Positions 1 to 64,000 of a stretch of 64,000 bases of DNA are shown here, one piece after another (position 1 is the first letter of the stretch; every line of letters begins with the position of its first letter). The DNA is from Oscillospiraceae bacterium (lineage in GTDB: Bacteria > Bacillota > Clostridia > Oscillospirales > Ruminococcaceae), in the NCBI GenBank assembly GCA_017468365.1, contig JAFUIS010000019.1, positions 11,009 to 75,008 on the forward strand, in the 5' to 3' direction. The position numbers and the translations under genes were made by a program. The notes under the pieces were generated by a model. That model searched no databases. It was not told the origin of the DNA and was given only the letters and a program-made list of their open reading frames with translations.

Positions 1-993
1 AAACGCATTCTCAGCAAGATGGATACCGAGGATGTTGAGCTTCAGAAGAGCAACGTGCTTCTTCTGGGACCCACCGGTACCGGTAAAACCCTTCTTGCCC
101 AGACTCTTGCAAGGGTGCTCGGCGTTCCTTTTGCCATTGCGGATGCGACCACCATCACCGAGGCCGGGTACGTAGGTGAGGACGCCGAAAACGTTCTTCT
201 TCGCCTTATCCAGGCTGCAGATTTTGACGTTGAGGCAGCTCAGCGCGGAATCATCTATGTTGATGAAATCGACAAGATAACCAGAAAATCCGAAAATCCT
301 TCCATTACCCGCGACGTAGGCGGCGAAGGCGTTCAGCAGGCACTTCTCAAAATGCTTGAAGGTACCGTTTCCAACGTTCCGCCCCAGGGAGGAAGAAAAC
401 ATCCCCAGCAGGAATTCATCCAGATCGATACCACCAATATTCTTTTCATCTGCGGAGGTTCCTTTGACGGAATAGAGCCCATCATCGAAAAACGAATTGC
501 AAGTTCCGCAATGGGATTCGGTGCAACGGTGCTCAGCCAGAAATCGAAGGAAACCAAAGACCTTCTTAAAAAGGTAACTCCGCACGATCTTGTAAAATTC
601 GGTATCATTCCCGAAATGGTAGGCCGTCTTCCGGTTATCACCGCTCTTGAAAGCCTTGATAAACCCGCTCTTGTAAAAATTCTTACCGAGCCGAAGAACA
701 GCCTTGTAAAACAGTATCAGAAGCTGTTCAGCCTTGACGGAGTAAGTCTTGAATTCACCGATGCCGCTCTTGAGGCCATTGCCCAGAAGGCTATCGACAG
801 AAAGACCGGCGCAAGGGGACTTCGTTCCATTATGGAAGAGACTCTCGGAAAGCTTATGTTCGAGCTTCCTTCCGATGAAACCGCGGAAGCAGTGGTCATC
901 GGCGAAGCCTGCGTTACCGAAGGAGCAGCCCCGGTTATTGAAAGAAACCCCCTTAAAAAGAACGTACCGCTTGAAATTGCGGCAAAAGCATAA
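1..993 (+). CDS. clpX: ATP-dependent protease ATP-binding subunit ClpX, C-terminal ~330 aa (5' end upstream of window)
   Basis: Frame open from base 1; Walker A GPTGTGKT, Walker [10 protein letters not shown], ClpX-type C-terminal domain; clpX-lon-engB order as in other Firmicutes. Confidence 0.95.
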
Positions 994-1063
994 AAAATTA
1001 TAAAAGCGGCAGCCGCATCAGGGGTTGCCGCTTCCGATATTTTTATACCGGAGGTGAAAAAAC

Positions 1064-3487
1064 ATGCCTGAAAAAAGAGAACTTGAAATTATCACAATGC
1101 CCATGATAGCCATGAGGGGAATCGTTCTTTTCCCGAACATGATACTGCATTTCGATGTGGGCAGAAAAAAATCCATTGCCGCCCTTGAAGAAGCTATGAA
1201 AGGCAACAGAACGATTTTTCTTGTTGCCCAGAAGAACATAGAAGAGGACGAAATAAAAACGGATAATATCAATAAGGTCGGCGTTGTTGCCGAAGTGCGC
1301 CAGGTGCTCAAAAACAACGGCGGAACAACCAGAATTCTTGTTGAAGGCAAATACCGCGCAAAACTTGTTGACATTCTTGAAGAAGAACCTTTCCTCGTTG
1401 CGAACGTTCAGGAGTTCCCTCTTAAAGAACTCAGACCCAAACGCTCTATCCTTTGCGATGCGCTTATCAGAACGGTAAAGGATCTTTTCAACGAATATTC
1501 TTTCCTCGTTCCCAAAATGCCGAAGGAGCTTATGGTAAAGGCCTTCGGAATCGATGATCCTGCTCAGCTCGGCGAATTTATTGCCGGCAACCTCAATATC
1601 GACATTGAGGACAAGCAGGCTATCCTTGAGGAATCCAACTACGTAAAACGCCTTGAAATGCTTGCTGGTGTTCTTGAAAACGAGAACAATATCCTCGGCG
1701 TTGAAAAGGATATATACGAAAAAGTAAAGGAACAGATCGACCAGAACCAGCGTGAATATTACCTTCGCGAACAGCTCAAAGCCATTACCGAAGAGCTTGG
1801 TGAAAACGAGAACGTTCAGGATGAGGCAGATGCTTACAAGAAAAAAATCGAGGCTGCAGGAGTTACCGGTGAGGTAAAGGAAAAACTTCTTGAAGAGGTT
1901 GCAAGGCTTTATAAAATGCCTTTTAACAGCCAGGAAGCAAGCGTTATCCGCGGATATCTCGATACCTGTATTGCGCTTCCTTGGAACATAAAGACCGAAG
2001 AGAAGATTGACCTTGCAAAAGCTAAAAAGCAGCTTGACAAGAACCACTACGGTCTTGAAAAAGTAAAAGAGCGTATTCTTGAACTTCTTGCGGTAAGAAA
2101 ACTTCAGCCGGATATCAAAGGCCAGATAATCTGTCTTGTGGGTCCTCCCGGTGTCGGCAAAACTTCCATTGCTAAAGATATTGCGGCAGCCATGGGCAGA
2201 AAATATACCCGTATTTCTCTCGGCGGAATGAAGGACGAATCCGATATCCGAGGCCACAGAAAAACTTATATCGGCGCAATGCCCGGACGCATTATGAATG
2301 CGGTAAAACTTGCCGGAAGCAAAAACGCCCTTATCCTTCTCGATGAGATAGATAAAATGGGCAACGACTTCCGCGGCGACCCCGCTTCCGCAATGCTCGA
2401 AGTTCTTGACCCGGAACAGAATAATGCTTTCCGCGACCACTATATCGAAGTTCCTTTCGACCTTTCCGATATTCTTTTCATTACCACCGCAAACGACGCC
2501 AGCACCATTCCCGGTCCGCTTTATGACCGAATGGAAGTTATCGAGCTTGCTTCCTATACCAGGGAAGAGAAATTCCAGATAGGCAAAAAACATCTTCTCA
2601 AAAAAGAGATGAAACGCCACGGACTCGATTCCAAAATGCTCCGCATAACCGATGACGCCATTTATTCCATCATCGATTTTTATTCCAGGGAAGCCGGAGT
2701 AAGAAACCTTGAAAGAATAATCGGAAGTCTTTGCAGAAAAGCCGCAAAGAAAATTGTTGGCGGAGAAGCGGAAAAAGTTGTTATCAACGAAAACAACATC
2801 ACCGATTTTCTCGGAGTCAAAAAGTTCCGTCCCGAAACCATTGAGCAGAATGACAGCGTCGGTCTTGTAAACGGACTTGCATGGACTTCCGTTGGCGGAG
2901 ATATGCTTCAGGTGGAAGTTGCAGTTCTTGACGGCAACGGAAAAATCGAACTCACCGGTAACCTCGGCGACGTTATGAAAGAATCCGCAAAAGCTGCTAT
3001 AAGCTTTGTGCGCTCCTGCACCGAAAAATACGGAATAGAGCACGATTTTTATAAGACAAAGGATATACATATCCACGTACCCGAAGGTGCCGTTCCTAAG
3101 GACGGACCTTCTGCGGGCGTAACTCTTACCACCGCTATCGTTTCCGCACTTTCCGGAATTCCGGTTCGCAGAGACGTTGCCATGACCGGCGAGATAACTC
3201 TTCGCGGAAGAGTGCTCGCTATCGGAGGTCTTCGTGAAAAAACCATGGCGGCTTACAGAGCGGGCGTAAAGACCGTGCTCATTCCGGAAGAAAACCTTCC
3301 GGACCTCGAAGAGGTCGATCCGGTAGTCAAAAAAGCTATCACCTTTGTTCCGGCAAAAGAGGTCGAAACCGTGCTTGAAACTGCACTTATCAGACCTGCA
3401 AAAGCGGCAAAACACGAAAACCCGTTCATCGAGGAAATTTCCATGCTCGGAATCGAGCACGAAAAAAATCCGGTGAGCGTTCAGTAA
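1064..3487 (+). CDS. lon: ATP-dependent Lon protease
   Basis: 807 aa; Lon N-domain, AAA+ Walker [11 protein letters not shown]-terminal protease motif PKDGPSAG; GGAGG RBS upstream. Confidence 0.95.
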
Positions 3488-3499
3488 GCGAGGAAAAAT

Positions 3500-4123
3500 A
3501 TGAACTATAATCATGCGATTTTTGAAGCGGCATACGGCACTTCAAAACAGCTTCCGAAAGCGGATCATGTTGAATTTGCCTTTGCGGGACATTCCAACGT
3601 GGGTAAATCTTCGCTTATGAATGCGATTTTTGGAAGAAAGGCCCTTGCAAGGGTTTCAAGCCAGCCGGGAAAGACCGTTACCGTAAACTTTTATGATGTT
3701 GACGGTGTAAAGTTTGTTGACTTGCCAGGCTACGGATATGCAAAAGTTTCTCAAAGCGATAAAAAACGTTGGGCAGACCTTGTTGAGGGATACCTTATGA
3801 GCGACCGCGATATCCGCCTTATCGTTCAGCTTGTTGACAGCCGTCACGCACCCACTAAGGACGACGTTCAGATGATAGACTTTATGATCGACAACGAAGT
3901 TCCGTTCATCATTGCGCTTACCAAATGCGATAAACTCAACAAAACCGAGCGCAAAAAAAGGGAAGAGGCTTTCCTTACCGAAATTCCTTGCTTTGACCAG
4001 ATAACTTCCGTCTGGACGAGCACCACCACTTTTGAAGGAATTTCCGACCTTAAAGAAATTTTTGAGGAACTCAGTTCCGAAGATTATGAATTTGAGGATG
4101 AAGAGGAATCCGAAGAAGAATAA
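3500..4123 (+). CDS. engB: ribosome biogenesis GTP-binding protein EngB/YsxC
   Basis: G1 GHSNVGKSS, G3 DLPGYG, G4 TKCD; acidic C-terminal tail; position after lon. Confidence 0.9.
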   Translation: MNYNHAIFEAAYGTSKQLPKADHVEFAFAGHSNVGKSSLMNAIFGRKALARVSSQPGKTVTVNFYDVDGVKFVDLPGYGYAKVSQSDKKRWADLVEGYLMSDRDIRLIVQLVDSRHAPTKDDVQMIDFMIDNEVPFIIALTKCDKLNKTERKKREEAFLTEIPCFDQITSVWTSTTTFEGISDLKEIFEELSSEDYEFEDEEESEEE

Positions 4124-4132
4124 AATTAAAAA

Positions 4133-4160
4133 GGCACTTCTTGTTTGAAGTGCCTTTTTT
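4133..4160 (+). terminator. Rho-independent terminator after engB
   Basis: GGCACTTC-ttgttt-GAAGTGCC followed by TTTTTT. Confidence 0.8.
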
Positions 4161-4181
4161 GACCGCAAAGGGAGGGAAAAC

Positions 4182-4658
4182 ATGGACATTTCTTTCGGAA
4201 TCGAAAATCAGAAATTCAATTACCGCGTCTGCGCAATTATAATTGAAAACGGCAGGATTCTTGCCATGAAAGACGAAGGTTCGCCTTATTATTATCTTCC
4301 GGGCGGAAGAGTAAAAATCGGCGAAACCGCAGAAGAAGCTCTTTTGCGCGAATGCGAGGAAGAACTTTTGATAAAGCCGGAAATTATCCGTCCGCTTTGG
4401 CTTAACCAGGCGTTTTTTACCGAAGACGTCAGCAAAATGAGATTCCACGAACTTTGCGTTTATTTTCTTGTTGATGTTTCTAAAACGGATATCTTTTCGA
4501 GAGGGGATAAATTCGTTTTAACCGAAAACGGACAGAAACATCGGTTTGAATGGCTTTCTTTTGAAAAACTTAAAGACGAGTATTTCTATCCGGAATTTCT
4601 TAAAAAAGATATTTTTAATTTGCCGGAAAACTTTGAAATAAGAACGGAAATTGAATAA
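4182..4658 (+). CDS. NUDIX family hydrolase
   Basis: Nudix box GGRVKIGETAEEALLRECEEEL. Confidence 0.85.
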   Translation: MDISFGIENQKFNYRVCAIIIENGRILAMKDEGSPYYYLPGGRVKIGETAEEALLRECEEELLIKPEIIRPLWLNQAFFTEDVSKMRFHELCVYFLVDVSKTDIFSRGDKFVLTENGQKHRFEWLSFEKLKDEYFYPEFLKKDIFNLPENFEIRTEIE

Positions 4659-4765
4659 GAAATCATTGATGAAGTTAAAGATTGGATTTGTTCTGTCTAA
4701 TAAAAAAGGCCGCCCGAGAGTGCGGTCCAATAAAGCAGTATAATCAGGAACGAAGTGGTGCAAAA

Positions 4766-4798
4766 CAGCCCGGACATTCAGGTGTCCGGGCTGTTTCT
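4766..4798 (+). terminator. stem-loop with T-tract, probable terminator downstream of the NUDIX gene
   Basis: CAGCCCGGACA-ttcagg-TGTCCGGGCTG then TTTCT. Confidence 0.6.
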
Positions 4799-4901
4799 CG
4801 CAAGGCGCACAATACAGGCCAGCAGACACATGTATAGAAGTGCGCCCTTAGTAAACTAAGAAATGTATGAAAGGTTGGTCTATCTGTTGTCCATATGGTA
4901 C

Positions 4902-4929
4902 TTGATTTTCTCAGAAAAACATATATAAT
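4902..4929 (+). promoter_or_regulatory. candidate sigma-A promoter for the HNH islet (about 280-nt leader)
   Basis: TTGATT (4902-4907), 16-nt spacer, TATAAT (4924-4929). Confidence 0.45.
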
Positions 4930-5216
4930 TATGAACGTAGATTATGTTAAAATTGAGTAAAATTGTTTGACGGAACGACGAGAAATCCGAAGACAACAAC
5001 GGTACCAATTTTCCTACACTCAAAAATTTGTAATTCTAAGATACTCTCAACGCCGATTAAAATTCTCGTTACGTCGTTGAGAACCCACAAGATTGGTTCC
5101 GGGAGATTCTCCTCTCCTTGTTGCTATGCGTGTAAAGTGTCAATTCGGATCATTGAAGTCTGTACACGCAATAGTGTATGGGCTTTTTATTTTTGGTTCG
5201 AGTTGGAGGTGATACA

Positions 5217-5558
5217 ATGAAAATTTGCAAAGCACATGCACTTCGTTTGTGGGAGGAATGCTTCGGCAACGCTCAGTTTGCCGAGGACTTTCATGGCAAT
5301 CTTATGTGTCGTGATGGATATGGTAACTATAATTTCTGCGTTAATAGGTGGGGAACACTTATTTATTGCGGTTGGAACATCCATCACATCCTTCCGCTTT
5401 CCTGCGGTGGGACAAATGAAAAACACAATTTGATTTGTACGAACATTTACACAAACGATCAGGCGGAAGATAAGATTACTTATTGGATTGATGACTGCCT
5501 ATACCAAGTGCAAAAGGTTTATGGCACAAGAGAACATCAAATCGTAAGACTGAATTAG
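5217..5558 (+). CDS. small HNH (beta-beta-alpha-Me) nuclease, 113 aa
   Basis: GGAGG RBS 7 nt before the ATG at 5217, so the track start at 5178 is unlikely; motif GWNIHHILPLSCGGTNEKHNLICTNIYTNDQAEDK fits His-Me finger (HH...N...N). Confidence 0.75.
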   Translation: MKICKAHALRLWEECFGNAQFAEDFHGNLMCRDGYGNYNFCVNRWGTLIYCGWNIHHILPLSCGGTNEKHNLICTNIYTNDQAEDKITYWIDDCLYQVQKVYGTREHQIVRLN

Positions 5559-5569
5559 TGGGTAAAACG

Positions 5570-5749
5570 ATGAGTAAACATTTCTTTGATTATGAAGATG
5601 GAGATTTTTTCCACAGCATATCTGATAATATGGCGATTGATTCCGATGGAAATATGATGATGCGGATTTCAGATCATTTGGCCATAGATATGGATTCAGG
5701 AGATCTTCATTATACTTCTTCATGGGATAACAATGAAGATAATGACTAA
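5570..5749 (+). CDS. small highly acidic protein with tandem ISDxxAIDxDxG repeats (function unknown; candidate partner or inhibitor of the HNH protein)
   Basis: 59 aa from ATG 5570; an alternative GTG at 5558 overlaps the HNH stop as TAGTG. Repeats are SISDNMAIDSDGN and RISDHLAIDMDSGD; strong terminator follows. Confidence 0.55.
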   Translation: MSKHFFDYEDGDFFHSISDNMAIDSDGNMMMRISDHLAIDMDSGDLHYTSSWDNNEDND

Positions 5750-5763
5750 ATTAATCTAAAAAG

Positions 5764-5803
5764 CACTACCGAGAAGCGGTTAACTTCTCGGTAGTGTTCT
5801 TCT
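5764..5803 (+). terminator. Rho-independent terminator of the HNH/acidic protein pair
   Basis: CACTACCGAGAAG-cggttaa-CTTCTCGGTAGTG then TTCTTCT. Confidence 0.8.
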
Positions 5804-5920
5804 ATTCTCGCTTTCTGAGCAGAGGGAATTCCTATTTGAACATAGCCAGAACTTAATTAAACTTTAGCATTTGCATACTGTCCTATTGGAAATCACCCGA
5901 AAGGCGGTCTTTTTTATTTA

Positions 5921-6601
5921 TCAGTTATCTCTTGTTTCGATGACTTCGCCGTTGTGCAAACGAATTATTCTGTCAGCCATACCGGCGATTTCCATATCAT
6001 GGGTAACAAGAAGTATGGTCTGATGAAAACGCGCCGCAAGGGCTTTAAGGTGGCGCAAAACCTGGTCGCCGGTCTTGGGGTCAAGGTTACCGGTGGGTTC
6101 ATCAGCAAGGATTATGGCGGGTTTTGAAACCAGCGCACGGGCAATGGCAACTCGCTGCTGCTCACCGCCGGAAAGCTGGTCCGGATAGCGGTCGAGTTTA
6201 TCCGAAATTTCCAAAGCCTCAACAAGTTCCTTTACGAATTCAGGGTCGGCGTCGCGTCCGTCAAGATGAAGAGGCATAAGAATGTTTTCTTTAACGGTAT
6301 GTTCTTCAAGAAGATTGTAAGCCTGGAAAACAAAACCGATTCGCTGCCTGCGAAGGCGGCAAAGTTCGTTGTTGCCAAGGTCGAAAATGCTTTTATCTTC
6401 GATAAAAAGTTTTCCGCCGGTGGGACGGTCAAGTCCGCCCAAAATCTGAAGAAGGGTGGATTTTCCCGAGCCGCTTCGTCCGATTATGGCATAGAAAACG
6501 CCTTCCTCAATTGAAATATCAAGAGGCTTTAAAGCGTGAACTTCGTTTTCGCTGCCTTCGTTATATGTTTTATAAAGACCTTCGGTTCTTAAAATATCCA
6601 T
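5921..6601 (-). CDS. ABC transporter ATP-binding protein (MacB/LolD-FtsE type)
   Basis: Walker [10 protein letters not shown], signature LSGGEQQR, Walker [12 protein letters not shown]. Confidence 0.9.
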
Positions 6602-6610
6602 TCAAAAGCC

Positions 6611-9600
6611 TCACTTTCTGGTTTTGATGTTTTCAATGGGAAGATAACGGCGAAGATTATGCATAGGCATAATGTAAAGAAGAGTTATAATCGCCGCAAG
6701 CACTACGCAAAGAAGGGTGTGGAGAAGCCACGGATATCCCCAAAGAAGGTTTCCGAGCACGGCTTCGGTAAAAGCGGAATATATCGCAATCCCGCCCCAG
6801 AGCGCCGTATTGGCAATAAGAAGCGCACATCCGGAAGAAATGAGTCCGATATAAAGCTGACGCTTTATGAACTGGCGGTTGCTTACTCCGAGGGACTGAA
6901 GGATTCCTATGCGGTTGCGTTCCTGCTCAATATCGGAAATTACGGTGTTAGCAAAAATCATCAGCGCAAGCAGTACAGCGGTAAGACCGAGAAGGCAAAC
7001 CAGGAGGATGTTGTTTATTCCGTCCTGCAAAAGTTTGCTGTTGCTTTCGTGATAGAATTCGATATCCATATATTCATTTCTTGCATAGATAAGAAGCTTG
7101 GTGTCAACGTCATATTTGGAAAGTCCTTCCTTGGCGTTGATATAAAAATCGGTGTTTCCGTATCCGCTGGAAACGTACATTATCTTGAAGGAGCGTATCT
7201 CGTTGGAAGAACGGGTGCGTATAGAGTTGGGAAGAATATATCCCGCAAGTTTGGAGGAACAGACAATTTGATAACCTTCGTCGCTTCCGCTGATGGGCCA
7301 GATTCCTTCATCAGGGAAATAATAGATTATTGCTCCGACTTTTACGGTTTCGGTGATGATTTTATAATCATATTTGATTCCGCCGACGTATCTTGTCTGG
7401 GCACCGACGGTTATTCTGTCGCCGACGGAAAGTCCGCCGTCCTTTTTATAGATGTGTTTATATTCTTCATAGAAGGTGGTATCGATTCCGGAGGAAGAAA
7501 CGCGTTCCCAGCCGCTTCCTTCTGCGGTTTCGGCGCCTTTTCCGTTGTCTTTATAAAGAGGAATGAGAACGATTACCTCGTCGCCGGCATCAAAAGCTTC
7601 TTTGTTAACGTTGCCGACGGTGGCCGCGGAACTGAATTGTTCAAAAAGCTTGCTGTCGGAAGAGACCGCATAAAGGTCTATAGGGTAACCGACAAAATCT
7701 TCTGCGCCGAAGCTGTCGGTGATAACTTTAAGGTCATCGCCGTAGGCTCTTTCAAGAAGAACGCTTTCGACGGAATCCCTGCTGAGCACCGCATCAGAAG
7801 CGGTACGCTGGACCTCGATGCTTTCGCATACGCCCAAAGCTTCAAGCTCGGCTATATATTCCGGAAGCTGTCTGTCCGAAGCGGAAAAGGGAAGCTGAAG
7901 AAAATAGTCGGGACGGTTGTCGCGCTGCACTGTTTCGCGGTAAGGGGTCATAAAACGGAAGCCGATAAAAACGCAAAGAGTCGTTATGAACATCATAAAG
8001 ACGCAAAGTGCAAAGTTTCCGAGGGTGCGGCTTTTGTTTGCCATAAGTCCGCGAATGGTGACGTTGAGAAAATCCTGACGGGTCTCTTTTTTAGGCGGAG
8101 CAAGAGGCTTTTTGCGAGCGGTTCTTCCGGTGAGAGGAACGCCTATGGCCATGATGCTCGGTACCATCATTCCGATGAAAAGAGCAAAAGTTCCCGCAAG
8201 AAGCGCAAGGATAAGAATGAGCGGGTCGATAGTATAAAGGATATCTCTGTTCTGTGCCTTTTCAAGGAAGAAAGTGGTTATATATGCGCCGAAAAGTCCG
8301 AGCACAGTTCCGAAAGGAAGAGTGGTTATCCAAAAATAGATGAATTCCCAAAGGAGCATCTGACCTATCTGGCGGCTTTCGGCGCCGATGGATTTCATAA
8401 GAATGATGCGGCGCAGACGCTTGCGCATCTGGGTAAAGAAAATCTGGAAAACAGCGCAGACGGTGGTTACAAAAAGGATTATCGTTACAAGAGTAAGAGT
8501 CTGTTCGCTGCCTTCGGAAGAGGAAGGATAGGCAAAACGGTTGAGCCTTAAAACGGAAAGATCGTGAGGAGATTCAACAGAATCTTCGGCAATAAGGCTG
8601 CTTTCATTTTTTATTGCACTGTTGACGATAACGCGGCATTCTTCCCAAAGTTCACGGGGAGAAAGCTTTTCGGAAGAAAGGAAAACGACGTTTTCATAAG
8701 GTTTGAAACTGAAATAAGTATATTTATCAACGACTTTTTTCTGGGCATTGATAAAGGTGTTATAGTTTTCTTCGGTTACAAAACCGCTGGGAAGTGCGAG
8801 CATTCCGGTATCCCATCTGTCGGAAAAAGTTTCGACAACGCCGCAGACGGTATAAGTATAGGGAATGTTGATTATTATATCCCTTTTATTGACGGTGACG
8901 CGGATGTTGAGGTTTTCATAACCGATAAGGTCGGCGGTGGGACCGAAATAAAAAGCTTTTTCTTCATCAGTCATATGTTTGACCATATGTTTGGTAATGT
9001 TTGTTCCGGAATCGGAAAAAGCGTTTACAAAGAAAGAATATACCTTGATAAACTGTTCTTCGGTCATTTCGTCAAAAGGAATTATTTGTCCTTCGGGGTG
9101 TTTATCATCTGCAAGGACTTTTGCCACAAGGCTTCCTTCGCTCTGGGAAGGATAAAAAGTGAAGAATTCTTCATAAACTTCCTTGTTGAAGTTGAGAATG
9201 GAAGGGTTATAGTCTTTCCAGGATTTAAGGCGATAGATATCCTTTCCTTCGTTTATGATATCCTCTTTTGAAAGTTCGATTATTTCGTCAAGCCTTGCAA
9301 GATAATCGTCGTTTGCATCAATACGGATCTGAGAAATGACGGTGAAACTGTCGCCGAGTTTGAGGTTGAGCGAAGAAAGACGGGCATATTCAAGAGCAAT
9401 CTCGTTCTTTTCTTTCGGCCAGCTGCCTTCTTTAAGAGTGAGGTTTCCGGCTTTTACAAAATCTTCGGAAAAATGTGTGAGATAATATTCGTTGTCTCCG
9501 GAAAAATAATCGACTCCGAAAACCGAAACCATCGGAAGAACGGTGGTTTTGTCGGATTTTTCCGAAAGATCCGAAATAACTTCTTCTGTAAGAATTACGG

Positions 9601-9823
9601 ATGAATCATAACCGCCGATAGAAACACCGGTAAGAGCGGGATCCCCGGCCATTACCTGCCAGTTTCCGTAAGTGCCGATTCGCTGTTCGCGGTCCGTTTC
9701 CTGAAGCGATGTGATAAGTGTGGTGGAAAGAACAAGAAAAAGAAAAGCAAGAGTGACAACGCTCCACAAAAGAAGCGTGTCTCTTTTCTGACCTATAAGT
9801 CCTTTCAAGGCGATTTTTCTCAT
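6611..9823 (-). CDS. very large FtsX-family ABC transporter permease (~1070 aa, two FtsX modules with two large extracytoplasmic domains)
   Basis: Start moved to MRKIALKG (ATG 9823, AGAGG RBS). Hydrophobic helix clusters sit after ~aa 470 and at the C-terminus with long soluble inserts; 10 nt upstream of the ATPase gene. Confidence 0.8.
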   Translation of the reverse strand: MRKIALKGLIGQKRDTLLLWSVVTLAFLFLVLSTTLITSLQETDREQRIGTYGNWQVMAGDPALTGVSIGGYDSSVILTEEVISDLSEKSDKTTVLPMVSVFGVDYFSGDNEYYLTHFSEDFVKAGNLTLKEGSWPKEKNEIALEYARLSSLNLKLGDSFTVISQIRIDANDDYLARLDEIIELSKEDIINEGKDIYRLKSWKDYNPSILNFNKEVYEEFFTFYPSQSEGSLVAKVLADDKHPEGQIIPFDEMTEEQFIKVYSFFVNAFSDSGTNITKHMVKHMTDEEKAFYFGPTADLIGYENLNIRVTVNKRDIIINIPYTYTVCGVVETFSDRWDTGMLALPSGFVTEENYNTFINAQKKVVDKYTYFSFKPYENVVFLSSEKLSPRELWEECRVIVNSAIKNESSLIAEDSVESPHDLSVLRLNRFAYPSSSEGSEQTLTLVTIILFVTTVCAVFQIFFTQMRKRLRRIILMKSIGAESRQIGQMLLWEFIYFWITTLPFGTVLGLFGAYITTFFLEKAQNRDILYTIDPLILILALLAGTFALFIGMMVPSIMAIGVPLTGRTARKKPLAPPKKETRQDFLNVTIRGLMANKSRTLGNFALCVFMMFITTLCVFIGFRFMTPYRETVQRDNRPDYFLQLPFSASDRQLPEYIAELEALGVCESIEVQRTASDAVLSRDSVESVLLERAYGDDLKVITDSFGAEDFVGYPIDLYAVSSDSKLFEQFSSAATVGNVNKEAFDAGDEVIVLIPLYKDNGKGAETAEGSGWERVSSSGIDTTFYEEYKHIYKKDGGLSVGDRITVGAQTRYVGGIKYDYKIITETVKVGAIIYYFPDEGIWPISGSDEGYQIVCSSKLAGYILPNSIRTRSSNEIRSFKIMYVSSGYGNTDFYINAKEGLSKYDVDTKLLIYARNEYMDIEFYHESNSKLLQDGINNILLVCLLGLTAVLLALMIFANTVISDIEQERNRIGILQSLGVSNRQFIKRQLYIGLISSGCALLIANTALWGGIAIYSAFTEAVLGNLLWGYPWLLHTLLCVVLAAIITLLYIMPMHNLRRYLPIENIKTRK

Positions 9824-10007
9824 ATATAAACCTCTTTGAGTGAAATTTGTCCTAAATAATATAACATATTTCAATGAAGAAAACAACTTTATAAAAGGGA
9901 CTTTCTGTCAACCGCCGGTCGACTATTAAATTTTTATTAAATATCCGTTTTTTCGGTTGAAAAAATTATTTGCGGATTTATAATCTAATAAAAAGGAGGT
10001 GCGGATA

Positions 10008-11186
10008 ATGGAAAAGAAGAATATTTTCAACTCAAAGATTTTTAAAATCATCGCAAAAATCGTTCTTACTCTGTTTGCACTGGTTTTTACATATTTCTTC
10101 TTGGTTTTTGTTCTTGTTTTTTCTGCAATAGCAGAATTTGATATTGCGTTCATATATATCGCAACGCTTCTTGTTCCGGCGCTTTTGATCCCGCTTATCT
10201 GGGCAAAAAAGAGAAAAAGGGTTCTTATTGTCTGGTCCGTTCTTTTTGCGGCTTTTATCATAGCTTTGTGCGTAGATGTCGGAATAAAACGGTATAACAA
10301 AAGTATAACGATAAACACTACGCCGAATATAAATGTTCACGAATATCTTCCATTTAAAGAAGATTCCAAAATTGCCGTTCTTGAAAAGGAGGCAAGCCTT
10401 AAACTTTCAGAAAATCTTCCGATAGTTGACGGAGCAGCGGCTGTTTTTCCGGTTTATTCCGCTTTTGTAAACGCGGTATATCCCGAAAGCACAGAACTTT
10501 GGGACGGGGTTTTTGAATATAACAATACCGTCGGCGGATATAAACTTTTGGGAGAAAAAGAAACCGACATATTCTTTGGGGCATATCCTTCGGAAGAACA
10601 GATTTTTGCGGCAGAAGAAAAAGGAACGAAATTCGTTTATACTCCTATAGGATACGATGCTTTTGTTTTCTTCGTTCATAAAGATAATCCCATTGATAAT
10701 CTTACAACCGAGCAGGTTCAGGCAATTTATTCGGGCGAAATAACGAATTGGAACGAAGTGGGCGGAAACAACGAAAAAATTGCGGCTTTTCAGCGCAATG
10801 AAGGAAGCGGAAGCCAGAGCATGCTTATCCGTTTTATGGACGGAAAAGAGATAATGGATGCTCCGAGTGAAATGGTGAACGACCTTATGTCCGGAATAGT
10901 TGAAAAGGTTTCGGATTATAAAAGCAAATCAAATTCCATCGGTTTTTCTTTCAGATATTACCTTGAAGGAATAATTCAAAATCCGGACATTAAGATCCTC
11001 AGCATTGACGGAGTTGCGCCGACTCCGGAAAACATCAAAAACGGAACCTATCCCATAACCGGGCCGCTTTATGCAGTAACTTTTGAAGGAAACGACAACG
11101 AAAACGTTGAAAAACTTCTTGAATGGATACTTTCCGACGAGGGACAGTATATTATTGAAAAGACCGGATATGTAGGTATAAAATAA
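10008..11186 (+). CDS. membrane-anchored PstS-like (type 2 periplasmic binding fold) substrate-binding protein
   Basis: ATG 10008 after AAGGAGG; N-terminal ~90 aa hydrophobic; PstS-like core (PIGYDAFVFFVHKDNPIDNLTTEQVQAIYSGEITNWNEVGG, QRNEGSGSQ). Confidence 0.7.
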   Translation: MEKKNIFNSKIFKIIAKIVLTLFALVFTYFFLVFVLVFSAIAEFDIAFIYIATLLVPALLIPLIWAKKRKRVLIVWSVLFAAFIIALCVDVGIKRYNKSITINTTPNINVHEYLPFKEDSKIAVLEKEASLKLSENLPIVDGAAAVFPVYSAFVNAVYPESTELWDGVFEYNNTVGGYKLLGEKETDIFFGAYPSEEQIFAAEEKGTKFVYTPIGYDAFVFFVHKDNPIDNLTTEQVQAIYSGEITNWNEVGGNNEKIAAFQRNEGSGSQSMLIRFMDGKEIMDAPSEMVNDLMSGIVEKVSDYKSKSNSIGFSFRYYLEGIIQNPDIKILSIDGVAPTPENIKNGTYPITGPLYAVTFEGNDNENVEKLLEWILSDEGQYIIEKTGYVGIK

Positions 11187-11187
11187 A

Positions 11188-11218
11188 AACGGAGGGCATT
11201 TAGCCCTCCGTTTTTATT
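11188..11218 (+). terminator. Rho-independent terminator after the PstS-like gene
   Basis: AACGGAGGGC-attta-GCCCTCCGTT then TTTT. Confidence 0.85.
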
Positions 11219-11259
11219 TCAACAAATATTGTTTTGTTAGGAAAAAGTCTGTGTGCAAT

Positions 11260-11337
11260 TTTGAGCACCGTCAAAAGACGTTTTTTGTTTACCGAGATGC
11301 TCAAAAAGGAAATGTGGATGATATAACGGTGCTCAAA
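11260..11337. repeat. 12-bp perfect inverted repeat bracketing the dapA 3' end
   Basis: TTTGAGCACCGT (11260-11271) and ACGGTGCTCAAA (11326-11337); the second copy overlaps the dapA stop codon. Confidence 0.6.
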
Positions 11338-12220
11338 CAAGTCCATGGTGCTCGAGGACGCGGAAAAGCTTTTCTTTTTTATCTTCATTCATAATGCCGA
11401 GAGGCAGACGGCAAGGACCGAAATCATATCCGAGCATATTGAGCGCCGCTTTTACAGGAATGGGGTTTATATCCGAAAAAAGCGCATCAATAAGCGATAA
11501 AAGCGTTGTTTGCTTTCTTGAAGCCTCAAGAGTTTTGCCTTCAAAATAAAGGGAGCAAAGCTCGGTCATTTCCTTTGGAACTATGTTTGCGGCAACCGAA
11601 ATAACTCCTTTTGAGCCGATGCTCAAAAGAGGAACGGTAAGTTCGTCGTTTCCGGAATAAACGTCGATTTTGCCGCCGCAAAGGGAAAGTATGCGTTCGG
11701 ATTTTGCAACGTTTCCCGAAGCTTCTTTTACCGCACAGATAAAGGGATTTTCGGCAAGTTTTAAGAAGGTTTCGGGCTGAATATCCATTCCTGTTCTTGA
11801 AGGAACATTGTAAACGATTGTAGGAAGTTGGCAGTATTTTGTCACGAATGAATAGTGCTCCAAAAGTCCGCTTTCGTTCGCTTTGTTATAATAAGGTGTG
11901 ACGGAAAGAATCGCATCCGCACCTGCATTTCTTGCGTTCAGAGCAAGTCTTGCGGCGTGGTGTGTGTTGTTGCTTCCGGCACCGGCAATAAGCGGCACAC
12001 GATGTTTTATAACGTCCTTTGCACAGCATATGATATTATACTGTTCCTCGTCCGAAAGGGTTGCGGATTCGCCTGTGGTACCGTTTACGATTATGGCGTC
12101 GACGCCTTTTTCGATAAGTTCATCGATAAAGTCGGCATATTTTTTTAAATCTATCGAGCCATCGGCTCTCATGGGCGTAACAACTGCAACTCCGCAGCCT
12201 TTGAATATTGTGTTTTTCAT
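11333..12220 (-). CDS. dapA: 4-hydroxy-tetrahydrodipicolinate synthase
   Basis: 295 aa, full-length DapA-like (GTTGESATL, AVKEASGN); adjacent to asd. Confidence 0.9.
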   Translation of the reverse strand: MKNTIFKGCGVAVVTPMRADGSIDLKKYADFIDELIEKGVDAIIVNGTTGESATLSDEEQYNIICCAKDVIKHRVPLIAGAGSNNTHHAARLALNARNAGADAILSVTPYYNKANESGLLEHYSFVTKYCQLPTIVYNVPSRTGMDIQPETFLKLAENPFICAVKEASGNVAKSERILSLCGGKIDVYSGNDELTVPLLSIGSKGVISVAANIVPKEMTELCSLYFEGKTLEASRKQTTLLSLIDALFSDINPIPVKAALNMLGYDFGPCRLPLGIMNEDKKEKLFRVLEHHGLV

Positions 12221-12283
12221 AAAAAAATCCTCCGCGGTAAAGTTTAAGAAAACTTTATGCGGAGGAAAAATTTATTATGTTAA

Positions 12284-13363
12284 TTAATCAAAATAACCTT
12301 TTGCGGCGTAAAGTTCTGCCATAAGAACGTTGCCGCCTGCGGCACCGCGAAGGGTGTTATGAGAAAGGCTTACAAATTTATAGTCATACTGGCTGTCAGG
12401 ACGAAGACGTCCGATGGAAACGCCCATGCCTTTTTCAAGGTTGCGGTCAAGTTTTGCCTGGGGACGGTCCGGTTCTTCAAAATAGGTGAGAAAATGTTCC
12501 GGTGCGGAAGGAAGACCGAGAAGCTGGGGTTCACCTTTATATTCCTTCCAGAGTTCTTTTATCTCTTCTTCGGAAGGCTTGTTTTCAAAGCTTACAAAAA
12601 CCGCAGCGGTATGTCCGTCGGAAACAGGAACGCGAAGGCACTGGGTGGTAATGGCGGGAGCGGAAGCGTTGACGATTTTTCCGTCTTGGAGTTTTCCCCA
12701 GATTTTAAGAGGTTCGTTTTCGCTTTTTTCTTCTTCGCCGCCGATATAGGGGATAAGGTTATCCACCATTTCGGGCCAGCGGTCAAAGTTTTTTCCTGCG
12801 CCGGAAATTGCCTGGTAAGTGCAGGCAAGAACTTTAGTTATACCGAATTTCATAAGAGGATGAAGTGCGGGAACGTAGCTTTGAATGGAACAGTTGGATT
12901 TTACGGAAATGAAGCCGCGTTTTGTTCCGAGACGTGCTTTCTGGGCGGAAACAACTTCCATATGTTCCGGGTTTATTTCGGGAATTATCATCGGAACGTC
13001 GGAAACACCGCGGTTTGCGCTGTTGTTGGACATAACGGGACATTCGAGTTTTGCATATTTTTCTTCAAGTTCTTTGGTAGCCGCTTTATCCATGTTGACC
13101 GCGCAGAAAACGAAATCAACAAGCGAAGCGATTCCTTCTGCATCTTTTTCAGCGTCGAGAACGGTCATCTCTTTTACGGAATCGGGAATGGGAGCTTCCA
13201 TTGCCCAGCGGCCGCAAACGGCCTCTTCATAGGTTTTTCCGGCGCTTCTTCCGGAAGCGGCAAGAACTTCAATATGGAACCAGGGATGTTCGGAAAGAAG
13301 AGTGATAAGGCGCTGACCTACCATTCCGGTGGCACCGATGACACCGACCTTATAATTTTTCAT
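12284..13363 (-). CDS. asd: aspartate-semialdehyde dehydrogenase
   Basis: 359 aa; N-terminal GATGMVGQ NAD(P) fold, active-site region SNCSIQ. Confidence 0.9.
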   Translation of the reverse strand: MKNYKVGVIGATGMVGQRLITLLSEHPWFHIEVLAASGRSAGKTYEEAVCGRWAMEAPIPDSVKEMTVLDAEKDAEGIASLVDFVFCAVNMDKAATKELEEKYAKLECPVMSNNSANRGVSDVPMIIPEINPEHMEVVSAQKARLGTKRGFISVKSNCSIQSYVPALHPLMKFGITKVLACTYQAISGAGKNFDRWPEMVDNLIPYIGGEEEKSENEPLKIWGKLQDGKIVNASAPAITTQCLRVPVSDGHTAAVFVSFENKPSEEEIKELWKEYKGEPQLLGLPSAPEHFLTYFEEPDRPQAKLDRNLEKGMGVSIGRLRPDSQYDYKFVSLSHNTLRGAAGGNVLMAELYAAKGYFD

Positions 13364-13390
13364 GAACAGAGCCTCCTTTTATAAAATAAC

Positions 13391-13419
13391 TTGCAATAAA
13401 AGGCTTATTGCAATATAAT
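13391..13419 (+). promoter_or_regulatory. consensus-like sigma-A promoter for queA, embedded in a 9-bp inverted repeat
   Basis: TTGCAA, 17-nt spacer, TATAAT; TTGCAATAA-aaggc-TTATTGCAA palindrome spans the spacer. Confidence 0.6.
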
Positions 13420-13508
13420 ATATAAGTTATCTAAATATGTTTATGATTTTATCATTACATATTTTTCATGTCAATATTTTTATTAAAATTCAGATAAACG
13501 GTGATTTG

Positions 13509-14534
13509 ATGAAAACAAGTGATTTTTATTTTGACCTTCCGGAAGAGCTTATAGCACAGCATCCGGCAGACCAGCGCGACCATTCCAGGCTTATGCATCT
13601 TGACAGAGAGACCGGAGAGGTAGAGCACAAACATTTTTATGAAATAATTGACCTTCTTGAACCTGGTGACCTTCTTGTTCTTAACAACTCAAGGGTAATC
13701 CCTGCAAGACTTATCGGCGAAAGGGAAGACACCCATTCTCCCATCGAGTTCCTTCTTCTCAAACAGAATGATCTTGACGTATGGGAGATCCTTGTCCGTC
13801 CGGGAAAACACGCCAAGATCGGAAAAAGGTTTGTTTTTGGCGGCGGACTTCTTAAAGCGGAAGTTATCGACATCGTAGAAGATGGAAATCGAATCGTAAA
13901 ATTCGAGCACGAAGGCAATATCTATAACGTTCTTGACGAAATTGGACAGATGCCGCTTCCGCCATACATAACCGAAAAACTTGCGGATAAAGAACGTTAC
14001 CAGACCGTTTATTCCGATCCCATCGGTTCTGCGGCGGCACCTACTGCAGGACTTCACTTTACCAACGAGCTTCTTGAAAAGATTCGTGAAAAGGGAGTCA
14101 AAACTGCGTTTGTAACTCTTCATGTCGGTCTCGGAACTTTCCGTCCCGTAAAAGTTGAAGATTTTGAACACCACATCATGCATACAGAACATTACGTTCT
14201 TCCGGAAGAGACCGCAAAGCTTATCAATGAAACCAAAGCCGCGGGCCACCGCGTTATTGCTGTCGGTACCACTTCCTGCAGGACGCTTGAATCCGTTGCT
14301 GCAAAATACGGTGAAATAAGACCCGATGATGACGATACCAGCATTTTTATCTATCCCGGATTCAAATTCAAGGTTCTTGACGGACTTATCACCAACTTCC
14401 ACCTTCCGGAAAGCACCCTTATAATGCTTGTTTCTGCATTTGCGGGTTATGAAAACGTTATGAACGCTTATCAGGAAGCGATAAACGAAAGATACCGTTT
14501 CTTCAGTTTCGGAGATTCCATGGCGATTCTTTAA
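13509..14534 (+). CDS. queA: S-adenosylmethionine:tRNA ribosyltransferase-isomerase
   Basis: Start at [19 protein letters not shown] (typical QueA N-terminus); PLPPYI motif; upstream of tgt. Confidence 0.95.
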
Positions 14535-14543
14535 AAAATAAAA

Positions 14544-14570
14544 ACGACCGCTTTTGCGGTCGTTTTTTTG
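14544..14570. terminator. bidirectional terminator between queA and the rubredoxin gene
   Basis: ACGACCGC-tttt-GCGGTCGT flanked by an A-run and a T-run. Confidence 0.85.
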
Positions 14571-14596
14571 TTTTGAGAAAACTTATTATTTATCGA

Positions 14597-14770
14597 TTAT
14601 CCCTGAACGTCTTTTGCAACGTTTCTGAATTTGTCTTTGGGCATTTTGCAAAGGGGGCAATGAAAATCTTCGGGAAGGTCTTCAAATTTGGTTCCGGGTG
14701 CAATTCCTCTTTCGGGAATGCCTTTTTCTTCGTCATAGGTGTATCCGCAGATCATGCAAGTATATTTCAT
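14597..14770 (-). CDS. rubredoxin (57 aa; below the ORF-track cutoff)
   Basis: Hand translation: [57 protein letters not shown]. Two CxxC pairs in canonical rubredoxin spacing; GGAG RBS. Confidence 0.85.
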
Positions 14771-14864
14771 GGTATTTAACTCCTTTGTTTCAATTGATTT
14801 TTTATTGTGATTGTATTATACCCCTAATTTTTCCTTTTTTCAGTGACAAAGTCACATAAAAAAA

Positions 14865-15230
14865 TTATTTTTGCATTTTTCTGTAACTTTCAAGCTCTTC
14901 GGAGGTCATATGGTCTTCGAGTACGCCGAAGATGATTTTTCTGTCTCTGGCGCTTGCTCTTCCGAATGCGCTGAGCATAAGGCTTTCTTCGGTGCTCAGG
15001 GTTTTTATCGGAGCAGGGAAGCCGGTTATTCCCATAAGGTAGTCGAGCGATACGTCAAGGGCTTCCGCAATTTCGGCTGCGATGTCGGCCTGGGGCTTTC
15101 GGCTGTTATTGACATATCTTGAAAGGGTGGCTTCTGTTGCTCCTATTTTTTGGGCAAGCCACGCCTGGGTTATTCCGCGCTGCTTCATGATTTTTTTGAC
15201 TTTTCTTCCGAAATCCGCTATTTCTGCCAC
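14865..15230 (-). CDS. XRE-family helix-turn-helix transcriptional regulator
   Basis: N-terminal HTH ITQAWLAQKIGATEATLSRYVNNSRKP. Confidence 0.8.
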   Translation of the reverse strand: MAEIADFGRKVKKIMKQRGITQAWLAQKIGATEATLSRYVNNSRKPQADIAAEIAEALDVSLDYLMGITGFPAPIKTLSTEESLMLSAFGRASARDRKIIFGVLEDHMTSEELESYRKMQK

Positions 15231-15423
15231 TGTTATTTCCCCTTATATTGTAATTATACGAACTGTACTATAATAATACCACCTGAATTATACAATTGTC
15301 AAGAATTATTATCCAAATGGAAATATTGTTGAAAACATTATTTTCGAATTTATCACTTGAAAAGATTTCGCTATTAAGTTATACTTATATAGTTATATTA
15401 ATTTCCTATAAAAGAGGAGAACT

Positions 15424-16554
15424 ATGTTTACTGTTTTAAAAACTGAAGGAAGAGCCCGCAGAGCCGAGTTTGAAACCGTTCACGGAACCGTTCAGACTCC
15501 GGCATTCATGAACGTTGCGACCTGCGGAGCTATCAAAGGCGGCGTTGCCGCAGAAGACCTTAAAGAGCTTCATTGCCAGGTTGCTCTTTGCAACACTTAT
15601 CATCTTTCGCTTCGTCCCGGCGACCTTGTTGTAAAAGAACTCGGCGGACTTCATAAATTTATGAACTGGGACAGGCCTATCCTTACCGACAGCGGCGGCT
15701 TTCAGGTATTCAGCCTTTCCAAACTTCGTAAAATAAAAGAAGAGGGCGTTTATTTCAGAAGCCACCTTGACGGACATCGCATTTTCATGGGTCCGGAAGA
15801 ATCCATGCAGATCCAGTCCCACCTCGGAAGCACCATTGCAATGGCTTTTGACGAATGTGTTGAAAACCCCGCTCCCAAATCTTATGCAGCACAGTCCTGC
15901 CAGCGTACCACCAGATGGCTTCACCGCTGCAAAACCGAAATGGAAAGACTCAACTCTCTGCCTGATACCATCAATCCGCACCAGATGCTTTTTGGAATCA
16001 ACCAGGGCTGCACTTTTGAGGATCTTCGCGTTGAGCACATGAAAGAGATCGCAAAACTTGACCTTGACGGATACGCTATCGGCGGACTTGCAGTAGGTGA
16101 ACCCACCCTTGAAATGTACCGCATCATCGACGCCGTTGAGCCTTATATGCCCGTCAATAAACCCCGTTATCTTATGGGTGTAGGTACTCCGGTAAATATT
16201 CTTGAAGCTGTACACCTTGGCGTTGACCTTTTTGACTGTGTAATGCCCAGCCGTAACGCACGTCACGGCACCCTCTTTACCTGGCAGGGCATCCGCAACC
16301 TCAACAACGAAAAATACATCTATGACCAGGGACCCGTTGATCCGGAATGTGACTGTCCGACCTGCCGTCTTCACAGCAGAGCATATGTGCGTCATCTTCT
16401 TCGTGCAAACGAGCTTCTTGCGCACAGACTGACCGTTCAGCATAATCTTTATTTCTATAACACCCTTATGGAAAGAATCCGTGAGGCTCTTGATAACGGC
16501 ACTTTCGAGGAATTTTATCAGAAATACCGCGATATTCTCGGAAAAAGAATCTAA
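15424..16554 (+). CDS. tgt: queuine tRNA-ribosyltransferase
   Basis: 376 aa; TDSGGFQV and zinc site CDCPTC...H. Confidence 0.95.
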   Translation: MFTVLKTEGRARRAEFETVHGTVQTPAFMNVATCGAIKGGVAAEDLKELHCQVALCNTYHLSLRPGDLVVKELGGLHKFMNWDRPILTDSGGFQVFSLSKLRKIKEEGVYFRSHLDGHRIFMGPEESMQIQSHLGSTIAMAFDECVENPAPKSYAAQSCQRTTRWLHRCKTEMERLNSLPDTINPHQMLFGINQGCTFEDLRVEHMKEIAKLDLDGYAIGGLAVGEPTLEMYRIIDAVEPYMPVNKPRYLMGVGTPVNILEAVHLGVDLFDCVMPSRNARHGTLFTWQGIRNLNNEKYIYDQGPVDPECDCPTCRLHSRAYVRHLLRANELLAHRLTVQHNLYFYNTLMERIREALDNGTFEEFYQKYRDILGKRI

Positions 16555-16616
16555 AGCCTTGAAACAGATTTTTATTTAATTTATAATATCCATATAATCA
16601 ATCCGGAGGTAATAAA

Positions 16617-16973
16617 ATGAACAATCTTCCTTATCTTCTCAGCCTTTTCGGCACCGCAGAAGCTCCTGCAGAAGGCGGCGTACTTGAAAGCATTATCAGC
16701 TTTGCTCCCATTATCGTTGTACTCATCGTTTTCTATTTCATGCTCATCCGTCCTCAGCAGAAAAAAGACAAAGAAGACAGAGCGATGAGAGAGAATCTTG
16801 AAGTCGGCGACGAAATCGTTACCGCAGGCGGAATCATCGGTCTTGTTGTTTCCGTAAAAGAGGATACCGTCGTTATCGAAACCGGCAGCGACAGAAGCAA
16901 AGTCCGCATTGCAAAATGGGCTGTTGCACAGAACCTTACCGCAAAAGAAAAAGCAGACGCGGCTAAAAAATAA
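16617..16973 (+). CDS. yajC: preprotein translocase subunit YajC
   Basis: Single TM then FYFMLIRPQQKK motif; queA-tgt-yajC synteny. Confidence 0.9.
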   Translation: MNNLPYLLSLFGTAEAPAEGGVLESIISFAPIIVVLIVFYFMLIRPQQKKDKEDRAMRENLEVGDEIVTAGGIIGLVVSVKEDTVVIETGSDRSKVRIAKWAVAQNLTAKEKADAAKK

Positions 16974-17045
16974 GTTTTAAAAAGAATAAAGACGCTTCTT
17001 TCTGAATATCCTTTTGAAAAGGGATATCCGAAAGGAGCGTTTTTT

Positions 17046-17432
17046 ATGTCCGGAAAAATCATTAAAAAGATAGGCTTTTCGTCAGGTATCGGTGCGGGAA
17101 TCGGAATCATAATTTCATCGGTAATTATATTTCTCATTGCGGCGGTGCTTTCCGCAATGGATATACCCGCAATGATGATTGCACCGGCGACGGTTTTTGC
17201 CATTGCGGTCGGAAGCTTTTTTGGCGGATTCGTTTCGTCGAAAATATGCGGCGAAAAGGGAATAGTTTGCGGGGCTTTTTCCGGAGTCATTTTCTTTGCT
17301 GTTTTGCTTCTTGCGGGAACTTTTTTCGAAGGCGGAAATTTCGGAACCGGAGGAATTATAAAAACCGCGATGATAATGATATCCTGTATGACCGGCGGGA
17401 TAATTGGAGTTAATTATATTAAAAGAAAATAG
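17046..17432 (+). CDS. small polytopic membrane protein (YrzE/TIGR04086-like, by position and composition)
   Basis: 128 aa, Gly/Ile-rich, 3-4 predicted helices; sits after yajC as yrzE does in Bacillus. Confidence 0.45.
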   Translation: MSGKIIKKIGFSSGIGAGIGIIISSVIIFLIAAVLSAMDIPAMMIAPATVFAIAVGSFFGGFVSSKICGEKGIVCGAFSGVIFFAVLLLAGTFFEGGNFGTGGIIKTAMIMISCMTGGIIGVNYIKRK

Positions 17433-17500
17433 TTGCAAGCATTGAAATTATGTGCTATACTAACCATGTTGAAATGTATTATTTTCAGGAGGATAACATA

Positions 17501-17659
17501 ATGGAACACATTAAAACTGTTAACAACGCAAACCTTAAAGAATCTTGCGCAAAAGGCGGCTGCGGCGAATGCCAGGCTTCCTGCCAGTCTGCATGCAAAA
17601 CTTCCTGCACTGTTGCAAACCAGGAATGCGAAAACGAATCCCGCAAAGGCAACAAATAA
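17501..17659 (+). CDS. scfA: SCIFF (six-cysteines-in-forty-five) ribosomal peptide precursor
   Basis: ATG 17501 after AGGAGG; MEHIKTVNNANLKESCAKGGCGECQASCQSACKTSCTVANQEC; directly upstream of a radical SAM/SPASM gene. Confidence 0.85.
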   Translation: MEHIKTVNNANLKESCAKGGCGECQASCQSACKTSCTVANQECENESRKGNK

Positions 17660-17728
17660 TTATTATTGATTATTAAATTGCAGGTGTGCCAAACACGGCG
17701 CACCTGCCGTTTTTTTGGAGTAATTTAA

Positions 17729-19105
17729 ATGGTACATACTTTTTATCAAAACGGTTATTATATTGCTCTTGATGTAAACTCCGGCGCGGTACATGTTCTT
17801 GACAAGCTTGCTTTCGATCTTCTCAATAAGTTTGAGGACAAGCTTCCCGAAGAATGTCCCGCGGAGTTTGTAAAAGAGCTTTCCGGTGAATATCCCGAAC
17901 AGGATATTCTTGAAGTTTATTCTGAACTTCTCGGCCTTCAGAAAGCGGGCCAGCTTTTCAGCGAAGACGATTATGAGCGTTTTACCGATATGATGAAGGG
18001 CGCACCCATCAAATCCATGTGCCTTCACATTTCTCACGACTGCAACCTTCGCTGCAAATATTGCTTTGCTTCCACCGGCGACTTCGGCAAAGGCAGAAAA
18101 CTCATGCCCGTTGAAACCGGTAAAAAAGCGATCGATTTTCTTCTTACCCATTCCGGAAACCGCCACAACCTTGAACTTGACTTCTTCGGCGGCGAGCCTC
18201 TTATGAACTGGGACGCAGTAAAAGAGATCGTTGACTATGCAAGAAGCAAAGAAGAAGAATATAACAAGAAATTCCGCTTCACCGTTACCACCAACGGCGT
18301 TCTTCTTAATGATGACAGCATCGACTACATCAATAAAGAGATGAAAAACGTTGTTCTTTCTCTTGACGGAAGAAAGTGCGTAAACGACGCTATGCGCCTT
18401 ACCGTAAACGGAAAAGGAAGCTATGATATCTTTGTTCCCAAGTTCCAGAAGCTCGTTGAAAAACGTCTTCAGGGCGAAAACAAGGAATATTATGCACGCG
18501 GAACCTTTACCAAGAACAACCTTGACTTTGCAAAAGACGTTTATCATATTGCCGACGATCTCGGCTTTGATCAGCTGAGTGTTGAGCCTGTTATCGCAGA
18601 TCCCAGCGAGCCTTATGCTATCACCGAGGAAGATCTTCCAACCATTTTTGCCGAGTATGAAAAACTCGCGGTTGAAATGGTAAGAAGAAAGAAAGAAGAG
18701 GGCGGATGCTTTAACTTCTTCCACTTCATGATCGACCTTGACCAGGGTCCTTGTGCTATAAAGCGCCTTCGCGGATGCGGATGCGGCAACGAATACGTTT
18801 CCGTAACCCCCGATGGCGATATCTATCCCTGCCACCAGTTCGTAGGCAACGACGAATGGAAAATGGGCAATCTCGACGACGAAACCCTTGATATCGAGAT
18901 GAAAGATAAATTTGCGTGCTCGAATATCTATACCAAAGAAGGCTGCCGCGATTGCTGGGCAAGATTCTATTGCTCCGGCGGATGCAACGCAAACAACTAC
19001 AGTTTCAATAAGGATATCAACAAACCCGTTAAGATCTCCTGCGAACTTGAAAGAAAACGCGTTGAATGTGCTATCATGATAAAAGTTGCAATGGCAGACA
19101 AATAA
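17729..19105 (+). CDS. scfB: SCIFF radical SAM/SPASM maturase (thioether-forming)
   Basis: CNLRCKYC radical SAM cluster motif; Cys-rich SPASM C-terminus (CGCGNEY...CHQF, CRDCWARFYCSGGC). Confidence 0.9.
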   Translation: MVHTFYQNGYYIALDVNSGAVHVLDKLAFDLLNKFEDKLPEECPAEFVKELSGEYPEQDILEVYSELLGLQKAGQLFSEDDYERFTDMMKGAPIKSMCLHISHDCNLRCKYCFASTGDFGKGRKLMPVETGKKAIDFLLTHSGNRHNLELDFFGGEPLMNWDAVKEIVDYARSKEEEYNKKFRFTVTTNGVLLNDDSIDYINKEMKNVVLSLDGRKCVNDAMRLTVNGKGSYDIFVPKFQKLVEKRLQGENKEYYARGTFTKNNLDFAKDVYHIADDLGFDQLSVEPVIADPSEPYAITEEDLPTIFAEYEKLAVEMVRRKKEEGGCFNFFHFMIDLDQGPCAIKRLRGCGCGNEYVSVTPDGDIYPCHQFVGNDEWKMGNLDDETLDIEMKDKFACSNIYTKEGCRDCWARFYCSGGCNANNYSFNKDINKPVKISCELERKRVECAIMIKVAMADK

Positions 19106-19114
19106 AAAAACAAA

Positions 19115-19141
19115 AGCTCCGGAATATCCGGAGCTTTTTTA
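19115..19141 (+). terminator. Rho-independent terminator after scfB
   Basis: AGCTCCGG-aatat-CCGGAGCT then TTTTTT. Confidence 0.85.
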
Positions 19142-19190
19142 TTATATAATGATAGGGAAGTGGGAAAGGGAAGAGGGGAAGACCATAAAA

Positions 19191-19775
19191 ATGGACATTA
19201 AAAATATGCTGAACGTTGTTTTGAAAAACAGGATACTGATTTTTTGCTGTGCGGTGCTCATTGGAGGAAATGTTTTCGGAACGTGCGTGCTCAAAATTCT
19301 TCCGACTGAAGTTTGCAAAAATCTTTTCATTATAATTTCGCATAACGAAGGTGGTTTTATAAGCGAATTCATGAACAGATTCTGTTTTCCGGCAATAATT
19401 ATAACTGCGGTTTATTTTGCCGGATTCAGCATTTTCGGAAGATTTTCGGCACTCTTTTCAGTGTTTACATATGGAATTTATTATTCGTTTATAAATGGGA
19501 TAAATTATATGTTTTGCGGTGCGGAATATTTTGTAAAAAACGTGATTTCATATTTCAGTTTGCTTCTTTATTTCGGATTTTTTCTTATTCTTATGTCTGA
19601 AAATGCATTTTATTCGTCAAAAATATTATCGGATTCCGTAAAAATACAAAATGTCGAAAAACCGCATTTTAAAGCCAAAAACTTAACTGTAAAGTATATT
19701 AGTTTTACAGTGATTTTTGCGGTTTTTTCAGCATTTTCTTCTTATATTTCAATTATTCTTCAGCCGGTTCTTTAG
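19191..19775 (+). CDS. polytopic membrane protein, possibly SpoIIM-like
   Basis: Start at MDIKNML; ~5 hydrophobic segments in 194 aa. The SpoIIM idea rests only on size, topology and adjacency to a Xer-type gene. Confidence 0.35.
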   Translation: MDIKNMLNVVLKNRILIFCCAVLIGGNVFGTCVLKILPTEVCKNLFIIISHNEGGFISEFMNRFCFPAIIITAVYFAGFSIFGRFSALFSVFTYGIYYSFINGINYMFCGAEYFVKNVISYFSLLLYFGFFLILMSENAFYSSKILSDSVKIQNVEKPHFKAKNLTVKYISFTVIFAVFSAFSSYISIILQPVL

Positions 19776-20763
19776 GTTTTCTTTTGGGCGGCTTAACGTT
19801 TTTGAGGGGAGATTTGTTGGAAGCATCTTCGATTTGTTTGTTGCTTACATGGGTGTAAATTTCTGTGGTCGAAAGACTTTCGTGACCCAAAAGTTCTTTG
19901 AGCACGCGGATATCGACTCCGGCGTCCTGATAAAGTAAAGTCGCGGCAGTATGGCGAAGTTTATGAGGCGAAATTCCCATTCCGTCAAGCCCGGCTTCTT
20001 TCAGACAATGTTCCACGATTTGTTCCACACCTCGGGTGCTTATCCTTTTGCCGAAACGGTTCAAAAAAAGCGCGTTTTTATCGACTCTTTTGACTTTTTC
20101 GCCGGAATTGAGCACCGAAAGATAGCTTTCAATGGCATTCAGGCAGGAATTATTGAGATAAACAATGCGTTCTTTGTTGCCTTTACCAAGAAGTTTAAGC
20201 TGATTATCGCGTATATCATGAACATTGATTCCGCAAAGTTCCGAAACACGCATTCCACAGTTCAAAAACAGCGTAATTATGCAAAAATCTCGCTCTGTAA
20301 AGTTGGTTTCAACATGTGAAAGCAGTTCAAGCGACTGTTCAAGCGTAAGATATTTTGGAAGTGCTTTTTTAAGCTTTGGAGTTTCCAGATTGAGCATCGG
20401 GTTTTCCGAAAGCTTTCCGCTGGATACCGTAAGATATTTATAAAAGGATCTTATTGCGGAAACTTTTCTCGAACGCGCTTTGGCATCATTGTCATGGTTG
20501 CGCTGAAATTCCGAAAGAAATCTCATAGCATCGGTTCTTGTGGCGTTTTTTATCAAATCGAATGTTGCCGAACGTATTTTGATATCCTTATAATCAACGT
20601 CATCGGAAACCAGTCCGTTATCGATCATAAGAAATCTTATGAACGATCTTAAGTCAACGTAATAACCGTCGACGGTTCTGGGAGAGCGTCCTTTGATGGT
20701 TTCCATATAGAACAGAAAATCCTGAAGGAACTCCGGACAATCGTTAAGATGGTCTTTATTCAT
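19753..20763 (-). CDS. tyrosine site-specific recombinase, XerC/XerD family, with Lys/Pro-rich C-terminal tail
   Basis: 336 aa; SAM-like N-domain; catalytic signatures GMRVSEL, HKLRHTAAT, LLGHESLSTTEIYTH; tail KNVKPPKRKPKEPAEE; ATG 26 nt from the palindromic site. Confidence 0.9.
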   Translation of the reverse strand: MNKDHLNDCPEFLQDFLFYMETIKGRSPRTVDGYYVDLRSFIRFLMIDNGLVSDDVDYKDIKIRSATFDLIKNATRTDAMRFLSEFQRNHDNDAKARSRKVSAIRSFYKYLTVSSGKLSENPMLNLETPKLKKALPKYLTLEQSLELLSHVETNFTERDFCIITLFLNCGMRVSELCGINVHDIRDNQLKLLGKGNKERIVYLNNSCLNAIESYLSVLNSGEKVKRVDKNALFLNRFGKRISTRGVEQIVEHCLKEAGLDGMGISPHKLRHTAATLLYQDAGVDIRVLKELLGHESLSTTEIYTHVSNKQIEDASNKSPLKNVKPPKRKPKEPAEE

Positions 20764-20789
20764 AAAAATCCTCCTTTTCTTCTCCCCTT

Positions 20790-20819
20790 AACTTCGCTAA
20801 ATTTCTATTTAGCGAAATT
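20790..20819 (+). repeat. attL: dif-like recombination site
   Basis: AACTTCGCTAAA-TTTCTA-TTTAGCGAAATT; arms are inverted repeats with one mismatch; shares a 15-nt identical block with attR. Confidence 0.8.
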
Positions 20820-20849
20820 GACACTTACGTTTTAAGGGGGTACACTCGT

Positions 20850-22148
20850 ATGAAAAAATTTGTTGCTTTGGCTTTGTCTTTGGTGCTTGTTTTTTCTATG
20901 GGTGTACCCTCTTTTGGTGCAACATCTGTTTCTATTGATGAATCCGGTGTTTTTGCTCCGGATAAATCTAACACAAATTACTCTACAAATACTGTTTTTA
21001 CGAATTTAAACATTCTTGAAGCGATTCGCGTTCTTGCGGATAGTTCTGCTTATGATATTCATCAGCTTAAAGTTCTTTTTTCTACTGGCTCTTATAAAAC
21101 CGTTGCTGACGCATTAAATCTTTATTTTAGTGGTGCAGTCGCTGATGTTAATTCCTATGGTAACGGTAATCTTGGCGATATGATGAGCACTTTTGCTTAT
21201 TTGGGTAGAGAGATTCAAGGAATGAATTATTTTACTCCCTACTCCGGTGGCGAAGCAACTTCTCTTGATGAAGCATTAAACAAGAATCTTTTATATATTC
21301 AAAATCAGCTTCGAGTTATTTCGGACAGTATGGGTGCAACTTCTGCAAGTTCCGGTTTAATGTCCGGTTGGACTTTGTCCGGTGTTCCCTCTCCAGAGGG
21401 CTACGATTCTTCTTGGTATCGTCGTATTTTGATGAATCTTTATTCTTTCCGTCTTGACTTTGCACGTCTTTACGACGGAACTTGGGCGGATTCTACTAAT
21501 TATGCTGATAGTTTCTTTTATCAAACATATTTACAAAATAAAATTCAATCTGATAATGTAGAAGGCCTTTTAAATGGTTGGTCTGCTACATCTACTGCGT
21601 ATCCGGACGGATATGAAAACTCTTGGTATCGTGCTATTAATCAAAGATTATATGCTTTTCAAAGTTCTTGGGTTAATATAATGAATCAAGTTATGATTCC
21701 ACGTGTAAATTCTATTCAAAGTCATCTCTTTGATATCTTAGATGATACTGATATGTTGCAACAAGTTCTTGCCGATGAAGATGACCTTGCGATGAAAGAT
21801 TCTCTTGCATCTTCAAAAACCGAAGTTGTTGACTTTGTCGGAAATGGTATTACTTCCTCGAATGGTTCTTCCTTTTCGCTTATGTCCGGTATAACTGACG
21901 GAATCGGCTTTGCTACTGATTTCAATGAGTTTTTTTCAATGCCTGATATCGGTTTAGGTGATATATTTAAAGTATTTGATAATACTTCGGAATCCCTTTC
22001 GTGGTTTACGGAAGAAACTGCTTCAAATATAGATACCGTTCCGGCTACATATTCGAGAGAATCGAATCCGCAGACGGAAATTGTCACTTCGTATTATGAG
22101 GATAGAAAATCCGAATTCAACGATATGTGGGGTGATATAGTTGGTTGA
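20850..22148 (+). CDS. secreted phage protein with internal duplicated module (candidate adsorption or host-recognition protein)
   Basis: Signal peptide MKKFVALALSLVLVFSMGVPSFGA; repeated GW..S..P(E/D)GY(D/E)xSWYR..(N/L)..LY.F module. Confidence 0.6.
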   Translation: MKKFVALALSLVLVFSMGVPSFGATSVSIDESGVFAPDKSNTNYSTNTVFTNLNILEAIRVLADSSAYDIHQLKVLFSTGSYKTVADALNLYFSGAVADVNSYGNGNLGDMMSTFAYLGREIQGMNYFTPYSGGEATSLDEALNKNLLYIQNQLRVISDSMGATSASSGLMSGWTLSGVPSPEGYDSSWYRRILMNLYSFRLDFARLYDGTWADSTNYADSFFYQTYLQNKIQSDNVEGLLNGWSATSTAYPDGYENSWYRAINQRLYAFQSSWVNIMNQVMIPRVNSIQSHLFDILDDTDMLQQVLADEDDLAMKDSLASSKTEVVDFVGNGITSSNGSSFSLMSGITDGIGFATDFNEFFSMPDIGLGDIFKVFDNTSESLSWFTEETASNIDTVPATYSRESNPQTEIVTSYYEDRKSEFNDMWGDIVG

Positions 22149-22287
22149 CCCTATAATCAATGCTGTTGAAGTTTTTCTCGTTTTTTATGAGAATCTCCCT
22201 CAACCGATTATTGCTTTGTTTAATCTTGTTTTGTTTCTTATGGTGATTTTCTACATTATAAGAACAGTAGAAAAGGCGGGTTCGTGA
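22141..22287 (+). CDS. small hydrophobic phage protein (48 aa, TTG start; minor coat candidate)
   Basis: Hand-translated; GGGGTG RBS; one TM (IIALFNLVLFLMVIFYII); overlaps neighbours at both ends. Confidence 0.35.
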   Translation: MVDPIINAVEVFLVFYENLPQPIIALFNLVLFLMVIFYIIRTVEKAGS

Positions 22288-22430
22288 TGTTGTTTAATAT
22301 TTTTGATATTCTTTTCGGTCTTTTTCCTGCTTGGTTTGCTACATTTTTGATTATTGCTTTTTTTGTTACGGTTATAGTCTTGCTTATTCGTCTTGTTGTT
22401 TGGATTATTGAAATTATTCCCGGATTCTAA
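22287..22430 (+). CDS. small hydrophobic phage protein (47 aa)
   Basis: ATG overlaps the previous stop (TGATG); MLFNIFDILFGLFPAWFATFLIIAFFVTVIVLLIRLVVWIIEIIPGF. Confidence 0.5.
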   Translation: MLFNIFDILFGLFPAWFATFLIIAFFVTVIVLLIRLVVWIIEIIPGF

Positions 22431-22442
22431 AGGGGTGATTAT

Positions 22443-22634
22443 ATGACCGCTGACGGTCTTTCATTCATACAATGGTTTTTTCCTGCTATGTGGTCTTTTT
22501 TTACAAGTTGGCATATTCCCGGAACTGGTGTCAGCCCTGCCGGGTGGCTCTTGTTCTTGCTTCTTGCAGGAATTGTTTTGAAAATTGTATTTCATATTCT
22601 ACACTCCGGTTGGCTTTCCGGTGGAGGTAATTAA
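22443..22634 (+). CDS. small membrane phage protein (63 aa)
   Basis: Two hydrophobic segments; GGGG RBS; stop abuts the next ATG. Confidence 0.55.
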   Translation: MTADGLSFIQWFFPAMWSFFTSWHIPGTGVSPAGWLLFLLLAGIVLKIVFHILHSGWLSGGGN

Positions 22635-23228
22635 ATGAAGATTATATGTGTTTTGCTTTCAATCGTCTTTCTCTTTTCCTTTTCGGTAACAGCTTTCGCC
22701 GAAGTTGCATTGGACGAACTCGGCGAAGTTGTTCCGGTTGAAGATAGTACCCAGAGCGAAGAATCTGGCGAAGCTACTTCCGGAAATGAGTATCTCGATA
22801 TGGTTTTAAATAATATGCAGAATGATATTGACGATTTACAGTCTGATGTTGAGGTGCTTCAAGATGATGTATCTGCGATTTCTGAATCAGATGTTGTATC
22901 TGATTCGACAGTTGAAAATTCTACTTCCGAAGAACCGGAAGAAATCAACCCGGAATTAGGTATTGATGAAAGTACGCCAACGGCTGTAAATGTTTATGCT
23001 TTAAATCCGATAACTCCGGAAGATACAACGGGTTTGAAGTCCGTTCTTCTTTCTCTTATCGGTGATTATGACGCTATTGTAGTTGAATACGAATACACGG
23101 GTAGTAATAGCTATACAAACTATCTTCGTGAAGTTCAACCGGATTATGTTTGGTTGTGCTCTGCTGCAATATTCCTTGTTATAATCTATTCTGTGTTTAG
23201 GCTTGGGGGTGCTCTGTTCCGTGGATAA
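22635..23228 (+). CDS. acidic secreted phage protein with C-terminal membrane anchor (pIII-like minor coat candidate)
   Basis: Signal peptide MKIICVLLSIVFLFSFSVTAFA, D/E/S-rich middle, C-terminal TM VWLCSAAIFLVIIYSVF plus basic end. Confidence 0.55.
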   Translation: MKIICVLLSIVFLFSFSVTAFAEVALDELGEVVPVEDSTQSEESGEATSGNEYLDMVLNNMQNDIDDLQSDVEVLQDDVSAISESDVVSDSTVENSTSEEPEEINPELGIDESTPTAVNVYALNPITPEDTTGLKSVLLSLIGDYDAIVVEYEYTGSNSYTNYLREVQPDYVWLCSAAIFLVIIYSVFRLGGALFRG

Positions 23229-23229
23229 T

Positions 23230-23364
23230 ATGCAAGCTTTTGCCCTTTGGCTTTTGGAAGAAATTCCGAATTTTCTCTTGTCTGAACCGATATGTTACTT
23301 TGTCGGTATCGCTATTTTGTTCTTGGTAATAAAGCTGTTCGGCTCTATTATAAAAATTCATTAA
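23230..23364 (+). CDS. small hydrophobic phage protein (44 aa)
   Basis: Hand-translated MQAFALWLLEEIPNFLLSEPICYFVGIAILFLVIKLFGSIIKIH; starts 1 nt after the previous stop. Confidence 0.5.
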   Translation: MQAFALWLLEEIPNFLLSEPICYFVGIAILFLVIKLFGSIIKIH

Positions 23365-23379
23365 AAGGAGTTTTAATTT

Positions 23380-23559
23380 ATGGAAGGAAGTGTAACTGTG
23401 GCAACTATTCTCGAATCTGCAGGACTTATCGTCACCGAGGCTCTCTCTTGGCTCACCGAAACCGTTACCACCGTCGTAGGCTCTCCGCTTCTTCTTATGT
23501 TCGTAATCCTCGGACTTGTCGGAACTGGCGTCGGTCTTATGCGTAGAATCATTGGCTGA
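23380..23559 (+). CDS. major coat protein candidate (pVIII-like, 59 aa)
   Basis: AAGGAG RBS; amphipathic acidic N-part, TM PLLLMFVILGLVGTGVGL, basic C-end MRRIIG; strong terminator follows, as after gene VIII in Ff phages. Confidence 0.7.
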   Translation: MEGSVTVATILESAGLIVTEALSWLTETVTTVVGSPLLLMFVILGLVGTGVGLMRRIIG

Positions 23560-23569
23560 TGATTCCGTG

Positions 23570-23607
23570 GGGAGTGCACACGCTTTGCGTGATCGCACTC
23601 CCTTTTT
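23570..23607 (+). terminator. strong terminator after the coat gene
   Basis: GGGAGTGC ... GCACTCCC with nested CACGC/GCGTG pairing, then TTTTT. Confidence 0.8.
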
Positions 23608-23637
23608 CGCTATTTTGTATTTAGGTGGTGCACACTT

Positions 23638-24360
23638 TTGTATATTGTCTTTTTTCTACTTCTGTTTTTTGGCACAATATTTGCCGTTCTTGCTTATCGT
23701 TTCCGTAATCCTTTCAAGCTGTATTATATTTTCGGAAAAAAGGGCTCGGGAAAATCTCTGTTTATGGTTAAGTTTATGTTGAGGTATCTTCGTAAAGGTT
23801 GGACGGTTTACACCGATATTTCCGATGTAAATATTCCCGGTGTTCGTCTTATCAATGCGAAAGACCTCGACACTTTCCGTCCGGAAGAAAATTCCGTTAT
23901 ATTTCTTGATGAAGTCGGAATTACTTTCGATAATCGTAAATTCAAAACATTCACGGACGGTATGCGTGATTATTTCAAGTTTCAGCGTAAATATAAATGC
24001 GTTGTTTATATGAACTCCCAAAGCTTTGATGTTGATAAAAAAATTCGTGACCTTATAGACCGTTTTTACCTCGCAACAAGCCTTGGTAATGTTATTTCAA
24101 TATACCGACCTATAAATCGTAAGGTTGCCCTCGTAGAAGCTTCTGCGCAGGGTGAGAGCCGTGTTGCTGATAACCTTGTATTTGCTCCGATATGGGAATG
24201 GAAATTCATCTTTATGCCGAACTATTTCAAATGGTTCGACAGCTTCGAAGCTCCATACCGTGAACTTATCCCATTCAAAGAAATCCCCGGTAAACTTCCG
24301 AAAGACCCTACACCGAAGCAGGCTCTAAAATTGATTCATAAAGGACTGAAAAAGAAATGA
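23638..24360 (+). CDS. Zot/pI-like P-loop morphogenesis ATPase
   Basis: TTG start after GGTGG; Walker A GKKGSGKS, Walker B VIFLDEVG, then QRKYKCVVYMNSQSFDVDKKIRDLI resembling the Zot-family core. Confidence 0.75.
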   Translation: MYIVFFLLLFFGTIFAVLAYRFRNPFKLYYIFGKKGSGKSLFMVKFMLRYLRKGWTVYTDISDVNIPGVRLINAKDLDTFRPEENSVIFLDEVGITFDNRKFKTFTDGMRDYFKFQRKYKCVVYMNSQSFDVDKKIRDLIDRFYLATSLGNVISIYRPINRKVALVEASAQGESRVADNLVFAPIWEWKFIFMPNYFKWFDSFEAPYRELIPFKEIPGKLPKDPTPKQALKLIHKGLKKK

Positions 24361-24539
24361 TTAAACTATGGCTTGGAAATAAACTCCGCTTTCTCTCGCA
24401 CCTTGGAATGTTCCTCTGTGGCTTGTGCTCGCTCATTGCACCGTGGTATATTGCGCTTGTAATCTTCGTGCTTGCTTTCGTACTCGACTATGTCGCATTT
24501 TCTGCGGTAGCGCAGTATTTTACAACCGATGAGGGGTAA
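24357..24539 (+). CDS. small two-TM phage protein coupled to the ATPase gene
   Basis: ATGA overlap with the Zot-like gene; 60 aa, hydrophobic. Confidence 0.55.
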   Translation: MIKLWLGNKLRFLSHLGMFLCGLCSLIAPWYIALVIFVLAFVLDYVAFSAVAQYFTTDEG

Positions 24540-24564
24540 AGGGGGCTTTGCCCTCTTTATTCGC

Positions 24565-24638
24565 CTTTGAGCGCCGTGCTCAAAGTTCCGTGCTTGTCAT
24601 ATGCTCAACACATATCCCGTGCTCAAGCTGTGCGTGCT
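24565..24638 (+). repeat. hairpin plus iteron-like CCGTGCT repeats in the phage noncoding region
   Basis: CTTTGAGC-gccgt-GCTCAAAG (24565-24585); CCGTGCT at 24574, 24588 and 24617; GCGTGCT at 24632. Confidence 0.6.
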
Positions 24639-24660
24639 GTTACCTTATTCAGCATAAAAA

Positions 24661-24700
24661 GGCAGGATCACCGCCATAAATATGGCGGTGCCTGCCTTTT
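24661..24700. terminator. bidirectional terminator between the phage structural module and the RHH gene
   Basis: GGCAGG-at-CACCGCCATA-aa-TATGGCGGTG-CCTGCC flanked by A5 and T4. Confidence 0.85.
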
Positions 24701-24701
24701 C

Positions 24702-24842
24702 TTATTCTTGTTCCTCAAGATACTTTTTGATAATTTGTGCTATTAAATTAGATACGCTTCTGCCCTCTTTCTGTACCTGCTCTTTTAACTTCTCTGTAAT
24801 TTCGTCATCTAAAAATGTTGATATTCTGTTTTTGTCCGTCAT
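24702..24842 (-). CDS. ribbon-helix-helix (CopG/Arc-like) repressor, 46 aa
   Basis: Start at MTDKNRISTFLDDEITEKLKEQVQKEGRSVSNLIAQIIKKYLEEQE; RHH pattern (beta strand RISTFLD plus two helices); the only minus-strand gene in the element. Confidence 0.7.
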   Translation of the reverse strand: MTDKNRISTFLDDEITEKLKEQVQKEGRSVSNLIAQIIKKYLEEQE

Positions 24843-24879
24843 ATAAATGTTCCTTTCTTGCTGAATTTGCAAATTTCGG

Positions 24880-24908
24880 TTGACTTGGTGGTACAACCGT
24901 AGTACAAT
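24880..24908 (+). promoter_or_regulatory. candidate promoter of the phage replication module
   Basis: TTGACT, 17-nt spacer, TACAAT. Confidence 0.55.
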
Positions 24909-24914
24909 GCAGTT

Positions 24915-24940
24915 GTTCAAAAGTTGTCCTACTTTTGAAC
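24915..24940. promoter_or_regulatory. operator-like perfect inverted repeat in the divergent promoter region
   Basis: GTTCAAAAGT-tgtcct-ACTTTTGAAC, just downstream of the -10 element. Confidence 0.55.
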
Positions 24941-25033
24941 CCTCATATTATAGCCTGGGGAGTTGTGACCGGAGAATCCCTCTCCCCTCGCCACCTTATG
25001 AGGAAATAAAACTTGACGAAATGAGGTAAAATT

Positions 25034-25288
25034 ATGGACAGAAAGATTACTATCGTTGGTATTGAAGAATACGACTTCAAAACTCGTGAGAATGAAACTC
25101 TCGAAATGGCAAACATTCACTATCAGTATCAGAATCAGCGAGTTGAAGGCATAGCCTGCGGTCGTGTGACTGTATCTAAAAAAATGCTTGACCGTTATAA
25201 TATTCAGCTTAATGCAGAATATATCGGAGCGTTTTATCTTGACGCTAATAAACGCGAAAAACTTGCGGCACTTTTCGAGGAGGCTTGA
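25034..25288 (+). CDS. phage protein, 84 aa (position and size compatible with an ssDNA-binding pV-like protein; unproven)
   Basis: GAGG RBS; first gene of the replication module. Confidence 0.4.
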   Translation: MDRKITIVGIEEYDFKTRENETLEMANIHYQYQNQRVEGIACGRVTVSKKMLDRYNIQLNAEYIGAFYLDANKREKLAALFEEA

Positions 25289-25290
25289 AA

Positions 25291-25497
25291 GTGATTACTA
25301 CTTATGATTCCCTTCATACTATGAACGATAATATTTATGATGTTATTTACGATTCTGAACGTAAAGCCTTTGGTGTTATCGTAGCTTGGGACGATTTCAC
25401 CTGTGAACCACAGATTAAATATTGTGATTCTCTCGATAATGCAAAGCGCCTTGCTATTGGCTTTGTAATTGCTGAAAATAATATTTTTAATTTTTAA
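25291..25497 (+). CDS. phage hypothetical protein (~68 aa)
   Basis: GTG 25291 lies 8 nt after GAGGAGG; the track's TTG at 25285 is the alternative start. Confidence 0.45.
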   Translation: MITTYDSLHTMNDNIYDVIYDSERKAFGVIVAWDDFTCEPQIKYCDSLDNAKRLAIGFVIAENNIFNF

Positions 25498-25526
25498 TCC
25501 GCACGGACTACGAGAATGTGCGGATT
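25496..25526 (+). promoter_or_regulatory. candidate rolling-circle double-strand origin hairpin with nick-site-like loop
   Basis: AATCCGCAC-ggACTACGAgaat-GTGCGGATT, 40 nt upstream of rep. Confidence 0.6.
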
Positions 25527-25566
25527 GTAGCATGTAGCAAAATTAAATAAATTGAGGTTTTGATTT

Positions 25567-26151
25567 ATGAGTAGAAATTCAAATTTCAACCCGGAAACAT
25601 CAAAACGTCGTGTCTTTTTTATTGAACTTTATCCCGATTCTTCAACATATAATTGTGATGAACTTTTAGCTGTTGCTCGTTCTTTTCCCGAATATGCTTT
25701 GATTTGTCACGATAAAGATGTTAATTCGGTTACTGGGGAAGTTAAAAAACCGCATTATCATATTGTAGTGCGTGTTAAGCCTTCCCTGCTTTCTACGGTG
25801 GCGAATAAGTTTCCCGGTTTGGAAACTCGCTTTATTGAGGTAACACACGAATTTAGGTGGTGTTTACGCTATCTAATTCACTTGGACGATATAACAAAAT
25901 ATCAATATCCGCACGAAGCTGTTGAAACTAACATTTCGGATATCGAATCCTATTGGCGTATTTCTTCGGAATGGTCGCTTGTTCGTGAAATGATTCAGCT
26001 TCGGTTGACTGGTTCAACATGGTATCAAGTGTTTGACTTTTGCGGAAAAAATCAATGTTATGATGTCTTTCGCCGTAATATAGCGATAATCAAACTCGTT
26101 GCCGGAGAATCCGACTGCACCGATTATGGTGAATGGGATGAAACAATATGA
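25567..26151 (+). CDS. HUH rolling-circle replication initiator, pMV158 RepB (Rep_2)-like
   Basis: ICHDKDV...KKPHYHIVVRV (HUH motif) and CLRYLIHLDDITKYQY (catalytic Tyr motif); 194 aa. Confidence 0.8.
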   Translation: MSRNSNFNPETSKRRVFFIELYPDSSTYNCDELLAVARSFPEYALICHDKDVNSVTGEVKKPHYHIVVRVKPSLLSTVANKFPGLETRFIEVTHEFRWCLRYLIHLDDITKYQYPHEAVETNISDIESYWRISSEWSLVREMIQLRLTGSTWYQVFDFCGKNQCYDVFRRNIAIIKLVAGESDCTDYGEWDETI

Positions 26152-26181
26152 ACTTCGGAAAAGTTTCTATTTAGCGAAGTT
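26151..26181 (+). repeat. attR: dif-like recombination site
   Basis: AACTTCGGAAAAG-TTTCTA-TTTAGCGAAGTT; first base overlaps the rep stop codon. Confidence 0.8.
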
Positions 26182-26272
26182 GGCTCTATGGAAATTATAG
26201 CACAAAAAGCCTCTTCCCGTCAAGTGTTTGCATCAAAAAAAGCCTGATTTTATCAGGCCTTTTTGCTTATTG

Positions 26273-27019
26273 CTATTCTTCGCAAAGCGGCAAAATTCCG
26301 CCTATATCACGTAATGTTCTTCCGCCGAGGTTTTCTACGTAAATATTTCTGTTGCGAAGAAAATCTTTTATATTCTCATAATCTTTAATTGATTTTAAAT
26401 CACCGCTGGTTCCGAGGATCTTCTGTTCGACCATTCCCCCGCATCCGCCGATAAAACCGGTATCGTATCCTTCAAGGAATATTCCGCCTTCTTTTATTTT
26501 GAGAACTTCTATTTCTTTTTGTGTTAAAACTTTAGCAATACCCGGATCTGCGGTTATAACAGCATCTTCAGAAACTGCAAGCACCGAACATTTTGCATAG
26601 CCTTGCTTTACCGCAATGATGTTATAATCGTTCTTTTCTGCGAATTCCATCAGCTTTTTATCGATTATATCAGGGTTTACGATAATATTTCGGCCGATTA
26701 TCTCTGCATTTATAAGACAGTCGTCCGGATAGCTGAAATCAAGGTTTTTTTCTGTGGTTTCGGTAGCAAAACCCATCATTTTGAGCATATCGCTGCTCTT
26801 TTTTGAGCATCCTGCGGTAAGAATATGATTTCCGCCGAGATGCAGCAGCTGCAAATCGGCATGCGAAGCTATTCCCCGCGGAAGATTTTTGTTGGGTTCG
26901 ATAGGAACAACGGCTATTTTTGCACATTCCAAAGCGGCAATAACGTCCTCGGCCTGGGCGGAAACCGCGGCAACAATGACGTTTTTGTCCGGAAAATTGG
27001 GATTTTTTATAAAATTCAT
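26273..27019 (-). CDS. conserved hypothetical protein, abuts the radA stop codon
   Basis: 248 aa, no motif I can name (GYDTGFIGGCGG near the C-terminus); start is 1 nt after the radA stop. Confidence 0.6.
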   Translation of the reverse strand: MNFIKNPNFPDKNVIVAAVSAQAEDVIAALECAKIAVVPIEPNKNLPRGIASHADLQLLHLGGNHILTAGCSKKSSDMLKMMGFATETTEKNLDFSYPDDCLINAEIIGRNIIVNPDIIDKKLMEFAEKNDYNIIAVKQGYAKCSVLAVSEDAVITADPGIAKVLTQKEIEVLKIKEGGIFLEGYDTGFIGGCGGMVEQKILGTSGDLKSIKDYENIKDFLRNRNIYVENLGGRTLRDIGGILPLCEE

Positions 27020-28411
27020 TTATTTTTCCTCTTTTTTGCGTATTGCGGAAAAAGCCTCTCCGATGCTTGCAACTCCGGTGAGTTTGATTTTATAATCGGT
27101 TCCGCGAAGTTTTCCGAGACACTGTTTCGGAAGGATAATTTCGGTAAAACCAAGCTTTTCGGCTTCTTTTATGCGTGCCTCGGTGTTGGAAACGCTTCGC
27201 AGTTCCCCGCCGAGTCCGATTTCGCCGAAAGCGACGATACTGCTGTCAACAACGGTGTCGGTAAGGCTTGAAATAAGCGCAATAGCAACCGGAAGATCCG
27301 CAGCAGGTTCATCAAGTCTGAGTCCGCCGATGACGTTTATGTAGGTATCCATGCTTCCGAAATAATAACCCGCTCTCTTTTCAAGGACCGCAATAAGAAG
27401 CGCAGTGCGGTTAAAATCAAAGCCGTTGGAAGTTCTTCGCGGAACACCAAAACCGGTTTTAGAAACAAGAGCCTGAACTTCGGCGAAAATAGGTCTGGTT
27501 CCTTCTATAATGCAGCTTACACAGGTTCCCGAAACGTTTGTCGGACGTTCGGAAAGCAGCGCCATGGAGGGATTTTCGACCTCGTGGAGGCCGTCTTCAT
27601 TCATTTCAAAAATACCTATCTCGTTGGTGGAACCAAAACGGTTTTTTATGGAACGGAGTATGCGGTAACTCATAGTTCTTTCGCCTTCAAAATGAAGTAC
27701 GGTATCAACGATATGTTCCATTACCTTCGGTCCGGCAATTGCTCCGTCTTTGTTTACGTGGCCAACGATTATGATGGGAATTCCCGCTTTTTTAGCGACT
27801 TTTGTAAGTATGGAGGTACATTCCTTTACTTGGGTAATGCTTCCGCTGGAAGAAGCGATTCCGGAAAAACTCATGGTCTGGATAGAGTCCACCATAACAA
27901 TATCGGGTTTTTCTGCGTTTATGGCGTTTACTACCTGTCCGATATCTGTATAAGGCGCAATAAGAAGGTTTTTGCTGTCAACGCCGACCCTCTTTGCGCG
28001 GAGTTTGAGTTGGGATTTGCTTTCTTCGCCTGCAACATAAAGAATCTTGTTGTTTTCAGAAAGTTTTCCGCAAACCTGAAGAAGCATTGTGGATTTTCCG
28101 ATTCCGGGGTCACCGCCGAGAAGAATGACAGATCCTTTTACAATACCGCCGCCGAGAACTCTGTCGAGTTCTTCGATTCCGGTGATGTAACGCATTTCTT
28201 CATCAACATCAACGTCCGCAAGACTGGTGACTGTTTCGGATTCCGGCTCACCGATGACAAGACCGGCGGTCTTTTGTTTTGAAGGGGTCTCTTCAGCGCG
28301 GACGTCTTCAACAAATGTGTTCCATTCACCGCATTCCGGGCATTTTCCCATCCATTTCGGGGTTTCGTATCCGCACTCACTGCAAACAAAGATTTTTTTG
28401 AGTTTTTCCAT
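27020..28411 (-). CDS. radA: DNA repair protein RadA/Sms
   Basis: N-terminal zinc ribbon CSECGYETPKWMGKCPECGEW, Walker A GDPGIGKST, KNRFG motif, Lon-like C-domain. Confidence 0.95.
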   Translation of the reverse strand: MEKLKKIFVCSECGYETPKWMGKCPECGEWNTFVEDVRAEETPSKQKTAGLVIGEPESETVTSLADVDVDEEMRYITGIEELDRVLGGGIVKGSVILLGGDPGIGKSTMLLQVCGKLSENNKILYVAGEESKSQLKLRAKRVGVDSKNLLIAPYTDIGQVVNAINAEKPDIVMVDSIQTMSFSGIASSSGSITQVKECTSILTKVAKKAGIPIIIVGHVNKDGAIAGPKVMEHIVDTVLHFEGERTMSYRILRSIKNRFGSTNEIGIFEMNEDGLHEVENPSMALLSERPTNVSGTCVSCIIEGTRPIFAEVQALVSKTGFGVPRRTSNGFDFNRTALLIAVLEKRAGYYFGSMDTYINVIGGLRLDEPAADLPVAIALISSLTDTVVDSSIVAFGEIGLGGELRSVSNTEARIKEAEKLGFTEIILPKQCLGKLRGTDYKIKLTGVASIGEAFSAIRKKEEK

Positions 28412-28412
28412 T

Positions 28413-29129
28413 TTAAACTTCCCTTTCGGTAAGGTGTTTTATTGATGATAAGGCAATGGCAAAAGCCATTTCACTCTGATAGTTTTCATCGGTGAGCATG
28501 GCGGCTTCTGCCGAATTTGATATAAATCCGCATTCCACGAGCACCGCGGGTTTTTGAGCATTGTACAGTATATAAATATCTTTTGAAGACTCTTTTATAC
28601 TTCGGTGGTTTTCCGGTTGCAAAAGATTGGAAATTCCGCTTTGTAATGCAGTTGCAAGAGCTTTACTGCCGGGATTTTTACCACCATAAAAGACTTGAGC
28701 ACCGTGAGCATCTCCGCCAAAAATGTTTTGGTGGATAGAAACAAAACAAAGGCAGGGCGTTTTTTCAAGAAGCGAAAGACGGTTTTTTATGTCCGAAACT
28801 TTCTTTTCGCGCTGTGAAAAAAGCCCTTCGTCACAGGTCATAGTATCGGTTTTTCTTGTGAGCACGGTGTCATATCCGAAAAGAGAAAATAATTTTTCGG
28901 TTTTAAGAGTTATCGAAAGATTAAGGTCTTTTTCGATTATTCCGCCCGCTCCTATTGCTCCTCCGTCTTCACCGCCGTGACCGGCATCGAGTATGATCGT
29001 ACTGTTTTCGTCTACTGAAAAAGACGAAGCCAAAACTGCTTTTTCATCCGGAAAATAAATAAACGGCGCAGCAACGATAAAAAACGAACATATCATAAAA
29101 AGAAAAGCTTTCATAACGGTATATTTCAA
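28413..29129 (-). CDS. cwlD: N-acetylmuramoyl-L-alanine amidase (Amidase_3; CwlD-like)
   Basis: N-terminal TM, ILDAGHGGEDGGA, size ~238 aa typical of the germination amidase. Confidence 0.75.
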   Translation of the reverse strand: MKYTVMKAFLFMICSFFIVAAPFIYFPDEKAVLASSFSVDENSTIILDAGHGGEDGGAIGAGGIIEKDLNLSITLKTEKLFSLFGYDTVLTRKTDTMTCDEGLFSQREKKVSDIKNRLSLLEKTPCLCFVSIHQNIFGGDAHGAQVFYGGKNPGSKALATALQSGISNLLQPENHRSIKESSKDIYILYNAQKPAVLVECGFISNSAEAAMLTDENYQSEMAFAIALSSIKHLTEREV

Positions 29130-29355
29130 AAAACAACACTCCTTTTTGCTTTTTGAAATATACGCTGAAATAAAAAATTCTATGACGAGAATATTTTATC
29201 ACAAAACAATATGTTTGTATATCCAAAAAACGCACCATAAAATTGTACAACTTATTAATATATATTTTACGTTTTATTATTGACTTTCACACACTAAACT
29301 GGTAAAATGAAAGAGCTGAGTAATTCAGCGTATTAAAGTGTGAGGAGTGTTTCAT

Positions 29356-29658
29356 ATGAACAAACGTCTTAAAGACGAACGACTTGATTACCTTTTTGAG
29401 GCAATTCTTACTCTTGAAACCAAAGAGGAATGTTACAGCTTTTTCCGCGATCTTTGCACCGTTCCGGAACTCAAGACTCTTTCCCAAAGGTTCCACGTTG
29501 CAAAAATGCTTACAGATAAAAGAGTTTACAGTGACATCGTTGAAGAAACCGGCGCTTCTACTGCAACCATCAGCCGAGTAAACCGTTCCCTTTCCGAAGA
29601 TTATGATTCCAGCGGTGGTTATCAGCTTGTTTTCAGCCGTCTTGAGGAGAAAAAATGA
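29356..29658 (+). CDS. YerC/YecD-family TrpR-like protein
   Basis: ATG 29356 after GAGGAG; LTLETKEECYSFFRDLCT..EL..LSQRF.VAKML, STATISRV HTH. Confidence 0.8.
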   Translation: MNKRLKDERLDYLFEAILTLETKEECYSFFRDLCTVPELKTLSQRFHVAKMLTDKRVYSDIVEETGASTATISRVNRSLSEDYDSSGGYQLVFSRLEEKK

Positions 29659-30404
29659 GCGATTACGGTGATTTTGCCCGATTTTACGACAAATTTACAA
29701 ATAACGTTGATTATCCTGCAAGAGCAAGATATTTCGATGCGATAATCCAGAAATATAATCCGGATGCAGAGATCGTTCTTGACCTTGCCTGCGGAACCGG
29801 TTCTTTGAGCTTTGAACTTGAGCCTTTCGGTTACGACATTGTAGCGGTAGATAATTCCTATGAGATGCTTTCTGTTGCAATGGAAAAACGAGAAATGCTT
29901 GAAAGCAACGTCCTTTTCCTTTGCCAGGAGATGAACGAGCTTGATCTTTTCGGAACTATCGATGCAACGGTTTGCGCCCTTGACAGTATCAACCATATTC
30001 TTGACGAAGACGAACTTACCGAAGTTTTTGAAAAGGTTTCCCTCTTTTCCAACAAAGGCGCGGTTTTTGTATTTGACGTAAACACGGTTTATAAACATCA
30101 GGAAGTTCTCGGCGACAACTGTTTTGTTTATGAAAATGGAGATACCTTCTGTGCCTGGCGCAATTCTCTTGACAAAGACGGAGTCACCGTTGATATTTCT
30201 CTTGATTTCTTCGATAAAACCGAAAACGACGGTCTTTATTGCCGTTACAGCAGCGATTTTTCCGAAAAAGCTTATGAGATAGATGACCTTAAGGAGATGC
30301 TTTTTAAAACAGGTTTCCTCGTAAAAGCAGTTTTTGACGAGGATAGTTTTCTCCCCATCAGAAAGGACAGCGAAAGAGCTATTATCGTTGCGGTAAAAAA
30401 TTAA
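29655..30404 (+). CDS. class I SAM-dependent methyltransferase
   Basis: Motif I VLDLACGTG; start overlaps the yerC-like stop (ATGA). Confidence 0.8.
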   Translation: MSDYGDFARFYDKFTNNVDYPARARYFDAIIQKYNPDAEIVLDLACGTGSLSFELEPFGYDIVAVDNSYEMLSVAMEKREMLESNVLFLCQEMNELDLFGTIDATVCALDSINHILDEDELTEVFEKVSLFSNKGAVFVFDVNTVYKHQEVLGDNCFVYENGDTFCAWRNSLDKDGVTVDISLDFFDKTENDGLYCRYSSDFSEKAYEIDDLKEMLFKTGFLVKAVFDEDSFLPIRKDSERAIIVAVKN

Positions 30405-30435
30405 AAAATTTTTTGAAAAAATTTCAAAAAAACGC

Positions 30436-30464
30436 TTGACTTTTGGTGAATGACGAGTTATAAT
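30436..30464 (+). promoter_or_regulatory. sigma-A promoter for tRNA-Val
   Basis: TTGACT, 17-nt spacer, TATAAT. Confidence 0.7.
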
Positions 30465-30477
30465 AAACAAGTCGTCT

Positions 30478-30554
30478 GGGGGCATAGCTCAGCTGGTTAG
30501 AGCACCTGCCTTACAAGCAGGGGGTCATAGGTTCGAGTCCTATTGTCCCCACCA
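30478..30554 (+). tRNA. tRNA-Val (anticodon TAC), CCA encoded
   Basis: Cloverleaf folded by hand: acceptor GGGGGCA/TGTCCCC, anticodon stem CCTGC/GCAGG, loop CTTACAA, T-loop TTCGAGT. Confidence 0.9.
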
Positions 30555-30560
30555 GATTTT

Positions 30561-30591
30561 AACCGCAACCTTGTGTTGCGGTTCTTTTTTT
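30561..30591 (+). terminator. terminator after tRNA-Val
   Basis: AACCGCAAC-cttgt-GTTGCGGTT then CTTTTTTT. Confidence 0.85.
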
Positions 30592-30682
30592 ATCTGTTCC
30601 CTGCTGTTTTTGCAAGAAAAAAGCAAAAACGGCTCTTTTTATTATATTGGATTTATTGTATAATTCATTTGGGTGATTTTTT

Positions 30683-31651
30683 ATGAAACATATAGTAAAC
30701 ACAGTCAGCGAAAATCTTTGGCTTGAACAGTATAAAGACAAAGCGGATATGAATAAGTTTATTTCGGATTGCCTTTGCGACGGCTGCGAAGTTATCCGCG
30801 GCGGCGAAGATTCCACCGGAATTTACGATAAAGATAATGTGATCGGAGTACATCTTTTCTTTTATCCTGCCTGGCTGGATTTTTGGAACAACGACATTGA
30901 AAAACTTAAACTTCATTTCGGAACTCAGGAAACCTGGGAAGGATATTACCGTGCGAAAAACCGTGAAGAGTTCCTTCTGCCCTACCGTGCAGATATGGAA
31001 TATGCGGAAGCTATGGGAGCGGAATACGTTGTTTTTCACGTAAACGATGTTTCCAACGAGGAAGTTATAACCTATAAATGGGAACATTCCGATGAAGAAG
31101 TTATCAGAGCGGTTGCGGAGATTGTAAACGAGCTTACAAAGGGCAAAAATTACCATTTCAAGCTTCTTTTTGAAAATCTTTTTACCCCCGGTATGATGCT
31201 CTTAAAGCCCGCAGAAACGGCTCTTATGCTTGAGCTTACTGATTACGAAAACAAAGGTATTCTTATGGATACGGGCCATCTGATGTGCGCTCCGCAGAAT
31301 ATTATAAGCGAAGAACAAGGAATTGATTTTGTTCTTGAAACGGTAAGAAATCACGGTGAACTTGCTAAAGAATTCAAGGCACTTCATCTTCATAAATCAA
31401 CAACGGGAGAATATATCCAAAAACATAAAGCAACATTTATTGAACCTAAAGAAGATTTTTATGAGCGCTGGGCCCAGGGCTATGATATCATTCTCAATAT
31501 CGATATGCACCAGCCTTTTGAAAATCCGCGCGTTCAGGAAATCCTTGAGCTTGTTGAACCGGAATATGTAACACACGAAATTTCCGCAAAAAACCGTGAA
31601 GAAAAACTTGAAAAAGTGCTTGTTCAAATGAAGGCACTTGGAAGAATATAA
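30683..31651 (+). CDS. xylose isomerase-like TIM-barrel protein (sugar phosphate isomerase/epimerase family)
   Basis: VVFHVND, LLFENLF, MDTGHLM, HLHKS: spacing of metal ligands typical of the fold. Confidence 0.5.
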   Translation: MKHIVNTVSENLWLEQYKDKADMNKFISDCLCDGCEVIRGGEDSTGIYDKDNVIGVHLFFYPAWLDFWNNDIEKLKLHFGTQETWEGYYRAKNREEFLLPYRADMEYAEAMGAEYVVFHVNDVSNEEVITYKWEHSDEEVIRAVAEIVNELTKGKNYHFKLLFENLFTPGMMLLKPAETALMLELTDYENKGILMDTGHLMCAPQNIISEEQGIDFVLETVRNHGELAKEFKALHLHKSTTGEYIQKHKATFIEPKEDFYERWAQGYDIILNIDMHQPFENPRVQEILELVEPEYVTHEISAKNREEKLEKVLVQMKALGRI

Positions 31652-31659
31652 AGAAAAAA

Positions 31660-31684
31660 GACCCGCTCTGCGGGTCTTTTTTTT
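31660..31684. terminator. bidirectional terminator
   Basis: GACCCGC-tct-GCGGGTC flanked by A6 and T8. Confidence 0.8.
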
Positions 31685-31692
31685 AATGATAT

Positions 31693-31923
31693 TCAATCGA
31701 AATTATTTTCATAATCTGCCGTATCAATAATCAGTTTTTTACAGTTGGGGCAGCAATCACATTCGATATGATGCGGAGACATAAAAGGAACATCTAAATG
31801 TAATGTGTATTTTTCTTTATTATCAGGTAAAGTGCTTAGCTTATGTTTCCTTTCGCTCCAAATTATGTTTCCACAGTTCAGATATCCGTGAATCATTTCA
31901 GTATTACAAAAAGGGCATTTCAT
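31693..31923 (-). CDS. small zinc-ribbon protein (76 aa)
   Basis: Start at MKCPFC; CPFC...CPNC cysteine pairs. Confidence 0.6.
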   Translation of the reverse strand: MKCPFCNTEMIHGYLNCGNIIWSERKHKLSTLPDNKEKYTLHLDVPFMSPHHIECDCCPNCKKLIIDTADYENNFD

Positions 31924-31937
31924 ATAGATACCTTCCA

Positions 31938-32531
31938 TTAACAAAGTGTTATTTTTTCATAAGATACGGGTTTAAGATCATCGTCAAAAGTGATTTTATA
32001 TCCTTCGCAGGGTTTCGGTTGCCATGCATAAAAATGCTCGGCCGTTTCATCACCTGGAAACCAGGTGAGCATAAGTCCGGCGATGACCCCTCCGTGACAA
32101 ACGATAATGCAGTCGCTGCCGAGATAATCTTTCATGGCTTCGAGCGAACGGTTGAGCATTATTTCGCCGCTTTCCCCGTTGGGACATACGTTGCGCCAGT
32201 TGTCGCCGGTTATCCATGCCTGATAATCTTCCCTGTCTTTAAGCTGCTCATAACTGAGCATCTCAAAATCGCCAAAGCTGAACTCTCTCATTCGCGGATC
32301 GACAATATGCTCTTTTTCGCTTCCGTACATTTCAAAAAGCGTCTGTTCGGTGCGGCAAAGGTCGGTGGTGACCACCTTATAACCTTCGGTATCGGGATAA
32401 ATCCCGGCTTTTCTTCGTTCTCTTACGGCCTCTATTCCCTCTTCGATAAGCGGAATATCGGAGCTTCCGTAATAAAGGCGTTTTTTGTTGCCTTCGGTTA
32501 TGCCATGGCGAAAAAGATAAATTGTGCTCAT
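31938..32531 (-). CDS. cobC: histidine phosphatase family protein (alpha-ribazole phosphatase CobC-like)
   Basis: RHG motif (LFRHGITEGN); located in the cob cluster. Confidence 0.75.
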   Translation of the reverse strand: MSTIYLFRHGITEGNKKRLYYGSSDIPLIEEGIEAVRERRKAGIYPDTEGYKVVTTDLCRTEQTLFEMYGSEKEHIVDPRMREFSFGDFEMLSYEQLKDREDYQAWITGDNWRNVCPNGESGEIMLNRSLEAMKDYLGSDCIIVCHGGVIAGLMLTWFPGDETAEHFYAWQPKPCEGYKITFDDDLKPVSYEKITLC

Positions 32532-32532
32532 A

Positions 32533-32910
32533 TTATTTCAACCTCTGTGAAAGACCGCAAAAAATTCTAGTTACGTGCTTGGATTCTTTTGAAAGTTTTA
32601 TAAGAAGTCTTCCGTTTGCTTCGCGCCAGGCTCTTTCGGTTTTGTTTATGGGAACGACTCCACAGGAAATATCGTCCGAAACGATGATTTTATCCTGAAG
32701 GTTTTCTGCGTGCTCAAAAAGATATTCAGCCGGTTCAAAACCGTGCTCAACACACCAATAGCTGAATCTTTCTATATGCGCAATGCATTTTTTGTCAAAT
32801 TCCGGCGCAGAATCTTTTTCGCAAACGAAAATATCTTCATCGGAAATGACGAAATTTTCTTTTACATAAGCGGTTTTTCCCTGAAAAGCGCCGCCGATTA
32901 TAAGTTCCAT
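32533..32910 (-). CDS. short CobU-like P-loop protein (125 aa)
   Basis: Walker A-like GGAFQGKT at the N-terminus; ~55 aa shorter than the neighbouring CobU. Confidence 0.55.
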   Translation of the reverse strand: MELIIGGAFQGKTAYVKENFVISDEDIFVCEKDSAPEFDKKCIAHIERFSYWCVEHGFEPAEYLFEHAENLQDKIIVSDDISCGVVPINKTERAWREANGRLLIKLSKESKHVTRIFCGLSQRLK

Positions 32911-32922
32911 ATCAAAATCTCC

Positions 32923-33678
32923 TTAAAACACGTTAAGAGCGATTATTCCGCAAAGTTCCGCAATGGTATGGCCAAATCCGGTAACATCGCCGGAAAAACC
33001 GTCAAGGTTTTTAAACGCATATGCAGTAGCGATAACATATCCAAAAATGGTTGCAAAGGAAATTATTACGCCTCTGAGGCCGAAAAGATAAGCCGAAACA
33101 GCAAAAGAAATTATTAGAATAGCGCAAAGTGCCAAAATATTTCCTTTGCTTATTCCTTTCTGGAAGTTTCCGGCATATTCGCTGTGTCCCATGGGACGAA
33201 GGGTCGAAACGCCTATTGCGCTGCAGGCGCGGGAAACGGTGCAAATTGTTATAAGCGGCCAGAATTGATAGGAAAAGTCTTTGCTTGCAAAAGAAGCAAA
33301 GCTGAGCATCATGAGTATTGCAAGTCCGACAACCGCAAAAGAACCCACGTGGGAATCTTTCAGTATCTCACGTTTCTTTTCAAGAGGACGTCTTGAAAAA
33401 ATCGCATCGCAGCAATCCATATATCCGTCAAGGTGGATTCCGCCGGTAAGAAGATACGGCGTTACGGCAAGAATTGCCGCGCCGAGCATAAGCGGAAAGT
33501 TTATTTTACAGAGAAGGAACGCTATGACCGCCCAGATGGTTCCTATTACGGTTCCGACAAAAGGAAAAACCACAAGCATCAAAGAACGCACCGAATCTTC
33601 CCATACGTGAGAAAAAGGCGTGGGGATAGCACAGAACATACTGAAACTCATGCAGAATGCCTTCAAAAGTTTTTTCAT
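32923..33678 (-). CDS. cobS: adenosylcobinamide-GDP ribazoletransferase (cobalamin synthase)
   Basis: 251 aa polytopic membrane protein with HLDGYMDCCDA motif. Confidence 0.85.
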   Translation of the reverse strand: MKKLLKAFCMSFSMFCAIPTPFSHVWEDSVRSLMLVVFPFVGTVIGTIWAVIAFLLCKINFPLMLGAAILAVTPYLLTGGIHLDGYMDCCDAIFSRRPLEKKREILKDSHVGSFAVVGLAILMMLSFASFASKDFSYQFWPLITICTVSRACSAIGVSTLRPMGHSEYAGNFQKGISKGNILALCAILIISFAVSAYLFGLRGVIISFATIFGYVIATAYAFKNLDGFSGDVTGFGHTIAELCGIIALNVF

Positions 33679-34217
33679 ATGAGTTCAGCTCCTTTGTAAA
33701 AAATTATCTGTCCGCAGGAAAATTCCGCCACAACGTCACATTTTTCCGCCAAAGCGCGGTCAACAAAAGCAAGTCCCGCTCTGTAAGAATCGGTCCATTC
33801 GTCATAAAATGCCGCGTCGCAGTGGATATTATCGGAAACGAACACAACGTTTTCGGCCTTTTCGGAAAAATCAAGAAGTTCAGCCGCAACTTTCTGCGGA
33901 GCGGCTTTGTTGATATCTCCAGCCATTCCAACGAACATTTCATTGGATAAAAGTGCGGTCACACTATCGACAAGGTATGTACCTCTACAGTCAATTTCAT
34001 CGCTATGCAATGCGATATTTCTGCCCCATTCGGCAGTTTTGAACCCCCAGCCCGCTCTTTCATTTCTGTGGCGGGCAACTCTTGCAAGATCCTCATCATC
34101 ACGGGGTTCCATTGTTGCAAGATACCAGAGGTGGTCTTCTTTGGCAAGTTTTTTGGCGCATTCCTGGGCAAACATGGATTTTCCGTTTTTTGCTCCGCCT
34201 GATATGAATATTCTCAT
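33675..34217 (-). CDS. cobU: bifunctional adenosylcobinamide kinase/adenosylcobinamide-phosphate guanylyltransferase
   Basis: Walker A GGAKNGKS; 180 aa; overlaps cobS and cobT by 4 nt. Confidence 0.85.
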   Translation of the reverse strand: MRIFISGGAKNGKSMFAQECAKKLAKEDHLWYLATMEPRDDEDLARVARHRNERAGWGFKTAEWGRNIALHSDEIDCRGTYLVDSVTALLSNEMFVGMAGDINKAAPQKVAAELLDFSEKAENVVFVSDNIHCDAAFYDEWTDSYRAGLAFVDRALAEKCDVVAEFSCGQIIFYKGAELI

Positions 34218-35311
34218 CTTTCCACCGTAAAATGATCGCCGACTCTTATTTCGTCAAGATAGCTGTCGTCGATGCTTGCTTCATCAAAAGTTGCCATTTC
34301 GTTCATTATTGCATATGCCGCATCGAGCACGCGGAACATTATGGGACAGCCGCTTCCCTCTCCAAGGCGCATTTTCATAAGAAGAGGTGCTTCAAGTTCC
34401 AGTTCTTTAAGCGCATAAATATATCCGGGTTCAAAAGAAGCGTGGGAAGCAATAAGATAATCCTTTACTGCGGGACAAAGTTTTGCGGCACAAAGAGCCG
34501 CAACTACAGAAATAAATCCGTCTATGACAACGGGAATACGGTGTTCGGCAGCCCCGAGGAAAACTCCGCACATCGCAGCGATATCAAGTCCGCCTACTTT
34601 TGAAAGTACATCAATAGGGTCATTTGCGTTGGGTTTATGCTTTTCGATAGCTCCGTCAATGACTTCGATTTTGTGAAGATAGGCTTCATCAAGAAGCCCG
34701 CCGCCTTTTCCTGCGGTGGTCTTTGCGGGAATTCCGGTAAAAGCGGAAAGTACAGCGGAAGAAGTGGTGGTGTTTCCTATTCCCATTTCTCCTACGCCGA
34801 TGGCATCAACGCCGTCTTCAAAGCATTTATCTGCCATTTCAAGACCAACACAGATTGCTTTTTCGGCTTCTTCTTTTGTCATCGCGGGTTCGATATAAAG
34901 GTTTTTAGTGCCATAGGCAATTTTTCTGTTAATTACTGCAGGGCAGTTATAATCGCTCATAACGCCGACATCAACGACGACTATCTCGTCGCCGAAATGT
35001 TTTGCAAGCGAAGAAGCGCCTGTCATTCCACGGGTAAGGTTTATTGTCTGGGAAAGAGTGACCGATTGCGGAGTGCAGGAAACGCCTTCGTCACATACAC
35101 CATTGTCTGCGCAAAGAACGATAATACGGCATTTTTCGGCCTTATTATGTATTTTTCCGGTCATTCCGGCAACTCTTATTGAAAGATCTTCAAGAAAACC
35201 AAGGCTTCCGGGAGGTTTTGCAAGTTCCGCCTGGCGTTCTTTTGCTTTTGTCATAACCTCTTTGTCAGCGGGTTTTACACAGGATATGGCTTTTGCGATT
35301 CTTTCGTTCAA
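34214..35311 (-). CDS. cobT: nicotinate-nucleotide--dimethylbenzimidazole phosphoribosyltransferase
   Basis: 365 aa; GEMGIGNTT motif. Confidence 0.9.
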   Translation of the reverse strand: MNERIAKAISCVKPADKEVMTKAKERQAELAKPPGSLGFLEDLSIRVAGMTGKIHNKAEKCRIIVLCADNGVCDEGVSCTPQSVTLSQTINLTRGMTGASSLAKHFGDEIVVVDVGVMSDYNCPAVINRKIAYGTKNLYIEPAMTKEEAEKAICVGLEMADKCFEDGVDAIGVGEMGIGNTTTSSAVLSAFTGIPAKTTAGKGGGLLDEAYLHKIEVIDGAIEKHKPNANDPIDVLSKVGGLDIAAMCGVFLGAAEHRIPVVIDGFISVVAALCAAKLCPAVKDYLIASHASFEPGYIYALKELELEAPLLMKMRLGEGSGCPIMFRVLDAAYAIMNEMATFDEASIDDSYLDEIRVGDHFTVER

Positions 35312-35401
35312 ATAATCACTTCCAATCTAAAAATACATCTTAATTGTACCACATATCCACGTTAAATTCCATAGTAATATAATAATAAGCAAAACAGGAA
35401 T

Positions 35402-35431
35402 ATAAAACAGCGTGCTCATTTGAGCACGCTG
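35402..35431 (-). terminator. terminator overlapping the radical SAM gene stop
   Basis: CAGCGTGCTCA-aa-TGAGCACGCTG then TTTTAT on the minus strand. Confidence 0.7.
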
Positions 35432-36402
35432 TTTATATAGTTATCGATTTCGGTATCGTATTCCACTTCGTGAGAAGCTGATTTTTCAAGTATGTGCTCG
35501 TCTGCTTTTTTAAGAAGTTCGATATATCCGAAAAACTTTTCATCCATGGGGATTTTAAGGCTTTCATAAGCTTTTCCAAAGATAAAAGGATTGGACATAT
35601 TGTAAGAAAAACTCATATCGCCGTTTGGCCGCACACAAACCGAATGCCAGCAAAGCGAATAAAGCGGATTGTTTTTATATTCGTTTATCGATTCTTCTAT
35701 CTGTTCGCGGCAAAGGATATTGTCATCGCCAGCACAGAACGGGTATTTTTCGCAAAGTTCGCTGAGCTTTTTATGAAAATCTTCAAAGTGTTCGCAAGGA
35801 ACGATAAGGTTTTTGTTTTCTTCTTTTTCCGCTTCGGATTTACAGCCGAGGCTTGCAATGGGCGTGATTTTTACAGAACAATTCTGAAAACCGGAAAAAA
35901 GTTTAAGAATATCTTCCGCATCATCAAGATAGTCATTGCAAAGGGTCGATTGAACGAAAGTGGGTATTCCCTTTTCGTCAAAAAATCTGACCGCATTTAT
36001 TGCCGCATCAAAACTGTCTTTGCCGCAGATTGCCCTATGTTTTTCCGCAGTTGAGCCGAGAATACTTGTGAAATACTCTTCAAGACAGCGGTAAGATGCG
36101 AGTTTTTCAAGGCGCTCCTTGTTCATTCCAAGGCTGTTGGAAGCAAAAGTGAAACGAAGTTTAAGCGCTTCAAGACAATCGAGTAATTCAAAAACATCGC
36201 TTCGCATAAGCGGTTCGCCGCCGGTAAAAATAACGTATCTTCCGCCCTGGGCTTTGAATTCCGCAAAAATTTGCTTTATTTGCTCGGTCGTCATTTCTGC
36301 ACATTTTTTGTGGATACCGCCGTCAAGGTAACAATGTCTGCAATGCTGGTTGCAGGCATGGGTGACTTCGATATAGAGACTGTTGAGTTTATAAAATTCC
36401 AT
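35416..36402 (-). CDS. radical SAM protein with Cys-rich (SPASM/twitch-like) C-terminal region, substrate unknown
   Basis: Start at MEFYKLN; CNQHCRHC cluster motif, GGEPL, later CEHF..CEKYPFC..C..C..C cysteines. Confidence 0.75.
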   Translation of the reverse strand: MEFYKLNSLYIEVTHACNQHCRHCYLDGGIHKKCAEMTTEQIKQIFAEFKAQGGRYVIFTGGEPLMRSDVFELLDCLEALKLRFTFASNSLGMNKERLEKLASYRCLEEYFTSILGSTAEKHRAICGKDSFDAAINAVRFFDEKGIPTFVQSTLCNDYLDDAEDILKLFSGFQNCSVKITPIASLGCKSEAEKEENKNLIVPCEHFEDFHKKLSELCEKYPFCAGDDNILCREQIEESINEYKNNPLYSLCWHSVCVRPNGDMSFSYNMSNPFIFGKAYESLKIPMDEKFFGYIELLKKADEHILEKSASHEVEYDTEIDNYINSVLK

Positions 36403-36412
36403 TTTGAATACC

Positions 36413-36444
36413 TTTATAAAATGGCTCCGCAAAAACGGAGCCAT
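36413..36444 (-). terminator. terminator after tyrS
   Basis: ATGGCTCCG-tttttg-CGGAGCCAT then TTTTAT (minus strand). Confidence 0.75.
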
Positions 36445-36450
36445 AAATTT

Positions 36451-37671
36451 TTATTCGATGATAAGTTTTTTAAAGATTTTTTTGCCTTTTTTAAGGATTA
36501 CTTCGCCGTCGAATGCGCTTCTTTCAATGGTTGCAAAAACGTCGGTGATTTTTTCATCATTAACTGTGATTCCGCCCTGTTCGATAAGACGTTTGCCTTC
36601 GCCTTTGGATTTTGCGATTTCTGCTCTGATAAGAGCTTCGGTAACTGCAAGTTTTCCATCGTTGAAATCAGCTTCGGAGAAAGAAACGGTGGGCATGTTT
36701 TCGCTGGAACCGCTGCCGGCAAAAATTGCTCTTGCGGCTTCAAGAGCTTTGTCAGCTTCTGCTTCGCCGTGAACGATTTTGGTTACCTCGTAAGCAAGGC
36801 GTTCTTTGCAGGCGTTGATGTTTGCGCCTTCAAAAGTTTTTTCCATTTCTTCGATTTCCTCAACAGGAATGAAAGTAAGGAATTTGAGGCATTTGATAAC
36901 GTCATCGTCGCCTACGTTTCTCCAATACTGGAAGAAATCGTAAGGAGTGGTCTTGGTGGGGTTGAGCCAAACTGCGCCGCCCTCGGTTTTGCCCATTTTT
37001 TTGCCTTCTTTGGTGGTAAGAAGCTGGAAGGTCATGCCCTGAACTTCTTTCTGTTCAAGACGGCGAACAAGTTCGATACCGCCGATGATGTTGGACCACT
37101 GGTCATCGCCGCCGAGTTCCATGGTGCAGTTATAATCACGGAAGAGTTTAAGGAAGTCGTAGCTCTGCATGATCATGTAGTTGAATTCAAGGAAAGTAAG
37201 TCCGCGTTCAAAACGGCTCTTAACGCATTCAGCGGTGAGCATTTTGTTTACGGAGAAATGTGCGCCGACGTCGCGGAGAAGTTCAACGTATCCGAGTTTA
37301 AGAAGCCAGTCGCCGTTTCTCGCAACTATGCATTTGGAAACGTCAACGATCTGGTTCATCTGTTCAAGGAAGCGGTCTGCATTATAGTTGATCTCGTCAA
37401 CGGTAAGCATCTTTCTCATATCGGTTTTGCCGGTGGGGTCACCGACCATGGTGGTACCGGTACCGAGAAGAAGAATCGGGGTGTGTCCTGCTTTGATCAT
37501 TCTGTTGATGACCATAAGCTGAAGGAAGTGTCCTACGTGAAGGCTGTCTGCGGTTGCATCGAAGCCGATGTAGAAAACTACTTTTTCGTTTTCAAGTTTA
37601 CGTTTGATTTCTTCGGGATGAGTCATCTGGGCAATAAGGCCGCGGCGCTCAAGATCTTCATAAATAGTCAT
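36451..37671 (-). CDS. tyrS: tyrosine--tRNA ligase
   Basis: HVGH (HIGH) and KMGKT (KMSKS) motifs, C-terminal S4 domain. Confidence 0.95.
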   Translation of the reverse strand: MTIYEDLERRGLIAQMTHPEEIKRKLENEKVVFYIGFDATADSLHVGHFLQLMVINRMIKAGHTPILLLGTGTTMVGDPTGKTDMRKMLTVDEINYNADRFLEQMNQIVDVSKCIVARNGDWLLKLGYVELLRDVGAHFSVNKMLTAECVKSRFERGLTFLEFNYMIMQSYDFLKLFRDYNCTMELGGDDQWSNIIGGIELVRRLEQKEVQGMTFQLLTTKEGKKMGKTEGGAVWLNPTKTTPYDFFQYWRNVGDDDVIKCLKFLTFIPVEEIEEMEKTFEGANINACKERLAYEVTKIVHGEAEADKALEAARAIFAGSGSSENMPTVSFSEADFNDGKLAVTEALIRAEIAKSKGEGKRLIEQGGITVNDEKITDVFATIERSAFDGEVILKKGKKIFKKLIIE

Positions 37672-37957
37672 TTTGGGTTCCTCCGTTTTTATCTGAATCT
37701 AATTTTTTATAAAATAAAAACCCTCCGTCGGCAAAAACCGACAGAGGGCGAATTAGCGCGGTACCACCTCTGGTTCGTCAGTGAAACTGACCTTTAAAAC
37801 GCTGTAACCGGCGCACCGGATAAAACCTACTGTTATTTCGGAATTACGGCTCGGGAATGTATTCGCAACTTTTCTGCCCGCTTTCTTACACCGACCGAAA
37901 GCTCTCTTTGCCGCATGGAAAAGTGCTACTTTTTTCCTTCATAGCTTTTTGCAATAT
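37672..37957 (-). promoter_or_regulatory. T-box leader (Tyr specifier) controlling tyrS
   Basis: Minus strand carries AACCAGAGGTGGTACCGCG (T-box), terminator CCCTCTGTCGG-ttttt-GCCGACGGAGGG plus T-run, and GCGAATACATTCCC with UAC as the likely specifier. Confidence 0.85.
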
Positions 37958-37963
37958 GTTTGG

Positions 37964-37992
37964 ATTATACCTTAACAAAAAGGTTTTGTCAA
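37964..37992 (-). promoter_or_regulatory. consensus sigma-A promoter of the tyrS T-box leader
   Basis: Minus strand TTGACA, 17-nt spacer, TATAAT. Confidence 0.75.
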
Positions 37993-37994
37993 CC

Positions 37995-39653
37995 TTATTT
38001 TGAAAGCTCCAAAAGTTCCTCGGCACTCTTTCTGAGCGCTTCGGTCATAGTGCCTCCCATAATTCTTGCCAGTTCGTTTACCCTTCCTTCCTTATCAAGG
38101 CTTTCGACGGAAGTGAAAGTTCTTCCATTTTCGGTGCTCTTGGAAATAAGAAGGTGGTTGTCGGCATAAGCCGCGACCTGAGCAAGATGAGTGACACAAA
38201 TTATCTGGCGTCCGCCGGAAACCTGTTTGAGCTTCTGCCCTACTTTTTGTGCGGCAGAACCGGAAATTCCGGTATCGACCTCGTCGAAAATAAGGGTATC
38301 GACGTTGTCTTTATCAGCAAGAACGTTTTTGATACTGAGCATTATGCGGGAAAGTTCACCGCCGGAAGCGATTTTTGTAAGGGGTTTGAGCGGGTCGCCG
38401 GCATTGGTGGCAATATAAAATTCAATATTGTCACAACCGGATTCGCAGAAATCCGTTTTCTCAAAATTAACGCTGAAACGAACGTTTGGCATGTTGAGAT
38501 AAGAAAGTTCGTCAAGAACGGCCGTTTCAAAAGCCTTGGCGGCTTTGCAGCGCTTTTCAGTGAGGCGAGCGGCAAGTTCTTCGGTTTTGGCAAAACGTTC
38601 TTTACGCTCTTTCTGAAGCTTTTCAAGACGTTCTTCGGAAAACTCGATGTTTTCAAGCTCGTTTACCGCTTTTTCATAATATTTAAACATTTCCTCAACG
38701 CTGCCGCCGTATTTGCGTTTAATACGGAAAATCTGGTCAAGACGGCGCTCGGTACGGTTCTGAAGAGCGGGGTCAAAATCAAGTTCATCTGCGTTTTCTT
38801 TGATATCGTTTGCAAATTCCTCAAATTCATAATACATCTCTTTGAATTTTTCGGAAAGTCCGGCATACTGCGGGAAAAATTCCGCAAGTCTTGCGCTGTT
38901 TTCGATAGCGGTTTCCATGCCTTCAAGAGCACCGGTGCCGTTTTCATTTCCGTCAAGGGCTGAAACGGTTTCGGAAATCAGTTCCATGATATTTTCGGAA
39001 CTTTTGATGCGTTTGCTAAGGGCGAGAAGTTCTTCCTCTTCCCCTTCTTCAATTGCGGCCGCTTCGATCTCTCCAACTTGGAATTTGAGCATATCTATCC
39101 TTGCGGATTTATCGGAATCGTCCATGGTTATCTTTTTGATCTCGCGTTCGAGATTTTTGAGAAGTTTATAGGATTCGTGATAATCAGAGATTTCATTTTC
39201 GGTGTTGCCGAAAGAATCAATATAACCGATATGAAGTTCGGGATTTTGCAAAATTGCACTGTCGTGCTGACCGTGAACATCTATAAGCACGGAGGAAAGC
39301 TGTTTGAGCACGCCTGCGGTGGCGGGTCTCATATTGACCTTGCAAACGCTTTTTCCTTCGGAAGAAATTTCGCGGGAAATCATAAGTTCGTCTTCAACGT
39401 CATAGCCGAGTTCGGAAAGAAGATTTTCGGCTTCTTTTGAAATATCGGTAAAAACCGCGGAAACATGCGCTTTTTCTTCACCTGTACGGACAAGGTCGCG
39501 GCTTGTTCTTCCACCGAGCACCGCATTTATTGAGTCGATAAGGATGGATTTACCTGCGCCGGTCTCACCGGTAAAAACGTTGAACCCGTTTTCAAAATCT
39601 ATTGAAGCGCTTTCGATTATCGCTACGTTTTTTATAAAAAGCTGGGAAAGCAA
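37995..39653 (-). CDS. recN: DNA repair protein RecN
   Basis: 552 aa SMC-like; Walker A GETGAGKS, signature ASGGELSR, Walker B LIFDEVD. Confidence 0.95.
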   Translation of the reverse strand: MLSQLFIKNVAIIESASIDFENGFNVFTGETGAGKSILIDSINAVLGGRTSRDLVRTGEEKAHVSAVFTDISKEAENLLSELGYDVEDELMISREISSEGKSVCKVNMRPATAGVLKQLSSVLIDVHGQHDSAILQNPELHIGYIDSFGNTENEISDYHESYKLLKNLEREIKKITMDDSDKSARIDMLKFQVGEIEAAAIEEGEEEELLALSKRIKSSENIMELISETVSALDGNENGTGALEGMETAIENSARLAEFFPQYAGLSEKFKEMYYEFEEFANDIKENADELDFDPALQNRTERRLDQIFRIKRKYGGSVEEMFKYYEKAVNELENIEFSEERLEKLQKERKERFAKTEELAARLTEKRCKAAKAFETAVLDELSYLNMPNVRFSVNFEKTDFCESGCDNIEFYIATNAGDPLKPLTKIASGGELSRIMLSIKNVLADKDNVDTLIFDEVDTGISGSAAQKVGQKLKQVSGGRQIICVTHLAQVAAYADNHLLISKSTENGRTFTSVESLDKEGRVNELARIMGGTMTEALRKSAEELLELSK

Positions 39654-39686
39654 GCCGCAGGTCCCCTCCTTTCAGCAAAAGTAAAA

Positions 39687-40136
39687 TCAGCCGATGAGTT
39701 TTTTTATGTTTTCGGTAAGAGCTACCGCCATTTTTTCATCGCGCATAAGTACAAATATGGTGTCATCACCGGCAAGAGTTCCGACGACGCCTTCATGATT
39801 CATTGCGTCAAGAACAGCGCAGGCTGCGTTTGCCATACCGGTATAGCATTTGATAACGATCATGTTGTTTGCATAGTCAACGCTTTTTGCGGACTGGTTG
39901 AAAACAGCGTGTTTTGTACTTACGTCGGTATTTGCGTCGTTTGCCGCAGGAGTATAGCGGTATTTTCCGTCGCTGACCATGGTTTTGACAAGGCGAAGTT
40001 CTTTGATATCGCGGGAAACGGTAGCCTGGGTCACGTCAAAACCGCTTTCACGAAGATAAATAAGAAGATCTTCCTGAGTAGCAATGTCTTTTTCGGATAT
40101 GAGTTCTAGAATTTTGGAATGACGTTTTGTTTTCAT
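39687..40136 (-). CDS. argR: arginine repressor
   Basis: 149 aa; winged-helix N-domain (TQATVSRDIKEL), C-terminal GTLAGDDT motif. Confidence 0.9.
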   Translation of the reverse strand: MKTKRHSKILELISEKDIATQEDLLIYLRESGFDVTQATVSRDIKELRLVKTMVSDGKYRYTPAANDANTDVSTKHAVFNQSAKSVDYANNMIVIKCYTGMANAACAVLDAMNHEGVVGTLAGDDTIFVLMRDEKMAVALTENIKKLIG

Positions 40137-40149
40137 GACATTTATCCCC

Positions 40150-41028
40150 TTATCTTCTTCCTATAATTTTTTGGTTGAGGATCTCATAAAATCCTCTTCC
40201 GGAAAGGTTTACGAATTTAATGAATTTATCGGAACTTTTTACGGCGATTTTCTGATCTTTTTCAAGAGTGAAAACTTTTTCGCCGTCGACAACTACGTCA
40301 AGAGCTTTTTCACCGCCGCTGAAAGAAGAACCGACAGTAATAAGCTTTTCGGGAGAAAATACTACCGAACAGGAAATCAGCGAGTGCGGACAGACCGGAG
40401 TCATAATTATCGCGTTGAGATTGGTATCAAGAACCGGGCCGCCTGCGGACATGGAATATGCAGTGGAGCCGTCGGGAGTCGCAATTACGATTCCGTCGGC
40501 GCGGTAACGGCAAACTTCGTGGCCGTTGCATTCGACAAAAAGCTCGGCGGTTTTTCCGGGCTGGTTTTTTCCGACAAAAACATCGTTTATGGCAAAAGTG
40601 GTTTTTTCGCCGTTTTCAACTTCAAGAATGTTACGCTTTTCAATGGGACAGTATTCTTTTATAAGCTTTTCTGCCATTGAAATGCTTTCGGATTCGATAT
40701 CGGAAAGAAAGCCTAATCTTCCGGCGTTGATTCCGATTATGGGTTTATCGAATTTTACCGCATACTTGGCTGCTCTGAGGATAGTTCCGTCGCCGCCGAT
40801 GATGAACACCATATCCGTTTCGCAAAGGATTTCTTCCGGCGCGGAAAATTTAACGTATTCGGAAGAAATAAACTCTTTTGCCTGAGGAACCAGATAGGTT
40901 TCGATTTTGTTTTTTTCAAATAGTTTAATAAGTTTTTCAGTACATGGAAAAACGTTAGGTCTTGCAAGGTTTGCAAAAATGAAAACTTTTGATTTTCCCT
41001 TGCGAAGCTTGATTTTTTCTTCTTTCAA
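40150..41028 (-). CDS. nadK: NAD(+) kinase
   Basis: GGDGT motif (IIGGDGTIL). TTG start at 41028 sits 8 nt after GGAGGG; the track ATG at 41079 would overlap tlyA by 32 nt. Confidence 0.85.
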   Translation of the reverse strand: MKEEKIKLRKGKSKVFIFANLARPNVFPCTEKLIKLFEKNKIETYLVPQAKEFISSEYVKFSAPEEILCETDMVFIIGGDGTILRAAKYAVKFDKPIIGINAGRLGFLSDIESESISMAEKLIKEYCPIEKRNILEVENGEKTTFAINDVFVGKNQPGKTAELFVECNGHEVCRYRADGIVIATPDGSTAYSMSAGGPVLDTNLNAIIMTPVCPHSLISCSVVFSPEKLITVGSSFSGGEKALDVVVDGEKVFTLEKDQKIAVKSSDKFIKFVNLSGRGFYEILNQKIIGRR

Positions 41029-41047
41029 ACCGGAATCCCTCCTTTCT

Positions 41048-41854
41048 TTAATCGAGTTCGTTGTGGGAAGATTCCACAAGATTTTTGATTTCTTCGGAAG
41101 TTACGCAAAGTTCCGGTTCTTTTCTGGTTAGTACCATGAGGTATTCTATGTTGCCCTGAGGTCCTTTTATAGGAGAAAATTCAAGTCCAACAATGCCGAA
41201 ACCGGCGTTTTTTGCAAAACCGACAGCTCTTTCAAGAACTTCCATATGGGTTGCGGGGTCTCTTACAACGCCGTGTTTTCCAACTTTATCTTTTCCGGCT
41301 TCGAACTGGGGTTTTACAAGACAGACCATCATGGCTTCGTCTGAAAGGAACGGAACAAGAACCGGAATAACAAGTCCGAGAGAGATGAACGAAACGTCGA
41401 TACTTACGAAGTCAACGACATCCGGAACCTGCTCGGAAGTGATATAGCGAACGTTGGTCCTTTCAAGGTTAACTACCCTTTCGTCCTGACGCAGCTTCCA
41501 TGCAAGCTGGCCGTAACCTACGTCGATGGAATAGACCTTGGTTGCGCCTTTCTGGAGCATGCAATCGGTAAATCCGCCGGTGGAAGCACCTACATCCATG
41601 CATATTTTGTTATCGAGTTTAAAGCCATAAAGTTCCATGGCTTTTTCAAGTTTAAGTCCGCCGCGGCTTACGTATTTAAGGTTTTCACCGCGGAATTCAA
41701 TTTTATCTTCCGGGGTGACAGATTCGCCCGCTTTGTCGGCTTTCTGGTTGTTAACATAAACCTGTCCCGCCATAATAGCCGCTTTTGCCTGTTCACGGCT
41801 TTGAATTATTCCTCTTGCAACAAGTTCTGCGTCAAGACGCTGTTTTTCACTCAT
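41048..41854 (-). CDS. tlyA: TlyA-family rRNA 2'-O-methyltransferase
   Basis: N-terminal S4 domain, SAM motif DVGASTGGFTD. Confidence 0.9.
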   Translation of the reverse strand: MSEKQRLDAELVARGIIQSREQAKAAIMAGQVYVNNQKADKAGESVTPEDKIEFRGENLKYVSRGGLKLEKAMELYGFKLDNKICMDVGASTGGFTDCMLQKGATKVYSIDVGYGQLAWKLRQDERVVNLERTNVRYITSEQVPDVVDFVSIDVSFISLGLVIPVLVPFLSDEAMMVCLVKPQFEAGKDKVGKHGVVRDPATHMEVLERAVGFAKNAGFGIVGLEFSPIKGPQGNIEYLMVLTRKEPELCVTSEEIKNLVESSHNELD

Positions 41855-43680
41855 TTCAAAGCCTCCTTTACAGTGTTTATCATTGAGTCACGGTCAAGAC
41901 CGTGGATTTTCATTGCATTTTCTACTTTCATGTGAGGTACAAAACCCGAAACGCAATGGATTTTATAGTTTCCTTCAAATCCGTTTTCAAAAAGTTTTGC
42001 GCCGAGATGTTCGGCGATGCTTCCGTATTTGACGGATTCTTCAAAGAAATATACGTTTTTATAATTTTTGCAGATTTCGACGATATTATTTTCTATCGGA
42101 AAGACTTTTCCGAGTTTAAGAACGGAAGCGCCGGTTTCTTTCGATGCAGCGGCTGCTTCGGTAAAAAGTCTTCCGTAAGTGATGATAAGAGAGTCGCTGT
42201 TTTTATCAAAATAGTTATAATCGCCATATTCAGCGCAAAACTCTTCGGGAACTTTCCTTTCGCAGTCACGGGGATATCTTACTGCCTGAACGCCGCTTCC
42301 ATCAAAAGCTTTTTTGAGAGAAGAACGAAGTTCATCATAATCCGCGGGGCAGTAAATAACCGTTCCCGGAATGGAAGTGAGTATCGGAATATCAAAAGTT
42401 CCCTGATGGGTCTCGCCGTCGCCGCCGACAATTCCTGCGCGGTCGATTCCAAGTACCACGTGTTTGGGTTCAATGGAAGCATCGTGGAGAACCTGGTCAT
42501 ATGCCCTTTGGAGAAAAGTCGAATAAACGGCAAAGACCGGCTTCATGCCTCCTGCAGCAAGACCGGCGGCAAAAGTCATGGCGTGTTCTTCGGCAATGCC
42601 TACGTCAAAGAAGCGCTCCGGGTGTTTTTCGGAAAATTCTTTAAGACCCGTTCCTTCTGCCATAGCCGCAGTTATTGCACAGATTTTTTCGTCTTTTTCC
42701 GCGAATTCACAGATTATTTTTCCGAATTCATGAGAGAAAGAATCGGAAGATGCTTTTTTGAGTTCGCCGTTTTCTTTATAAAAAGGTGCAACGCCGTGGA
42801 ATTTGGAAGGATTTTCTTCCGCGGGAAGATAGCCTTTTCCTTTAACGGTGTTTACGTGAACGAGAACAGGTTTTTTGATGCTTTGAGCACGGCGAAGAGT
42901 CCTTATGAGCATTTCAATATCATGTCCGTCAACGGGACCGATATAGGTGAAACCAAAATGCTCAAAGGTGTTGCTCGAATAGAACATATCCTTGAAAAAA
43001 GTCTTTACGGAACGAAGAACCGTAAAAATGCTTTTTCCTATAAGCGGGATTTTAACAAGAGTGTGCTCAAGATTGTCTTTAAAGCGGAAATATCCCTCTT
43101 TGGAGCGAATGTTCGCAAGATATTTTGCCATTGCGCCTACGTTTGGAGAAATGCTCATTTCGTTGTCATTGAGCACCACAACGAGATTTGTTCCGCTTCT
43201 TCCGGCGTTGTTCATTGCCTCAAAAACCATTCCGCCGGATGCGGCTCCGTCGCCGACAACGGCAACAACAGAATTATCGTCCCCGGATATTTTTTTTGCC
43301 TGTGCAATGCCAAGAGCAGCGGAAACGGAAGTGCTTGCGTGTCCTGCAACAAAAATGTCGTGCTCGCTTTCTGCGGATTTAGGAAATCCGGAAAGACCGT
43401 TTTCGGTACGGATTCCGGTGATATCGCGTCCGGTAAGGATTTTGTGAGCATAGCACTGATGTCCTACGTCCCAGATTATGGGCTCATTGGGAGAATCAAA
43501 CACGTAATGAAGTGCAACGGTAAGCTCGATTGCTCCGAGATTCGAAGCAAGATGACCTCCGGTTTCGGAAACCTTATCGGTGATCTCATCGCGAAGTTCC
43601 TTGCAAAGCAATTTGAGCTGTTCGCTATTAAGTTTTTTAACGTCGCTTGCCAGCTTGATGCTTTCAAGAATTTTTCCCAT
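41851..43680 (-). CDS. dxs: 1-deoxy-D-xylulose-5-phosphate synthase
   Basis: 609 aa; GGHLASNLG, ThDP motif GDGA...NDN. Confidence 0.95.
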   Translation of the reverse strand: MGKILESIKLASDVKKLNSEQLKLLCKELRDEITDKVSETGGHLASNLGAIELTVALHYVFDSPNEPIIWDVGHQCYAHKILTGRDITGIRTENGLSGFPKSAESEHDIFVAGHASTSVSAALGIAQAKKISGDDNSVVAVVGDGAASGGMVFEAMNNAGRSGTNLVVVLNDNEMSISPNVGAMAKYLANIRSKEGYFRFKDNLEHTLVKIPLIGKSIFTVLRSVKTFFKDMFYSSNTFEHFGFTYIGPVDGHDIEMLIRTLRRAQSIKKPVLVHVNTVKGKGYLPAEENPSKFHGVAPFYKENGELKKASSDSFSHEFGKIICEFAEKDEKICAITAAMAEGTGLKEFSEKHPERFFDVGIAEEHAMTFAAGLAAGGMKPVFAVYSTFLQRAYDQVLHDASIEPKHVVLGIDRAGIVGGDGETHQGTFDIPILTSIPGTVIYCPADYDELRSSLKKAFDGSGVQAVRYPRDCERKVPEEFCAEYGDYNYFDKNSDSLIITYGRLFTEAAAASKETGASVLKLGKVFPIENNIVEICKNYKNVYFFEESVKYGSIAEHLGAKLFENGFEGNYKIHCVSGFVPHMKVENAMKIHGLDRDSMINTVKEALK

Positions 43681-43692
43681 TTTGTTTCTCCG

Positions 43693-44565
43693 TTATTTGT
43701 TCATGCGGTCAACAAGATAATCAAGAAGATCGCCGAGGTTAGTTGTATCAAAACCCTTTTCGGAAAGTTCGGAAAGGGCCGTTTTTGCATTTTGAATGTG
43801 AGAAAGTGCGTCTTCCCCAGCCTTTTCAAGTCCGTGTATTTTTACATAGGAATTGAGTTCACAGGTTTCATAATCGCCGTCAAAATCAAGGATATCGTCG
43901 ATGATCTGGAAAGCAAGACCGAATTCTTCGGCATATTTTTCGGAAAGAGCGCAAAGCTCAGCGTCAGCTCCGGCGGCGCTGCATCCAAGAAGTGCGGAAG
44001 CTCTTATAAGAGCTCCGGTTTTGAGCTTATGGATAAGCGAAAGAGTTTTTTCATCGGTAACTTTTTCAGCGGCTTCAAGGTCAAGGACCTGTCCGCCGAC
44101 CATTCCGCGAAAACCTGCATATCCGGAAAGGATACGAACGGCTTTTATAGCTCTTTCAGGGTGATTTTTTGCAGAATCGCTTTCAGAAATCGCGGTGAAA
44201 GCATGAGTGAGAAGCGCATCTCCGGCAAGAAGAGCATTTGCTTCGCCGAATGCGATATGGCAGGAAGGTTTTCCCCTTCTCATGTCGTCGTCATCCATGC
44301 AAGGAAGATCGTCGTGGATAAGAGAATAAGCCTGGATACATTCAACGCCGACGGCATAAGCCATGGATTCTGCGGTTTCACAGCCGAACATTTTTGCGAA
44401 TTCAAGAGTTAGGATACCGCGAAGACGTTTTCCGCCTAAAGCGGAATAGCGCATGGCTTCAACAATTTTATCATATTCGGAAGATCCGGCAAAAAGCGCC
44501 GTGCTCATGGCTTCATCGATGAGCATCTTATCGTCGTTAAGAAAAGTGAGCATTTTATCCTCCAT
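43693..44565 (-). CDS. ispA: polyprenyl (farnesyl/geranylgeranyl) diphosphate synthase
   Basis: DDLPCMDDDD (first Asp-rich motif) and IIDDILD (second). Confidence 0.9.
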   Translation of the reverse strand: MEDKMLTFLNDDKMLIDEAMSTALFAGSSEYDKIVEAMRYSALGGKRLRGILTLEFAKMFGCETAESMAYAVGVECIQAYSLIHDDLPCMDDDDMRRGKPSCHIAFGEANALLAGDALLTHAFTAISESDSAKNHPERAIKAVRILSGYAGFRGMVGGQVLDLEAAEKVTDEKTLSLIHKLKTGALIRASALLGCSAAGADAELCALSEKYAEEFGLAFQIIDDILDFDGDYETCELNSYVKIHGLEKAGEDALSHIQNAKTALSELSEKGFDTTNLGDLLDYLVDRMNK

Positions 44566-44567
44566 TA

Positions 44568-44753
44568 TTAAAGTTCGGCTTTTTCAATTTCAAGCTTTGC
44601 TTCGTCAAGTTTTTTTTGGCAAAGTTTGCTCAGCTCAAGGCCTTCTTTAAAAAGTTTTATGGATTCATCAAGAGAGATTTCTTCGGATTCGAGTTTTTCA
44701 TTGATTTCAGCAAGTTTTTCAAGTGCTTCTTCAAATTTTATATCCTTTTTCAA
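44568..44753 (-). CDS. xseB: exodeoxyribonuclease VII small subunit
   Basis: 61 aa helical protein; 4-nt overlap with xseA. Confidence 0.85.
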   Translation of the reverse strand: MKKDIKFEEALEKLAEINEKLESEEISLDESIKLFKEGLELSKLCQKKLDEAKLEIEKAEL

Positions 44754-45970
44754 ATTGAAATGCCTCCCTCTTTTTTGTCGGTGACGGTCGCTTTTATGTT
44801 TCCGTCGGAAAAATAAATATCGATTTCATCGTTTACCGAAAGATTATTTGAAAGAACAACGGGTTTGCCGTCAAGTTCGATCCGGCAAACTGATTTTTTT
44901 AATATCTTTGCCGGATTGTTGGAATCGAGTTTTGAAAGTTCGGGAATAAAGGAATTTTGCTTATTACCGAGCAGGTTTTTATAACTCAAAACCAGTTCTT
45001 TTTTTAATTTTTCGGTGTTTTCAAGCCGCGGCGATATGATTTTATCTGTAAAGCGTTCAAACTTAACAGATGTAAATCTATCCAAAACATCCGCGTAATC
45101 ATCGCATTTTCTTTGGATATAGTCCTTCATCCATTCAAGATTGTCGTCTATTGTCTGGCGAAGGCTGTTTATATCCGGACTTGAAAGTTCGGCAGCGGCA
45201 GAAGGTGTCGGTGCTCTCATATCCGCAACGAAATCGCAAATGGAAAAATCGGTTTCGTGACCGACGGCGGAAATTACCGGCGTTTTACAGGAGAAAATCG
45301 CTCTTGCAAGTTCCTCGTCGTTGAAAGCGGAAAGATCTTCCGAACTTCCCCCTCCTCTTCCGATGATAATAACGTCGGGTTTTATTTCGCTATCCTGTTT
45401 TTTTACTGCAGCAAGAAGCTGTTTCGGAGAATCTTCCCCCTGAACCGAAACCGGCGTGAGCACGATTTTGGCAACGGGCCACCTTCTTGTGAGCACGTTG
45501 ATTATATCCTGAACAGCGGCACCGGTCGCAGAGGTTATAACGCCGATTTTTTCGGGATATCGAGGAAGATTTTTTTTGAGCGAAGGATCAAAAAGTCCTT
45601 CTTTTTCAAGTTTTTCTTTAAGCTGTTCAAAAGCAAGGTGTTTCGCACCAAGTCCATCCGGCTGAATGTCATAAACGTAAAGCTGGCATGAGCACGATTT
45701 TTGATAAACGGAAAGGTCACATCTTACGATTACCGCCATTCCGTCTTTCGGCATGAAACGGATGCGCTCGGAATAGCTTTTGAACATGACGCATCTTATT
45801 TCAGAAGATTCATCTTTAAGCGAAAAATAAAAGTGTCCGGAATAAAAATTTGTCTTAAAGTCGGTTATTTCGCCTTTTATATAAATTCCGGAAAGTTTTT
45901 TGTTTTCGTCGATATATGATTTAAGATAGGAGTTTATCTGAGAAACAGTAAGAATATTGAATCCGGCCAC
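44750..45970 (-). CDS. xseA: exodeoxyribonuclease VII large subunit
   Basis: 406 aa; N-terminal OB fold, IIIGRGGGS motif. Confidence 0.9.
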   Translation of the reverse strand: MAGFNILTVSQINSYLKSYIDENKKLSGIYIKGEITDFKTNFYSGHFYFSLKDESSEIRCVMFKSYSERIRFMPKDGMAVIVRCDLSVYQKSCSCQLYVYDIQPDGLGAKHLAFEQLKEKLEKEGLFDPSLKKNLPRYPEKIGVITSATGAAVQDIINVLTRRWPVAKIVLTPVSVQGEDSPKQLLAAVKKQDSEIKPDVIIIGRGGGSSEDLSAFNDEELARAIFSCKTPVISAVGHETDFSICDFVADMRAPTPSAAAELSSPDINSLRQTIDDNLEWMKDYIQRKCDDYADVLDRFTSVKFERFTDKIISPRLENTEKLKKELVLSYKNLLGNKQNSFIPELSKLDSNNPAKILKKSVCRIELDGKPVVLSNNLSVNDEIDIYFSDGNIKATVTDKKEGGISI

Positions 45971-45989
45971 AGATAATTCTCCTTTCTTT

Positions 45990-46919
45990 TTATTTTTTGG
46001 AAGCTATGGAGGTAAGAACGGCTGTTCCGGCGGCGTTATCGGAAGAAAACTCCGGAAGAGCAAAAATTCCGGAATATTTTTCCTCGATGGTCTTACGGAT
46101 TATCTTGTCGGACATGACTCCTCCCGCATAGATAAGCGGAAGATTTCCGTATTCGGAAATAAGCGCATCTGTCATTCCGCAAAGAGCTGCTTCGACGGAT
46201 TTTAGACAGAAAAGAGCGATATCTTCAGGTTTGTCACCGGAATCAAGCATTTTTCTGCACTTGTTTTCTATTCCGGAAAGGCAGCATTCGGCGCCTTTCA
46301 TTGTGGGCTTTATTTTGAATTTTGCGGTGCTTTTGAGCGCAAGTTCTTCAAGATGCTTTCCTGCAGGAAAAGGAAGTCCGAGCATAACGCCGACTCTGTC
46401 CACCGCTTGTCCTGCTTTCAAATCGGCAGAACCGGCTATTTTTTCGCATTTTATAATTCTTTTGTCGTCGGGAGTCACCAGAAGTGCCTCTGTGGTACCG
46501 CCGGAAAGATGAAATGCAATGAATTTTTCGCCGATGAGGTCAAGCCTTTTTGCAGAAAAAAGTGCTGCGGCAATATGTCCCTGCTGATGAGAAAATTCAT
46601 ATCGCGGAACGGAAAGCACCGCAGAAAGAGTTTCGGTGACCATATCGCCCACAAGAAAGCAAGGCATATAAGAGCCCTCGATATCACGCGGACGGGTTGA
46701 AACGCCGATTGCATCAATGCAATATTTATTTTCTCCGAAAAGTTCCGAAACAATTTCGCCCAGCTGTTTTACATGGGCAAAGACAGCATCGGACTGGCGA
46801 AGACCCAGTTCCCCTTCTTTTACAGGAAGGAGTTTTTTTTGCTGGATAACTTCGCCTTTTTCTTCGTCATAAAGTGCCGCGGAAGTGGTGTAGTTGCTGG
46901 TATCGATACCGAGAAACAT
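45990..46919 (-). CDS. Kae1/TsaD-like glycoprotease (peptidase M22) family protein
   Basis: ASKHA-fold N-terminus [22 protein letters not shown]...N motifs. Confidence 0.6.
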   Translation of the reverse strand: MFLGIDTSNYTTSAALYDEEKGEVIQQKKLLPVKEGELGLRQSDAVFAHVKQLGEIVSELFGENKYCIDAIGVSTRPRDIEGSYMPCFLVGDMVTETLSAVLSVPRYEFSHQQGHIAAALFSAKRLDLIGEKFIAFHLSGGTTEALLVTPDDKRIIKCEKIAGSADLKAGQAVDRVGVMLGLPFPAGKHLEELALKSTAKFKIKPTMKGAECCLSGIENKCRKMLDSGDKPEDIALFCLKSVEAALCGMTDALISEYGNLPLIYAGGVMSDKIIRKTIEEKYSGIFALPEFSSDNAAGTAVLTSIASKK

Positions 46920-47338
46920 TATTCTTCGCTGCCTTCGTTTTTCTTTTTATAAACTGCGCCGAGAACGCCGTTTACGAAACCGGGGTCATCGTCACCGCCG
47001 TAAAGTTTTGCAAGTTCAACGGCTTCGTTGATGGAAACGCTTGCGGGAACTTCGTCACTGAAATTATACATTTCGCAAACGGAGATTCTAAGGATAGCAA
47101 GGGTGGCTCTTGCCATTCTTCCGGGTTTCCAGTGGTTGGAGCAGGAAGCGATTATTTCGTCGATCTCATCGCGTTTTTCGATGGTGATCCTTGCAAGTTC
47201 TTTTGCGAAAGAACCATCCGGAAGAGAAAGATCGCGGCCGTCGGCTGCGTTTTCAAGGATATAATCGAGTCCTTCGCTGTGGAAGCTGCTTTCAAAAACG
47301 ATCGCAAATGCAATTTCTCTGGCTTCTTTTCTAGTCAT
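46919..47338 (-). CDS. nusB: transcription antitermination factor NusB
   Basis: 139 aa; [12 protein letters not shown]-terminus typical of NusB. Confidence 0.9.
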
Positions 47339-47517
47339 TTTTATAATCCTCCATAAAAAAACCTCCCCGATTTTTACCGAGGAGGGAAAACTCGCTTTAA
47401 ATTTTCAAACAACAGAATTTCACGAGTTCAATTATACTATTTAATTATATTAAATACAATAGTTTAAAGATAAAAATTATGCAAAAATTTTATGAATATA
47501 CATTTTTTCGGAATGAA

Positions 47518-48150
47518 TTATTCGTTTACTTCAACGATTGAAATATTTTCTACCGGAACAGAAGTTTCTTTAATTATCGCTTCTTTGATAACTGCGGCTT
47601 CGGTCGGAAGAAGCCCGTCGGTATGCACCATGACGTCCGCATATTCTCCGGAAATATAGACGATGCATTCATCAAAACCTTTTGCTTTGATAAGAGACTC
47701 GACCTTTGTCTCAAGTTCCATATTTGCGGCTATTTCTCCTGCTTTTTCGGCAAGTACCGCAACTTCCGAGGAATCTTCTTTTGCAACGTCATAAAGGTTT
47801 TCGATTGTTGCAACCGCTTCGTCCCGGGACTGTTGCCTTGAAACCCTGGCTTCGCTGAAATAAGCGGAAACGTCTGTGATGCTTTCTTCGGCGGAACTGT
47901 CAACAAGAATGGAGTCGCCGTAGTTTTTTCCGGTTTCAACAGAGTCGATATCTCCGGCTGCATAAAGATAATTTATGTAAACCGCCGCCGAAAGCATGAG
48001 CATCATCGAAGCTACGGCGATATGTTTCTTTTTAACGGAAAAACCGAGTTTTTTTCCTTTTAACTTTTTGATAAAATCAAAAGGTTTTTTCTTTTCGTTT
48101 TTAATGGGCTCCGAAAGTTCGACGCTTTCATAATTTGTGATACTGGTCAT
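47518..48150 (-). CDS. spoIIIAH: stage III sporulation protein AH
   Basis: N-terminal TM plus YscJ/FliF-like C-domain; last gene of the spoIIIA operon. Confidence 0.8.
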   Translation of the reverse strand: MTSITNYESVELSEPIKNEKKKPFDFIKKLKGKKLGFSVKKKHIAVASMMLMLSAAVYINYLYAAGDIDSVETGKNYGDSILVDSSAEESITDVSAYFSEARVSRQQSRDEAVATIENLYDVAKEDSSEVAVLAEKAGEIAANMELETKVESLIKAKGFDECIVYISGEYADVMVHTDGLLPTEAAVIKEAIIKETSVPVENISIVEVNE

Positions 48151-48168
48151 AGGTTTTCCTCCTTATAT

Positions 48169-48714
48169 TTAAGCCATTTTTGCAACACTTATCCGATTTG
48201 ACGGAACATCCAGAAGCGCTCGCAAAGATTCGATTATTTTTTCGCTTACAAAAGGGTCGTCGCCGCCTTTGCAGATAACCAGAATCCCGCGGATTTTTGC
48301 TTCGGTTGTTTTTACGATGACCGGTGTTTCGGAAGAACCGTTTTCCACGGTTATTATTTCGGATTTCCTTGTGCTTTCGTTTTCAAAAATTTCTTCGGTG
48401 CTGTTTTGCGCATAGCTGAATTCTTCCGACGAATCAAGAGTGAGCATTACCGAAGTTTCACCCGCACCGGATATTTTTGAAATTTCATCCTCGATTCGCT
48501 TTTCGAGAAATTCCTCGTATTCCCTGCTGTTTTTAAAATAATCGTTTTCGGAAATTTCGATTTCTTCAGAATCCGGCGGAACAAGTTCGGAAAGTGATAT
48601 GAAAAGAATTCCGACAGCACCCAGAAGAATTATCAGAAACAGTTTTTTGTTTTGTTTTTTCTCAAGAAAGTTCCGTATTTTTTTATTGAGTTCGTTGATT
48701 TTATCCATTTTCAT
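48169..48714 (-). CDS. spoIIIAG: stage III sporulation protein AG
   Basis: N-terminal TM, C-terminal ring-forming domain (IRGILVICKGG). Confidence 0.8.
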   Translation of the reverse strand: MKMDKINELNKKIRNFLEKKQNKKLFLIILLGAVGILFISLSELVPPDSEEIEISENDYFKNSREYEEFLEKRIEDEISKISGAGETSVMLTLDSSEEFSYAQNSTEEIFENESTRKSEIITVENGSSETPVIVKTTEAKIRGILVICKGGDDPFVSEKIIESLRALLDVPSNRISVAKMA

Positions 48715-49177
48715 GTTCTCCGTAAAGGATTATTTCAGGTTCGATTCCGATTTTTTCATAAGCTATTTTAAAAGCCTTTTCCGATTTTGAATTGTCTTCA
48801 ATACAAAGGGCGAATTTGCTAATATATATGCTTCCATCTTCGGAAATATTAACTTTAGTCAAAATGTCTTTTGTTTTAATTCCCGCTTCGTCAAGTGCTT
48901 CTTTTACAGAAAGCGAAAGTTTGTTTTCAATGAATTTTATATAAGAGGTATCATCGCTTACAAAAACGTTTTCATTTGATTCATTATCATAAAAAAACTC
49001 TTTTATATCGGGGAATTTTACTTTTGAAAGCGGCGAAAACACCGTACAAAGAAAGAATATGCAAAGGACGGTTTTAAAAGTCTTTTGAACAGATCCTTCC
49101 GGAAGAAGGATAGTCATCACCGAGCCGACTATTGCGGCAGCACAAACTGAAAAAGCCCAGTTTCGTATAGTTTCCAT
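48701..49177 (-). CDS. spoIIIAF: stage III sporulation protein AF
   Basis: Start at METIRNWAF (ATG/TGA overlap with spoIIIAE); two N-terminal TMs. Confidence 0.75.
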   Translation of the reverse strand: METIRNWAFSVCAAAIVGSVMTILLPEGSVQKTFKTVLCIFFLCTVFSPLSKVKFPDIKEFFYDNESNENVFVSDDTSYIKFIENKLSLSVKEALDEAGIKTKDILTKVNISEDGSIYISKFALCIEDNSKSEKAFKIAYEKIGIEPEIILYGEHENG

Positions 49178-50295
49178 CAAAAGCCTCCTCCCGTCATCAT
49201 AAGGATAGAAACAGAAAAAATAAACATCATGGAGCAAACGACCAAAAGAGCAAGAACAATTCCCATTGCAGAGGAAGCCGAAGACAAAAGTCCGCAAAGA
49301 TTTTTATTTCCGGATATCTTACTGATTGAAGCTGCGGATGAAAGACAGATTTTCCAGCTCATTGCGGTGATTAAAATAGGAAGAAAAATCGCTGCAGTTA
49401 CGATTATTCCATATATTCCAAAGACATTTTTGGTAAGCGAAAGACAGCCTTTAAGCGAAACCAGAGCGTCAGAAACCGCGCTTCCGACAATGGGTACCGC
49501 CGAACCCACAAGAAATTTTGCGGTTTTTGAAACCGAGGCATCTGCGGACGATGAAACAAGGGTCCCCAGTCCCAAAATCGCTGAAAAAACGCTCATTGAA
49601 ACAGTGAGCACCCAGACCGCAAAATTTTTGAATGACTTTGCAACTTCGCCTATATCCACTTCAGAAACAGAACCCGCAATACACATTGCAAGAAAAATGC
49701 AGATAAGCGGAAGTACGGTTTCCGAAGCTATTCTGCCGATAAGTGAAGATGCCCCGAGCATCAAAGTTCGGTATCCGGCGGCGGAAGAAATGTTTCCGGT
49801 GGCAGCAACGGCAGAAGAATAAACCGGAATGAAACCCAGCATAAAATCAGAACATTCGCCGATGGCTTTTGCAGATAGGGTGAAAATTTCTTTTATCGGA
49901 AGCAGAATCGTCAAAGATACCGCAAGGGTCGAAACGGCATTTATAACAGGTCCCGTTTCAGAAAAATTATTGCAGAAGCAATTTATTACAGAACAAAGTA
50001 TTGCGGCGGAAAGGATATAAAAAACAGCTTTTAAAGGTTCTGTAAAGCTTTTTGCGGCGCTTTCGTAAACAAAAGAAATTATATCTTTGAATGAAAACGA
50101 AAGGATTTTTTCTGTGCTTATGTCGTCAAAACCGATAATTTCAAGTATTTCTTCGGTTTCTTCGGAAAGATATGACGATAAATCTGCACTTTTAATTTTT
50201 TCTGTTTCAGAGCGGATGAAATCTTCTTCCAAAGAAGCACCGCAAAGAAAAAACAGTAAAAGCGGAAGCAAAAATATAATGGTTTTTCTTTTCAT
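49177..50295 (-). CDS. spoIIIAE: stage III sporulation protein AE
   Basis: 372 aa polytopic membrane protein with signal peptide; operon position. Confidence 0.85.
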   Translation of the reverse strand: MKRKTIIFLLPLLLFFLCGASLEEDFIRSETEKIKSADLSSYLSEETEEILEIIGFDDISTEKILSFSFKDIISFVYESAAKSFTEPLKAVFYILSAAILCSVINCFCNNFSETGPVINAVSTLAVSLTILLPIKEIFTLSAKAIGECSDFMLGFIPVYSSAVAATGNISSAAGYRTLMLGASSLIGRIASETVLPLICIFLAMCIAGSVSEVDIGEVAKSFKNFAVWVLTVSMSVFSAILGLGTLVSSSADASVSKTAKFLVGSAVPIVGSAVSDALVSLKGCLSLTKNVFGIYGIIVTAAIFLPILITAMSWKICLSSAASISKISGNKNLCGLLSSASSAMGIVLALLVVCSMMFIFSVSILMMTGGGF

Positions 50296-50684
50296 AATTC
50301 AATAAAAATTCGGATAATTTCGGTTATTTCGGAAAAAAGCGGCAAAGATGCAACCAGTATAAGCGCTTTTCCCGCAAGATCTACTTTTGATGCAATGGAA
50401 TTCTGGCCGCAATCTCGGCAGCTTTCGGAAGCGATTTTTGTGACCATGCAAATCCCCATGCATCTGAAAAGAACAAAAAATTTTTCGTCATTGATACCTG
50501 AAAAAGATATTAGTTTTGAAAGAACGGAAAAAATTTCGCTGAAAAAGCCCATAGTATAAAGAAGTATTATAATTCCGGAAGAAAGAGCAATTCCGAAAGC
50601 AAGTTCGGGCTTGTACTGTTTTATAAGAATGACAAGGCTTGCGGATATGATTGCAATTCCGAAAAGTGTAAACACATCGTTCAT
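50292..50684 (-). CDS. spoIIIAD: stage III sporulation protein AD
   Basis: 130 aa, 4 TM; operon position. Confidence 0.8.
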   Translation of the reverse strand: MNDVFTLFGIAIISASLVILIKQYKPELAFGIALSSGIIILLYTMGFFSEIFSVLSKLISFSGINDEKFFVLFRCMGICMVTKIASESCRDCGQNSIASKVDLAGKALILVASLPLFSEITEIIRIFIEL

Positions 50685-50875
50685 AGGCCGAAAACTGATT
50701 TTACCGTATCAAAAAGGCTGCTTATTTCGCCGATGAGCATCATGAGCACGGCAATAAGCCCTGCAAGGGTTGTCATCATTGCCTGTTCTTCCCTTCCGGA
50801 TCTTATGAGCACCTGGTTGAGCACGGCAACTATTATTCCGATAGCCGCTATTTTGAAAATCATATCCACATCCAT
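50681..50875 (-). CDS. spoIIIAC: stage III sporulation protein AC
   Basis: 64 aa, 2 TM; operon position. Confidence 0.8.
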   Translation of the reverse strand: MDVDMIFKIAAIGIIVAVLNQVLIRSGREEQAMMTTLAGLIAVLMMLIGEISSLFDTVKSVFGL

Positions 50876-50896
50876 TTGTTTTGCCTCCGAATATAT

Positions 50897-51382
50897 TTAA
50901 ATTAATAATATCGCCGCAAGTATCCCTCCGAAAAAACCGGAATAAGCAATAAGTTTTGCTCTTGTTTTTATTTCATCTTCACTTTTTTTATAAAGAAAAT
51001 TAAGTTTGTTTCGGCAAAATTCGATTTCTTTTTCCTGATCTTCAACGGAATATTTTCCCAGTACGGAAAAAGCTTCACCGAAAATATCCGCGGCTGTTTT
51101 GTTTTTTATAAACCCGCATTGATATGCAATTTTTGAAGTATCGTTCAACTTTTCCGGCGAAATGAGCGAAAAGAATTCTTTTGTTTCAAAATCTTCTTCG
51201 GTACAGATTTTGTTAAAAATTTCCGTTGTTGTAAGATGCTCGTTTTTAATATCAAGAAGGATATTCCACAAATGTTTTTCGGCACGTTCGATACCTTTGA
51301 GCACGGAAAGTTGCCTTTTTGAAAAAACAAGTCCAATTGAAAAAACAGAAACAAAAACAAACATTATTCCGAGCAGCTTCAT
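50897..51382 (-). CDS. spoIIIAB: stage III sporulation protein AB
   Basis: 161 aa, TM at both ends; operon position. Confidence 0.8.
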   Translation of the reverse strand: MKLLGIMFVFVSVFSIGLVFSKRQLSVLKGIERAEKHLWNILLDIKNEHLTTTEIFNKICTEEDFETKEFFSLISPEKLNDTSKIAYQCGFIKNKTAADIFGEAFSVLGKYSVEDQEKEIEFCRNKLNFLYKKSEDEIKTRAKLIAYSGFFGGILAAILLI

Positions 51383-52236
51383 GATATAAGTTCCTTTGAG
51401 GTTTTTATTGTTTTGATTTTTTTATCCTTTCCTAAGAAAACAAAAAATTTAAAAATCCCGCTTTTTATGATTTCTTTTGAAAAAGGTTTGGTAATAAAAT
51501 CATCTTCATCAAATGCATGAGCGGAGGCAACTATAAAAACGCCGCTTTTCATTGCATAAAAAGCCGATTCAATGTCTTCGGTTCCGCCGAATTCATCGCA
51601 AACTATTATTTCCGGACCCATGGATCTTACCGCACGAATCATTCCGTCGCTTTTTTTAAATTCATTCATTATTGAAGCTTCGCCGATATCAAAAAACGGA
51701 ATACCGTGGTTCAAAGCGGCTATTTCGGAACGTTCATCGATTATAACTGTTTTCTTATCCATGCTGACTATTCTTGAAAAATCGCGTAAAACCGTTGTCT
51801 TTCCGCAGCAAGGCGGACCGACGATAAGTATTCCGCAGTTTTTATAAAGCTCGGCTATTTTTTCTGCAGAGCCGATAACTTCGTGAGGGATTCTGATATT
51901 CAGTGCAGAAATATCTTTTATTCCGATTATTTTTTCGTTTTGATATAATGCTGTACCGCAAATTCCGATGCGGAAGCCGCCTTTTGAAGTTATGTAACCT
52001 TCACATATTTCGTCCTTATATGTGTGTACGGAATATTCGCAAAGGGCAGCAAAAATATCTCTTATTTTATTTTGTGGTATTGGATTTCCGATTTTTATTT
52101 TTCCGTTTTCGGTATATAAAGCGGTTCTTTTTCCGGAATTTATATAAATTTCGTAAAGCGAATCAAAAGAAACTTTACTTTTCCTTATTTCTTCGCCGAT
52201 TTCCTCAAGATTAGAAAGAAGTTTTTCATATTCCAA
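51379..52236 (-). CDS. spoIIIAA: stage III sporulation protein AA (secretion-type ATPase)
   Basis: Walker A GPPCCGKTT, Walker B IVCDEFG. Confidence 0.85.
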   Translation of the reverse strand: MEYEKLLSNLEEIGEEIRKSKVSFDSLYEIYINSGKRTALYTENGKIKIGNPIPQNKIRDIFAALCEYSVHTYKDEICEGYITSKGGFRIGICGTALYQNEKIIGIKDISALNIRIPHEVIGSAEKIAELYKNCGILIVGPPCCGKTTVLRDFSRIVSMDKKTVIIDERSEIAALNHGIPFFDIGEASIMNEFKKSDGMIRAVRSMGPEIIVCDEFGGTEDIESAFYAMKSGVFIVASAHAFDEDDFITKPFSKEIIKSGIFKFFVFLGKDKKIKTIKTSKELIS

Positions 52237-52260
52237 AGTCTTGTCCCCTCCTTTTGAGAA

Positions 52261-52289
52261 ATACTATGTGGACAGGCAGAAAAATATGC
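52261..52289 (-). promoter_or_regulatory. candidate sigma-E-type promoter for spoIIIA
   Basis: Minus strand GCATATT, 14-nt spacer, CATAGTAT, ~25 nt upstream of the spoIIIAA ATG. Confidence 0.5.
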
Positions 52290-52318
52290 AAAAAAATACC
52301 GCAGAATAATCTGCGGTA
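52290..52318 (-). terminator. terminator after ligA
   Basis: TACCGCAGA-ttat-TCTGCGGTA then TTTTTTT (minus strand). Confidence 0.85.
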
Positions 52319-52334
52319 CTTTTTGTTTGGTATT

Positions 52335-54344
<2,010 letters not shown>

Positions 54345-54380
54345 TTAAATATTATAACACTTTTCAATCGTTAAATAAAC

Positions 54381-54410
54381 AAAAAAGGCGCAGAAAATCT
54401 GCGCCTTTTT
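54381..54410 (-). terminator. terminator after the isochorismatase-family gene (bidirectional shape)
   Basis: GGCGCAGA-ttt-TCTGCGCC flanked by A/T runs. Confidence 0.8.
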
Positions 54411-54422
54411 AATTGATTTGAA

Positions 54423-54953
54423 TCATCTGTTTATAACGGTGAACTGCATGCTTTCAAGAACATCAAGAGCCTTGTCGTTAAGGGATTTGTCGTTGCTTCC
54501 TACGCAAAGTGCGTCGATGATGATCTCCGCTTCGGGTTGAGCGGTTTTAAGAAGAACGGCGTTTGCCATTACGCAGATATTTGTGACGACACCGCAGATT
54601 TCGATTTCGTCATAATTATAATCTTTATGAAGAACAAGCATTGCAAGGTCGAAGCTTCCGAAAGTGTGTTTTCCGATTGTCATGGCATCTTTGCAGGCTT
54701 CACCGGTTTTTCCGTAAAGTTTCCAGCCTTCGGTGCCGTTCTGGCAATGTACAACGGGAAGTTTTCTTCCCTCCTGCATTTCAAGATATGCGGGGCCGTG
54801 GGTATCCATGGTATAGATAATATCGTGGCCTTCGGCGCGGTATTTTTCGACTTTTGCGGCAATGCGTTCGTCAAGAAGTTCTGCGCCGTCAAAACCGAGG
54901 CTTCCGGAAACAAAATCGTTCTGATAGTCAACTACAACAAGAAGTTTTTTCAT
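54423..54953 (-). CDS. isochorismatase-family cysteine hydrolase (nicotinamidase-like)
   Basis: VVVDYQNDF (Asp), central Lys, and TNICV (Cys) triad pattern. Confidence 0.8.
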   Translation of the reverse strand: MKKLLVVVDYQNDFVSGSLGFDGAELLDERIAAKVEKYRAEGHDIIYTMDTHGPAYLEMQEGRKLPVVHCQNGTEGWKLYGKTGEACKDAMTIGKHTFGSFDLAMLVLHKDYNYDEIEICGVVTNICVMANAVLLKTAQPEAEIIIDALCVGSNDKSLNDKALDVLESMQFTVINR

Positions 54954-54987
54954 GATAATTCTCCTTTATTTAAAGAAAATTTTATTG

Positions 54988-55992
54988 TCAGTCAAGTTCG
55001 CCGCAGATATCTTTTTCCATAAGTTCTTCGATTTTTTCCTTGCTGTATCCGCAGCTTAAAAGATAGTAAAGCTTTGCAACGGCGGTTTCTGTGGTCATAT
55101 TTTTTCCGCTTACGGCACCGGCTTTTTTAAGCGGACTGCTTGCGGCATAATGACCGAGGCTTACGGTACCGGTGGGACACTGCGAGCATACAACGACGAT
55201 ATTGCCGTGCTCATAGGCTTTTTTGATAATATCGGTAAGATTTGTGCAGTAATTCGGAACATTTCCTGCGCCGAAAGTTTCAAGAACGATTCCGCGAAGC
55301 TTGCTTGTAATAATGGGTTCGAAAAGATCGATCTGGATTCCGGGGAAAATCTTGATTACGCCAATTGGTTCCTCAAGAAATTTCTGCATCACAAAAGGTT
55401 CGTCGTTTTTTTTCATCAGCACGTTTTCACGGAACTTTATTCCGATTCCGGCATCCGCAAGTTTCGGATAGTTAGGTGAATCAAAAGCAATAAGGCTGTC
55501 CGCGGATTTTTTTATGGAACGGTTTCCTCTTAAAAGCTTTCCGGCAAAAAAGATGCAGACTTCAAAAACTTTTTCGGAAGCAGCTATCATCATCGAAGCG
55601 AGGATATTATCTTTTCCGTCGCTCCTGATTTCGCAAAGCGGACTCTGGGAACCGGTTACTATGACGGGTTTTTTAAGATTGCGAAGCATGAAAGAAAGTG
55701 CTGAAGCGGTATATGCCATTGTATCGGTTCCGTGAAGAACGACAAAACCGTCATAATTATCCATATTTTTGCTTATGGTTTCGCCTATAAGGTTCCATTC
55801 ACTTACGGTGATATCGGAAGAATCCAGAAGAGGAGAAAATTCGATTACGTCGTATTCAGGAAGTTCCGGTGACGAAAAATCACTTATTCTTGCCATTATA
55901 TCGGCAAAAGGTTCTTTTCCGGGTTCGTAACCGTTTTCACCGCGTTCCATTCCGATGGTGCCGCCGGTATAAATAATACAAATGCGTTTCAT
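54988..55992 (-). CDS. ansA: type I L-asparaginase
   Basis: TGGTIGM and HGTDTM motifs. Confidence 0.9.
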   Translation of the reverse strand: MKRICIIYTGGTIGMERGENGYEPGKEPFADIMARISDFSSPELPEYDVIEFSPLLDSSDITVSEWNLIGETISKNMDNYDGFVVLHGTDTMAYTASALSFMLRNLKKPVIVTGSQSPLCEIRSDGKDNILASMMIAASEKVFEVCIFFAGKLLRGNRSIKKSADSLIAFDSPNYPKLADAGIGIKFRENVLMKKNDEPFVMQKFLEEPIGVIKIFPGIQIDLFEPIITSKLRGIVLETFGAGNVPNYCTNLTDIIKKAYEHGNIVVVCSQCPTGTVSLGHYAASSPLKKAGAVSGKNMTTETAVAKLYYLLSCGYSKEKIEELMEKDICGELD

Positions 55993-56025
55993 GCTGTCCT
56001 CCGCATATTTGATATATCAATATTA

Positions 56026-56490
56026 TCACATATTTTTATAGAGGTAAACATATTTACGTTCAAAAATTTTCTTTTTGTTCGAATTTTCAGCCTGTTCTTC
56101 GGCGGGAACAAAACCCCGTTTTAAATAAAAATCAATGGCTTTGGTATTCGTATCAAGAACGGTTATATATGGATTTTTACAAAGAGAAAGAGCGTGGCTG
56201 AGAAGTTTTGTGCCGTATCCTTTGCCCTGGTTTTCCGGAGAAACATATAAAAGGCAGATTTCTTCGTCTGTCGGATTTATTCCGACAATCCCGACAGGAA
56301 TCTCATCAGCATAATAAATATAAATAACATATAAATCCTTTAACTTATCATTTAAATAGTTTTTCATATATTCAAGGTCGTGTTTTTCGATAAATTCGGC
56401 GGAGCAGATATCTTTATGAGATTCCTTCCAGGAATCCATATATACTTTTGCCGCTTCGGACAGGTTTTCTTTATTGACGGAAACTATCAT
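56026..56490 (-). CDS. GNAT family N-acetyltransferase
   Basis: Start at MIVSVNKEN; acetyl-CoA motif QGKGYGTKLL. Confidence 0.8.
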   Translation of the reverse strand: MIVSVNKENLSEAAKVYMDSWKESHKDICSAEFIEKHDLEYMKNYLNDKLKDLYVIYIYYADEIPVGIVGINPTDEEICLLYVSPENQGKGYGTKLLSHALSLCKNPYITVLDTNTKAIDFYLKRGFVPAEEQAENSNKKKIFERKYVYLYKNM

Positions 56491-56551
56491 TGAAACACTT
56501 CCTTTTTCGAAAAAAATAAGCACCGTCTCGTAATGAAACAGTGCTTGATTT

Positions 56552-56626
<75 letters not shown>

Positions 56627-56665
56627 ATATATTTTAAGCCCCACAAAATTATGGGGCTTAAAATC

Positions 56666-56741
56666 TGGAGCGGGTTACGAGGCTCGAACTCGCTACCTCG
56701 ACCTTGGCAAGGTCGCGCTCTACCAGATGAGCTAAACCCGC
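56666..56741 (-). tRNA. tRNA-Gly (GCC), CCA encoded
   Basis: Minus strand GCGGGTTTAGCTCATCTGGTAGAGCGCGACCTTGCCAAGGTCG...AACCCGCTCCA; anticodon loop TTGCCAA. Confidence 0.9.
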
Positions 56742-56744
56742 AAA

Positions 56745-56820
56745 TGGTGCCTTCGGTCGGAATCGAACCAACGACACGGGGATTTTCAGTCCCCTGCTCT
56801 ACCAACTGAGCTACAAAGGC
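56745..56820 (-). tRNA. tRNA-Phe (GAA), CCA encoded
   Basis: Minus strand GCCTTTGTAGCTCAGTTGGTAGAGCAGGGGACTGAAAATCCCC...GAAGGCACCA. Confidence 0.9.
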
Positions 56821-56846
56821 ATATCGCATCTTTCAGCGACTTTGAT

Positions 56847-56875
56847 ATTATATAACATATTTTTGGAAATGTCAA
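56847..56875 (-). promoter_or_regulatory. consensus sigma-A promoter of the tRNA Phe-Gly-Cys cluster
   Basis: Minus strand TTGACA, 17-nt spacer, TATAAT. Confidence 0.8.
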
Positions 56876-56894
56876 CTACTATTTTAAAAATTTT

Positions 56895-57284
56895 TCAATT
56901 AATTATACAATATTCTTTTAAAATTTCGACAGTTTTCTCTCCAATGCCGTCAACAAGCAAAAGTTCATCAAAATCAAGGATAGTTCCCTTGCTGTTTCGG
57001 TAGTCGATAATGAGTTCGGCGGTGGTCGGACCGATATTCGGAATAAGCTGAAGAAGGTCGGAAGAAGCGGTATTTATTTCAATAGGAAACGCGGTTCCTT
57101 CGAATTCAGGGTCCGGAACAAATATATCCTCAGGAGTCGATTCCTCAATTTTTGAAATAAATTCAGGTTTATAATATTTGGGAGAATTCATAAAAGCGAT
57201 AATGCTTGCGCCGATAAGAAGAATGATTCCGCCGGCAACAAGTATTATCATCATTTTTCTGCTGAGTTTTTCTTCACCACTCAT
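56895..57284 (-). CDS. comEA: ComEA-family helix-hairpin-helix DNA-binding protein
   Basis: N-terminal TM; INTASSDLLQLIPNIGPTTAELII...LLLVDGIGEKT (two HhH motifs). Confidence 0.8.
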   Translation of the reverse strand: MSGEEKLSRKMMIILVAGGIILLIGASIIAFMNSPKYYKPEFISKIEESTPEDIFVPDPEFEGTAFPIEINTASSDLLQLIPNIGPTTAELIIDYRNSKGTILDFDELLLVDGIGEKTVEILKEYCIIN

Positions 57285-58089
57285 ACATTTCCTCCAGGAA
57301 CTCTATAAGGTGCGCTATGGCGTTTTCTTCACAGGAAGGAAGAATCAGGTCGGCTTTTTCTTTAAGGCTTTCCTGGGCATTTTCAACCGCAGCGCCGATG
57401 CCGGCTGCAAGAAGCATGTCGGAATCGTTTTCGTAATCGCCTACGGCAACAGAATTTTCAACCGGAATATCGATCATCTCACAAAGATGCCTTAAAGCAT
57501 CGCCTTTTGAATTATCTTTCGGAAGTATCTCAAGGAAAAACGGGCTGGACTGGACTATCCTTACCTCTTTTCCGGCGGAAGATTCAACGAATTTTCTGAT
57601 TTCCGGCATATTTTCAGGATCGCAGCAGATTATGAATTTATAAACCTCTTCAGGGATATCTTCGATACTGCCGCTGAAATAATTGAATTCTCGGTATGGA
57701 ATATATTTTTTGAGATATTCACCGGAAGTAAGAAGATTTACCGAATCGAAGCTTGCAAAATGACAGTCGCAATAATCGAATTTTTCGTATACTTTTTTTA
57801 CGATATAACGGGCATATTTTGAAATATAATGCGGTTCGATGATTTTATCTTTGTTCCAATCGTAAAAATAGCCGCCGTTGAGATGAACGGATGGGGCGTT
57901 TATGGGAATATCCTTTAAAAGTTCCCTGGCAACGTCGATTGCACGGCCGGTGGATACTGTAAAGTGTCCGCCCTTGTCAGTGAATCTTTTGATAGCTTCA
58001 AGATTTTTAGGCGAAATTCCCTTCTCAGCTCTCATCAAAGTGCCGTCGACGTCGGTGATTATAAGAATATCCGAAAGGCTTTCGATCAT
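57274..58089 (-). CDS. Cof-type HAD-IIB phosphatase
   Basis: DVDGTL motif I, GDYENDSDM motif IV. Confidence 0.85.
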   Translation of the reverse strand: MIESLSDILIITDVDGTLMRAEKGISPKNLEAIKRFTDKGGHFTVSTGRAIDVARELLKDIPINAPSVHLNGGYFYDWNKDKIIEPHYISKYARYIVKKVYEKFDYCDCHFASFDSVNLLTSGEYLKKYIPYREFNYFSGSIEDIPEEVYKFIICCDPENMPEIRKFVESSAGKEVRIVQSSPFFLEILPKDNSKGDALRHLCEMIDIPVENSVAVGDYENDSDMLLAAGIGAAVENAQESLKEKADLILPSCEENAIAHLIEFLEEMYEW

Positions 58090-59003
58090 CAGATCTCCTC
58101 CAGTTTTCTTTCAAATTCCGTAAAATATTCCGGAAGCGGAGCAGTGAACTCCATATATTCCCCGGATCTGGGGTGTATGAAACCAAGAGTTCCCGCGTGC
58201 AGACACTGTCCTCCAAGCTGAGTTATGACGTTTTTCGGTCCGTAAACCGCATCTCCGGCAACCGGATGACCTATATACGCCATATGTACACGTATCTGGT
58301 GGGTTCTGCCGGTTTTCAGTTTGCACTGAACATGAGTGTATCCCTTATAACGTTTTACAACGGAATAATGCGTCTGTGCGCTTCTGCCGCCGTCTATGAC
58401 GGCCATCTTCTTGCGGTCTTTGGAACTGCGGCCGATAGGAGCATCAACATCTCCCTCTTCGGGCATATTCACACCGTAAACTATCGTCTGATAGATTCGG
58501 TTGAGGCTGTGTTCTTTAATTTGTGCCGCAAGAGAAACGTGGGCAAAGTCGTTTTTTGCAACAAGCAAAAGGCCGCTGGTATCCTTATCGATGCGGTGAA
58601 CGATTCCGGGACGAAGGATTCCGTTTATGCCGGAAAGGCTGTCTTTGCAGTGCCACAAAAGCGCGTTGACAAGGGTTCCGTTGTGGTTTCCGGGTGCGGG
58701 ATGAACGACCATTCCTTTTGGCTTATAAACGACCAGAAGGTCGTCGTCTTCATAATAAATATCCAGCGGAATTTCCTCTGCTTCAACATCAAGAGAAACC
58801 GCATCTGGAATTATTACCGAAACGTCCTCCCCTTCTTTTAAAACGCGGCTTTTTGCAATGGGCTTTTCATCGATAAGAACGTTTCCGGCGGAAATAAGTT
58901 TCTGCAGCGCAGAGCGCGTAAGGTGGTCTATCGCTTCCGCAAGAAACTTATCGGCTCTTGTTCCGTCAAATTCTTCCGGAACGGTAACGATTATTTTATT
59001 CAT
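58089..59003 (-). CDS. rluD: RluA-family 23S rRNA pseudouridine synthase (RluD-like)
   Basis: Start at MNKIIVTV; S4 domain; HRIDKDTSGLL catalytic motif. Confidence 0.9.
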   Translation of the reverse strand: MNKIIVTVPEEFDGTRADKFLAEAIDHLTRSALQKLISAGNVLIDEKPIAKSRVLKEGEDVSVIIPDAVSLDVEAEEIPLDIYYEDDDLLVVYKPKGMVVHPAPGNHNGTLVNALLWHCKDSLSGINGILRPGIVHRIDKDTSGLLLVAKNDFAHVSLAAQIKEHSLNRIYQTIVYGVNMPEEGDVDAPIGRSSKDRKKMAVIDGGRSAQTHYSVVKRYKGYTHVQCKLKTGRTHQIRVHMAYIGHPVAGDAVYGPKNVITQLGGQCLHAGTLGFIHPRSGEYMEFTAPLPEYFTEFERKLEEI

Positions 59004-59535
59004 CTTTTTTTGCTCCGCCGAAAAGTTTTTCAAGGTCTTTGTCTATCTCGTCAAATTCGTTTGTTTTTTCCGCTTTTGCTTTCTTTTCTTTTTTATCGGA
59101 AAGATATACGGAAAGACAAACAAGAAAAGCGCCTACACAGATGCAGATATCCGCGATATTGAAGATAGCAAAGTTTATGATTCGAACGTCGATATAGTCG
59201 ATAACGTAACCGAGGCTGATTCTGTCGATAAGGTTTCCCACACCGCCGGAAAGCATGAGCGCAAGAGCAATCTGCTCAAGCTTGCTGGTGACTTTTCCGG
59301 AAAGGAAAAACGCGAGTACGACAAGAAGCATGCCGGAGGTGACAAAGATGAGCATCCATCTGTTGTCGGAGAACATGCTGAAAGCAACGCCGGTGTTTTC
59401 GGTATATTTAAGGTAAAGAACATGTTCGATCAAAGTGATATCGCCTTTTGTAAGGACTTCAGCGGCCCAGTTTTTTACAATCTGGTCTATAGCGATAAAA
59501 AACACGGCGATTATTGTAGAAACAAGCTGAAACAT
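58996..59535 (-). CDS. lspA: lipoprotein signal peptidase II
   Basis: 4 TM; GNLIDR and FNIAD motifs. Confidence 0.9.
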   Translation of the reverse strand: MFQLVSTIIAVFFIAIDQIVKNWAAEVLTKGDITLIEHVLYLKYTENTGVAFSMFSDNRWMLIFVTSGMLLVVLAFFLSGKVTSKLEQIALALMLSGGVGNLIDRISLGYVIDYIDVRIINFAIFNIADICICVGAFLVCLSVYLSDKKEKKAKAEKTNEFDEIDKDLEKLFGGAKKDE

Positions 59536-59544
59536 TTTGCCTCC

Positions 59545-59580
59545 AAAAAGATTACGGGCGGAATTTCAAATCCCGCCCGT
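59545..59580 (-). terminator. terminator after ileS
   Basis: ACGGGCGGG-atttgaaatt-CCGCCCGT then AATCTTTTT (minus strand). Confidence 0.7.
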
Positions 59581-59595
59581 AGTATTTGTTTAAAA

Positions 59596-62361
59596 TCAGC
59601 CTACGATTTCTGCGCAGCGGGCACAAAGAGTAGGATGTTCGGCACATTCGCCGACGGTGTGGCTGTGGATCCAGCAGCGTTCGCATTTTTCGCCGGGAGC
59701 TACTTCAACTTTTACGTCTACGCCGTCAAATTCGGATTTTGCAATTTCGACTGCGGAAACGATGAAAGCGGAAACAAGGTCGCCTTCGGCGGATTTTGCA
59801 AATTCATACCAGTCTCTACCGCAATTGAGTGTGACTTTTGCTTCAAGGGATTTGCCGATAAGTTTCTGAGCACGGGCTTCTTCAAGTGCTTTATTGACAA
59901 TATCGCGAAGTTCGTCGATTTTTTCCCATTTTGCCATGAATTCTTCATCAGCTTCAATACCGCTCTTTTCAGGGATCTGGTTGAAGAATACGGAACCTGC
60001 ATCGTCTTTTTCGCTTCTGGGAAGGTATCCCCAGATCTCTTCAGCGGTGAAAGAAAGGATCGGTGCAAGGCAAAGAGTCATGCCGCGAAGGATGTTGTAA
60101 ATAACGGTCTGTGCAGCACGGCGGCTTGCGCTGTCGGATTTTTCAACATAAAGTCTGTCTTTGAGGATATCAAGATAGAAGTTGGAAAGATCAGTGGTGC
60201 AGAAATCGCGGATTGCGGAATAAACGATATGGAAATCGAATTTATCGTATGCGTTTTTGCATTTTTCAAGAATTTCATCCATTCTTGCAAGAGCCCATTT
60301 ATCGATGCCGTCAAGGTTCTCGATTGCAACGGAATCCTTATCGGGATCGAAGTCGTTGAGGTTGGAAAGGATGAATCTTGCGGTGTTTCTGATCTTACGG
60401 TAAACGTCGGAAAGCTGTTTAAGGATATCGGGAGAAATTCTGATATCTGCGTGGTAATCGGAAGATGCTACCCAGCTTCTGAGGATATCTGCGCCGAATT
60501 TATCGGTTACTTCATCGGGGCTCATGCCGTTGCCGAGAGATTTGTGCATTGCTTTGCCTTCGCCGTCAACAACCCAGCCGTGGGTGCAGACTGCTTTGTA
60601 AGGTGCGCCGCCTTTGGAAGCAACGGAAGTAAGAAGAGAGGACTGGAACCAGCCGCGGTACTGGTCTGCGCCTTCGAGATAAAGGTCTGCAGGCCATTTA
60701 AGACCGTGTTCTTCGTCACAAACTGCTGCATGGGAAACACCGGAGTCGAACCAAACGTCCATGATATTGTTATCTTTGGTGAATTCAGTGCAGCCGCATT
60801 CGCATTTGAAGCCATCGGGAAGAATCTCGTTTGCTTCATATTTGAACCAAGCGTCACTTCCCTCTTTTTCAAAGAGATCTGCAACAGCTTTGATGGTTTC
60901 TTCGTTGATGATAATTTTGCCGCAATCTTTGCAGTAGAAGATCGGAATCGGAACGCCCCAGGTTCTCTGACGGCTGATGCACCAGTCACTGCGGTCGTTT
61001 ACCATACCTTTAATTCTGTCGCCGCCCCATTCGGGAATCCACTGAACGGTGTCGATAGCTTTGCATGCGTCCTCTTTGAATCCGTCAACAGAGCAGAACC
61101 ACTGTTCGGTTGCGCGGAAGATTATGGGAGATTTGCATCTCCAGCAGTGAGGATATTGGTGGATGATTTTTTCGCTGGTGAAAAGTGCGTTGAGTTCAAC
61201 GAGTTTTGCGTAAATGGCTTTGTTGGCTTCGTCGGTGGTAAGACCTTCGAACTCGCCTGCTTCTGCAGTAAGTTTGCCGTCGCCGTCAACCGGTACGATG
61301 ATCGGAATTTCGGGATAGTGGTTTACGCAGACTTCGAAGTCTTCGACACCGTGGCCGGGAGCGGTATGAACACAGCCGGTACCGGATTCAAGAGTAACGT
61401 GATCGCCTACGATTACAAGACCGGTTCTGTCGATAAACGGATGTTTATAAACGATATATTCAAGGTCTTTACCTTTTACGCTGGTTTCGGAAACGGTGTA
61501 TTCTTCGATTTTTGCTGCTTTCATGGCGCTTTCAACAAGCTCTTTTGCCATGATGTAATATTCGCCGTTTGCTTTTACTGCAACGTATTCATAATCGGGT
61601 CCAAGGCAGATTGCAAGGTTGCCGGGAAGAGTCCAGGTGGTGGTGGTCCAGATTACGAAATAGGTTTTGTCAAGTTCGGTTCCGAGTACGGAAAGTTTGC
61701 CCTGGTCTTCTTCAACTTTGAATTTTACATAGATGGAATGGCAGGTATCTTCCTCATACTCGATTTCGGCTTCTGCAAGAGCGGTCTTGCATTCAGGGCA
61801 CCAGTAAACAGGTTTAAGACCTTTATAGATGAAGTCCTTTTTTGCCATTTCGCCGAAAATGCGGATCTGTTCAGCTTCGTGTTTATGCTGGAAAGTAAGA
61901 TAAGGACGGAAATAATCGCCGATGCTTCCGAGACGGATAAATTCTTTTCTCTGAACATCTACGAAATGCTCCGCGAATTCCTGGCAGACTTTGCGAAGTT
62001 CAATAGCGGAATGAATGTTTTCAACACCGACTTTTTTCATTGCTTTAAGCTCGATAGGAAGTCCGTGGGTATCCCAGCCGGGTACGAAAGGAGCTTTGAA
62101 ACCGCTCATGTTCTTATATTTTACGATAAAGTCTTTGAGAACTTTGTTAAGAGCAGTACCCATATGGATGTCGCCGTTTGCATAAGGAGGGCCGTCATGA
62201 AGAACATAAAGAGGAAGGTCTTTGTTCTTCTCCATAAGTTTCTGATAAAGTTCTTCTTTCTGCCATTTTTCGATCATTTCCGGTTCGCGCTGAGGAAGTC
62301 CTGCACGCATGGGAAAATCGGTTTTAGGCAAATTCATTGTTGCGTTATAATCAATTGCCAT
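59596..62361 (-). CDS. ileS: isoleucine--tRNA ligase
   Basis: 921 aa; PYANGDIHMGT (HIGH), KMHKS (KMSKS), C-terminal zinc-binding Cys pairs. Confidence 0.95.
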   Translation of the reverse strand: MAIDYNATMNLPKTDFPMRAGLPQREPEMIEKWQKEELYQKLMEKNKDLPLYVLHDGPPYANGDIHMGTALNKVLKDFIVKYKNMSGFKAPFVPGWDTHGLPIELKAMKKVGVENIHSAIELRKVCQEFAEHFVDVQRKEFIRLGSIGDYFRPYLTFQHKHEAEQIRIFGEMAKKDFIYKGLKPVYWCPECKTALAEAEIEYEEDTCHSIYVKFKVEEDQGKLSVLGTELDKTYFVIWTTTTWTLPGNLAICLGPDYEYVAVKANGEYYIMAKELVESAMKAAKIEEYTVSETSVKGKDLEYIVYKHPFIDRTGLVIVGDHVTLESGTGCVHTAPGHGVEDFEVCVNHYPEIPIIVPVDGDGKLTAEAGEFEGLTTDEANKAIYAKLVELNALFTSEKIIHQYPHCWRCKSPIIFRATEQWFCSVDGFKEDACKAIDTVQWIPEWGGDRIKGMVNDRSDWCISRQRTWGVPIPIFYCKDCGKIIINEETIKAVADLFEKEGSDAWFKYEANEILPDGFKCECGCTEFTKDNNIMDVWFDSGVSHAAVCDEEHGLKWPADLYLEGADQYRGWFQSSLLTSVASKGGAPYKAVCTHGWVVDGEGKAMHKSLGNGMSPDEVTDKFGADILRSWVASSDYHADIRISPDILKQLSDVYRKIRNTARFILSNLNDFDPDKDSVAIENLDGIDKWALARMDEILEKCKNAYDKFDFHIVYSAIRDFCTTDLSNFYLDILKDRLYVEKSDSASRRAAQTVIYNILRGMTLCLAPILSFTAEEIWGYLPRSEKDDAGSVFFNQIPEKSGIEADEEFMAKWEKIDELRDIVNKALEEARAQKLIGKSLEAKVTLNCGRDWYEFAKSAEGDLVSAFIVSAVEIAKSEFDGVDVKVEVAPGEKCERCWIHSHTVGECAEHPTLCARCAEIVG

Positions 62362-62384
62362 TTCTTGTTTGTTTCTCCTATCGA

Positions 62385-62987
62385 TTAATCTTGTACTTCG
62401 AGATCTATTCTTTTGGTCTCGGCCATGGAAACTTCGTCAAAATCGATATCTTCGGTTTCTTCGATAGTTTCTTCAACAACGGTTTCTTCTGCTTCAACAG
62501 GTTCTTCGGAAAGAACTTCTTCTTCGGCAGTTTTTTCTTCACCGTTTTCGGGCATGAGGCTTATAAGTTCAAGATGCTGTCTGTACATAGCCAGAAGGCG
62601 TTTTTTGAACTCGGCGGTTTCTTTCTGAAGACCGACAAGAGTTTCTTTTTCTTTGATGATTTTGGATTCGGAATCCGCAAAAACCTGTTTTACCTGATTT
62701 TCGGCATCTGCAATCATGACTTCGGCTTTTGCCTTGGAATCACGAACAATATTCTCGCCAAGTTTCTGTGCGCCGAGAAGAACGGTTTTAAGGCTGTCTT
62801 CGTTTGCGCGGTATTCTTCAAGTTTTTCTGCAAGAACTTCGAGCTTTTCTTCTGCTGCTGCTTTTTCTTCATACATCGCTTTATAAGAAGCAATGATATC
62901 GCCGAGGAATGCGTCTACCTCTTCGGGTTTATAACCGAAAGCGGCTTTTTCAAATTTTTTGTTTACAATATCGTTCGGGGTTATCAC
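62385..62987 (-). CDS. divIVA: cell division protein DivIVA
   Basis: MITPNDIVNKKFEKAAFGYKPEEVDAFL N-terminus; coiled-coil; acidic tail. Confidence 0.9.
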   Translation of the reverse strand: MITPNDIVNKKFEKAAFGYKPEEVDAFLGDIIASYKAMYEEKAAAEEKLEVLAEKLEEYRANEDSLKTVLLGAQKLGENIVRDSKAKAEVMIADAENQVKQVFADSESKIIKEKETLVGLQKETAEFKKRLLAMYRQHLELISLMPENGEEKTAEEEVLSEEPVEAEETVVEETIEETEDIDFDEVSMAETKRIDLEVQD

Positions 62988-63015
62988 AGATATTCACCTC
63001 CGCTAAAAATTTTAA

Positions 63016-63489
63016 TTAGAAGAATACGCCGCTGCTTTCGAGCTCATCAAGAAGGTCACCCATAATGTTTACATTATAAGGAGTGATGATGTAAGTGCTG
63101 TTTGCAACGCGTTTGATCTGGCCGTTGTTTGCATAAGCAACGCCGCTGAGGAAGTCGATGAGTCTTCTGGAAACTTCTTTGTTGGTTGCTTCAAGGTTAA
63201 GTACTACGGTGTGTTTGGAATTAAGGTGGTCTGCTACGGGTCTTGCATCGTCAAAACGTTCGGGTTTTACAAGAACGACCTGAAGCTGGGTGGTGGTATG
63301 GATGTTTACGACTTTGTTCTGTTTGGAATCTGCAGAAACGGATTTTCCGAAAATGGAAGTTTTGGCGGTGTCGCCTTCTTCGGTAAGGTCTTCGGTTTCT
63401 TCGCCTTCTGCAAGGTTTTCTTCGTCGTACATTTCGTCAGCATCCTCGGGAATTCCAAGCATACCTTTTACTTTGTCCATAAATGCCAT
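63016..63489 (-). CDS. sepF: cell division protein SepF
   Basis: 157 aa; conserved C-terminal domain (VVLVKPERFDDARPVADHL...VVLNL). Confidence 0.9.
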   Translation of the reverse strand: MAFMDKVKGMLGIPEDADEMYDEENLAEGEETEDLTEEGDTAKTSIFGKSVSADSKQNKVVNIHTTTQLQVVLVKPERFDDARPVADHLNSKHTVVLNLEATNKEVSRRLIDFLSGVAYANNGQIKRVANSTYIITPYNVNIMGDLLDELESSGVFF

Positions 63490-63523
63490 TTGTGTTTCCT
63501 CCTGTAAAAAATCTTTCGATTGA

Positions 63524-64000
63524 TTAGACTTTGTTATAATTTCTTTCGCCGAAAAGGCCGCGTCCGACTCTTACGATATTTGCGCCTTCCGAAACGGCAA
63601 GCTCAAAATCTCCGGACATACCCATCGACAATATATTAATATATATATTATCTATGTTTTTACTCTTAATGTCAACCAATAGAGCACGCATTTTTGCAAA
63701 ATATTGCCTTGTTTCTTCAATTTCTGCTCCAAAACGGCCTATTGTCATAAGTCCGCGCAGCCTGAGATGTGGAAATTCGCTTATTTTGACAGAAGCTTCA
63801 ACAACTTCTTCCGGCGAAAAACCGCCTTTGCTTTCTTCGTTTGCAATGTTGACTTCAAGAAGGATATCCATCGTTTTACCGATTTTTGCACAGCGTTTTT
63901 CGATTTCTTCCGCTAGTTTTATGGAATCGACGGATTCGATCATCGTCACTTTATTGACGATATATTTTACCTTATTCGTCTGCAGACTTCCGATAAAATG
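63524..64000 (-). CDS. yggS: YggS-family pyridoxal-phosphate-binding protein (N-terminus beyond window end)
   Basis: Frame stays open to base 64000 (HFIGSLQTNKVKYIV upstream of the track's GTG); C-terminal SMGMSGDFELA, RVGRGLFG. Confidence 0.9.
   Translation of the reverse strand, partial: HFIGSLQTNKVKYIVNKVTMIESVDSIKLAEEIEKRCAKIGKTMDILLEVNIANEESKGGFSPEEVVEASVKISEFPHLRLRGLMTIGRFGAEIEETRQYFAKMRALLVDIKSKNIDNIYINILSMGMSGDFELAVSEGANIVRVGRGLFGERNYNKV

Follow-up and report, generated by a model that had tools for sequence, protein, structure and literature searches.

The filamentous phages CTXphi, VGJphi, and TLCphi of Vibrio cholerae lack an integrase and integrate at dif by means of the host Xer recombinases. 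The filamentous phages of Gram-positive anaerobes are, to our knowledge, little known. Precedents for recombination by a single Xer protein were found in the open literature searched for XerS, XerH, XerA, and XerL; nothing on Clostridia or Oscillospirales was found there, nor was an open-access description of how the Oscillospirales resolve chromosome dimers. In XerS/difSL, a single chromosomal recombinase gene lies immediately beside its site, near the terminus (PMC5357621). The arms of difH, the site of XerH, end in AAAA (AGTTATGAAAA), whilst XerA acts without dependence on FtsK (PMC5357621). In the Legionellales, the single-recombinase system XerL/dif is reported to have been found through a mobile element, LME-1, which carries a dif mimic; once LME-1 has integrated, the site downstream of it is modified and modulates stability. 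In Coxiella, the xerL copy is plasmid-borne (PMC9765430).

The Locus

The window, by which we mean the whole stretch of 64,000 nucleotides that was analysed, comes from an Oscillospiraceae bacterium and contains the following features:

19753..20763, minus strand: Xer-like tyrosine recombinase gene, host-encoded, 336 aa (ORF call, Pfam, NCBIfam, orthologues)
20764..20790, minus strand: remaining 5' leader of the recombinase, with its Shine-Dalgarno and a G-rich flank (sequence)
20791..20818: attL, dif-like site ACTTCGCTAAA-TTTCTA-TTTAGCGAAAT; left arm and centre from the host, right arm phage-derived (sequence)
20808..26169, plus strand: inserted inovirus genome (IMEX), 5362 bp, without a recombinase gene (in-silico excision gives the empty site of contig L083)
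26152..26180: attR, degenerate copy ACTTCGGAAAA-G-TTTCTA-TTTAGCGAAGT; left arm phage-derived, right arm from the host
26194..26223, minus strand: native recombinase promoter TTGACG-18-TATAAT with an upstream TG (11/12 consensus matches)
26242..26258: terminator-like hairpin of the upstream DUF6873 gene (sequence)

The best reading of this arrangement, judged from the sequence, is that of a new Xer/dif module which works with a single recombinase and which IMEX phages exploit. It is probable, and we hold this with some confidence, that the gene encodes a chromosomal Xer-type recombinase, that the adjoining 28-bp palindrome is its cognate dif-like terminus site, and that the inovirus was integrated there by the recombinase.

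Comparison with the Described Systems

The locus had originally been likened to XerS/difSL and XerH/difH, and this likeness holds for the linkage of gene and site and for the terminus position. As with XerS/difSL, the gene adjoins the site as one module in a terminus-like position, the inner arm bases next to the centre read ...AAAA, and the left arm of difSL, TTTCCGAAAA, resembles the phage-derived arm ACTTCGGAAAA. However, the protein has 336 aa rather than 356 and reaches only 149 bits with the XerS equivalog NF003462 (cut-off 267), aligning well only in its C-terminal half; moreover, difSL measures 31 bp, its arms are unequal, and its centre has 11 bp (PMC5357621), whereas the present site is 28 bp long, its arms are equal and symmetric, and its centre has 6 bp. 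In XerH/difH of Helicobacter and Campylobacter, too, one recombinase acts alone and its site, which is nearly palindromic, lies close to the gene, but the host phylum is different, the arms of the present site are exactly symmetric, and the structural-database match to XerH (5jjv) is 59 bits as against 120 bits to XerA (4a8e) and 110 bits to XerD, which are the nearest solved relatives. Archaeal XerA is thus the best structural match and likewise acts as a single recombinase on a 28-bp dif, although the host here is bacterial. XerL/LME-1 shares the single recombinase and the mobile element with a dif mimic (PMC9765430), but belongs to another bacterial phylum, and the present element is a filamentous phage.

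In XerC/XerD, two recombinases act on different dif arms, whereas in 47 of the present loci, with 15 arm variants among them, one arm is the exact reverse complement of the other. With regard to the Vibrio phages, the phage in the window resembles VGJphi and TLCphi in having a double-stranded attP with one degenerate arm, and its relatives L090 and L092 resemble CTXphi in that a dif mimic is predicted to form when their attP region folds in the single-stranded state. In contrast to the Vibrio cases, the host is a gut anaerobe of Gram-positive lineage, its recombinase is apparently single rather than a XerC and XerD pair, and the insertion also severs the recombinase gene from its own promoter.

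The Recombinase

The protein matches Pfam Phage_integrase (PF00589, 134 bits) and an N-terminal SAM-like domain (SAM_1, PF02899), and the catalytic residues R172, K197, H267, R270, H294, and Y303 are invariant in an alignment of 11 orthologues. XerC and XerD are its best HMM matches, with 233 bits for TIGR02224 (equivalog cut-off 335) and 216 bits for TIGR02225 (cut-off 330), both below the cut-off; the nearest miss of a curated cut-off is that of the XerA model NF040815 (197 bits, cut-off 220). Orthologues with 46–94% identity exist in 80 Oscillospirales species (the 80 best loci), where NCBI annotates them as XerC and where their neighbours, in a conserved core-genome synteny, include housekeeping genes (radA and the SCIFF maturase gene, for instance). 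Because this synteny is conserved across 80 species, the recombinase is a host-encoded chromosomal gene that lies outside the element. Its catalytic residues, its SAM-like N-terminal domain, and its non-mobile chromosomal gene place the predicted protein in the broad Xer group; it does not have the look of a prophage integrase, and a clustering with such integrases, alongside a XerC/XerD pair and a canonical dif at the terminus, had been named beforehand as counting against the proposed module. In Bacillus, xerD and spoIIM are neighbours, and an echo of this synteny was considered for the membrane protein at 19086–19775; its identification as SpoIIM was dropped, since it has no Pfam match.

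The original prediction held that this was the only tyrosine recombinase present and that it lay outside the repeats, with its ATG 26 nt from the left arm. Both points were reproduced: a profile of the orthologues was searched through the 308 stop-to-stop ORFs of the window that reach 70 aa, and the ORF at 19753–20763 (minus strand) was the sole match at E ≤ 10; 26 nt separate its start codon (20761–20763) from the first base of the arm (20790 as first read).

The Site and Its Empty Allele

The 28 bp of attL have arms that are complementary at 10 of 11 positions, and its phage-derived arm is identical to the consensus arm of sister clades; attL is probably still a working site. In attR, the left arm matches the host left arm at 9 of 11 positions and the spacer has one extra base. 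The window has a single copy of the 24-nt palindrome, and none of 100 shuffles has one. A third att copy to the left of 19753 would have placed the recombinase within a larger element; no third copy of either half-site is present in the window, this area included.

In-silico removal of 20808–26169 (5362 bp) creates a junction identical to the empty site of contig L083, which comes from a different sample of the same species and encodes a 100% identical recombinase; L083 and the excised window differ by 2 mismatches over 3898 nt. The natural populations of one species hold both occupied and empty alleles, the samples with both being ERZ28653980, ERZ28653984, and SRR12529336. The empty site of L083, AACTTCGCTAAAT-AGAA-ATTTAGCGAAGTT, is a perfect palindrome located between the recombinase promoter and the RBS, and the same sequence is found in two further contigs, L001 (recombinase identity 94%) and L002 (92%). 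The insertion was conservative and without target duplication. Since the excision matches the empty allele, the inovirus inserted precisely, via a crossover inside the site.

Conservation of the Site across Oscillospirales

The survey covered the 80 best orthologous loci of Oscillospirales species (1.09 Mb), and a site was called when an 11-6-11 palindrome with arms complementary at 10 or more of 11 positions lay within 1.7 kb upstream of the gene. Such a palindrome is present in 53 of the 80 loci, generally 8–150 nt and for the most part 15–150 nt from the gene, and is fully complementary (11/11) in 47 of them. When the threshold is set at 9/11 or more, the 1.09 Mb contain 72 matches, compared with 6 after shuffling. 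The remaining 27 loci fall under the 10/11 threshold; in about seven of these the copy is degenerate, and in a clade of nine no site adjoins the gene. The original prediction that the site is unlike dif does not hold with respect to architecture: the layout is the dif-type 11-6-11, and the AAA/TTT on the inside of the arms is similar to the ...AAAA of the difSL and difH arms (PMC5357621).

Fifteen different arm sequences were found, the changes always affecting both arms together, which argues that one protein would bind both arms. The arm types track the protein tree; this conservation and this co-variation with the protein support the proposal that the palindrome is the cognate neighbour site of the recombinase. 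Another explanation, which appears unlikely, is that the recombinase is half of a two-recombinase system of the XerC/XerD type, with its partner elsewhere and the site being a conventional dif beside one of the two genes. This would be in keeping with the best HMM matches, with the NCBI annotation as XerC, and with the canonical 11-6-11 layout, and a partner could sit elsewhere in the genome given that the survey was of loci. However, two different proteins would not enforce an arm symmetry that is perfect over 11–13 nt or more in 47 species and is maintained through 15 two-sided variants; moreover, the scores are well under the XerC and XerD equivalog cut-offs, and no assembly contributes a second paralogue of 46% identity or more to the 80 best loci. 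A single cognate recombinase is thus the preferred reading.

In many loci, the site unit is inverted relative to the gene or lies 0.3–1.6 kb away, yet is intact. A simple inversion model could not be derived for the flipped units, since the flank arrangements are mixed.

A Terminus-Like Position

Upstream of the site, 87% of the coding sequence is on the strand of the gene and, downstream, 77% is on the opposite strand. The mean GC skew is +0.073 upstream and −0.067 downstream, with the upstream value higher in 35 of 36 loci; in non-genic DNA alone, it is +0.061 and −0.070. The replication term, estimated with locus-specific coding-strand terms, is +0.036 (bootstrap range 0.015–0.058), an analysis that rests on 50–53 loci rather than on the window alone. 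The flanking genes differ widely (39–55 gene families per position among about 70 loci), so the orientation and skew pattern is not just inherited synteny. This convergence of gene orientation, together with the flip in GC skew at the site in 35 of 36 loci, makes it likely that the site is at the replication terminus.

In the window, the gene strands are 12 plus and 4 minus to the left of the recombinase gene and 3 plus and 35 minus to the right of the prophage. Its GC skew taken alone has no clear sign change, and a window-only GC3 decomposition, in which minority-strand genes are few, yields replication terms that do not differ in sign between the two sides. In CP181263.1, the only complete chromosome among the loci, the recombinase gene is at 1.86 of 2.53 Mb, which is not opposite position 1, a position that need not be the origin.

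The Leader, the Promoter, and the G-Rich Flank

The native promoter is 13 nt upstream of the site in the empty contig L083 and likewise in L001 and L002. The claim that the insertion had cut the recombinase off from its upstream region is borne out in that the prophage now separates this promoter, at 26194–26223 and hence past attR, from the gene. More generally, in 12 of 46 loci, as against 1.6 expected, the end of a promoter-like element falls −2 to +17 nt ahead of the site.

These observations bring up the possibility that the palindrome chiefly regulates the recombinase gene, as an operator or 5'-leader hairpin, the true dimer-resolution site being elsewhere and the module being an accessory or domesticated integrase whose site is incidentally targeted by phages. 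The location of the site between the −10 box and the RBS in this clade and the promoter-like elements just before it in other loci would both be explained, as would the fact that some palindromes extend to arms of 18–24 nt, which exceeds what a recombinase needs. An operator, however, requires no position at a switch in orientation and skew, nor would it be expected to stay intact as a unit when inverted or far from the gene, and a crossover inside the centre is documented; this explanation is decidedly improbable, and a dif-like site remains the preferred reading. The operator and dif roles are compatible and not mutually exclusive. The idea that the palindrome terminates the DUF6873 gene was rejected, since this gene has its own terminator-like hairpin at 26242–26258.

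The recombinase has the Shine-Dalgarno AAGGAGG at 20770–20776, and a conserved G-rich flank, TAAGGGGAG, at 20782–20790 in its leader. In 41 of 53 loci, the 3' arm is followed by the flank motif T-N-A-GGG-N-AG, whose orientation goes with that of the site centre; the motif is similar to the KOPS of E. coli. The flank was discarded as a Shine-Dalgarno for the recombinase because, in about 15 loci, it keeps its place but faces away from the gene with no ORF behind it. The flank might act as a KOPS-like replichore signal, but the strong strand skew of GGGGAG in the flanks is confounded with RBSs and gene orientation. An 8-bp inverted repeat, CCCCTTAA at 20784–20791 and TTAAGGGG at 20832–20839, had been reported on either side of attL; its coordinates are right, but its host half is the conserved G-rich flank of the site and not the RBS of the recombinase.

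The Inovirus

The inserted element carries the following genes:

20850–22148 and 22635–23228: signal-peptide proteins (ORF calls)
22141–22634 and 23380–23559: small hydrophobic ORFs (ORF calls)
23638–24360: Zot/pI ATPase (PF05707, phrog_197, phrog_1675)
24702–24920, minus strand: RHH regulator (domain match)
25567–26151: Rep_OBD protein, adjoining attR (Pfam)

Its predicted pI/Zot ATPase, rolling-circle Rep, small membrane proteins, and small genome identify the element as an inovirus. As had been proposed, it encodes no integrase: the domain searches of its ORFs matched Zot/pI, Rep_OBD, and RHH only, in agreement with the profile search of the window. With no recombinase of its own, hybrid flanking sites, and an attP that appears to mimic dif, it qualifies as an IMEX, and this absence of an integrase and the precise crossover inside the site support the proposed exploitation of host Xer. 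From the mimicry of the site and the lack of any other recombinase, we infer that the host Xer catalysed the integration.

The attP of this phage was reconstructed from attL and attR, with support from relatives in the protein collection. It has 17 bases identical to the site (the centre and one arm), and its second arm matches at 9 of 11 positions. A scan of IMG/VR for the exact attP pattern of a free form of the phage gave nothing, and a Zot-based scan of IMG/VR gave no relatives of it. The relatives are contigs of 5.0–5.9 kb, one with a terminal overlap. At least three distinct inoviruses occupy the same junction, and phages whose Zot identity is down to 65% still have arms that mimic those of the host site. 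In L022, an unrelated element of 4.4 kb lies between two copies of the site.

It might be argued that Xer played no part and that the phage Rep, as an HUH endonuclease, or host repair acted at a cruciform-prone palindrome to which the recombinase was adjacent by chance. Perfect palindromes can indeed extrude cruciforms, and the Rep_OBD gene is directly beside attR. Neither route, however, accounts for the mimicry of centre and arms by attP, for its retention in a form matched to the host by phages at 65% Zot identity, in one version through a predicted single-stranded fold, or for a conservative insertion without target duplication; we regard this explanation as very improbable, and continue with integration by the host recombinase.

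A Possible Mechanism

Four copies of one recombinase would bind the identical arms of two sister sites, and strand exchange across the asymmetric 6-bp centre (T-R-A-A-W-A) would resolve chromosome dimers. The recombinase may also repress its own gene, since the site is at the start of its transcript. The inovirus would bring a double-stranded mimic of the site with a good arm, an identical centre, and a degenerate arm with a spacer longer by 1 nt; its integration by the host recombinase would then leave a near-perfect site, attL, beside the gene and an impaired one, attR, at the other end. Catalysis, dimer resolution, the single-recombinase stoichiometry, control by FtsK, and autoregulation are all functions that we infer here.

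A bolder version, which is doubtful, is that the Oscillospirales have an unrecognised dimer-resolution module based on a single recombinase, a perfectly palindromic dif with an A-rich asymmetric centre, and an orientation-locked G-rich flank that supplies the asymmetry which two recombinases give in XerCD, perhaps by positioning FtsK/SpoIIIE or an accessory factor on one side. The module would also be an autoregulatory leader and a landing pad for abundant gut inoviruses of about 5 kb, which would use double-stranded and folded single-stranded dif mimics and rewire the expression of the recombinase on entry.

Significance

Faecalibacterium and Ruminococcus belong to the Oscillospirales, as do many dominant gut commensals. 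The pair of recombinase and site had been suggested to be possibly undescribed, and no description of it was found in the open literature searched. Once defined, such a pair would provide a terminus marker for the assembly of MAGs and for coverage-based estimates of growth rate, would explain why contigs break at this locus, and would be a candidate tool for site-specific integration in bacteria that are hard to engineer. For Xer, a mechanistic question is by what means a single protein orders strand exchange when its site is perfectly symmetric, and the conserved asymmetric flank makes it directly testable. Finally, the pair would extend the IMEX paradigm past the Proteobacteria to a family of gut inoviruses.

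The Prophage and the Neighbouring Recombinase

The features of the junction are as follows.

19753–20763, minus strand: Xer-like tyrosine recombinase gene (ORF of 336 aa)
20782–20790: G-rich flank of the site, TAAGGGGAG
20791–20818: attL, ACTTCGCTAAA-TTTCTA-TTTAGCGAAAT, 26 nt from the recombinase start codon
20808–26169: inovirus prophage, 5362 bp, between attL and attR
26152–26180: attR, ACTTCGGAAAA-G-TTTCTA-TTTAGCGAAGT
26223–26194, minus strand: native recombinase promoter, TTGACG-18-TATAAT

The DNA between attL and attR is a small inovirus: it encodes a Zot/pI-type morphogenesis ATPase, a rolling-circle Rep, a ribbon-helix-helix regulator, a pair of secreted proteins, and several very small membrane proteins. 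The original prediction held that this phage has no integrase and that the only tyrosine recombinase of the window lies outside it, its ATG 26 nt from the left arm of the site. Indeed, no recombinase gene occurs among the prophage ORFs, a profile built from the orthologues found no second tyrosine recombinase in any of the window's 308 long reading frames, and the sequence confirms the spacing. A further att copy to the left of 19753, named in advance as grounds against this reading, was also sought, and the window contains no third copy of the site.

The recombinase has a Phage_integrase catalytic domain and an N-terminal SAM-like domain, and its catalytic residues (R172, K197, H267, R270, H294, and Y303) are unchanged across the orthologues. 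Against the NCBI curated models, it scored 233 bits for XerC (cut-off 335), 216 for XerD (330), 197 for archaeal XerA (220), and 149 for XerS (267). The closest solved structures are XerA (4a8e, 120 bits) and XerD (1a0p, 110 bits), with XerH distant at 59 bits. It has the look of a Xer protein yet falls outside every named equivalog.

Precise Insertion at the Site

The recombinase is 100% identical on eight metagenomic contigs. One of these from the species of the window, L083, carries the empty site, in the order promoter, AACTTCGCTAAAT-AGAA-ATTTAGCGAAGTT (a perfect palindrome), ribosome-binding region, and recombinase gene; another, L082, carries the phage junction. Removal in silico of 20808–26169 (5362 bp) from the window yields L083, with an identical junction and 2 mismatches in 3898 nt, which proves that insertion at the site is precise. 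Because this deletion reproduces the empty site, attP can be reconstructed as ACTTCGGAAAA-G-TTTCTA-TTTAGCGAAAT: one of its arms is good, its centre is the same as that of the host, and its other arm is degenerate and shifted by one base. After integration, attL is near-perfect, its phage-derived arm being the consensus arm of sister clades, and attR is, in sequence, defective.

As first noted, insertion has also cut the recombinase off from its upstream region, and its native promoter is now 5.4 kb away from the gene. The only promoter-like match facing the recombinase within the left end of the phage is TTAACA-16-TAAAAT (21124–21151, minus strand), around 360 nt upstream of the ATG.

A Recombinase–Site Module across Oscillospirales

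One scan of species-representative genomes gave 80 orthologous loci (46–94% identity) in Oscillospiraceae, Ruminococcaceae, Acutalibacteraceae, Faecalibacterium, Gemmiger, and relatives. Just upstream of the recombinase gene, 53 of the 80 carry an inverted repeat of 11-6-11 layout, whose core is AAA-N6-TTT and whose arms are at least 10/11 complementary (47 of the 53 are perfect), and about seven more have degenerate copies. With arms at least 9/11 complementary, there were 72 matches in 1.09 Mb versus 6 after shuffling. The arms are of 15 kinds (e.g., ATTTCGCTAAA, ATTATACAAAA, ACTCAACAAAA, and ATTGCGCAAAA); in every one, both arms are altered jointly, and the arm types mirror the protein tree. 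This joint change and this tracking constitute the main case for a single-recombinase system, in which one protein would bind both arms and co-diverge with its site.

An orthologue clade (L024, L026, L030, L032, L033, L038, L051, L054, and L060) has no adjacent site, and several of its loci also lack the convergent gene orientation; in this lineage, the site may have relocated. Elsewhere, around 1.6 kb separates the recombinase gene from a site upstream of it, with Hsp20 and membrane protein genes (L012) or a UDP-glucose-dehydrogenase-like gene (L018) intervening, and in L065 (7445–7915) an insert of around 440 bp has a full site on one side and a lone half-site on the other. The intervening DNA in these three loci may have been picked up at the site as cargo.

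When the sites are oriented by their A-rich centre (consensus T-R-A-A-W-A), the motif T-N-A-GGG-N-AG(G) comes immediately after the 3′ arm in 41 of 53 loci and is on the opposite side in 2 of 53. This flank is not simply a Shine–Dalgarno sequence, since its position is kept even in about 15 loci that have the unit inverted with respect to the gene and lack an ORF after the motif. It could give the otherwise symmetric site its direction. It resembles the KOPS of E. coli (GGGNAGGG); its strand skew in the surrounding DNA is confounded with ribosome-binding sites. In the window, the flank is the host half of an 8-bp inverted repeat, which was suspected of being coincidental and is probably fortuitous, because its phage half serves the first phage gene as its ribosome-binding site.

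Relative to the recombinase gene, the unit of centre and flank is inverted in L004, L007, L011, L013, L019, L021, and L025 and likewise in L035, L041, L042, L044, L062, and L066. These units are mostly 59–107 nt from the recombinase gene (917 nt in L062) versus 8–57 nt otherwise, and some of the loci have the radA block, too, on the opposite side of the gene. A single rearrangement does not account for every case.

Other Elements at the Site

Over 1300 Zot homologues were found, many on contigs of 5.0–5.9 kb, and in related hosts the junction between the recombinase gene and the upstream DUF6873 gene holds prophages with Zot identities of 99%, 80%, and 65%. In L090 (the 65% relative) and L092 (circular, 5556 nt), two pairs of inverted arm-like sequences (11185–11260 and 5100–5180, respectively) have the layout a-TACCAG-b-loop-b′-14 nt-a′. 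As single-stranded DNA, these att regions are predicted to form a forked hairpin (z = −3.8 and −4.9), the two stems of which would mimic both dif arms of the host. This predicted fold is like the folded attP of CTXphi, whereas the attP of the window phage is simple and double-stranded. The L090 junctions fit the exchange of a single strand pair beside arm a′.

In L022 (3066–7490), two site copies, one with a 9-nt spacer, bracket a high-GC element of 4.4 kb, which encodes a Rep of 329 aa, a sigma-like protein, and a mini tyrosine recombinase of 172 aa. A third prophage variant occupies the same junction in L089 (3213–7475) with a perfect attL; it lacks a Rep gene and any recognisable attR and is probably either a satellite or an element in decay.

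Position at a Likely Replication Terminus

Self-trained gene calling at the 53 loci with a site placed 87% of the coding upstream of the site on the recombinase strand, as against 23% downstream of the gene. The mean GC skew is +0.073 upstream and −0.067 downstream (+0.061 and −0.070 in non-genic DNA), with the upstream value exceeding the downstream one in 35 of the 36 loci having at least 4 kb on each side. When third-codon-position skew was regressed with a separate coding-strand term per locus, the replication term was +0.036 (bootstrap 0.015–0.058). The flanking genes are varied (39–55 families per position, with blocks sometimes on the opposite side), so this convergence is not merely inherited local synteny. 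These observations suggest that the site likely lies at the replication terminus.

In the window, 12 genes are on the plus strand and 4 on the minus strand to the left of the recombinase gene, versus 3 and 35 to the right of the prophage; the GC skew of the window by itself is not decisive. The flanks contain housekeeping genes (Lon, IleRS, LigA, Dxs, RecN, TyrRS, XseA, and RadA). The genes for a SCIFF peptide (six cysteines in forty-five residues) and for its maturase, of the radical-SAM/SPASM type (17450–19105), belong to the conserved downstream block and lie just past the membrane-protein gene (19086–19775) adjoining the recombinase.

Relation to Known Xer Systems

The paradigm of the IMEX (integrative mobile element exploiting Xer) comes from filamentous phages of Vibrio that sit at dif and have no integrase, and the inovirus of the window, without an integrase and at a dif-like site, resembles them. 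XerS/difSL and XerH/difH have as hallmarks gene–site linkage, a terminus position, and a single recombinase (PMC5357621); the proposed match to this type is supported by the linkage and likely terminus position of the Oscillospirales module, which apparently has one recombinase. XerL of Legionella was found via the dif-mimicking mobile element LME-1 (PMC9765430), a route of discovery that the present module shares. Because the protein fails the tests for XerC, XerD, XerS, XerA, and XerH, and because the site is unlike difSL in its length, its centre, and its symmetry, the module would work like these systems, although it is not a member of their families. No description of it was found in the open literature searched, and neither Xer nor dif is treated in the large survey of inoviruses. 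The original observation is real and its interpretation supported; on this interpretation, the protein would catalyse the recombination and resolve chromosome dimers, probably as the only Xer, and FtsK dependence and autoregulation may be part of the system.

Three of the eight metagenomic contigs, which are from the species of the window (L081, L084, and L086), terminate exactly within the site, as would be expected if occupied and empty alleles occur together in one sample. Site loci with both alleles will systematically break MAG assemblies at the terminus.

Follow-up and report, generated by a model that had tools for sequence, protein, structure and literature searches.

In the window (the whole 64,000-nt stretch of DNA analysed here), which comes from the chromosome of an uncultured gut Oscillospiraceae bacterium, the coding strand flips at what is most likely the replication terminus. 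We consider it very probable that the window spans the terminus and its dimer-resolution region, with replichores converging at about 20.8 kb, where an Xer module and an IMEX-like phage are found (IMEX, integrative mobile element exploiting Xer). Between the two chromosome arms lie, in order, the gene for an Xer-family recombinase, a 30-nt palindrome, an inovirus-like prophage and a further copy of the site, which is degenerate (Table 1). The terminus reading had been put forward in the initial annotation, and it draws support from a conserved junction, from the skew switch in relatives and from a polar motif, and not from GC skew within the window.

Table 1. Features of the window (positions in nt unless given in kb).
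Feature	Position	Strand	Remarks
Left chromosome arm	1..19752	inferred leading strand +	13 genes +, 7 genes −
Left-arm + genes		+	clpX, lon, engB/ysxC, Nudix (weak match), PstS-like, queA, tgt, yajC, DUF3792 gene, SCIFF, scfB, 229-aa membrane ORF
Left-arm − genes		−	ABC ATPase, 1091-aa FtsX-type permease, dapA, asd, rubredoxin, HTH gene
Xer-family tyrosine recombinase, 336 aa	19753..20763	−	adjoins palindrome
Polar motif copy AGGGGAG	20782..20788	−	1 nt outside palindrome, reads outward
attL	20790..20819		AACTTCGCTAAAT TTCT ATTTAGCGAAATT; arms complementary at 12/13
Inovirus-like prophage, ~5.3 kb	~20820..26151	+ except one gene	without integrase
Secreted protein, 432 aa	20850–22148	+
Small membrane/coat-like ORFs	22443–23559	+
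Zot/pI morphogenesis ATPase	23638–24360	+	Pfam Zot 26.1 vs cut-off 20.3; PHROGs Zot and pI
RHH repressor	24702–24920	−	sole − gene of prophage
Rep_OBD rolling-circle initiator	25567–26151	+	60 bits (Pfam)
attR	26152..26181		ACTTCGGAAAAGT TTCT ATTTAGCGAAGTT
Right chromosome arm	26182..64000	inferred leading strand −	43 features −, 4 +
Right-arm + features	29.3–31.7 kb	+	yerC-like gene, methyltransferase, tRNA-Val, 322-aa ORF
Three tRNAs	56.5–56.8 kb	−
Named right-arm genes			DUF6873, radA, cwlD-like, cob genes, tyrS, recN, argR, nadK, tlyA, dxs, ispA, xseA

Strand polarity of the two arms

Genes were called with our own codon-model caller and named by NCBIfam, Pfam and PHROGs, and tRNAs were called with ARAGORN. 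The strand flip at the recombinase/prophage locus is real. In the left arm (1–19752), 11.3 kb lie on the + strand and 6.7 kb on the − strand; a + majority of 14 genes to 6 had been claimed, and the majority stands while the count becomes 13 to 7. Since 63% of left-arm coding bases are on the + strand, the bias of this arm is moderate, which we count against the terminus reading. The ORF at 19086–19775, previously labelled SpoIIM-like, has no match in NCBIfam or Pfam, and the label finds no support there. Right of 26.2 kb the earlier description of about 40 − genes, three − tRNAs and four + exceptions is accurate; the features between 26190 and 64000 occupy 33.8 kb on the − strand and 2.1 kb on the + strand. 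Among relatives, flanking genes converge at 30 of 49 loci and diverge at 3 of 49.

The junction in prophage-free relatives

Four loci lack the prophage: L003, a same-species contig at 99.9% identity to the window, and those of three other, related species, L007 and L008 at about 80% and L009 at about 70%. They link window position 20820 straight to 26151, with an overlap of about 30 nt that corresponds to the palindrome, so that the same two arms meet at the palindrome in four independent assemblies. This bears on three other origins of the flip, which we regard together as extremely improbable: a repeat at which the assembly was wrongly or chimerically joined, a large inversion of recent date with one end at the prophage, and a contig that is in fact a plasmid. 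Assemblies do often break at the locus, several metagenome contigs ending inside the palindrome, some 54 nt upstream of the recombinase gene, and right-arm GC skew conflicts with gene orientation. Misassembly is nevertheless ruled out because prophage-free relatives, including the same-species contig and species at 70–80% nucleotide identity, share the junction; the assembly artefact that the initial annotation had named as a possible refutation thus falls away. Both arms are filled with single-copy housekeeping genes (clpX, lon, radA, tyrS, recN, dxs), and a recent inversion is disfavoured since motif polarity (below) matches gene polarity on both arms.

A palindromic dif-like site

Rebuilt from the empty sites, the host attB reads AACTTCGCTAAAT-TTCT-ATTTAGCGAAGTT, a perfect 13+4+13 palindrome that ends in GAAGTT, and the prophage sits exactly within it; the reconstructed attP is ACTTCGGAAAAGT-TTCT-ATTTAGCGAAATT. 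attR combines the host arm and an identical spacer with a degenerate arm (6/13) that stems from the phage, and no G-run adjoins it. We presume that attL is the still-functional dif-like site. In about 47 of 80 species the recombinase gene is preceded, 21–370 nt upstream, by a palindrome of 12–13/13, and the combined module is found in several families; random 520-nt windows reach at least 12/13 in 3 of 171 cases. At about 33 of the 80 homolog loci there is no palindrome within 500 nt, and this too counts against the terminus reading. Site-bearing relatives conserve the inner AAAT-N4-ATTT, and their outer arms co-vary between taxa (for example TTTCGCT/AGCGAAA, TTATACA/TGTATAA and CTCAACA/TGTTGAG). 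Canonical 28-bp dif of the B. subtilis or E. coli type has an 11-6-11 layout and a conserved TTATGTAAA-type XerD arm. The palindrome is not of this type, and a search of the window allowing up to 3 mismatches gave no B. subtilis-type canonical dif core. The perfect symmetry of the arms suggests that a single recombinase may serve both.

The recombinase and the prophage

Both PF02899 (SAM-like N-terminal domain) and PF00589 (catalytic domain) match the recombinase, and R171, K193/K196, H266, R269, H293 and Y302 are invariant across 11 homologs; we read these motifs as the probable R-K-H-R-H-Y catalytic set. The two-domain architecture and catalytic residues place the protein among Xer-group tyrosine recombinases. 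In NCBIfam it falls below the equivalog cut-offs for XerC (TIGR02224, 233 bits vs 335) and XerD (TIGR02225, 216 bits vs 330), and PGAP labels the recombinases of relatives 'tyrosine recombinase XerC' despite the sub-cut-off score here. By sequence, its best matches among solved structures are XerA and XerD. Homologs occur in 80 GTDB species at 46–94% identity with a single top match per genome, and the gene appears to be a housekeeping gene that evolves like a vertically inherited one.

With its Zot/pI ATPase, rolling-circle Rep, small coat-like ORFs and length of about 5 kb, at the lower end of the 5–12 kb expected of such genomes, the prophage has the make-up of an Inoviridae-like filamentous phage. 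Its Zot is 52–60% identical to that of circular ~5-kb 'Inovirus sp.' genomes from gut viromes, with which it also has the coat ORFs and Rep in common. None of the eleven ORFs listed for 20820–26151 matches a recombinase. Without a recombinase of its own, inserted in a dif-like site and with an attP that mimics that site, the element fits the IMEX class. A tRNA-Thr(CGT) is called at the equivalent position in 2 of 3 related free phage genomes examined, while in the third a near-identical sequence runs across the record start.

If the prophage, or some older mobile element, had supplied the recombinase as its integrase, the palindrome would be merely the attB/attL of that enzyme and the strand convergence coincidental. 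The gene does adjoin the prophage end, and its scores under the XerC and XerD cut-offs would suit such an origin, but recombinase and palindrome keep their neighbours in genomes of this and other species that lack the prophage, and the related free ~5-kb phage genomes have no gene like it. Together with the spread of the module over about 47 species and the vertical, housekeeping-like evolution of the gene, these observations make an integrase very unlikely.

GC skew in the window and in relatives

GC skew says little in the window and is clear in relatives. Read in recombinase-gene orientation, the 10-kb flanks in the window have skews of +0.012 and −0.026, and that of the whole right arm (37.8 kb), −0.012, has the wrong sign, being slightly G-rich on the supposed lagging strand. 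Window skew barely shifts, masked as it is by strongly preferred C-ending codons, which dominate third-position skew at −0.28 to −0.45. Pooled GC3 skews (left +, −0.28; left −, −0.45; right −, −0.41; right +, −0.28) marginally favour the absence of a flip, and are weak evidence because of per-gene scatter and expression-linked codon bias. Intergenic skew in the window does flip (+0.070 vs −0.118), a value confounded by Shine-Dalgarno purine runs.

The flat window skew is a further point against the terminus reading, and its constant sign would agree with a flip that is a local junction of two conserved, opposite gene blocks unrelated to replication, the recombinase and palindrome then forming a resident module for site-specific recombination or autoregulation that could lie anywhere on the chromosome. 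The limited co-orientation of the left arm points the same way, as does radA, which adjoins the module at 39 of 80 loci, so that some of the pattern reflects inherited synteny. The module of CP181263.1, the one closed relative, sits at 1.865 of 2.53 Mb, or 74% of the record, a coordinate counted from the record start and not from the origin; this position also favours a local junction and counts against a terminus.

Relatives argue otherwise. In the 36 species with full 10-kb flanks on each side, skew switches from + to − at the module in 28, compared with 1–2 of 36 at pseudo-sites 5 kb away, counts that are not independent events because the relatives are phylogenetically related. The switch goes with the palindrome, occurring at 30 of 32 loci that have one and 6 of 17 that do not (Fisher p = 2.4e-5). 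It holds at 8 of 13 loci without any flanking genes in common with the window, and the skew term independent of ORF strand still flips, from +0.047 to −0.044. With these results and the motif polarity described next, we judge a local junction improbable.

A polar motif converging on the site

A ranking by skew in relatives supplied a polar motif, for which the window then served as the test; that it was found by such a ranking is a further point against the terminus reading. In the window AGGGAA ranks first in skew among 949 hexamers, and in relatives AGGGGAG has a leading-to-lagging ratio of 109:5, with sense:antisense counts of 64:1 in co-oriented ORFs and 1:23 in counter-oriented ORFs. In relatives the share of motif copies on the + strand is 0.83 before the palindrome and 0.15 after it, the step falling within 1 kb of the site. 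In the window, AGGGRAG occurs 9 times on the + strand, always at or before 19805, and 11 times on the − strand, always at or after 20782, a perfect partition beside the palindrome; the KOPS/SRS-like polarity switch that had been proposed as a check is therefore present. AGGG[AG]A is distributed 19+/2− in the left arm and 1+/27− in the right (p = 2e-10), and 8 of 8 copies within window genes that are counter-oriented lie antisense. Polarity thus tracks the arm and not the gene strand, and switches less than 1 kb from the palindrome in both window and relatives, which speaks against a local junction of gene blocks. A G-run equivalent to the abutting copy adjoins one palindrome end in 41 of 47 site-bearing relatives. 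The window contains no FtsK/SpoIIIE gene, a last point counted against the terminus reading.

A model for the locus

From these patterns we infer dimer resolution, the use of a single recombinase, guidance of a translocase and which att site stays active. The Xer-family recombinase would bind both arms of the palindrome, probably as a single-recombinase system, and resolve chromosome dimers there. By analogy with KOPS and SRS, AGGGRAG on both arms, pointing at the site, may steer an FtsK/SpoIIIE-type translocase, and the outward-reading abutting copy would break the symmetry of the palindrome, making an otherwise symmetric site asymmetric. The phage would carry a mimic of the site in which the spacer is kept and one of the two arms is good, the other being degenerate; the integrase-less 5.3-kb filamentous phage may have integrated via Xer-type recombination, in IMEX fashion, leaving a near-intact attL beside the recombinase gene and a crippled attR at the far end of the prophage.

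Comparison with known systems

The whole resembles XerS/difSL or XerH/difH combined with an IMEX, and we found no such system described for this clade. In streptococci and lactococci the XerS recombinase gene is linked to its dif-like site in a module at the terminus (Le Bourgeois 2007, PMC1914069; Nolivos 2010, PMC2965235; PMC5357621). The locus described here shares with XerS/difSL the linkage of gene and site as a terminus module, a Firmicutes host and a non-KOPS polar motif; with its site linked to the gene, at the switch of skew and motif, it would fit the single-recombinase Xer type. It differs in the recombinase, which scores 149 bits against the XerS cut-off of 267 (NF003462) and has 336 aa to the 356 aa of XerS, and in the site, difSL being 31 bp, asymmetric and with an 11-bp centre, whereas the palindrome is perfect at 13+4+13 and unrelated in sequence. 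The polar motif that guides FtsK in L. lactis is GAAGAAG, unlike E. coli KOPS (PMC3384302). GAAGAAG has no polarity in the window (20:21).

The archaeal XerA/dif and the XerH/difH of Helicobacter and Campylobacter likewise use a single recombinase and nearly palindromic sites. The near-palindromic site is common to these and our locus, and among solved structures Pyrococcus XerA (4a8e) is nearest in sequence to the recombinase. Taxon and site sequence are different, however, with XerH matching distantly (5jjv, 59 bits) and the score for archaeal XerA below cut-off (NF040815, 197 bits vs 220). An abutting polar motif is, to our knowledge, no described feature of XerH/difH or XerA/dif.

KOPS of E. 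coli is GGGNAGGG and SRS of B. subtilis is GAGAAGGG. Like these, the motif is a G-rich 7–8-mer that has over 90% of its copies near dif on the leading strand and converges on the site independently of gene orientation, although its sequence is AGGG(G/A)AG and recognition by a translocase gamma domain is putative. We know of no description of a fixed-register copy abutting the recombination site for KOPS or SRS. For polar motifs Nolivos et al. require at least 90% skew and at least 1 copy per 40 kb near dif (PMC3384302), and AGGG(G/A)AG reaches both values; its leading-strand share of at least 90%, its switch at the site and its independence of gene strand are those of a KOPS/SRS-type motif.

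Among XerCD/dif IMEX elements are CTXphi, VGJphi, TLCphi and XacF1 (PMC5357621, PMC5666396). The prophage resembles them as an integrase-less filamentous phage lying exactly in a dimer-resolution site (here presumed), with an attP mimic of one good and one divergent arm and an intact-looking site regenerated at one end. It departs from them in that the window has no canonical 28-bp dif, the host, a gut anaerobe, is of Gram-positive type, the phage falls in a clade of ~5-kb gut inoviruses, and the target is symmetric and stands beside the recombinase gene.

Gene map and strand polarity

Genes were called with a self-trained codon model and named by family searches, and tRNAs were located with ARAGORN. 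The nearest relatives of its proteins place the organism among uncultured Oscillospiraceae. In the left arm, 13 genes (11.3 kb) lie on the + strand and 7 (6.7 kb) on the − strand; the right arm has 43 on − versus 4 on +. The initial annotation had counted 14 + and 6 − genes on the left and about 40 − genes with four + exceptions on the right, and these counts are essentially borne out by our map. Its "SpoIIM-like" label for one left-arm gene is without NCBIfam or Pfam support.

A related species (L009) is without the block of Nudix, ABC ATPase, FtsX-type permease and PstS-like genes (window ~4.1–11.9 kb), its matches skipping from window position 11874 to 4071, and the left arm is therefore variable in its counter-oriented part. 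The 1091-aa permease has no match in NCBIfam. The HTH gene that lies with the rubredoxin gene between queA and tgt gives a weak RstR-family phage repressor-like score (50 bits, where the cut-off is 80).

Features of the recombinase locus and related sequences (window positions unless another record is named)
Feature	Position	Strand	Description
Left-arm genes	1–19752	+	clpX (cut by window edge), lon, engB/ysxC, weak Nudix match, PstS-like gene, queA, tgt, yajC, DUF3792 gene, SCIFF, SCIFF maturase scfB, 229-aa membrane ORF
Left-arm genes	1–19752	−	ABC ATPase, 1091-aa FtsX-type permease, dapA, asd, rubredoxin, HTH gene
Rubredoxin and 121-aa HTH genes	14597–15230	−	Between queA and tgt, on the opposite strand
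Gene labelled SpoIIM-like	19086–19775		
Recombinase gene	19753–20763	−	336-aa tyrosine recombinase
Abutting AGGGRAG copy	20782–20788		Remains with attL
Palindrome (attL)	20790–20819		AACTTCGCTAAAT-TTCT-ATTTAGCGAAATT; 26 nt upstream of recombinase start
Prophage AGGG[AG]A copies	21385, 24983, 25308, 25782	−	Antisense or intergenic to the + genes of the prophage
Degenerate copy (attR)	26152–26181		ACTTCGGAAAAGT-TTCT-ATTTAGCGAAGTT
Right-arm genes	26190–64000	−	DUF6873, radA, cwlD-like amidase, lower-ligand cobalamin genes, tyrS, recN, argR, nadK, tlyA, dxs, ispA, xseA, others, three tRNAs
Right-arm genes (sole four)	29.3–31.7 kb	+	yerC-like gene, methyltransferase, tRNA-Val, 322-aa ORF
tRNA-Thr(CGT)	L087 (MT135304.1) 1557–1632		Free inovirus genome
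tRNA-Thr(CGT)	L089 (MT135294.1) 147–223		Free inovirus genome
tRNA-Thr-like sequence	L088 (MT135306.1), spanning record start		Near-identical; no ARAGORN call
Extra half-sites	L066 ~7372 and 9864; L025 ~16198; L028 ~4302		Relatives

The recombinase and its palindromic site

The recombinase belongs to the Xer group, has the two-domain architecture and carries the residues expected at the active site. The protein itself occurs, in the collections searched, on metagenome contigs of at most 51 kb, and no closed genome of the species was among them. Its nearest solved structures are XerA and XerD; it scores under the curated cut-offs for XerC, XerD, XerA and XerS, and its match to XerH is distant. 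A canonical B. subtilis-type dif was searched for in the window and none was found.

For comparison we assembled, with one genome per GTDB species, 80 loci carrying recombinase homologs of 46–94% identity, from Oscillospiraceae, Ruminococcaceae, Acutalibacteraceae, Gemmiger, Faecalibacterium, Caproiciproducens and others. In about 47 of them the recombinase gene is preceded, at a distance of no more than 370 nt, by a palindrome with 12–13/13 symmetry, against a background of 3 of 171 random 520-nt windows with at least 12/13; about one-third of the loci are without a nearby palindrome. The AAAT-N4-ATTT core is kept, and the outer arm bases vary jointly on both sides among taxa, which is the signature of a putative symmetric protein-binding site co-evolving with its protein. 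In a few relatives extra half-sites (one arm plus spacer, at most 2 mismatches) occur 0.6–6 kb from the main palindrome; other elements that integrated there may have left them as remnants or boundaries. In the upstream flanks of the 80 loci (L007–L086), radA adjoins the module in 39 species and the cwlD-like amidase gene in 31. In B. subtilis radA is near the origin, whereas in this order it is terminus-proximal.

An inovirus prophage occupies the site

Between the two site copies lies a 5.3-kb prophage. Its genes encode a morphogenesis ATPase (Zot/pI), a rolling-circle initiator (Rep_OBD), an RHH repressor, a 432-aa secreted protein and small hydrophobic coat-like products, and none of the eleven ORFs listed in it matched a recombinase. 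The Zot protein is 52–60% identical to those of ~5-kb circular genomes from animal faeces in the GenBank phage collection ('Inovirus sp.', bajarodino and Dulem virus), and a scan of viral_contigs with Zot gave no confirmed relative. Coat ORFs and Rep are common to the prophage and the three related free genomes examined. No integrase is encoded by these three (L087, L088 and L089), the free genomes most similar to the prophage, and no dif-like palindrome was found in them. Between the rep and adsorption-protein genes, at the position equivalent to the phage site attP, two of them carry a complete tRNA-Thr(CGT) and L088 a near-identical sequence.

A prophage-free metagenome contig of the same species (L003, 99.9% identical) joins window position 20820 straight to 26151, and the same empty junction is present in L007 and L008 (~80% nucleotide identity) and in L009 (~70%), which represent three related species. 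These independent prophage-free junctions exclude misassembly, recent inversion or plasmid origin as the source of the arrangement. The matches on either side of the empty junction share ~30 nt, and this overlap is the palindrome, so that the host attB is AACTTCGCTAAAT-TTCT-ATTTAGCGAAGTT, with perfect symmetry. In the reconstructed phage attP, ACTTCGGAAAAGT-TTCT-ATTTAGCGAAATT, the spacer is that of the host site, one arm is good and the other is poor. Following integration, attL, beside the recombinase gene, is still 12/13 symmetric, and attR is crippled. By analogy the inovirus would behave as an integrative mobile element exploiting Xer (IMEX). Several same-species contigs from metagenomes and Logan (L001, L004, L006) stop within the palindrome, at window ~20816 and ~54 nt before the start of the recombinase gene, consistent with a mix of prophage-bearing and empty alleles breaking the assembly graph.

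GC skew in the window and in relatives

GC skew in the window is almost flat, and cumulative skew still climbs across the locus with no sign change. In recombinase orientation the flanks have skews of +0.012 and −0.026 over 10 kb, and skew across the entire right arm is of the wrong sign. C exceeds G at third codon positions (GC3 skew −0.28 to −0.45 by pooled gene class), more strongly in housekeeping genes; because of this preference for C-ending codons, coding strands are C-rich and the replication skew signal is cancelled. Single genes reach GC3 skews of −0.3 to −0.7, and down to −1.0 at four-fold sites (e.g. 36451–37671, 59596–62361 and 63016–63489). We rejected GC3 and four-fold-site skew as discriminators: the pooled values slightly favour the absence of a flip but lie within gene-to-gene scatter. 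Intergenic skew does flip as expected (+0.070 / −0.118), but was left uncounted because Shine-Dalgarno purine runs, which follow gene orientation, could produce the flip.

Among the relatives, which are phylogenetically non-independent, GC skew measured over 5-kb flanks changes at the module from + to − in 28 of the 36 loci and from − to + in none, compared with switches in 1/36 and 2/36 at control pseudo-sites 5 kb to either side. The mean skew difference is 0.137 ± 0.018 at the module versus ~0 at the pseudo-sites. Palindrome-bearing loci switch in 30 of 32 cases, loci without a palindrome in 6 of 17 (p = 2.4e-5). Since 8 of 13 loci that have no flanking gene in common with the window still switch, the effect is more than inherited synteny. 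Splitting skew by ORF strand (ORFs of at least 250 aa) gave a strand-independent term of +0.047 upstream and −0.044 downstream, with the coding term between +0.05 and +0.07. The single closed relative, CP181263.1, has the module at 74% of the record as numbered (palindrome near 1,865,060).

A polar motif switches strand at the palindrome

When 7- and 8-mers in the relatives were ranked by strand bias toward the palindrome, a G-rich family emerged, with AGGGGAG (94:4), AGGGGAGA (44:0), GCAGGGGA (47:1) and AGGGAAG (90:10). AGGGGAG is sense in co-oriented ORFs (64:1) and antisense in counter-oriented ORFs (23:1); the motif follows the chromosome arm, not the gene strand. Between −10 kb and 0 a fraction of ~0.83 of the copies is on the + strand; from +1 kb on it is ~0.15.

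AGGGRAG partitions perfectly in the window, with 9 copies on + (all at or before 19805) and 11 on − (all at or after 20782), and the break falls beside the palindrome. A polarity switch of KOPS/SRS-like sequences at this point, proposed in the initial annotation as a check on the terminus, is thus found for this motif. The shorter form AGGG[AG]A is distributed 19:2 in the left arm and 1:27 in the right (p = 2e-10), and is antisense in 8/8 occurrences in counter-oriented genes; among 949 frequent hexamers, AGGGAA shows the strongest skew. De novo 7- and 8-mers from the window by itself were mostly codon-context words, e.g. TCTTGAAG; the AGGGAA hexamer alone stood out, and was explained through the relatives. 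Known motifs were uninformative here: L. lactis KOPS GAAGAAG occurs 20:21, B. subtilis SRS GAGAAGGG 2:0 and E. coli GGGNAGGG 0 times. The skew and frequency of AGGGRAG reach the values published for candidate KOPS in the vicinity of dif, at least 90% and at least one copy per 40 kb (PMC3384302).

All four AGGG[AG]A copies in the prophage have the polarity of the right arm, where it now sits; this may be no more than an effect of the phage's + strand being rich in pyrimidines (AT skew ~−0.2).

A motif copy abuts the palindrome

Of the 47 site-bearing loci, 41 have a single motif copy, reading outward, 1–3 nt beyond one end of the palindrome. When sites are oriented by this copy, the 4-nt spacer is purine-rich (129/152 bases; AAAA, GAAT, AGAA), which makes the actual unit an asymmetric one, AAtTnnnCaAAAT-RAAW-ATTTtGnnnAaTt-n-AGGGgAG. 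Its orientation to the recombinase gene varies, with the copy proximal in 27 loci, distal in 11 and on both sides in 3. The phage-derived site in the window is without a copy.

Site asymmetry normally comes from XerC/XerD heterodimers. The abutting copy may give the directionality otherwise missing from a perfectly symmetric site, and motif and purine-rich spacer together would be the source of asymmetry. For example, an FtsK/SpoIIIE translocase could be stalled or docked at one defined side by the abutting motif.

Discussion

The skew switch in relatives and the polarity of AGGGRAG, in both the window and relatives, support the terminus proposed by the initial annotation. The strand flip most likely marks the convergence of two replichores at a gene-linked Xer/dif module. 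A strand flip at the terminus is textbook genome architecture and its meaning here is ordinary; the module, the polar motif and the host assignment of the small gut inoviruses are the interesting parts. By analogy, the recombinase and palindrome would serve in dimer resolution and AGGGRAG in translocase guidance.

Recombinase, palindrome and AGGGRAG polarity together form a sequence-level terminus marker for a gut clade that is large, has few cultured members and can have a GC skew too weak to use, and could anchor peak-to-trough replication-rate estimates and the ordering of MAG scaffolds. The abutting motif offers a testable idea for the directionality of a symmetric site, and the integration of the phage would explain the breaks in metagenome assembly at the locus. 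The ~5-kb inovirus clade, so far represented by pig, rodent and lemur faecal virome records with no bacterial host named, gains Oscillospiraceae as its host and Xer-dependent integration as a putative lifestyle.

Our search of the open-access literature found no description of an Xer/dif module or polar motif in Clostridia or Oscillospirales, which is no proof of novelty. We tentatively propose, with somewhat less than even confidence, that Oscillospirales (Oscillospiraceae, Ruminococcaceae, Acutalibacteraceae) possess an undescribed dimer-resolution module: one recombinase distinct from XerC/D/S/A and distantly matching XerH, a linked co-evolving palindrome and a fixed outward AGGGRAG copy, exploited by small gut inoviruses. 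Reviews name XerS, XerH and XerA as gene-linked or single-recombinase systems, and the module would be a further gene-linked lineage alongside them. The motif resembles E. coli KOPS GGGNAGGG and B. subtilis SRS GAGAAGGG. Sub-threshold scores set the recombinase apart from XerC, XerD, XerS and XerA, the match to XerH is distant, and the site sequence differs from theirs; by analogy, the module would work much as XerS/difSL and XerH/difH do.

Follow-up and report, generated by a model that had tools for sequence, protein, structure and literature searches.

The window analysed here, 64,000 nucleotides of a contig from an Oscillospiraceae bacterium, contains at positions 20790–26181 a block organized as a filamentous (inovirus) prophage, a 5,362-bp insertion (the repeat-to-repeat spacing) with two dif-like sites as borders. 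The initial annotation had described a 5.4 kb module between two dif-like repeats; both sites are present where it had placed them, as are all of the open reading frames (ORFs) that it named. All 13 ORFs of the element are intact. The structural and assembly genes are on the plus strand. The first (20850–22148) encodes a 432-aa secreted protein, a candidate adsorption or minor coat protein, with a signal-like N-terminal segment and an internal repeat (21392–21428 and 21602–21638 in the gene); virome relatives have a 390–505 aa protein in the same place, and dN/dS against the copy in the related contig L099 is 0.39. Next come a 48-aa single-TM protein (22141–22287), a candidate minor virion or assembly protein with collinear 48-aa ORFs in relatives and with 4 synonymous and 1 non-synonymous changes against L099, a second 48-aa single-TM protein (22284–22430), whose gene overlaps the preceding one by 4 nt, and a 63-aa single-TM protein (22443–22634; 40–49% amino acid identity to virome inoviruses; 6 synonymous and 1 non-synonymous changes). 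The 197-aa protein (22635–23228), a candidate g3p/g6p-like tip protein, begins with a signal-like segment, is acidic in the middle and carries a TM anchor at the C-terminus; its C-terminal part is 39% identical to L089. Two proteins with signal peptides, one of them C-terminally anchored, had been predicted, and the 432-aa and 197-aa proteins fit this description. A 53-aa single-TM protein follows (23203–23364; 32–49% identity to relatives; 8 synonymous and 1 non-synonymous changes).

The major coat candidate (23380–23559) is a protein of 59 aa with an acidic amphipathic N-terminal part, one TM segment (residues 29–47) and a basic end of net charge +2, without a signal peptide. It is 37–53% identical to the ORF in the counterpart position in L087–L089 and differs from the L099 copy by 7 synonymous and 0 non-synonymous changes. 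As the initial annotation had noted, a terminator-like structure lies 3' of this gene: a hairpin with a T-run on the plus strand (23569–23615; dG −28.4 kcal/mol, z −2.8), which a simple terminator scanner overlooked because of the long loop. The 240-aa Zot/pI-type assembly ATPase (23638–24360) has an N-terminal TM segment, a Walker A motif (GKKGSGKS) and a Walker B motif (VIFLDE); its assignment, first made by eye, is supported by significant matches to PF05707 (26.1 bits, cut-off 20.3), phrog_197 (7e-12) and phrog_1675 (M13 protein I, 1e-7). It is 59% identical to the 'zonular occludens toxin' of Inovirus sp. MT135304 in GenBank, and its homologues (1,302 at E<=1e-10) are in many cases on 5–6 kb contigs. 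A 60-aa membrane protein (24357–24539; 11 synonymous and 2 non-synonymous changes) is translationally coupled to zot, and relatives likewise have a small TM ORF after zot. Each of the small ORFs has one TM-like segment, and they are conserved in homologous elements; judged by the substitutions, these small membrane ORFs, including those of 48–63 aa, are under purifying selection. Family profile searches gave no curated family match for any structural protein of the element.

The right half begins with a 46-aa RHH (Arc/CopG-like) repressor on the minus strand (24702–24842, the ORF being extendable to 24920), which matches PF07878 (36.9 bits) and the Arc-like repressor family phrog_3180. The 46-aa form is that of the metagenome gene call and is seen in L090 and L092. 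The gene is present in every dif-integrated element whose right half was available (the window element, L094, L096, L097, L099 and L108), and none was found in L087–L089 by tblastn. On the plus strand, an 84-aa protein (p84, 25034–25288) is predicted to adopt an OB fold, with strands beta1–3, a helix and beta4–5 in the AF2 model (pLDDT 87.6). Its Foldseek matches are mostly SSB or PriB proteins with weak E-values (0.04–0.1), and the best TM-scores are those with Ff gene V protein (0.58–0.63), the score with Pf3 SSB being 0.50; p84 is a gene-V-like candidate for an ssDNA-binding protein. The adjoining 70-aa cytoplasmic protein of the replication module (25285–25497) has no family match and no blastn match in L099. 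The last gene (25567–26151) encodes a 194-aa HUH rolling-circle Rep of the RepB/pMV158 type (PF01719, 60 bits; 15 synonymous and 2 non-synonymous changes), so that both the Rep and the repressor named in the initial annotation are supported by profile matches. Its HUH and Tyr motifs align with those of pMV158 RepB (3dkx; HYHIV versus HYHVL and RYLIH versus LYLTH) in the Rep_OBD nuclease domain. However, the protein consists of the origin-binding/nuclease domain only; unlike in RepB, no RepB_C oligomerisation domain was detected, whereas the 269-aa Rep of L094 has one. A search of the coding strand of the element gave no nick motif of the pMV158 type, and the replication origin was likewise not located.

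Secretin, lysis and integrase families had zero matches among the element ORFs scanned, in line with the absences noted earlier. The coding strand had looked T-rich by eye, and computation gave 35.7% T for phage genes against 25.9% for host genes (46.7% against 31.2% at third codon positions). Between the window element and L099, dN/dS was 0.00–0.39 across all phage genes tested. The description of the host as sporulating could not be confirmed: with the CwlD model, the neighbouring amidase reaches 175 bits, below the cut-off of 221.6, and a profile search gave no SpoIIM match in the 229-aa membrane protein.

The left site, attL (20790–20819), reads AACTTCGCTAAAT-TTCT-ATTTAGCGAAATT and is composed of the host left arm, a shared core and, on the right, the phage arm. 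This nearly perfect palindrome departs from the empty-site attB at a single position, 20817 (A in place of G), and probably serves as the working dif in the lysogen. The right site, attR (26151–26181), AACTTCGGAAAAG-TTTCT-ATTTAGCGAAGTT, has a degenerate phage left arm with a 1-nt shift, followed by the core and the right arm of the host. This junction recurs in L090 and L092, and its degenerate arm may block excision. The 15-nt core TTTCTATTTAGCGAA is common to both sites (20802–20816 and 26164–26178), and comparison of attL, attR and attB indicates that the crossover must fall inside it. The outer arms (20790–20802 and 26169–26181) form a perfect 13-nt inverted repeat, and the 31-nt site pattern did not occur in any of 100 shuffled versions of the window. 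In a metagenome contig of the same host (L003), we found the empty site with exactly the predicted sequence, AACTTCGCTAAATTTCTATTTAGCGAAGTT, followed by the right flank of the window; occupied junctions were seen in other samples too. Constant presence of the block in all relatives had been named as evidence against a prophage, but both empty and occupied variants exist. Of the host contigs, three stop 53 bp before the start of the recombinase gene described below, and the one that was read (L001) terminates within the site.

Outside the element, only 27 bp from attL, starts a gene on the minus strand (19753–20763) for a 336-aa Xer-family tyrosine recombinase (PF00589, 134 bits). This gene was absent from the initial annotation, which had called the prophage integrase-less. 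The term is correct in that the element encodes no integrase, but we propose that it means use of the neighbouring host recombinase, the obvious candidate for the integration enzyme. The best family matches of the recombinase are Xer models, yet it is below every curated cut-off: 233 bits for XerC (cut-off 335), 216 for XerD (330), 197 for XerA (220) and 149 for XerS (267). The invariant columns of its alignment (R172, K197, H267, R270, H294 and Y303) are taken, by eye, to sit in the active-site motifs of tyrosine recombinases. Because the gene persists at the empty site L003, the recombinase is host-encoded. Its orthologues occur across Oscillospirales, with identity falling in a smooth gradient from 93% to 46%, and its neighbours (SCIFF maturase on one side, DUF6873-radA on the other) are conserved across many genera. 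At 42 of 79 loci, a perfect (11/11) palindrome with a core of the AAAT-N4-ATTT type lies within 400 nt upstream of the recombinase gene, compared with 2 of 395 control windows. There is one such site per locus, always adjoining the gene. At 44 of 47 loci, one side of the site has the higher GC skew, and coding strands converge at the site at 34 of 47 loci, compared with 6 of 74 pseudo-sites, although these loci are partly non-independent since the flanking genes are syntenic in many of them. The site may function in dimer resolution. The terminus signal of the window itself is weak (GC skew 0.044 on the left and 0.012 on the right).

The best promoter-like match in a scan of 19700–26400 is TTGACG-18-TGcTATAAT on the minus strand at 26194–26223 (11/12, with TG), which we take to be the recombinase gene's native promoter. 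It lies 13 bp from dif at the empty site, and its conservation in L007 and L008 was read by eye. The arrangement indicates that the insertion has displaced this promoter 5.4 kb from the gene, so that it is now directed antisense into rep. The integration has cut the recombinase gene off from its sole recognisable promoter, which raises the question of how the lysogen expresses it.

GenBank holds 73 inovirus records that are collinear circular genomes of 5–6 kb, and inoviruses of the Firmicute type in pig faeces are known as circular genomes from purified virus-like particles, together with filaments (PMC9723715). One circular relative, L103 (5,576 nt, 30-nt terminal overlap), is 76–93% identical at the nucleotide level and has the same gene set; the end of its rep is joined to the start of the 432-aa protein gene through a single dif-like attP, AACTTCGGATAAAC-TTAT-ATTTAGCGAAGTT. 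The circular form of the exact window element had 0 matches in IMG/VR and the JGI metagenomes. In L099, the phage copy is 92–97% identical to that of the window, whereas the host flanks are only 77–81% identical; phage dS (0.1–0.5) is 3–10 times below the dS of host genes (1.2–1.8). These values show, by sequence comparison, that the phage has spread between host species. In the host species of the window, another inovirus, with a permuted genome and a Zot of 65% identity, occupies this site between flanks of 98.8% identity. Further cases at the site are L097, L108 and the clearly decayed L096, which lacks rep, and in L055 (Acutalibacteraceae) an inovirus lies at a site whose dif sequence differs. 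Inoviruses whose Reps are unrelated (RepB-type in the window element, Rep_trans-like in L055) and whose attP sites lie in different places all hit the local palindrome, the sequence of which varies by host lineage. L105 carries an inovirus at a palindromic site without an adjoining recombinase gene. The RHH gene is missing from all three virome inoviruses examined, and in two of them a tRNA-Thr gene takes the position of the dif-like attP; this replacement is found in L087 and L089, which are also without an integrase.

In the life cycle that we propose, the episome would be a small circle replicated by the RepB-type HUH nickase. The single strand would be coated by the gene-V-like protein and extruded through the membrane by the short Zot/pI ATPase, gaining the 59-aa coat and the small membrane proteins, and virions would exit without secretin and without lysis. 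The phage carries a single dif-like attP, which separates rep from the first structural gene and has a good arm, the host central region and a degenerate arm. The host Xer-family recombinase would join it to the adjoining palindromic dif-like site within the 15-nt core, leaving a nearly intact dif beside its own gene (attL) and a crippled site at the far side (attR). The latter should disfavour excision and may stabilise the prophage, while lysogeny would be upheld by the RHH repressor.

We consider it likely that the 5.4-kb block in this Oscillospiraceae chromosome is a complete inovirus-type prophage that integrates via the host Xer/dif system (IMEX) in a Gram-positive host. One other explanation is a fixed, defective remnant that neither replicates nor forms particles, the empty site being simply the ancestral state. 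The attP junction of the exact element was not found in IMG/VR or the JGI metagenomes, the degenerate arm of attR may prevent excision, and a decayed relative without rep (L096) is known at the same site. However, all 13 ORFs are intact, dN/dS between copies is low even in the 48–63 aa ORFs, a near-identical phage resides in a host of about 80% identity with phage dS well below host dS, and the circular L103 has the same gene set; thus, a remnant is unlikely. The Zot/pI ATPase, the coat-like gene with its terminator, the gene-V-like SSB and the series of single-TM proteins arranged as in inoviruses likewise make an integrated rolling-circle plasmid or satellite with a few phage-like genes scarcely credible, although the Rep is from the pMV158 plasmid family and the structural proteins lack curated matches; collinear relatives were deposited as circular faecal-virome genomes, and in the pig virome study particles were purified and filaments seen (PMC9723715).

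As for the integration enzyme, the recombinase and its site could be part of a larger mobile island or dedicated integration platform, and the phage would then use an island integrase, not Xer. This would agree with the scores under the XerC, XerD, XerS and XerA cut-offs and with the weak terminus signal in the window. It is quite unlikely, since the gene and its conserved neighbours are found in many genera along a smooth identity gradient, the single site is always beside the gene, coding strand and GC skew converge there, and the top family matches are Xer models. Another explanation is that a phage function, such as the HUH Rep working as a strand transferase, or else recombination by homology across the 15-nt core, integrates the element next to a recombinase by coincidence. 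HUH enzymes are able to mediate integration in other systems, L087 and L089 manage without a dif-like attP and without an integrase, and the inovirus of L105 lies at a palindrome with no recombinase gene alongside. Nevertheless, attP copies the two-arm-plus-spacer architecture of the host site with the crossover inside the core, phages with unrelated Reps and differently placed attP all target the lineage-specific palindrome, and 15 nt is short for RecA-dependent recombination, which makes this explanation very improbable.

Integration by the host Xer/dif system would place the element beside CTXphi, VGJphi and TLCphi, the IMEX phages of Vibrio cholerae (PMC5357621), which are also integrase-less inoviruses with a dif-mimicking attP that integrate at the host dif, leave one good and one altered site, and compete with unrelated phages for dif. 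In contrast to proteobacterial IMEX phages, the host here is a Gram-positive member of Clostridia, and the target is perfectly palindromic and beside what appears to be a single recombinase gene, rather than an asymmetric XerC/XerD dif. The attP of the window element seems to be of a simple two-arm type; a sister lineage (L094 and L101) has inverted half-sites that may fold like the CTX hairpin. The Legionella element LME-1 also revealed a host dif, that of XerL, through its dif mimic, and after its integration one side has an intact dif and the other a modified dif, the latter shown to reduce excision (PMC9765430). XerL, like the present recombinase, fails standard Xer homology criteria; however, LME-1 is not an inovirus, XerL was proved necessary and sufficient by experiment whereas the role of the window recombinase is predicted from sequence, and only here does the recombinase gene adjoin the site (PMC9765430). 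Linkage of xer to a palindrome-like site in a terminus-like context is also known for the single-recombinase modules XerS/difSL of streptococci and lactococci and XerH/difH of Helicobacter and Campylobacter (PMC5357621, PMC2965235, PMC3325230). Unlike XerS, the window recombinase scores higher on XerC and XerD than on the XerS model, and its site has perfectly symmetric arms with a 4–6 nt spacer instead of the 11-bp centre of difSL.

The initial annotation described inoviruses of Firmicutes as known from metagenomic surveys, with few Gram-positive examples characterised; the clade of the window element is already known from circular 5–6 kb genomes of pig, rodent and lemur faecal viromes (PMC9723715). 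The element is collinear with 'Inovirus sp.' MT135287-311, the bajarodino and Dulem viruses and pig virome contigs (PMC9723715), and Zot, Rep and coat are 50–59%, 30–42% and 37–53% identical, respectively, to those of such gut inoviruses. Those records are episomal circles without a host in the record, whereas the window element is integrated in an identified host. The IMEX principle is known as well; in the literature we found no account of this host recombinase/site system, nor of inoviruses exploiting such a system. Our results indicate that these small phages, a common group in the gut, probably integrate with the enzyme by which the host untangles its chromosome.

The two dif-like repeats that the initial annotation placed at the ends of the prophage were read as attL (20790-20819, AACTTCGCTAAAT-TTCT-ATTTAGCGAAATT) and attR (26151-26181, AACTTCGGAAAAG-TTTCT-ATTTAGCGAAGTT). 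These sites, spaced by 5,362 bp, have a 15-nt core in common, TTTCTATTTAGCGAA, and their outer arms form a perfect 13-nt inverted repeat; thus, the predicted empty site is a perfect palindrome, AACTTCGCTAAATTTCTATTTAGCGAAGTT. Host loci were found by an exact-sequence look-up of the neighbouring recombinase, and the comparison with related genomes that had been proposed along with the annotation yielded the predicted attB: the metagenome scaffold L003 carries exactly this palindrome followed by the right flank of the window, and the site is also empty in the close relatives L007 and L008. Another contig (L002) contains the occupied left junction, and the contigs with the exact Zot sequence have both prophage junctions. 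Three more contigs end 53 bp upstream of the recombinase gene, and L001, the one that was read, stops inside the site, which we ascribe to the behaviour of the assembler at a polymorphic junction. The element has dif-like flanks and no integrase of its own, and without it the locus consists of one intact site, as in integrative mobile elements exploiting Xer (IMEXs). The data thus support its assignment as an IMEX-type inovirus, with a dif-like site adjoining a Xer-family gene of the host as the target. The earlier observation is confirmed and its reading as an inovirus-like prophage is supported, with this target as an important addition.

The genes of the 5,362-bp unit are packed tightly and nearly unidirectionally, with 12 of the 13 on the plus strand. 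From left to right, the products are a protein of 432 aa with a signal peptide, three proteins (48, 48 and 63 aa) with a single TM segment each, one of 197 aa that begins with a signal-like segment and ends in an anchor, a TM protein of 53 aa, the 59-aa coat-like protein, a 240-aa P-loop protein, a 60-aa TM protein, the product of the divergent RHH gene, proteins of 84 and 70 aa, and a 194-aa Rep. The assignments of a Zot/pI ATPase, an HUH Rep and an RHH gene held in family searches. The P-loop protein matched the Zot family PF05707 (26.1 bits, cut-off 20.3), phrog_197 'Zot-like' (7e-12) and phrog_1675 'protein I of M13' (1e-7), and is 59% identical to an annotated inovirus Zot among GenBank phages. 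Rep matched Rep_OBD (PF01719, 60 bits), and its alignment with RepB of pMV158 (3dkx) identified HYHIV as the HUH motif and RYLIH as the region of the catalytic tyrosine; the RHH gene product matched RHH_5 (36.9 bits). As had been expected, secretin, lysis and integrase families gave no matches among the element ORFs scanned, and no recombinase or transposase matches were obtained for the scanned ORFs between attL and attR. The Zot protein is short, its sole TM-like segment is N-terminal, before the P-loop (window 23638-23700), and an extra-cytoplasmic C-terminal domain was not seen; this architecture fits a host without an outer-membrane secretin.

The 59-aa coat candidate, with a TM segment at residues 29-47 and a C-terminal end of charge +2, is kept at the equivalent position in relatives and is followed by a hairpin with a T-run (dG -28.4, z -2.8), so that the coat candidate and strong terminator noticed earlier both stand; it had no matches to curated coat models in Pfam and PHROG family searches. 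All proposed structural proteins contain a single TM-like segment, a feature lacking in the replication proteins. Sequence searches of the PDB with Zot and the 84-aa protein (p84) gave nothing useful. The predicted structure of p84 (pLDDT 87.6) has the order beta1-3, helix, beta4-5, and its Foldseek matches were almost all ssDNA-binding OB folds, the best being Ff gene V protein (TM-scores 0.58-0.63; Pf3 SSB, 0.50), with weak E-values of just 0.04-0.1. By its predicted fold, p84 is a candidate gene-V-like ssDNA-binding protein. The element thereby has the features of inovirus-type phages (Tubulavirales): a Zot ATPase, a small coat candidate, a rolling-circle Rep with a candidate ssDNA-binding protein, and a small, nearly unidirectional genome with a circular relative. 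Its coding strand, described as T-rich by eye, contains 35.7% T compared with 25.9% in host genes (third positions, 46.7% vs 31.2%). Two copies of a repeat, PEGYDSSWYRRI at 21392-21428 and PDGYENSWYRAI at 21602-21638, lie 210 nt apart within the gene for the 432-aa protein, which suggests duplicated domains in a putative adsorption protein.

Other contigs contain further occupants of the same site. In L099, the phage is 92-97% identical to that of the window at the nucleotide level, whereas the host flanks are only 77-81% identical; dS was 0.1-0.5 for phage genes and 1.2-1.8 for host genes, and thus the phage moved between species recently. The dN/dS values of every phage gene tested between the window and L099 were 0.00-0.39 (the line for the host gene radA was discarded because its alignment was frame-shifted). 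Synonymous changes outnumbered non-synonymous changes in the coat gene (7/0), p53 (8/1), s63 (6/1) and zot (55.5/5.5), so that the small ORFs are real genes, as initially proposed. In L094, the flanks are 98.8% identical to the window and hence belong to the same species, and the site contains a different inovirus, with a Zot of 65% identity, a longer Rep with RepB_C, and a permuted genome in which attP follows zot. L097 and L108 have more occupied sites with the layout of the window. A decayed prophage occupies the same site in L096 (3213-7480); it is without p70 and rep, its p84 homologue is truncated, and a deletion has removed attR and continues as far as the DUF6873 gene end. All dif-integrated relatives with an available right half (L094, L096, L097, L099 and L108) have the RHH gene, as does the window element, and it was absent by tblastn from three virome genomes; this distribution fits a role of the putative repressor in a lysogeny module.

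The circular contig L103 (5,576 nt, including a 30-nt terminal overlap) is 76-93% identical to the element. The stop codon of its rep leads straight into AACTTCGGATAAAC-TTAT-ATTTAGCGAAGTT-GACACTTACG…ATG of the large structural gene, and this junction is, from its sequence, the predicted attP; the prophage is what would be obtained by opening an L103-like circle within the core of one dif-like site. The predicted attP of the window element contains …TTCGGAAAAGTTTCTATTTAGCGAAATTGACAC… and consists of a good arm with one mismatch to the host arm, the host central region, and a poor arm with a 1-nt shift (6 of 13 positions matching in register, counted by eye). A scan of IMG/VR with Zot peptides gave no confirmed relative and one with the attP junction no match, and JGI metagenomes gave 0 matches to attP or the phage left end; thus, the circular form of this exact element was not seen.

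The neighbouring recombinase, absent from the initial annotation, is a tyrosine recombinase of 336 aa; its gene (19753-20763, minus strand) begins 27 bp outside attL. We considered that it might belong to the element, and rejected this because the gene is still present at the empty site; it is therefore a host gene. Its top matches are Xer models, all under their cut-offs: XerC (233 bits, cut-off 335.15), XerD (215.7, 329.6), XerA (197, 220) and XerS (148.8, 267); XerH was not among the matches listed. Homologues form an unbroken series from 93% identity down, and the named ones, in Oscillospiraceae MAGs, are labelled 'XerC' by NCBI. Canonical XerC and XerD exceed the cut-offs and act at sites with two different arms, whereas the window recombinase scores below them and its site has symmetric arms. 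The adjacency of gene and site is as in the XerS/XerH type, although the recombinase is not a sequence member of XerS. The gene for the SCIFF peptide maturase (TIGR03974, 717 bits; window approximately 17500-19105) lies immediately to its left; in related contigs, the SCIFF precursor gene is directly upstream of the maturase gene, an ordinary Clostridia content that makes a handy synteny marker. Identification of a 229-aa neighbour as SpoIIM, which would tie the recombinase to B. subtilis ripX by synteny, was dropped because the protein had no Pfam or NCBIfam match.

In a survey of this locus in 80 species-level genomes, the recombinase orthologue adjoined a palindrome in most. In the complete Oscillospirales genome CP181263.1, the position of the site is approximately 1.865 Mb in 2.53 Mb. 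A perfect 11/11 palindrome with an AAAT-N4-ATTT-type core was found at most 400 nt upstream of the gene in 42 of 79 loci, compared with 2 of 395 control windows; counted as a site within 400 nt of the gene, the number is 42-45 of 79. The arms vary by lineage (TTCGCTAAAT, TATACAAAAT, TCAACAAAAT, TAAACAAAAT and others) and are symmetric within each, perfectly so over 11-13 nt in the window and in the 42 related loci, and recombinases with a common arm type are slightly more alike than others (61% vs 54% identity). Such symmetry suggests, by analogy with the XerH, XerS, XerA and XerL systems, that one recombinase may act on both halves. At sites of the TTATACAAAAT type, which precede the recombinase gene, some genomes (L023, L042, L059, L065) have ATTC as the 4-nt spacer and others (L025, L041, L050, L072) its reverse complement GAAT; the asymmetric centre thus occurs in either orientation relative to the gene. 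In L105 (3500-9900; also L106), an inovirus and a DUF2726/HTH pair are inserted at a perfect palindrome, AATTGAACAAAAT-AAAA-ATTTTGTTCAATT, beside DUF6873-radA, with a half-degenerate copy of the site on the left and with adjoining DctMPQ genes in place of a recombinase gene; the xer-dif linkage is thus not universal.

Of 47 loci, 44 had a higher GC skew on one side of the site than on the other (means +0.052 and -0.068), and in 34 the coding strands on both sides run towards the site, compared with 6 of 74 pseudo-sites 5-6 kb away. A version of the strand analysis based on the longest ORFs took antisense ORFs and gave no signal in the window; the composition-scored version was better, and still imperfect. 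The pattern of skew and strand would be the signature of a replication terminus, in loci that are not independent, since many have flanking genes in common, and with only a weak change at the site of the window itself.

The best promoter match in the region (TTGACG-18-TGcTATAAT, 26223-26194, minus strand) follows the DUF6873-radA terminator directly and lies 13 bp past the site, on its other side with respect to the recombinase gene, for which it is the sole clear promoter candidate. In the empty allele, this putative promoter would read through dif into the recombinase gene, and the palindrome would then be in the 5' leader, where it could permit autoregulation. In the lysogen, the promoter is 5.4 kb from the recombinase gene and is directed antisense into rep. 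Another match, at 20818-20846, was not taken as meaningful because it overlaps the ribosome-binding site of p432.

The most likely course of integration is that the host recombinase pairs attP with the chromosomal site and exchanges strands inside the common core; we infer catalysis by this recombinase from its adjacency, the architecture of the sites, and the crossover in the core. The site beside the recombinase gene would come out near-perfect, and the one at the other end crippled. The altered attR may lower excision, as likened to the Legionella element LME-1, in which an altered downstream site was shown to do so (PMC9765430). From what is known of the families, the RepB-type nickase would replicate the genome, the gene-V-like protein would coat it, and the short, N-terminally anchored Zot would export it.

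The element Rep has the Rep_OBD, HUH and tyrosine motifs of RepB/pMV158, but the nick motif is not on its coding strand. We take the pMV158-type nick site to be TACTACG/AC, located on the displaced strand in the loop of a hairpin. This sequence occurs in the window element on the minus strand only (24897-24904), and relatives do not keep it; for these reasons it was dropped as the origin. The virome phage L089 has at approximately 2285-2310 (plus strand) a perfect hairpin, GGGGAGT-ACTACGAC-ACTCCCC, the loop of which carries this nick sequence, and this is probably the origin of that phage.

Other attP types were found in relatives. A complete tRNA-Thr gene lies between rep and the large structural gene in the virome inoviruses L087 (1557-1632, minus strand) and L089 (2954-3027, plus strand), which is the position of the dif-like attP of the window element, and neither phage encodes an integrase. 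The attP module seems to be exchangeable, with a dif mimic in some phages and a tRNA gene in others. In a sister lineage with attP after zot (L094, 9175-9275; L101, 2525-2635; also L095 and L098), two inverted dif-like half-sites lie approximately 55 nt apart. As ssDNA they fold into a long hairpin, in which the central region makes up an internal bubble (z -3.9 and -3.1; 0 of 200 shuffles were as good), reminiscent of the folded attP(+) of CTXphi.

Relatives of the element come from virome preparations, which, together with the lack of lysis-gene matches among the ORFs scanned, is indirect support for a predicted release of filamentous ssDNA virions without lysis. The 73 tblastn matches of Zot to GenBank phages are pig viruses named 'Inovirus sp.', rodent bajarodino viruses and lemur Dulem viruses; the records listed have lengths of 5-7 kb, the three examined are circular, and the gene order is as in the element. 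Work on pig viromes described Firmicute-type inoviruses in their hundreds, as circular genomes from particles that had been purified, and EM showed filaments (PMC9723715); infant-gut inoviruses were predicted to infect Clostridiales (PMC10159846); thus, the phage clade is already known. Inoviruses exploiting Xer are well known in Proteobacteria (PMC5357621), and the main text of the inovirus census makes no mention of Xer (PMC6813254). As single-recombinase systems, a 2017 review of Xer gives XerS, XerH and XerA only (PMC5357621); XerL is also among the systems with a single recombinase on both halves (PMC9765430). We found no report of a Xer-dif module in Clostridia or Oscillospirales, which, with incomplete coverage of the literature, is absence of evidence only.

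A wider reading joins these observations, and we regard it as possible rather than probable. In Oscillospirales (here Oscillospiraceae, Ruminococcus, Acutalibacteraceae, and relatives of Faecalibacterium and Gemmiger), chromosome dimers may be resolved by a Xer system with a single recombinase that has so far not been described, and the gene would be transcribed through its own, perfectly palindromic dif at the terminus. A diverse guild of approximately 5-kb gut inovirus IMEXs would retune attP for each lineage and swap attP types (dif-like or tRNA-Thr), with a CTX-like folded ssDNA attP in one lineage, and integration would sever the recombinase from its promoter.

Human and animal gut viromes are rich in small inoviruses, the hosts and lifestyles of which are mostly guesses; the physical junction described here ties one inovirus clade to Oscillospiraceae and offers a concrete, testable route of integrase-free integration for filamentous phages of Gram-positive bacteria. 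Within one species, at least two different inoviruses occupy this site, and one phage has spread between hosts with flanks only approximately 80% identical, which makes this a tractable system for phage competition and host range. A short dif-flanked cassette may also be of use for excising markers where bacteria resist manipulation. Furthermore, as LME-1 did in Legionella, the phage draws attention to a xer gene with a palindromic dif that together are probably a module for chromosome dimer resolution, in an order prominent among gut anaerobes.
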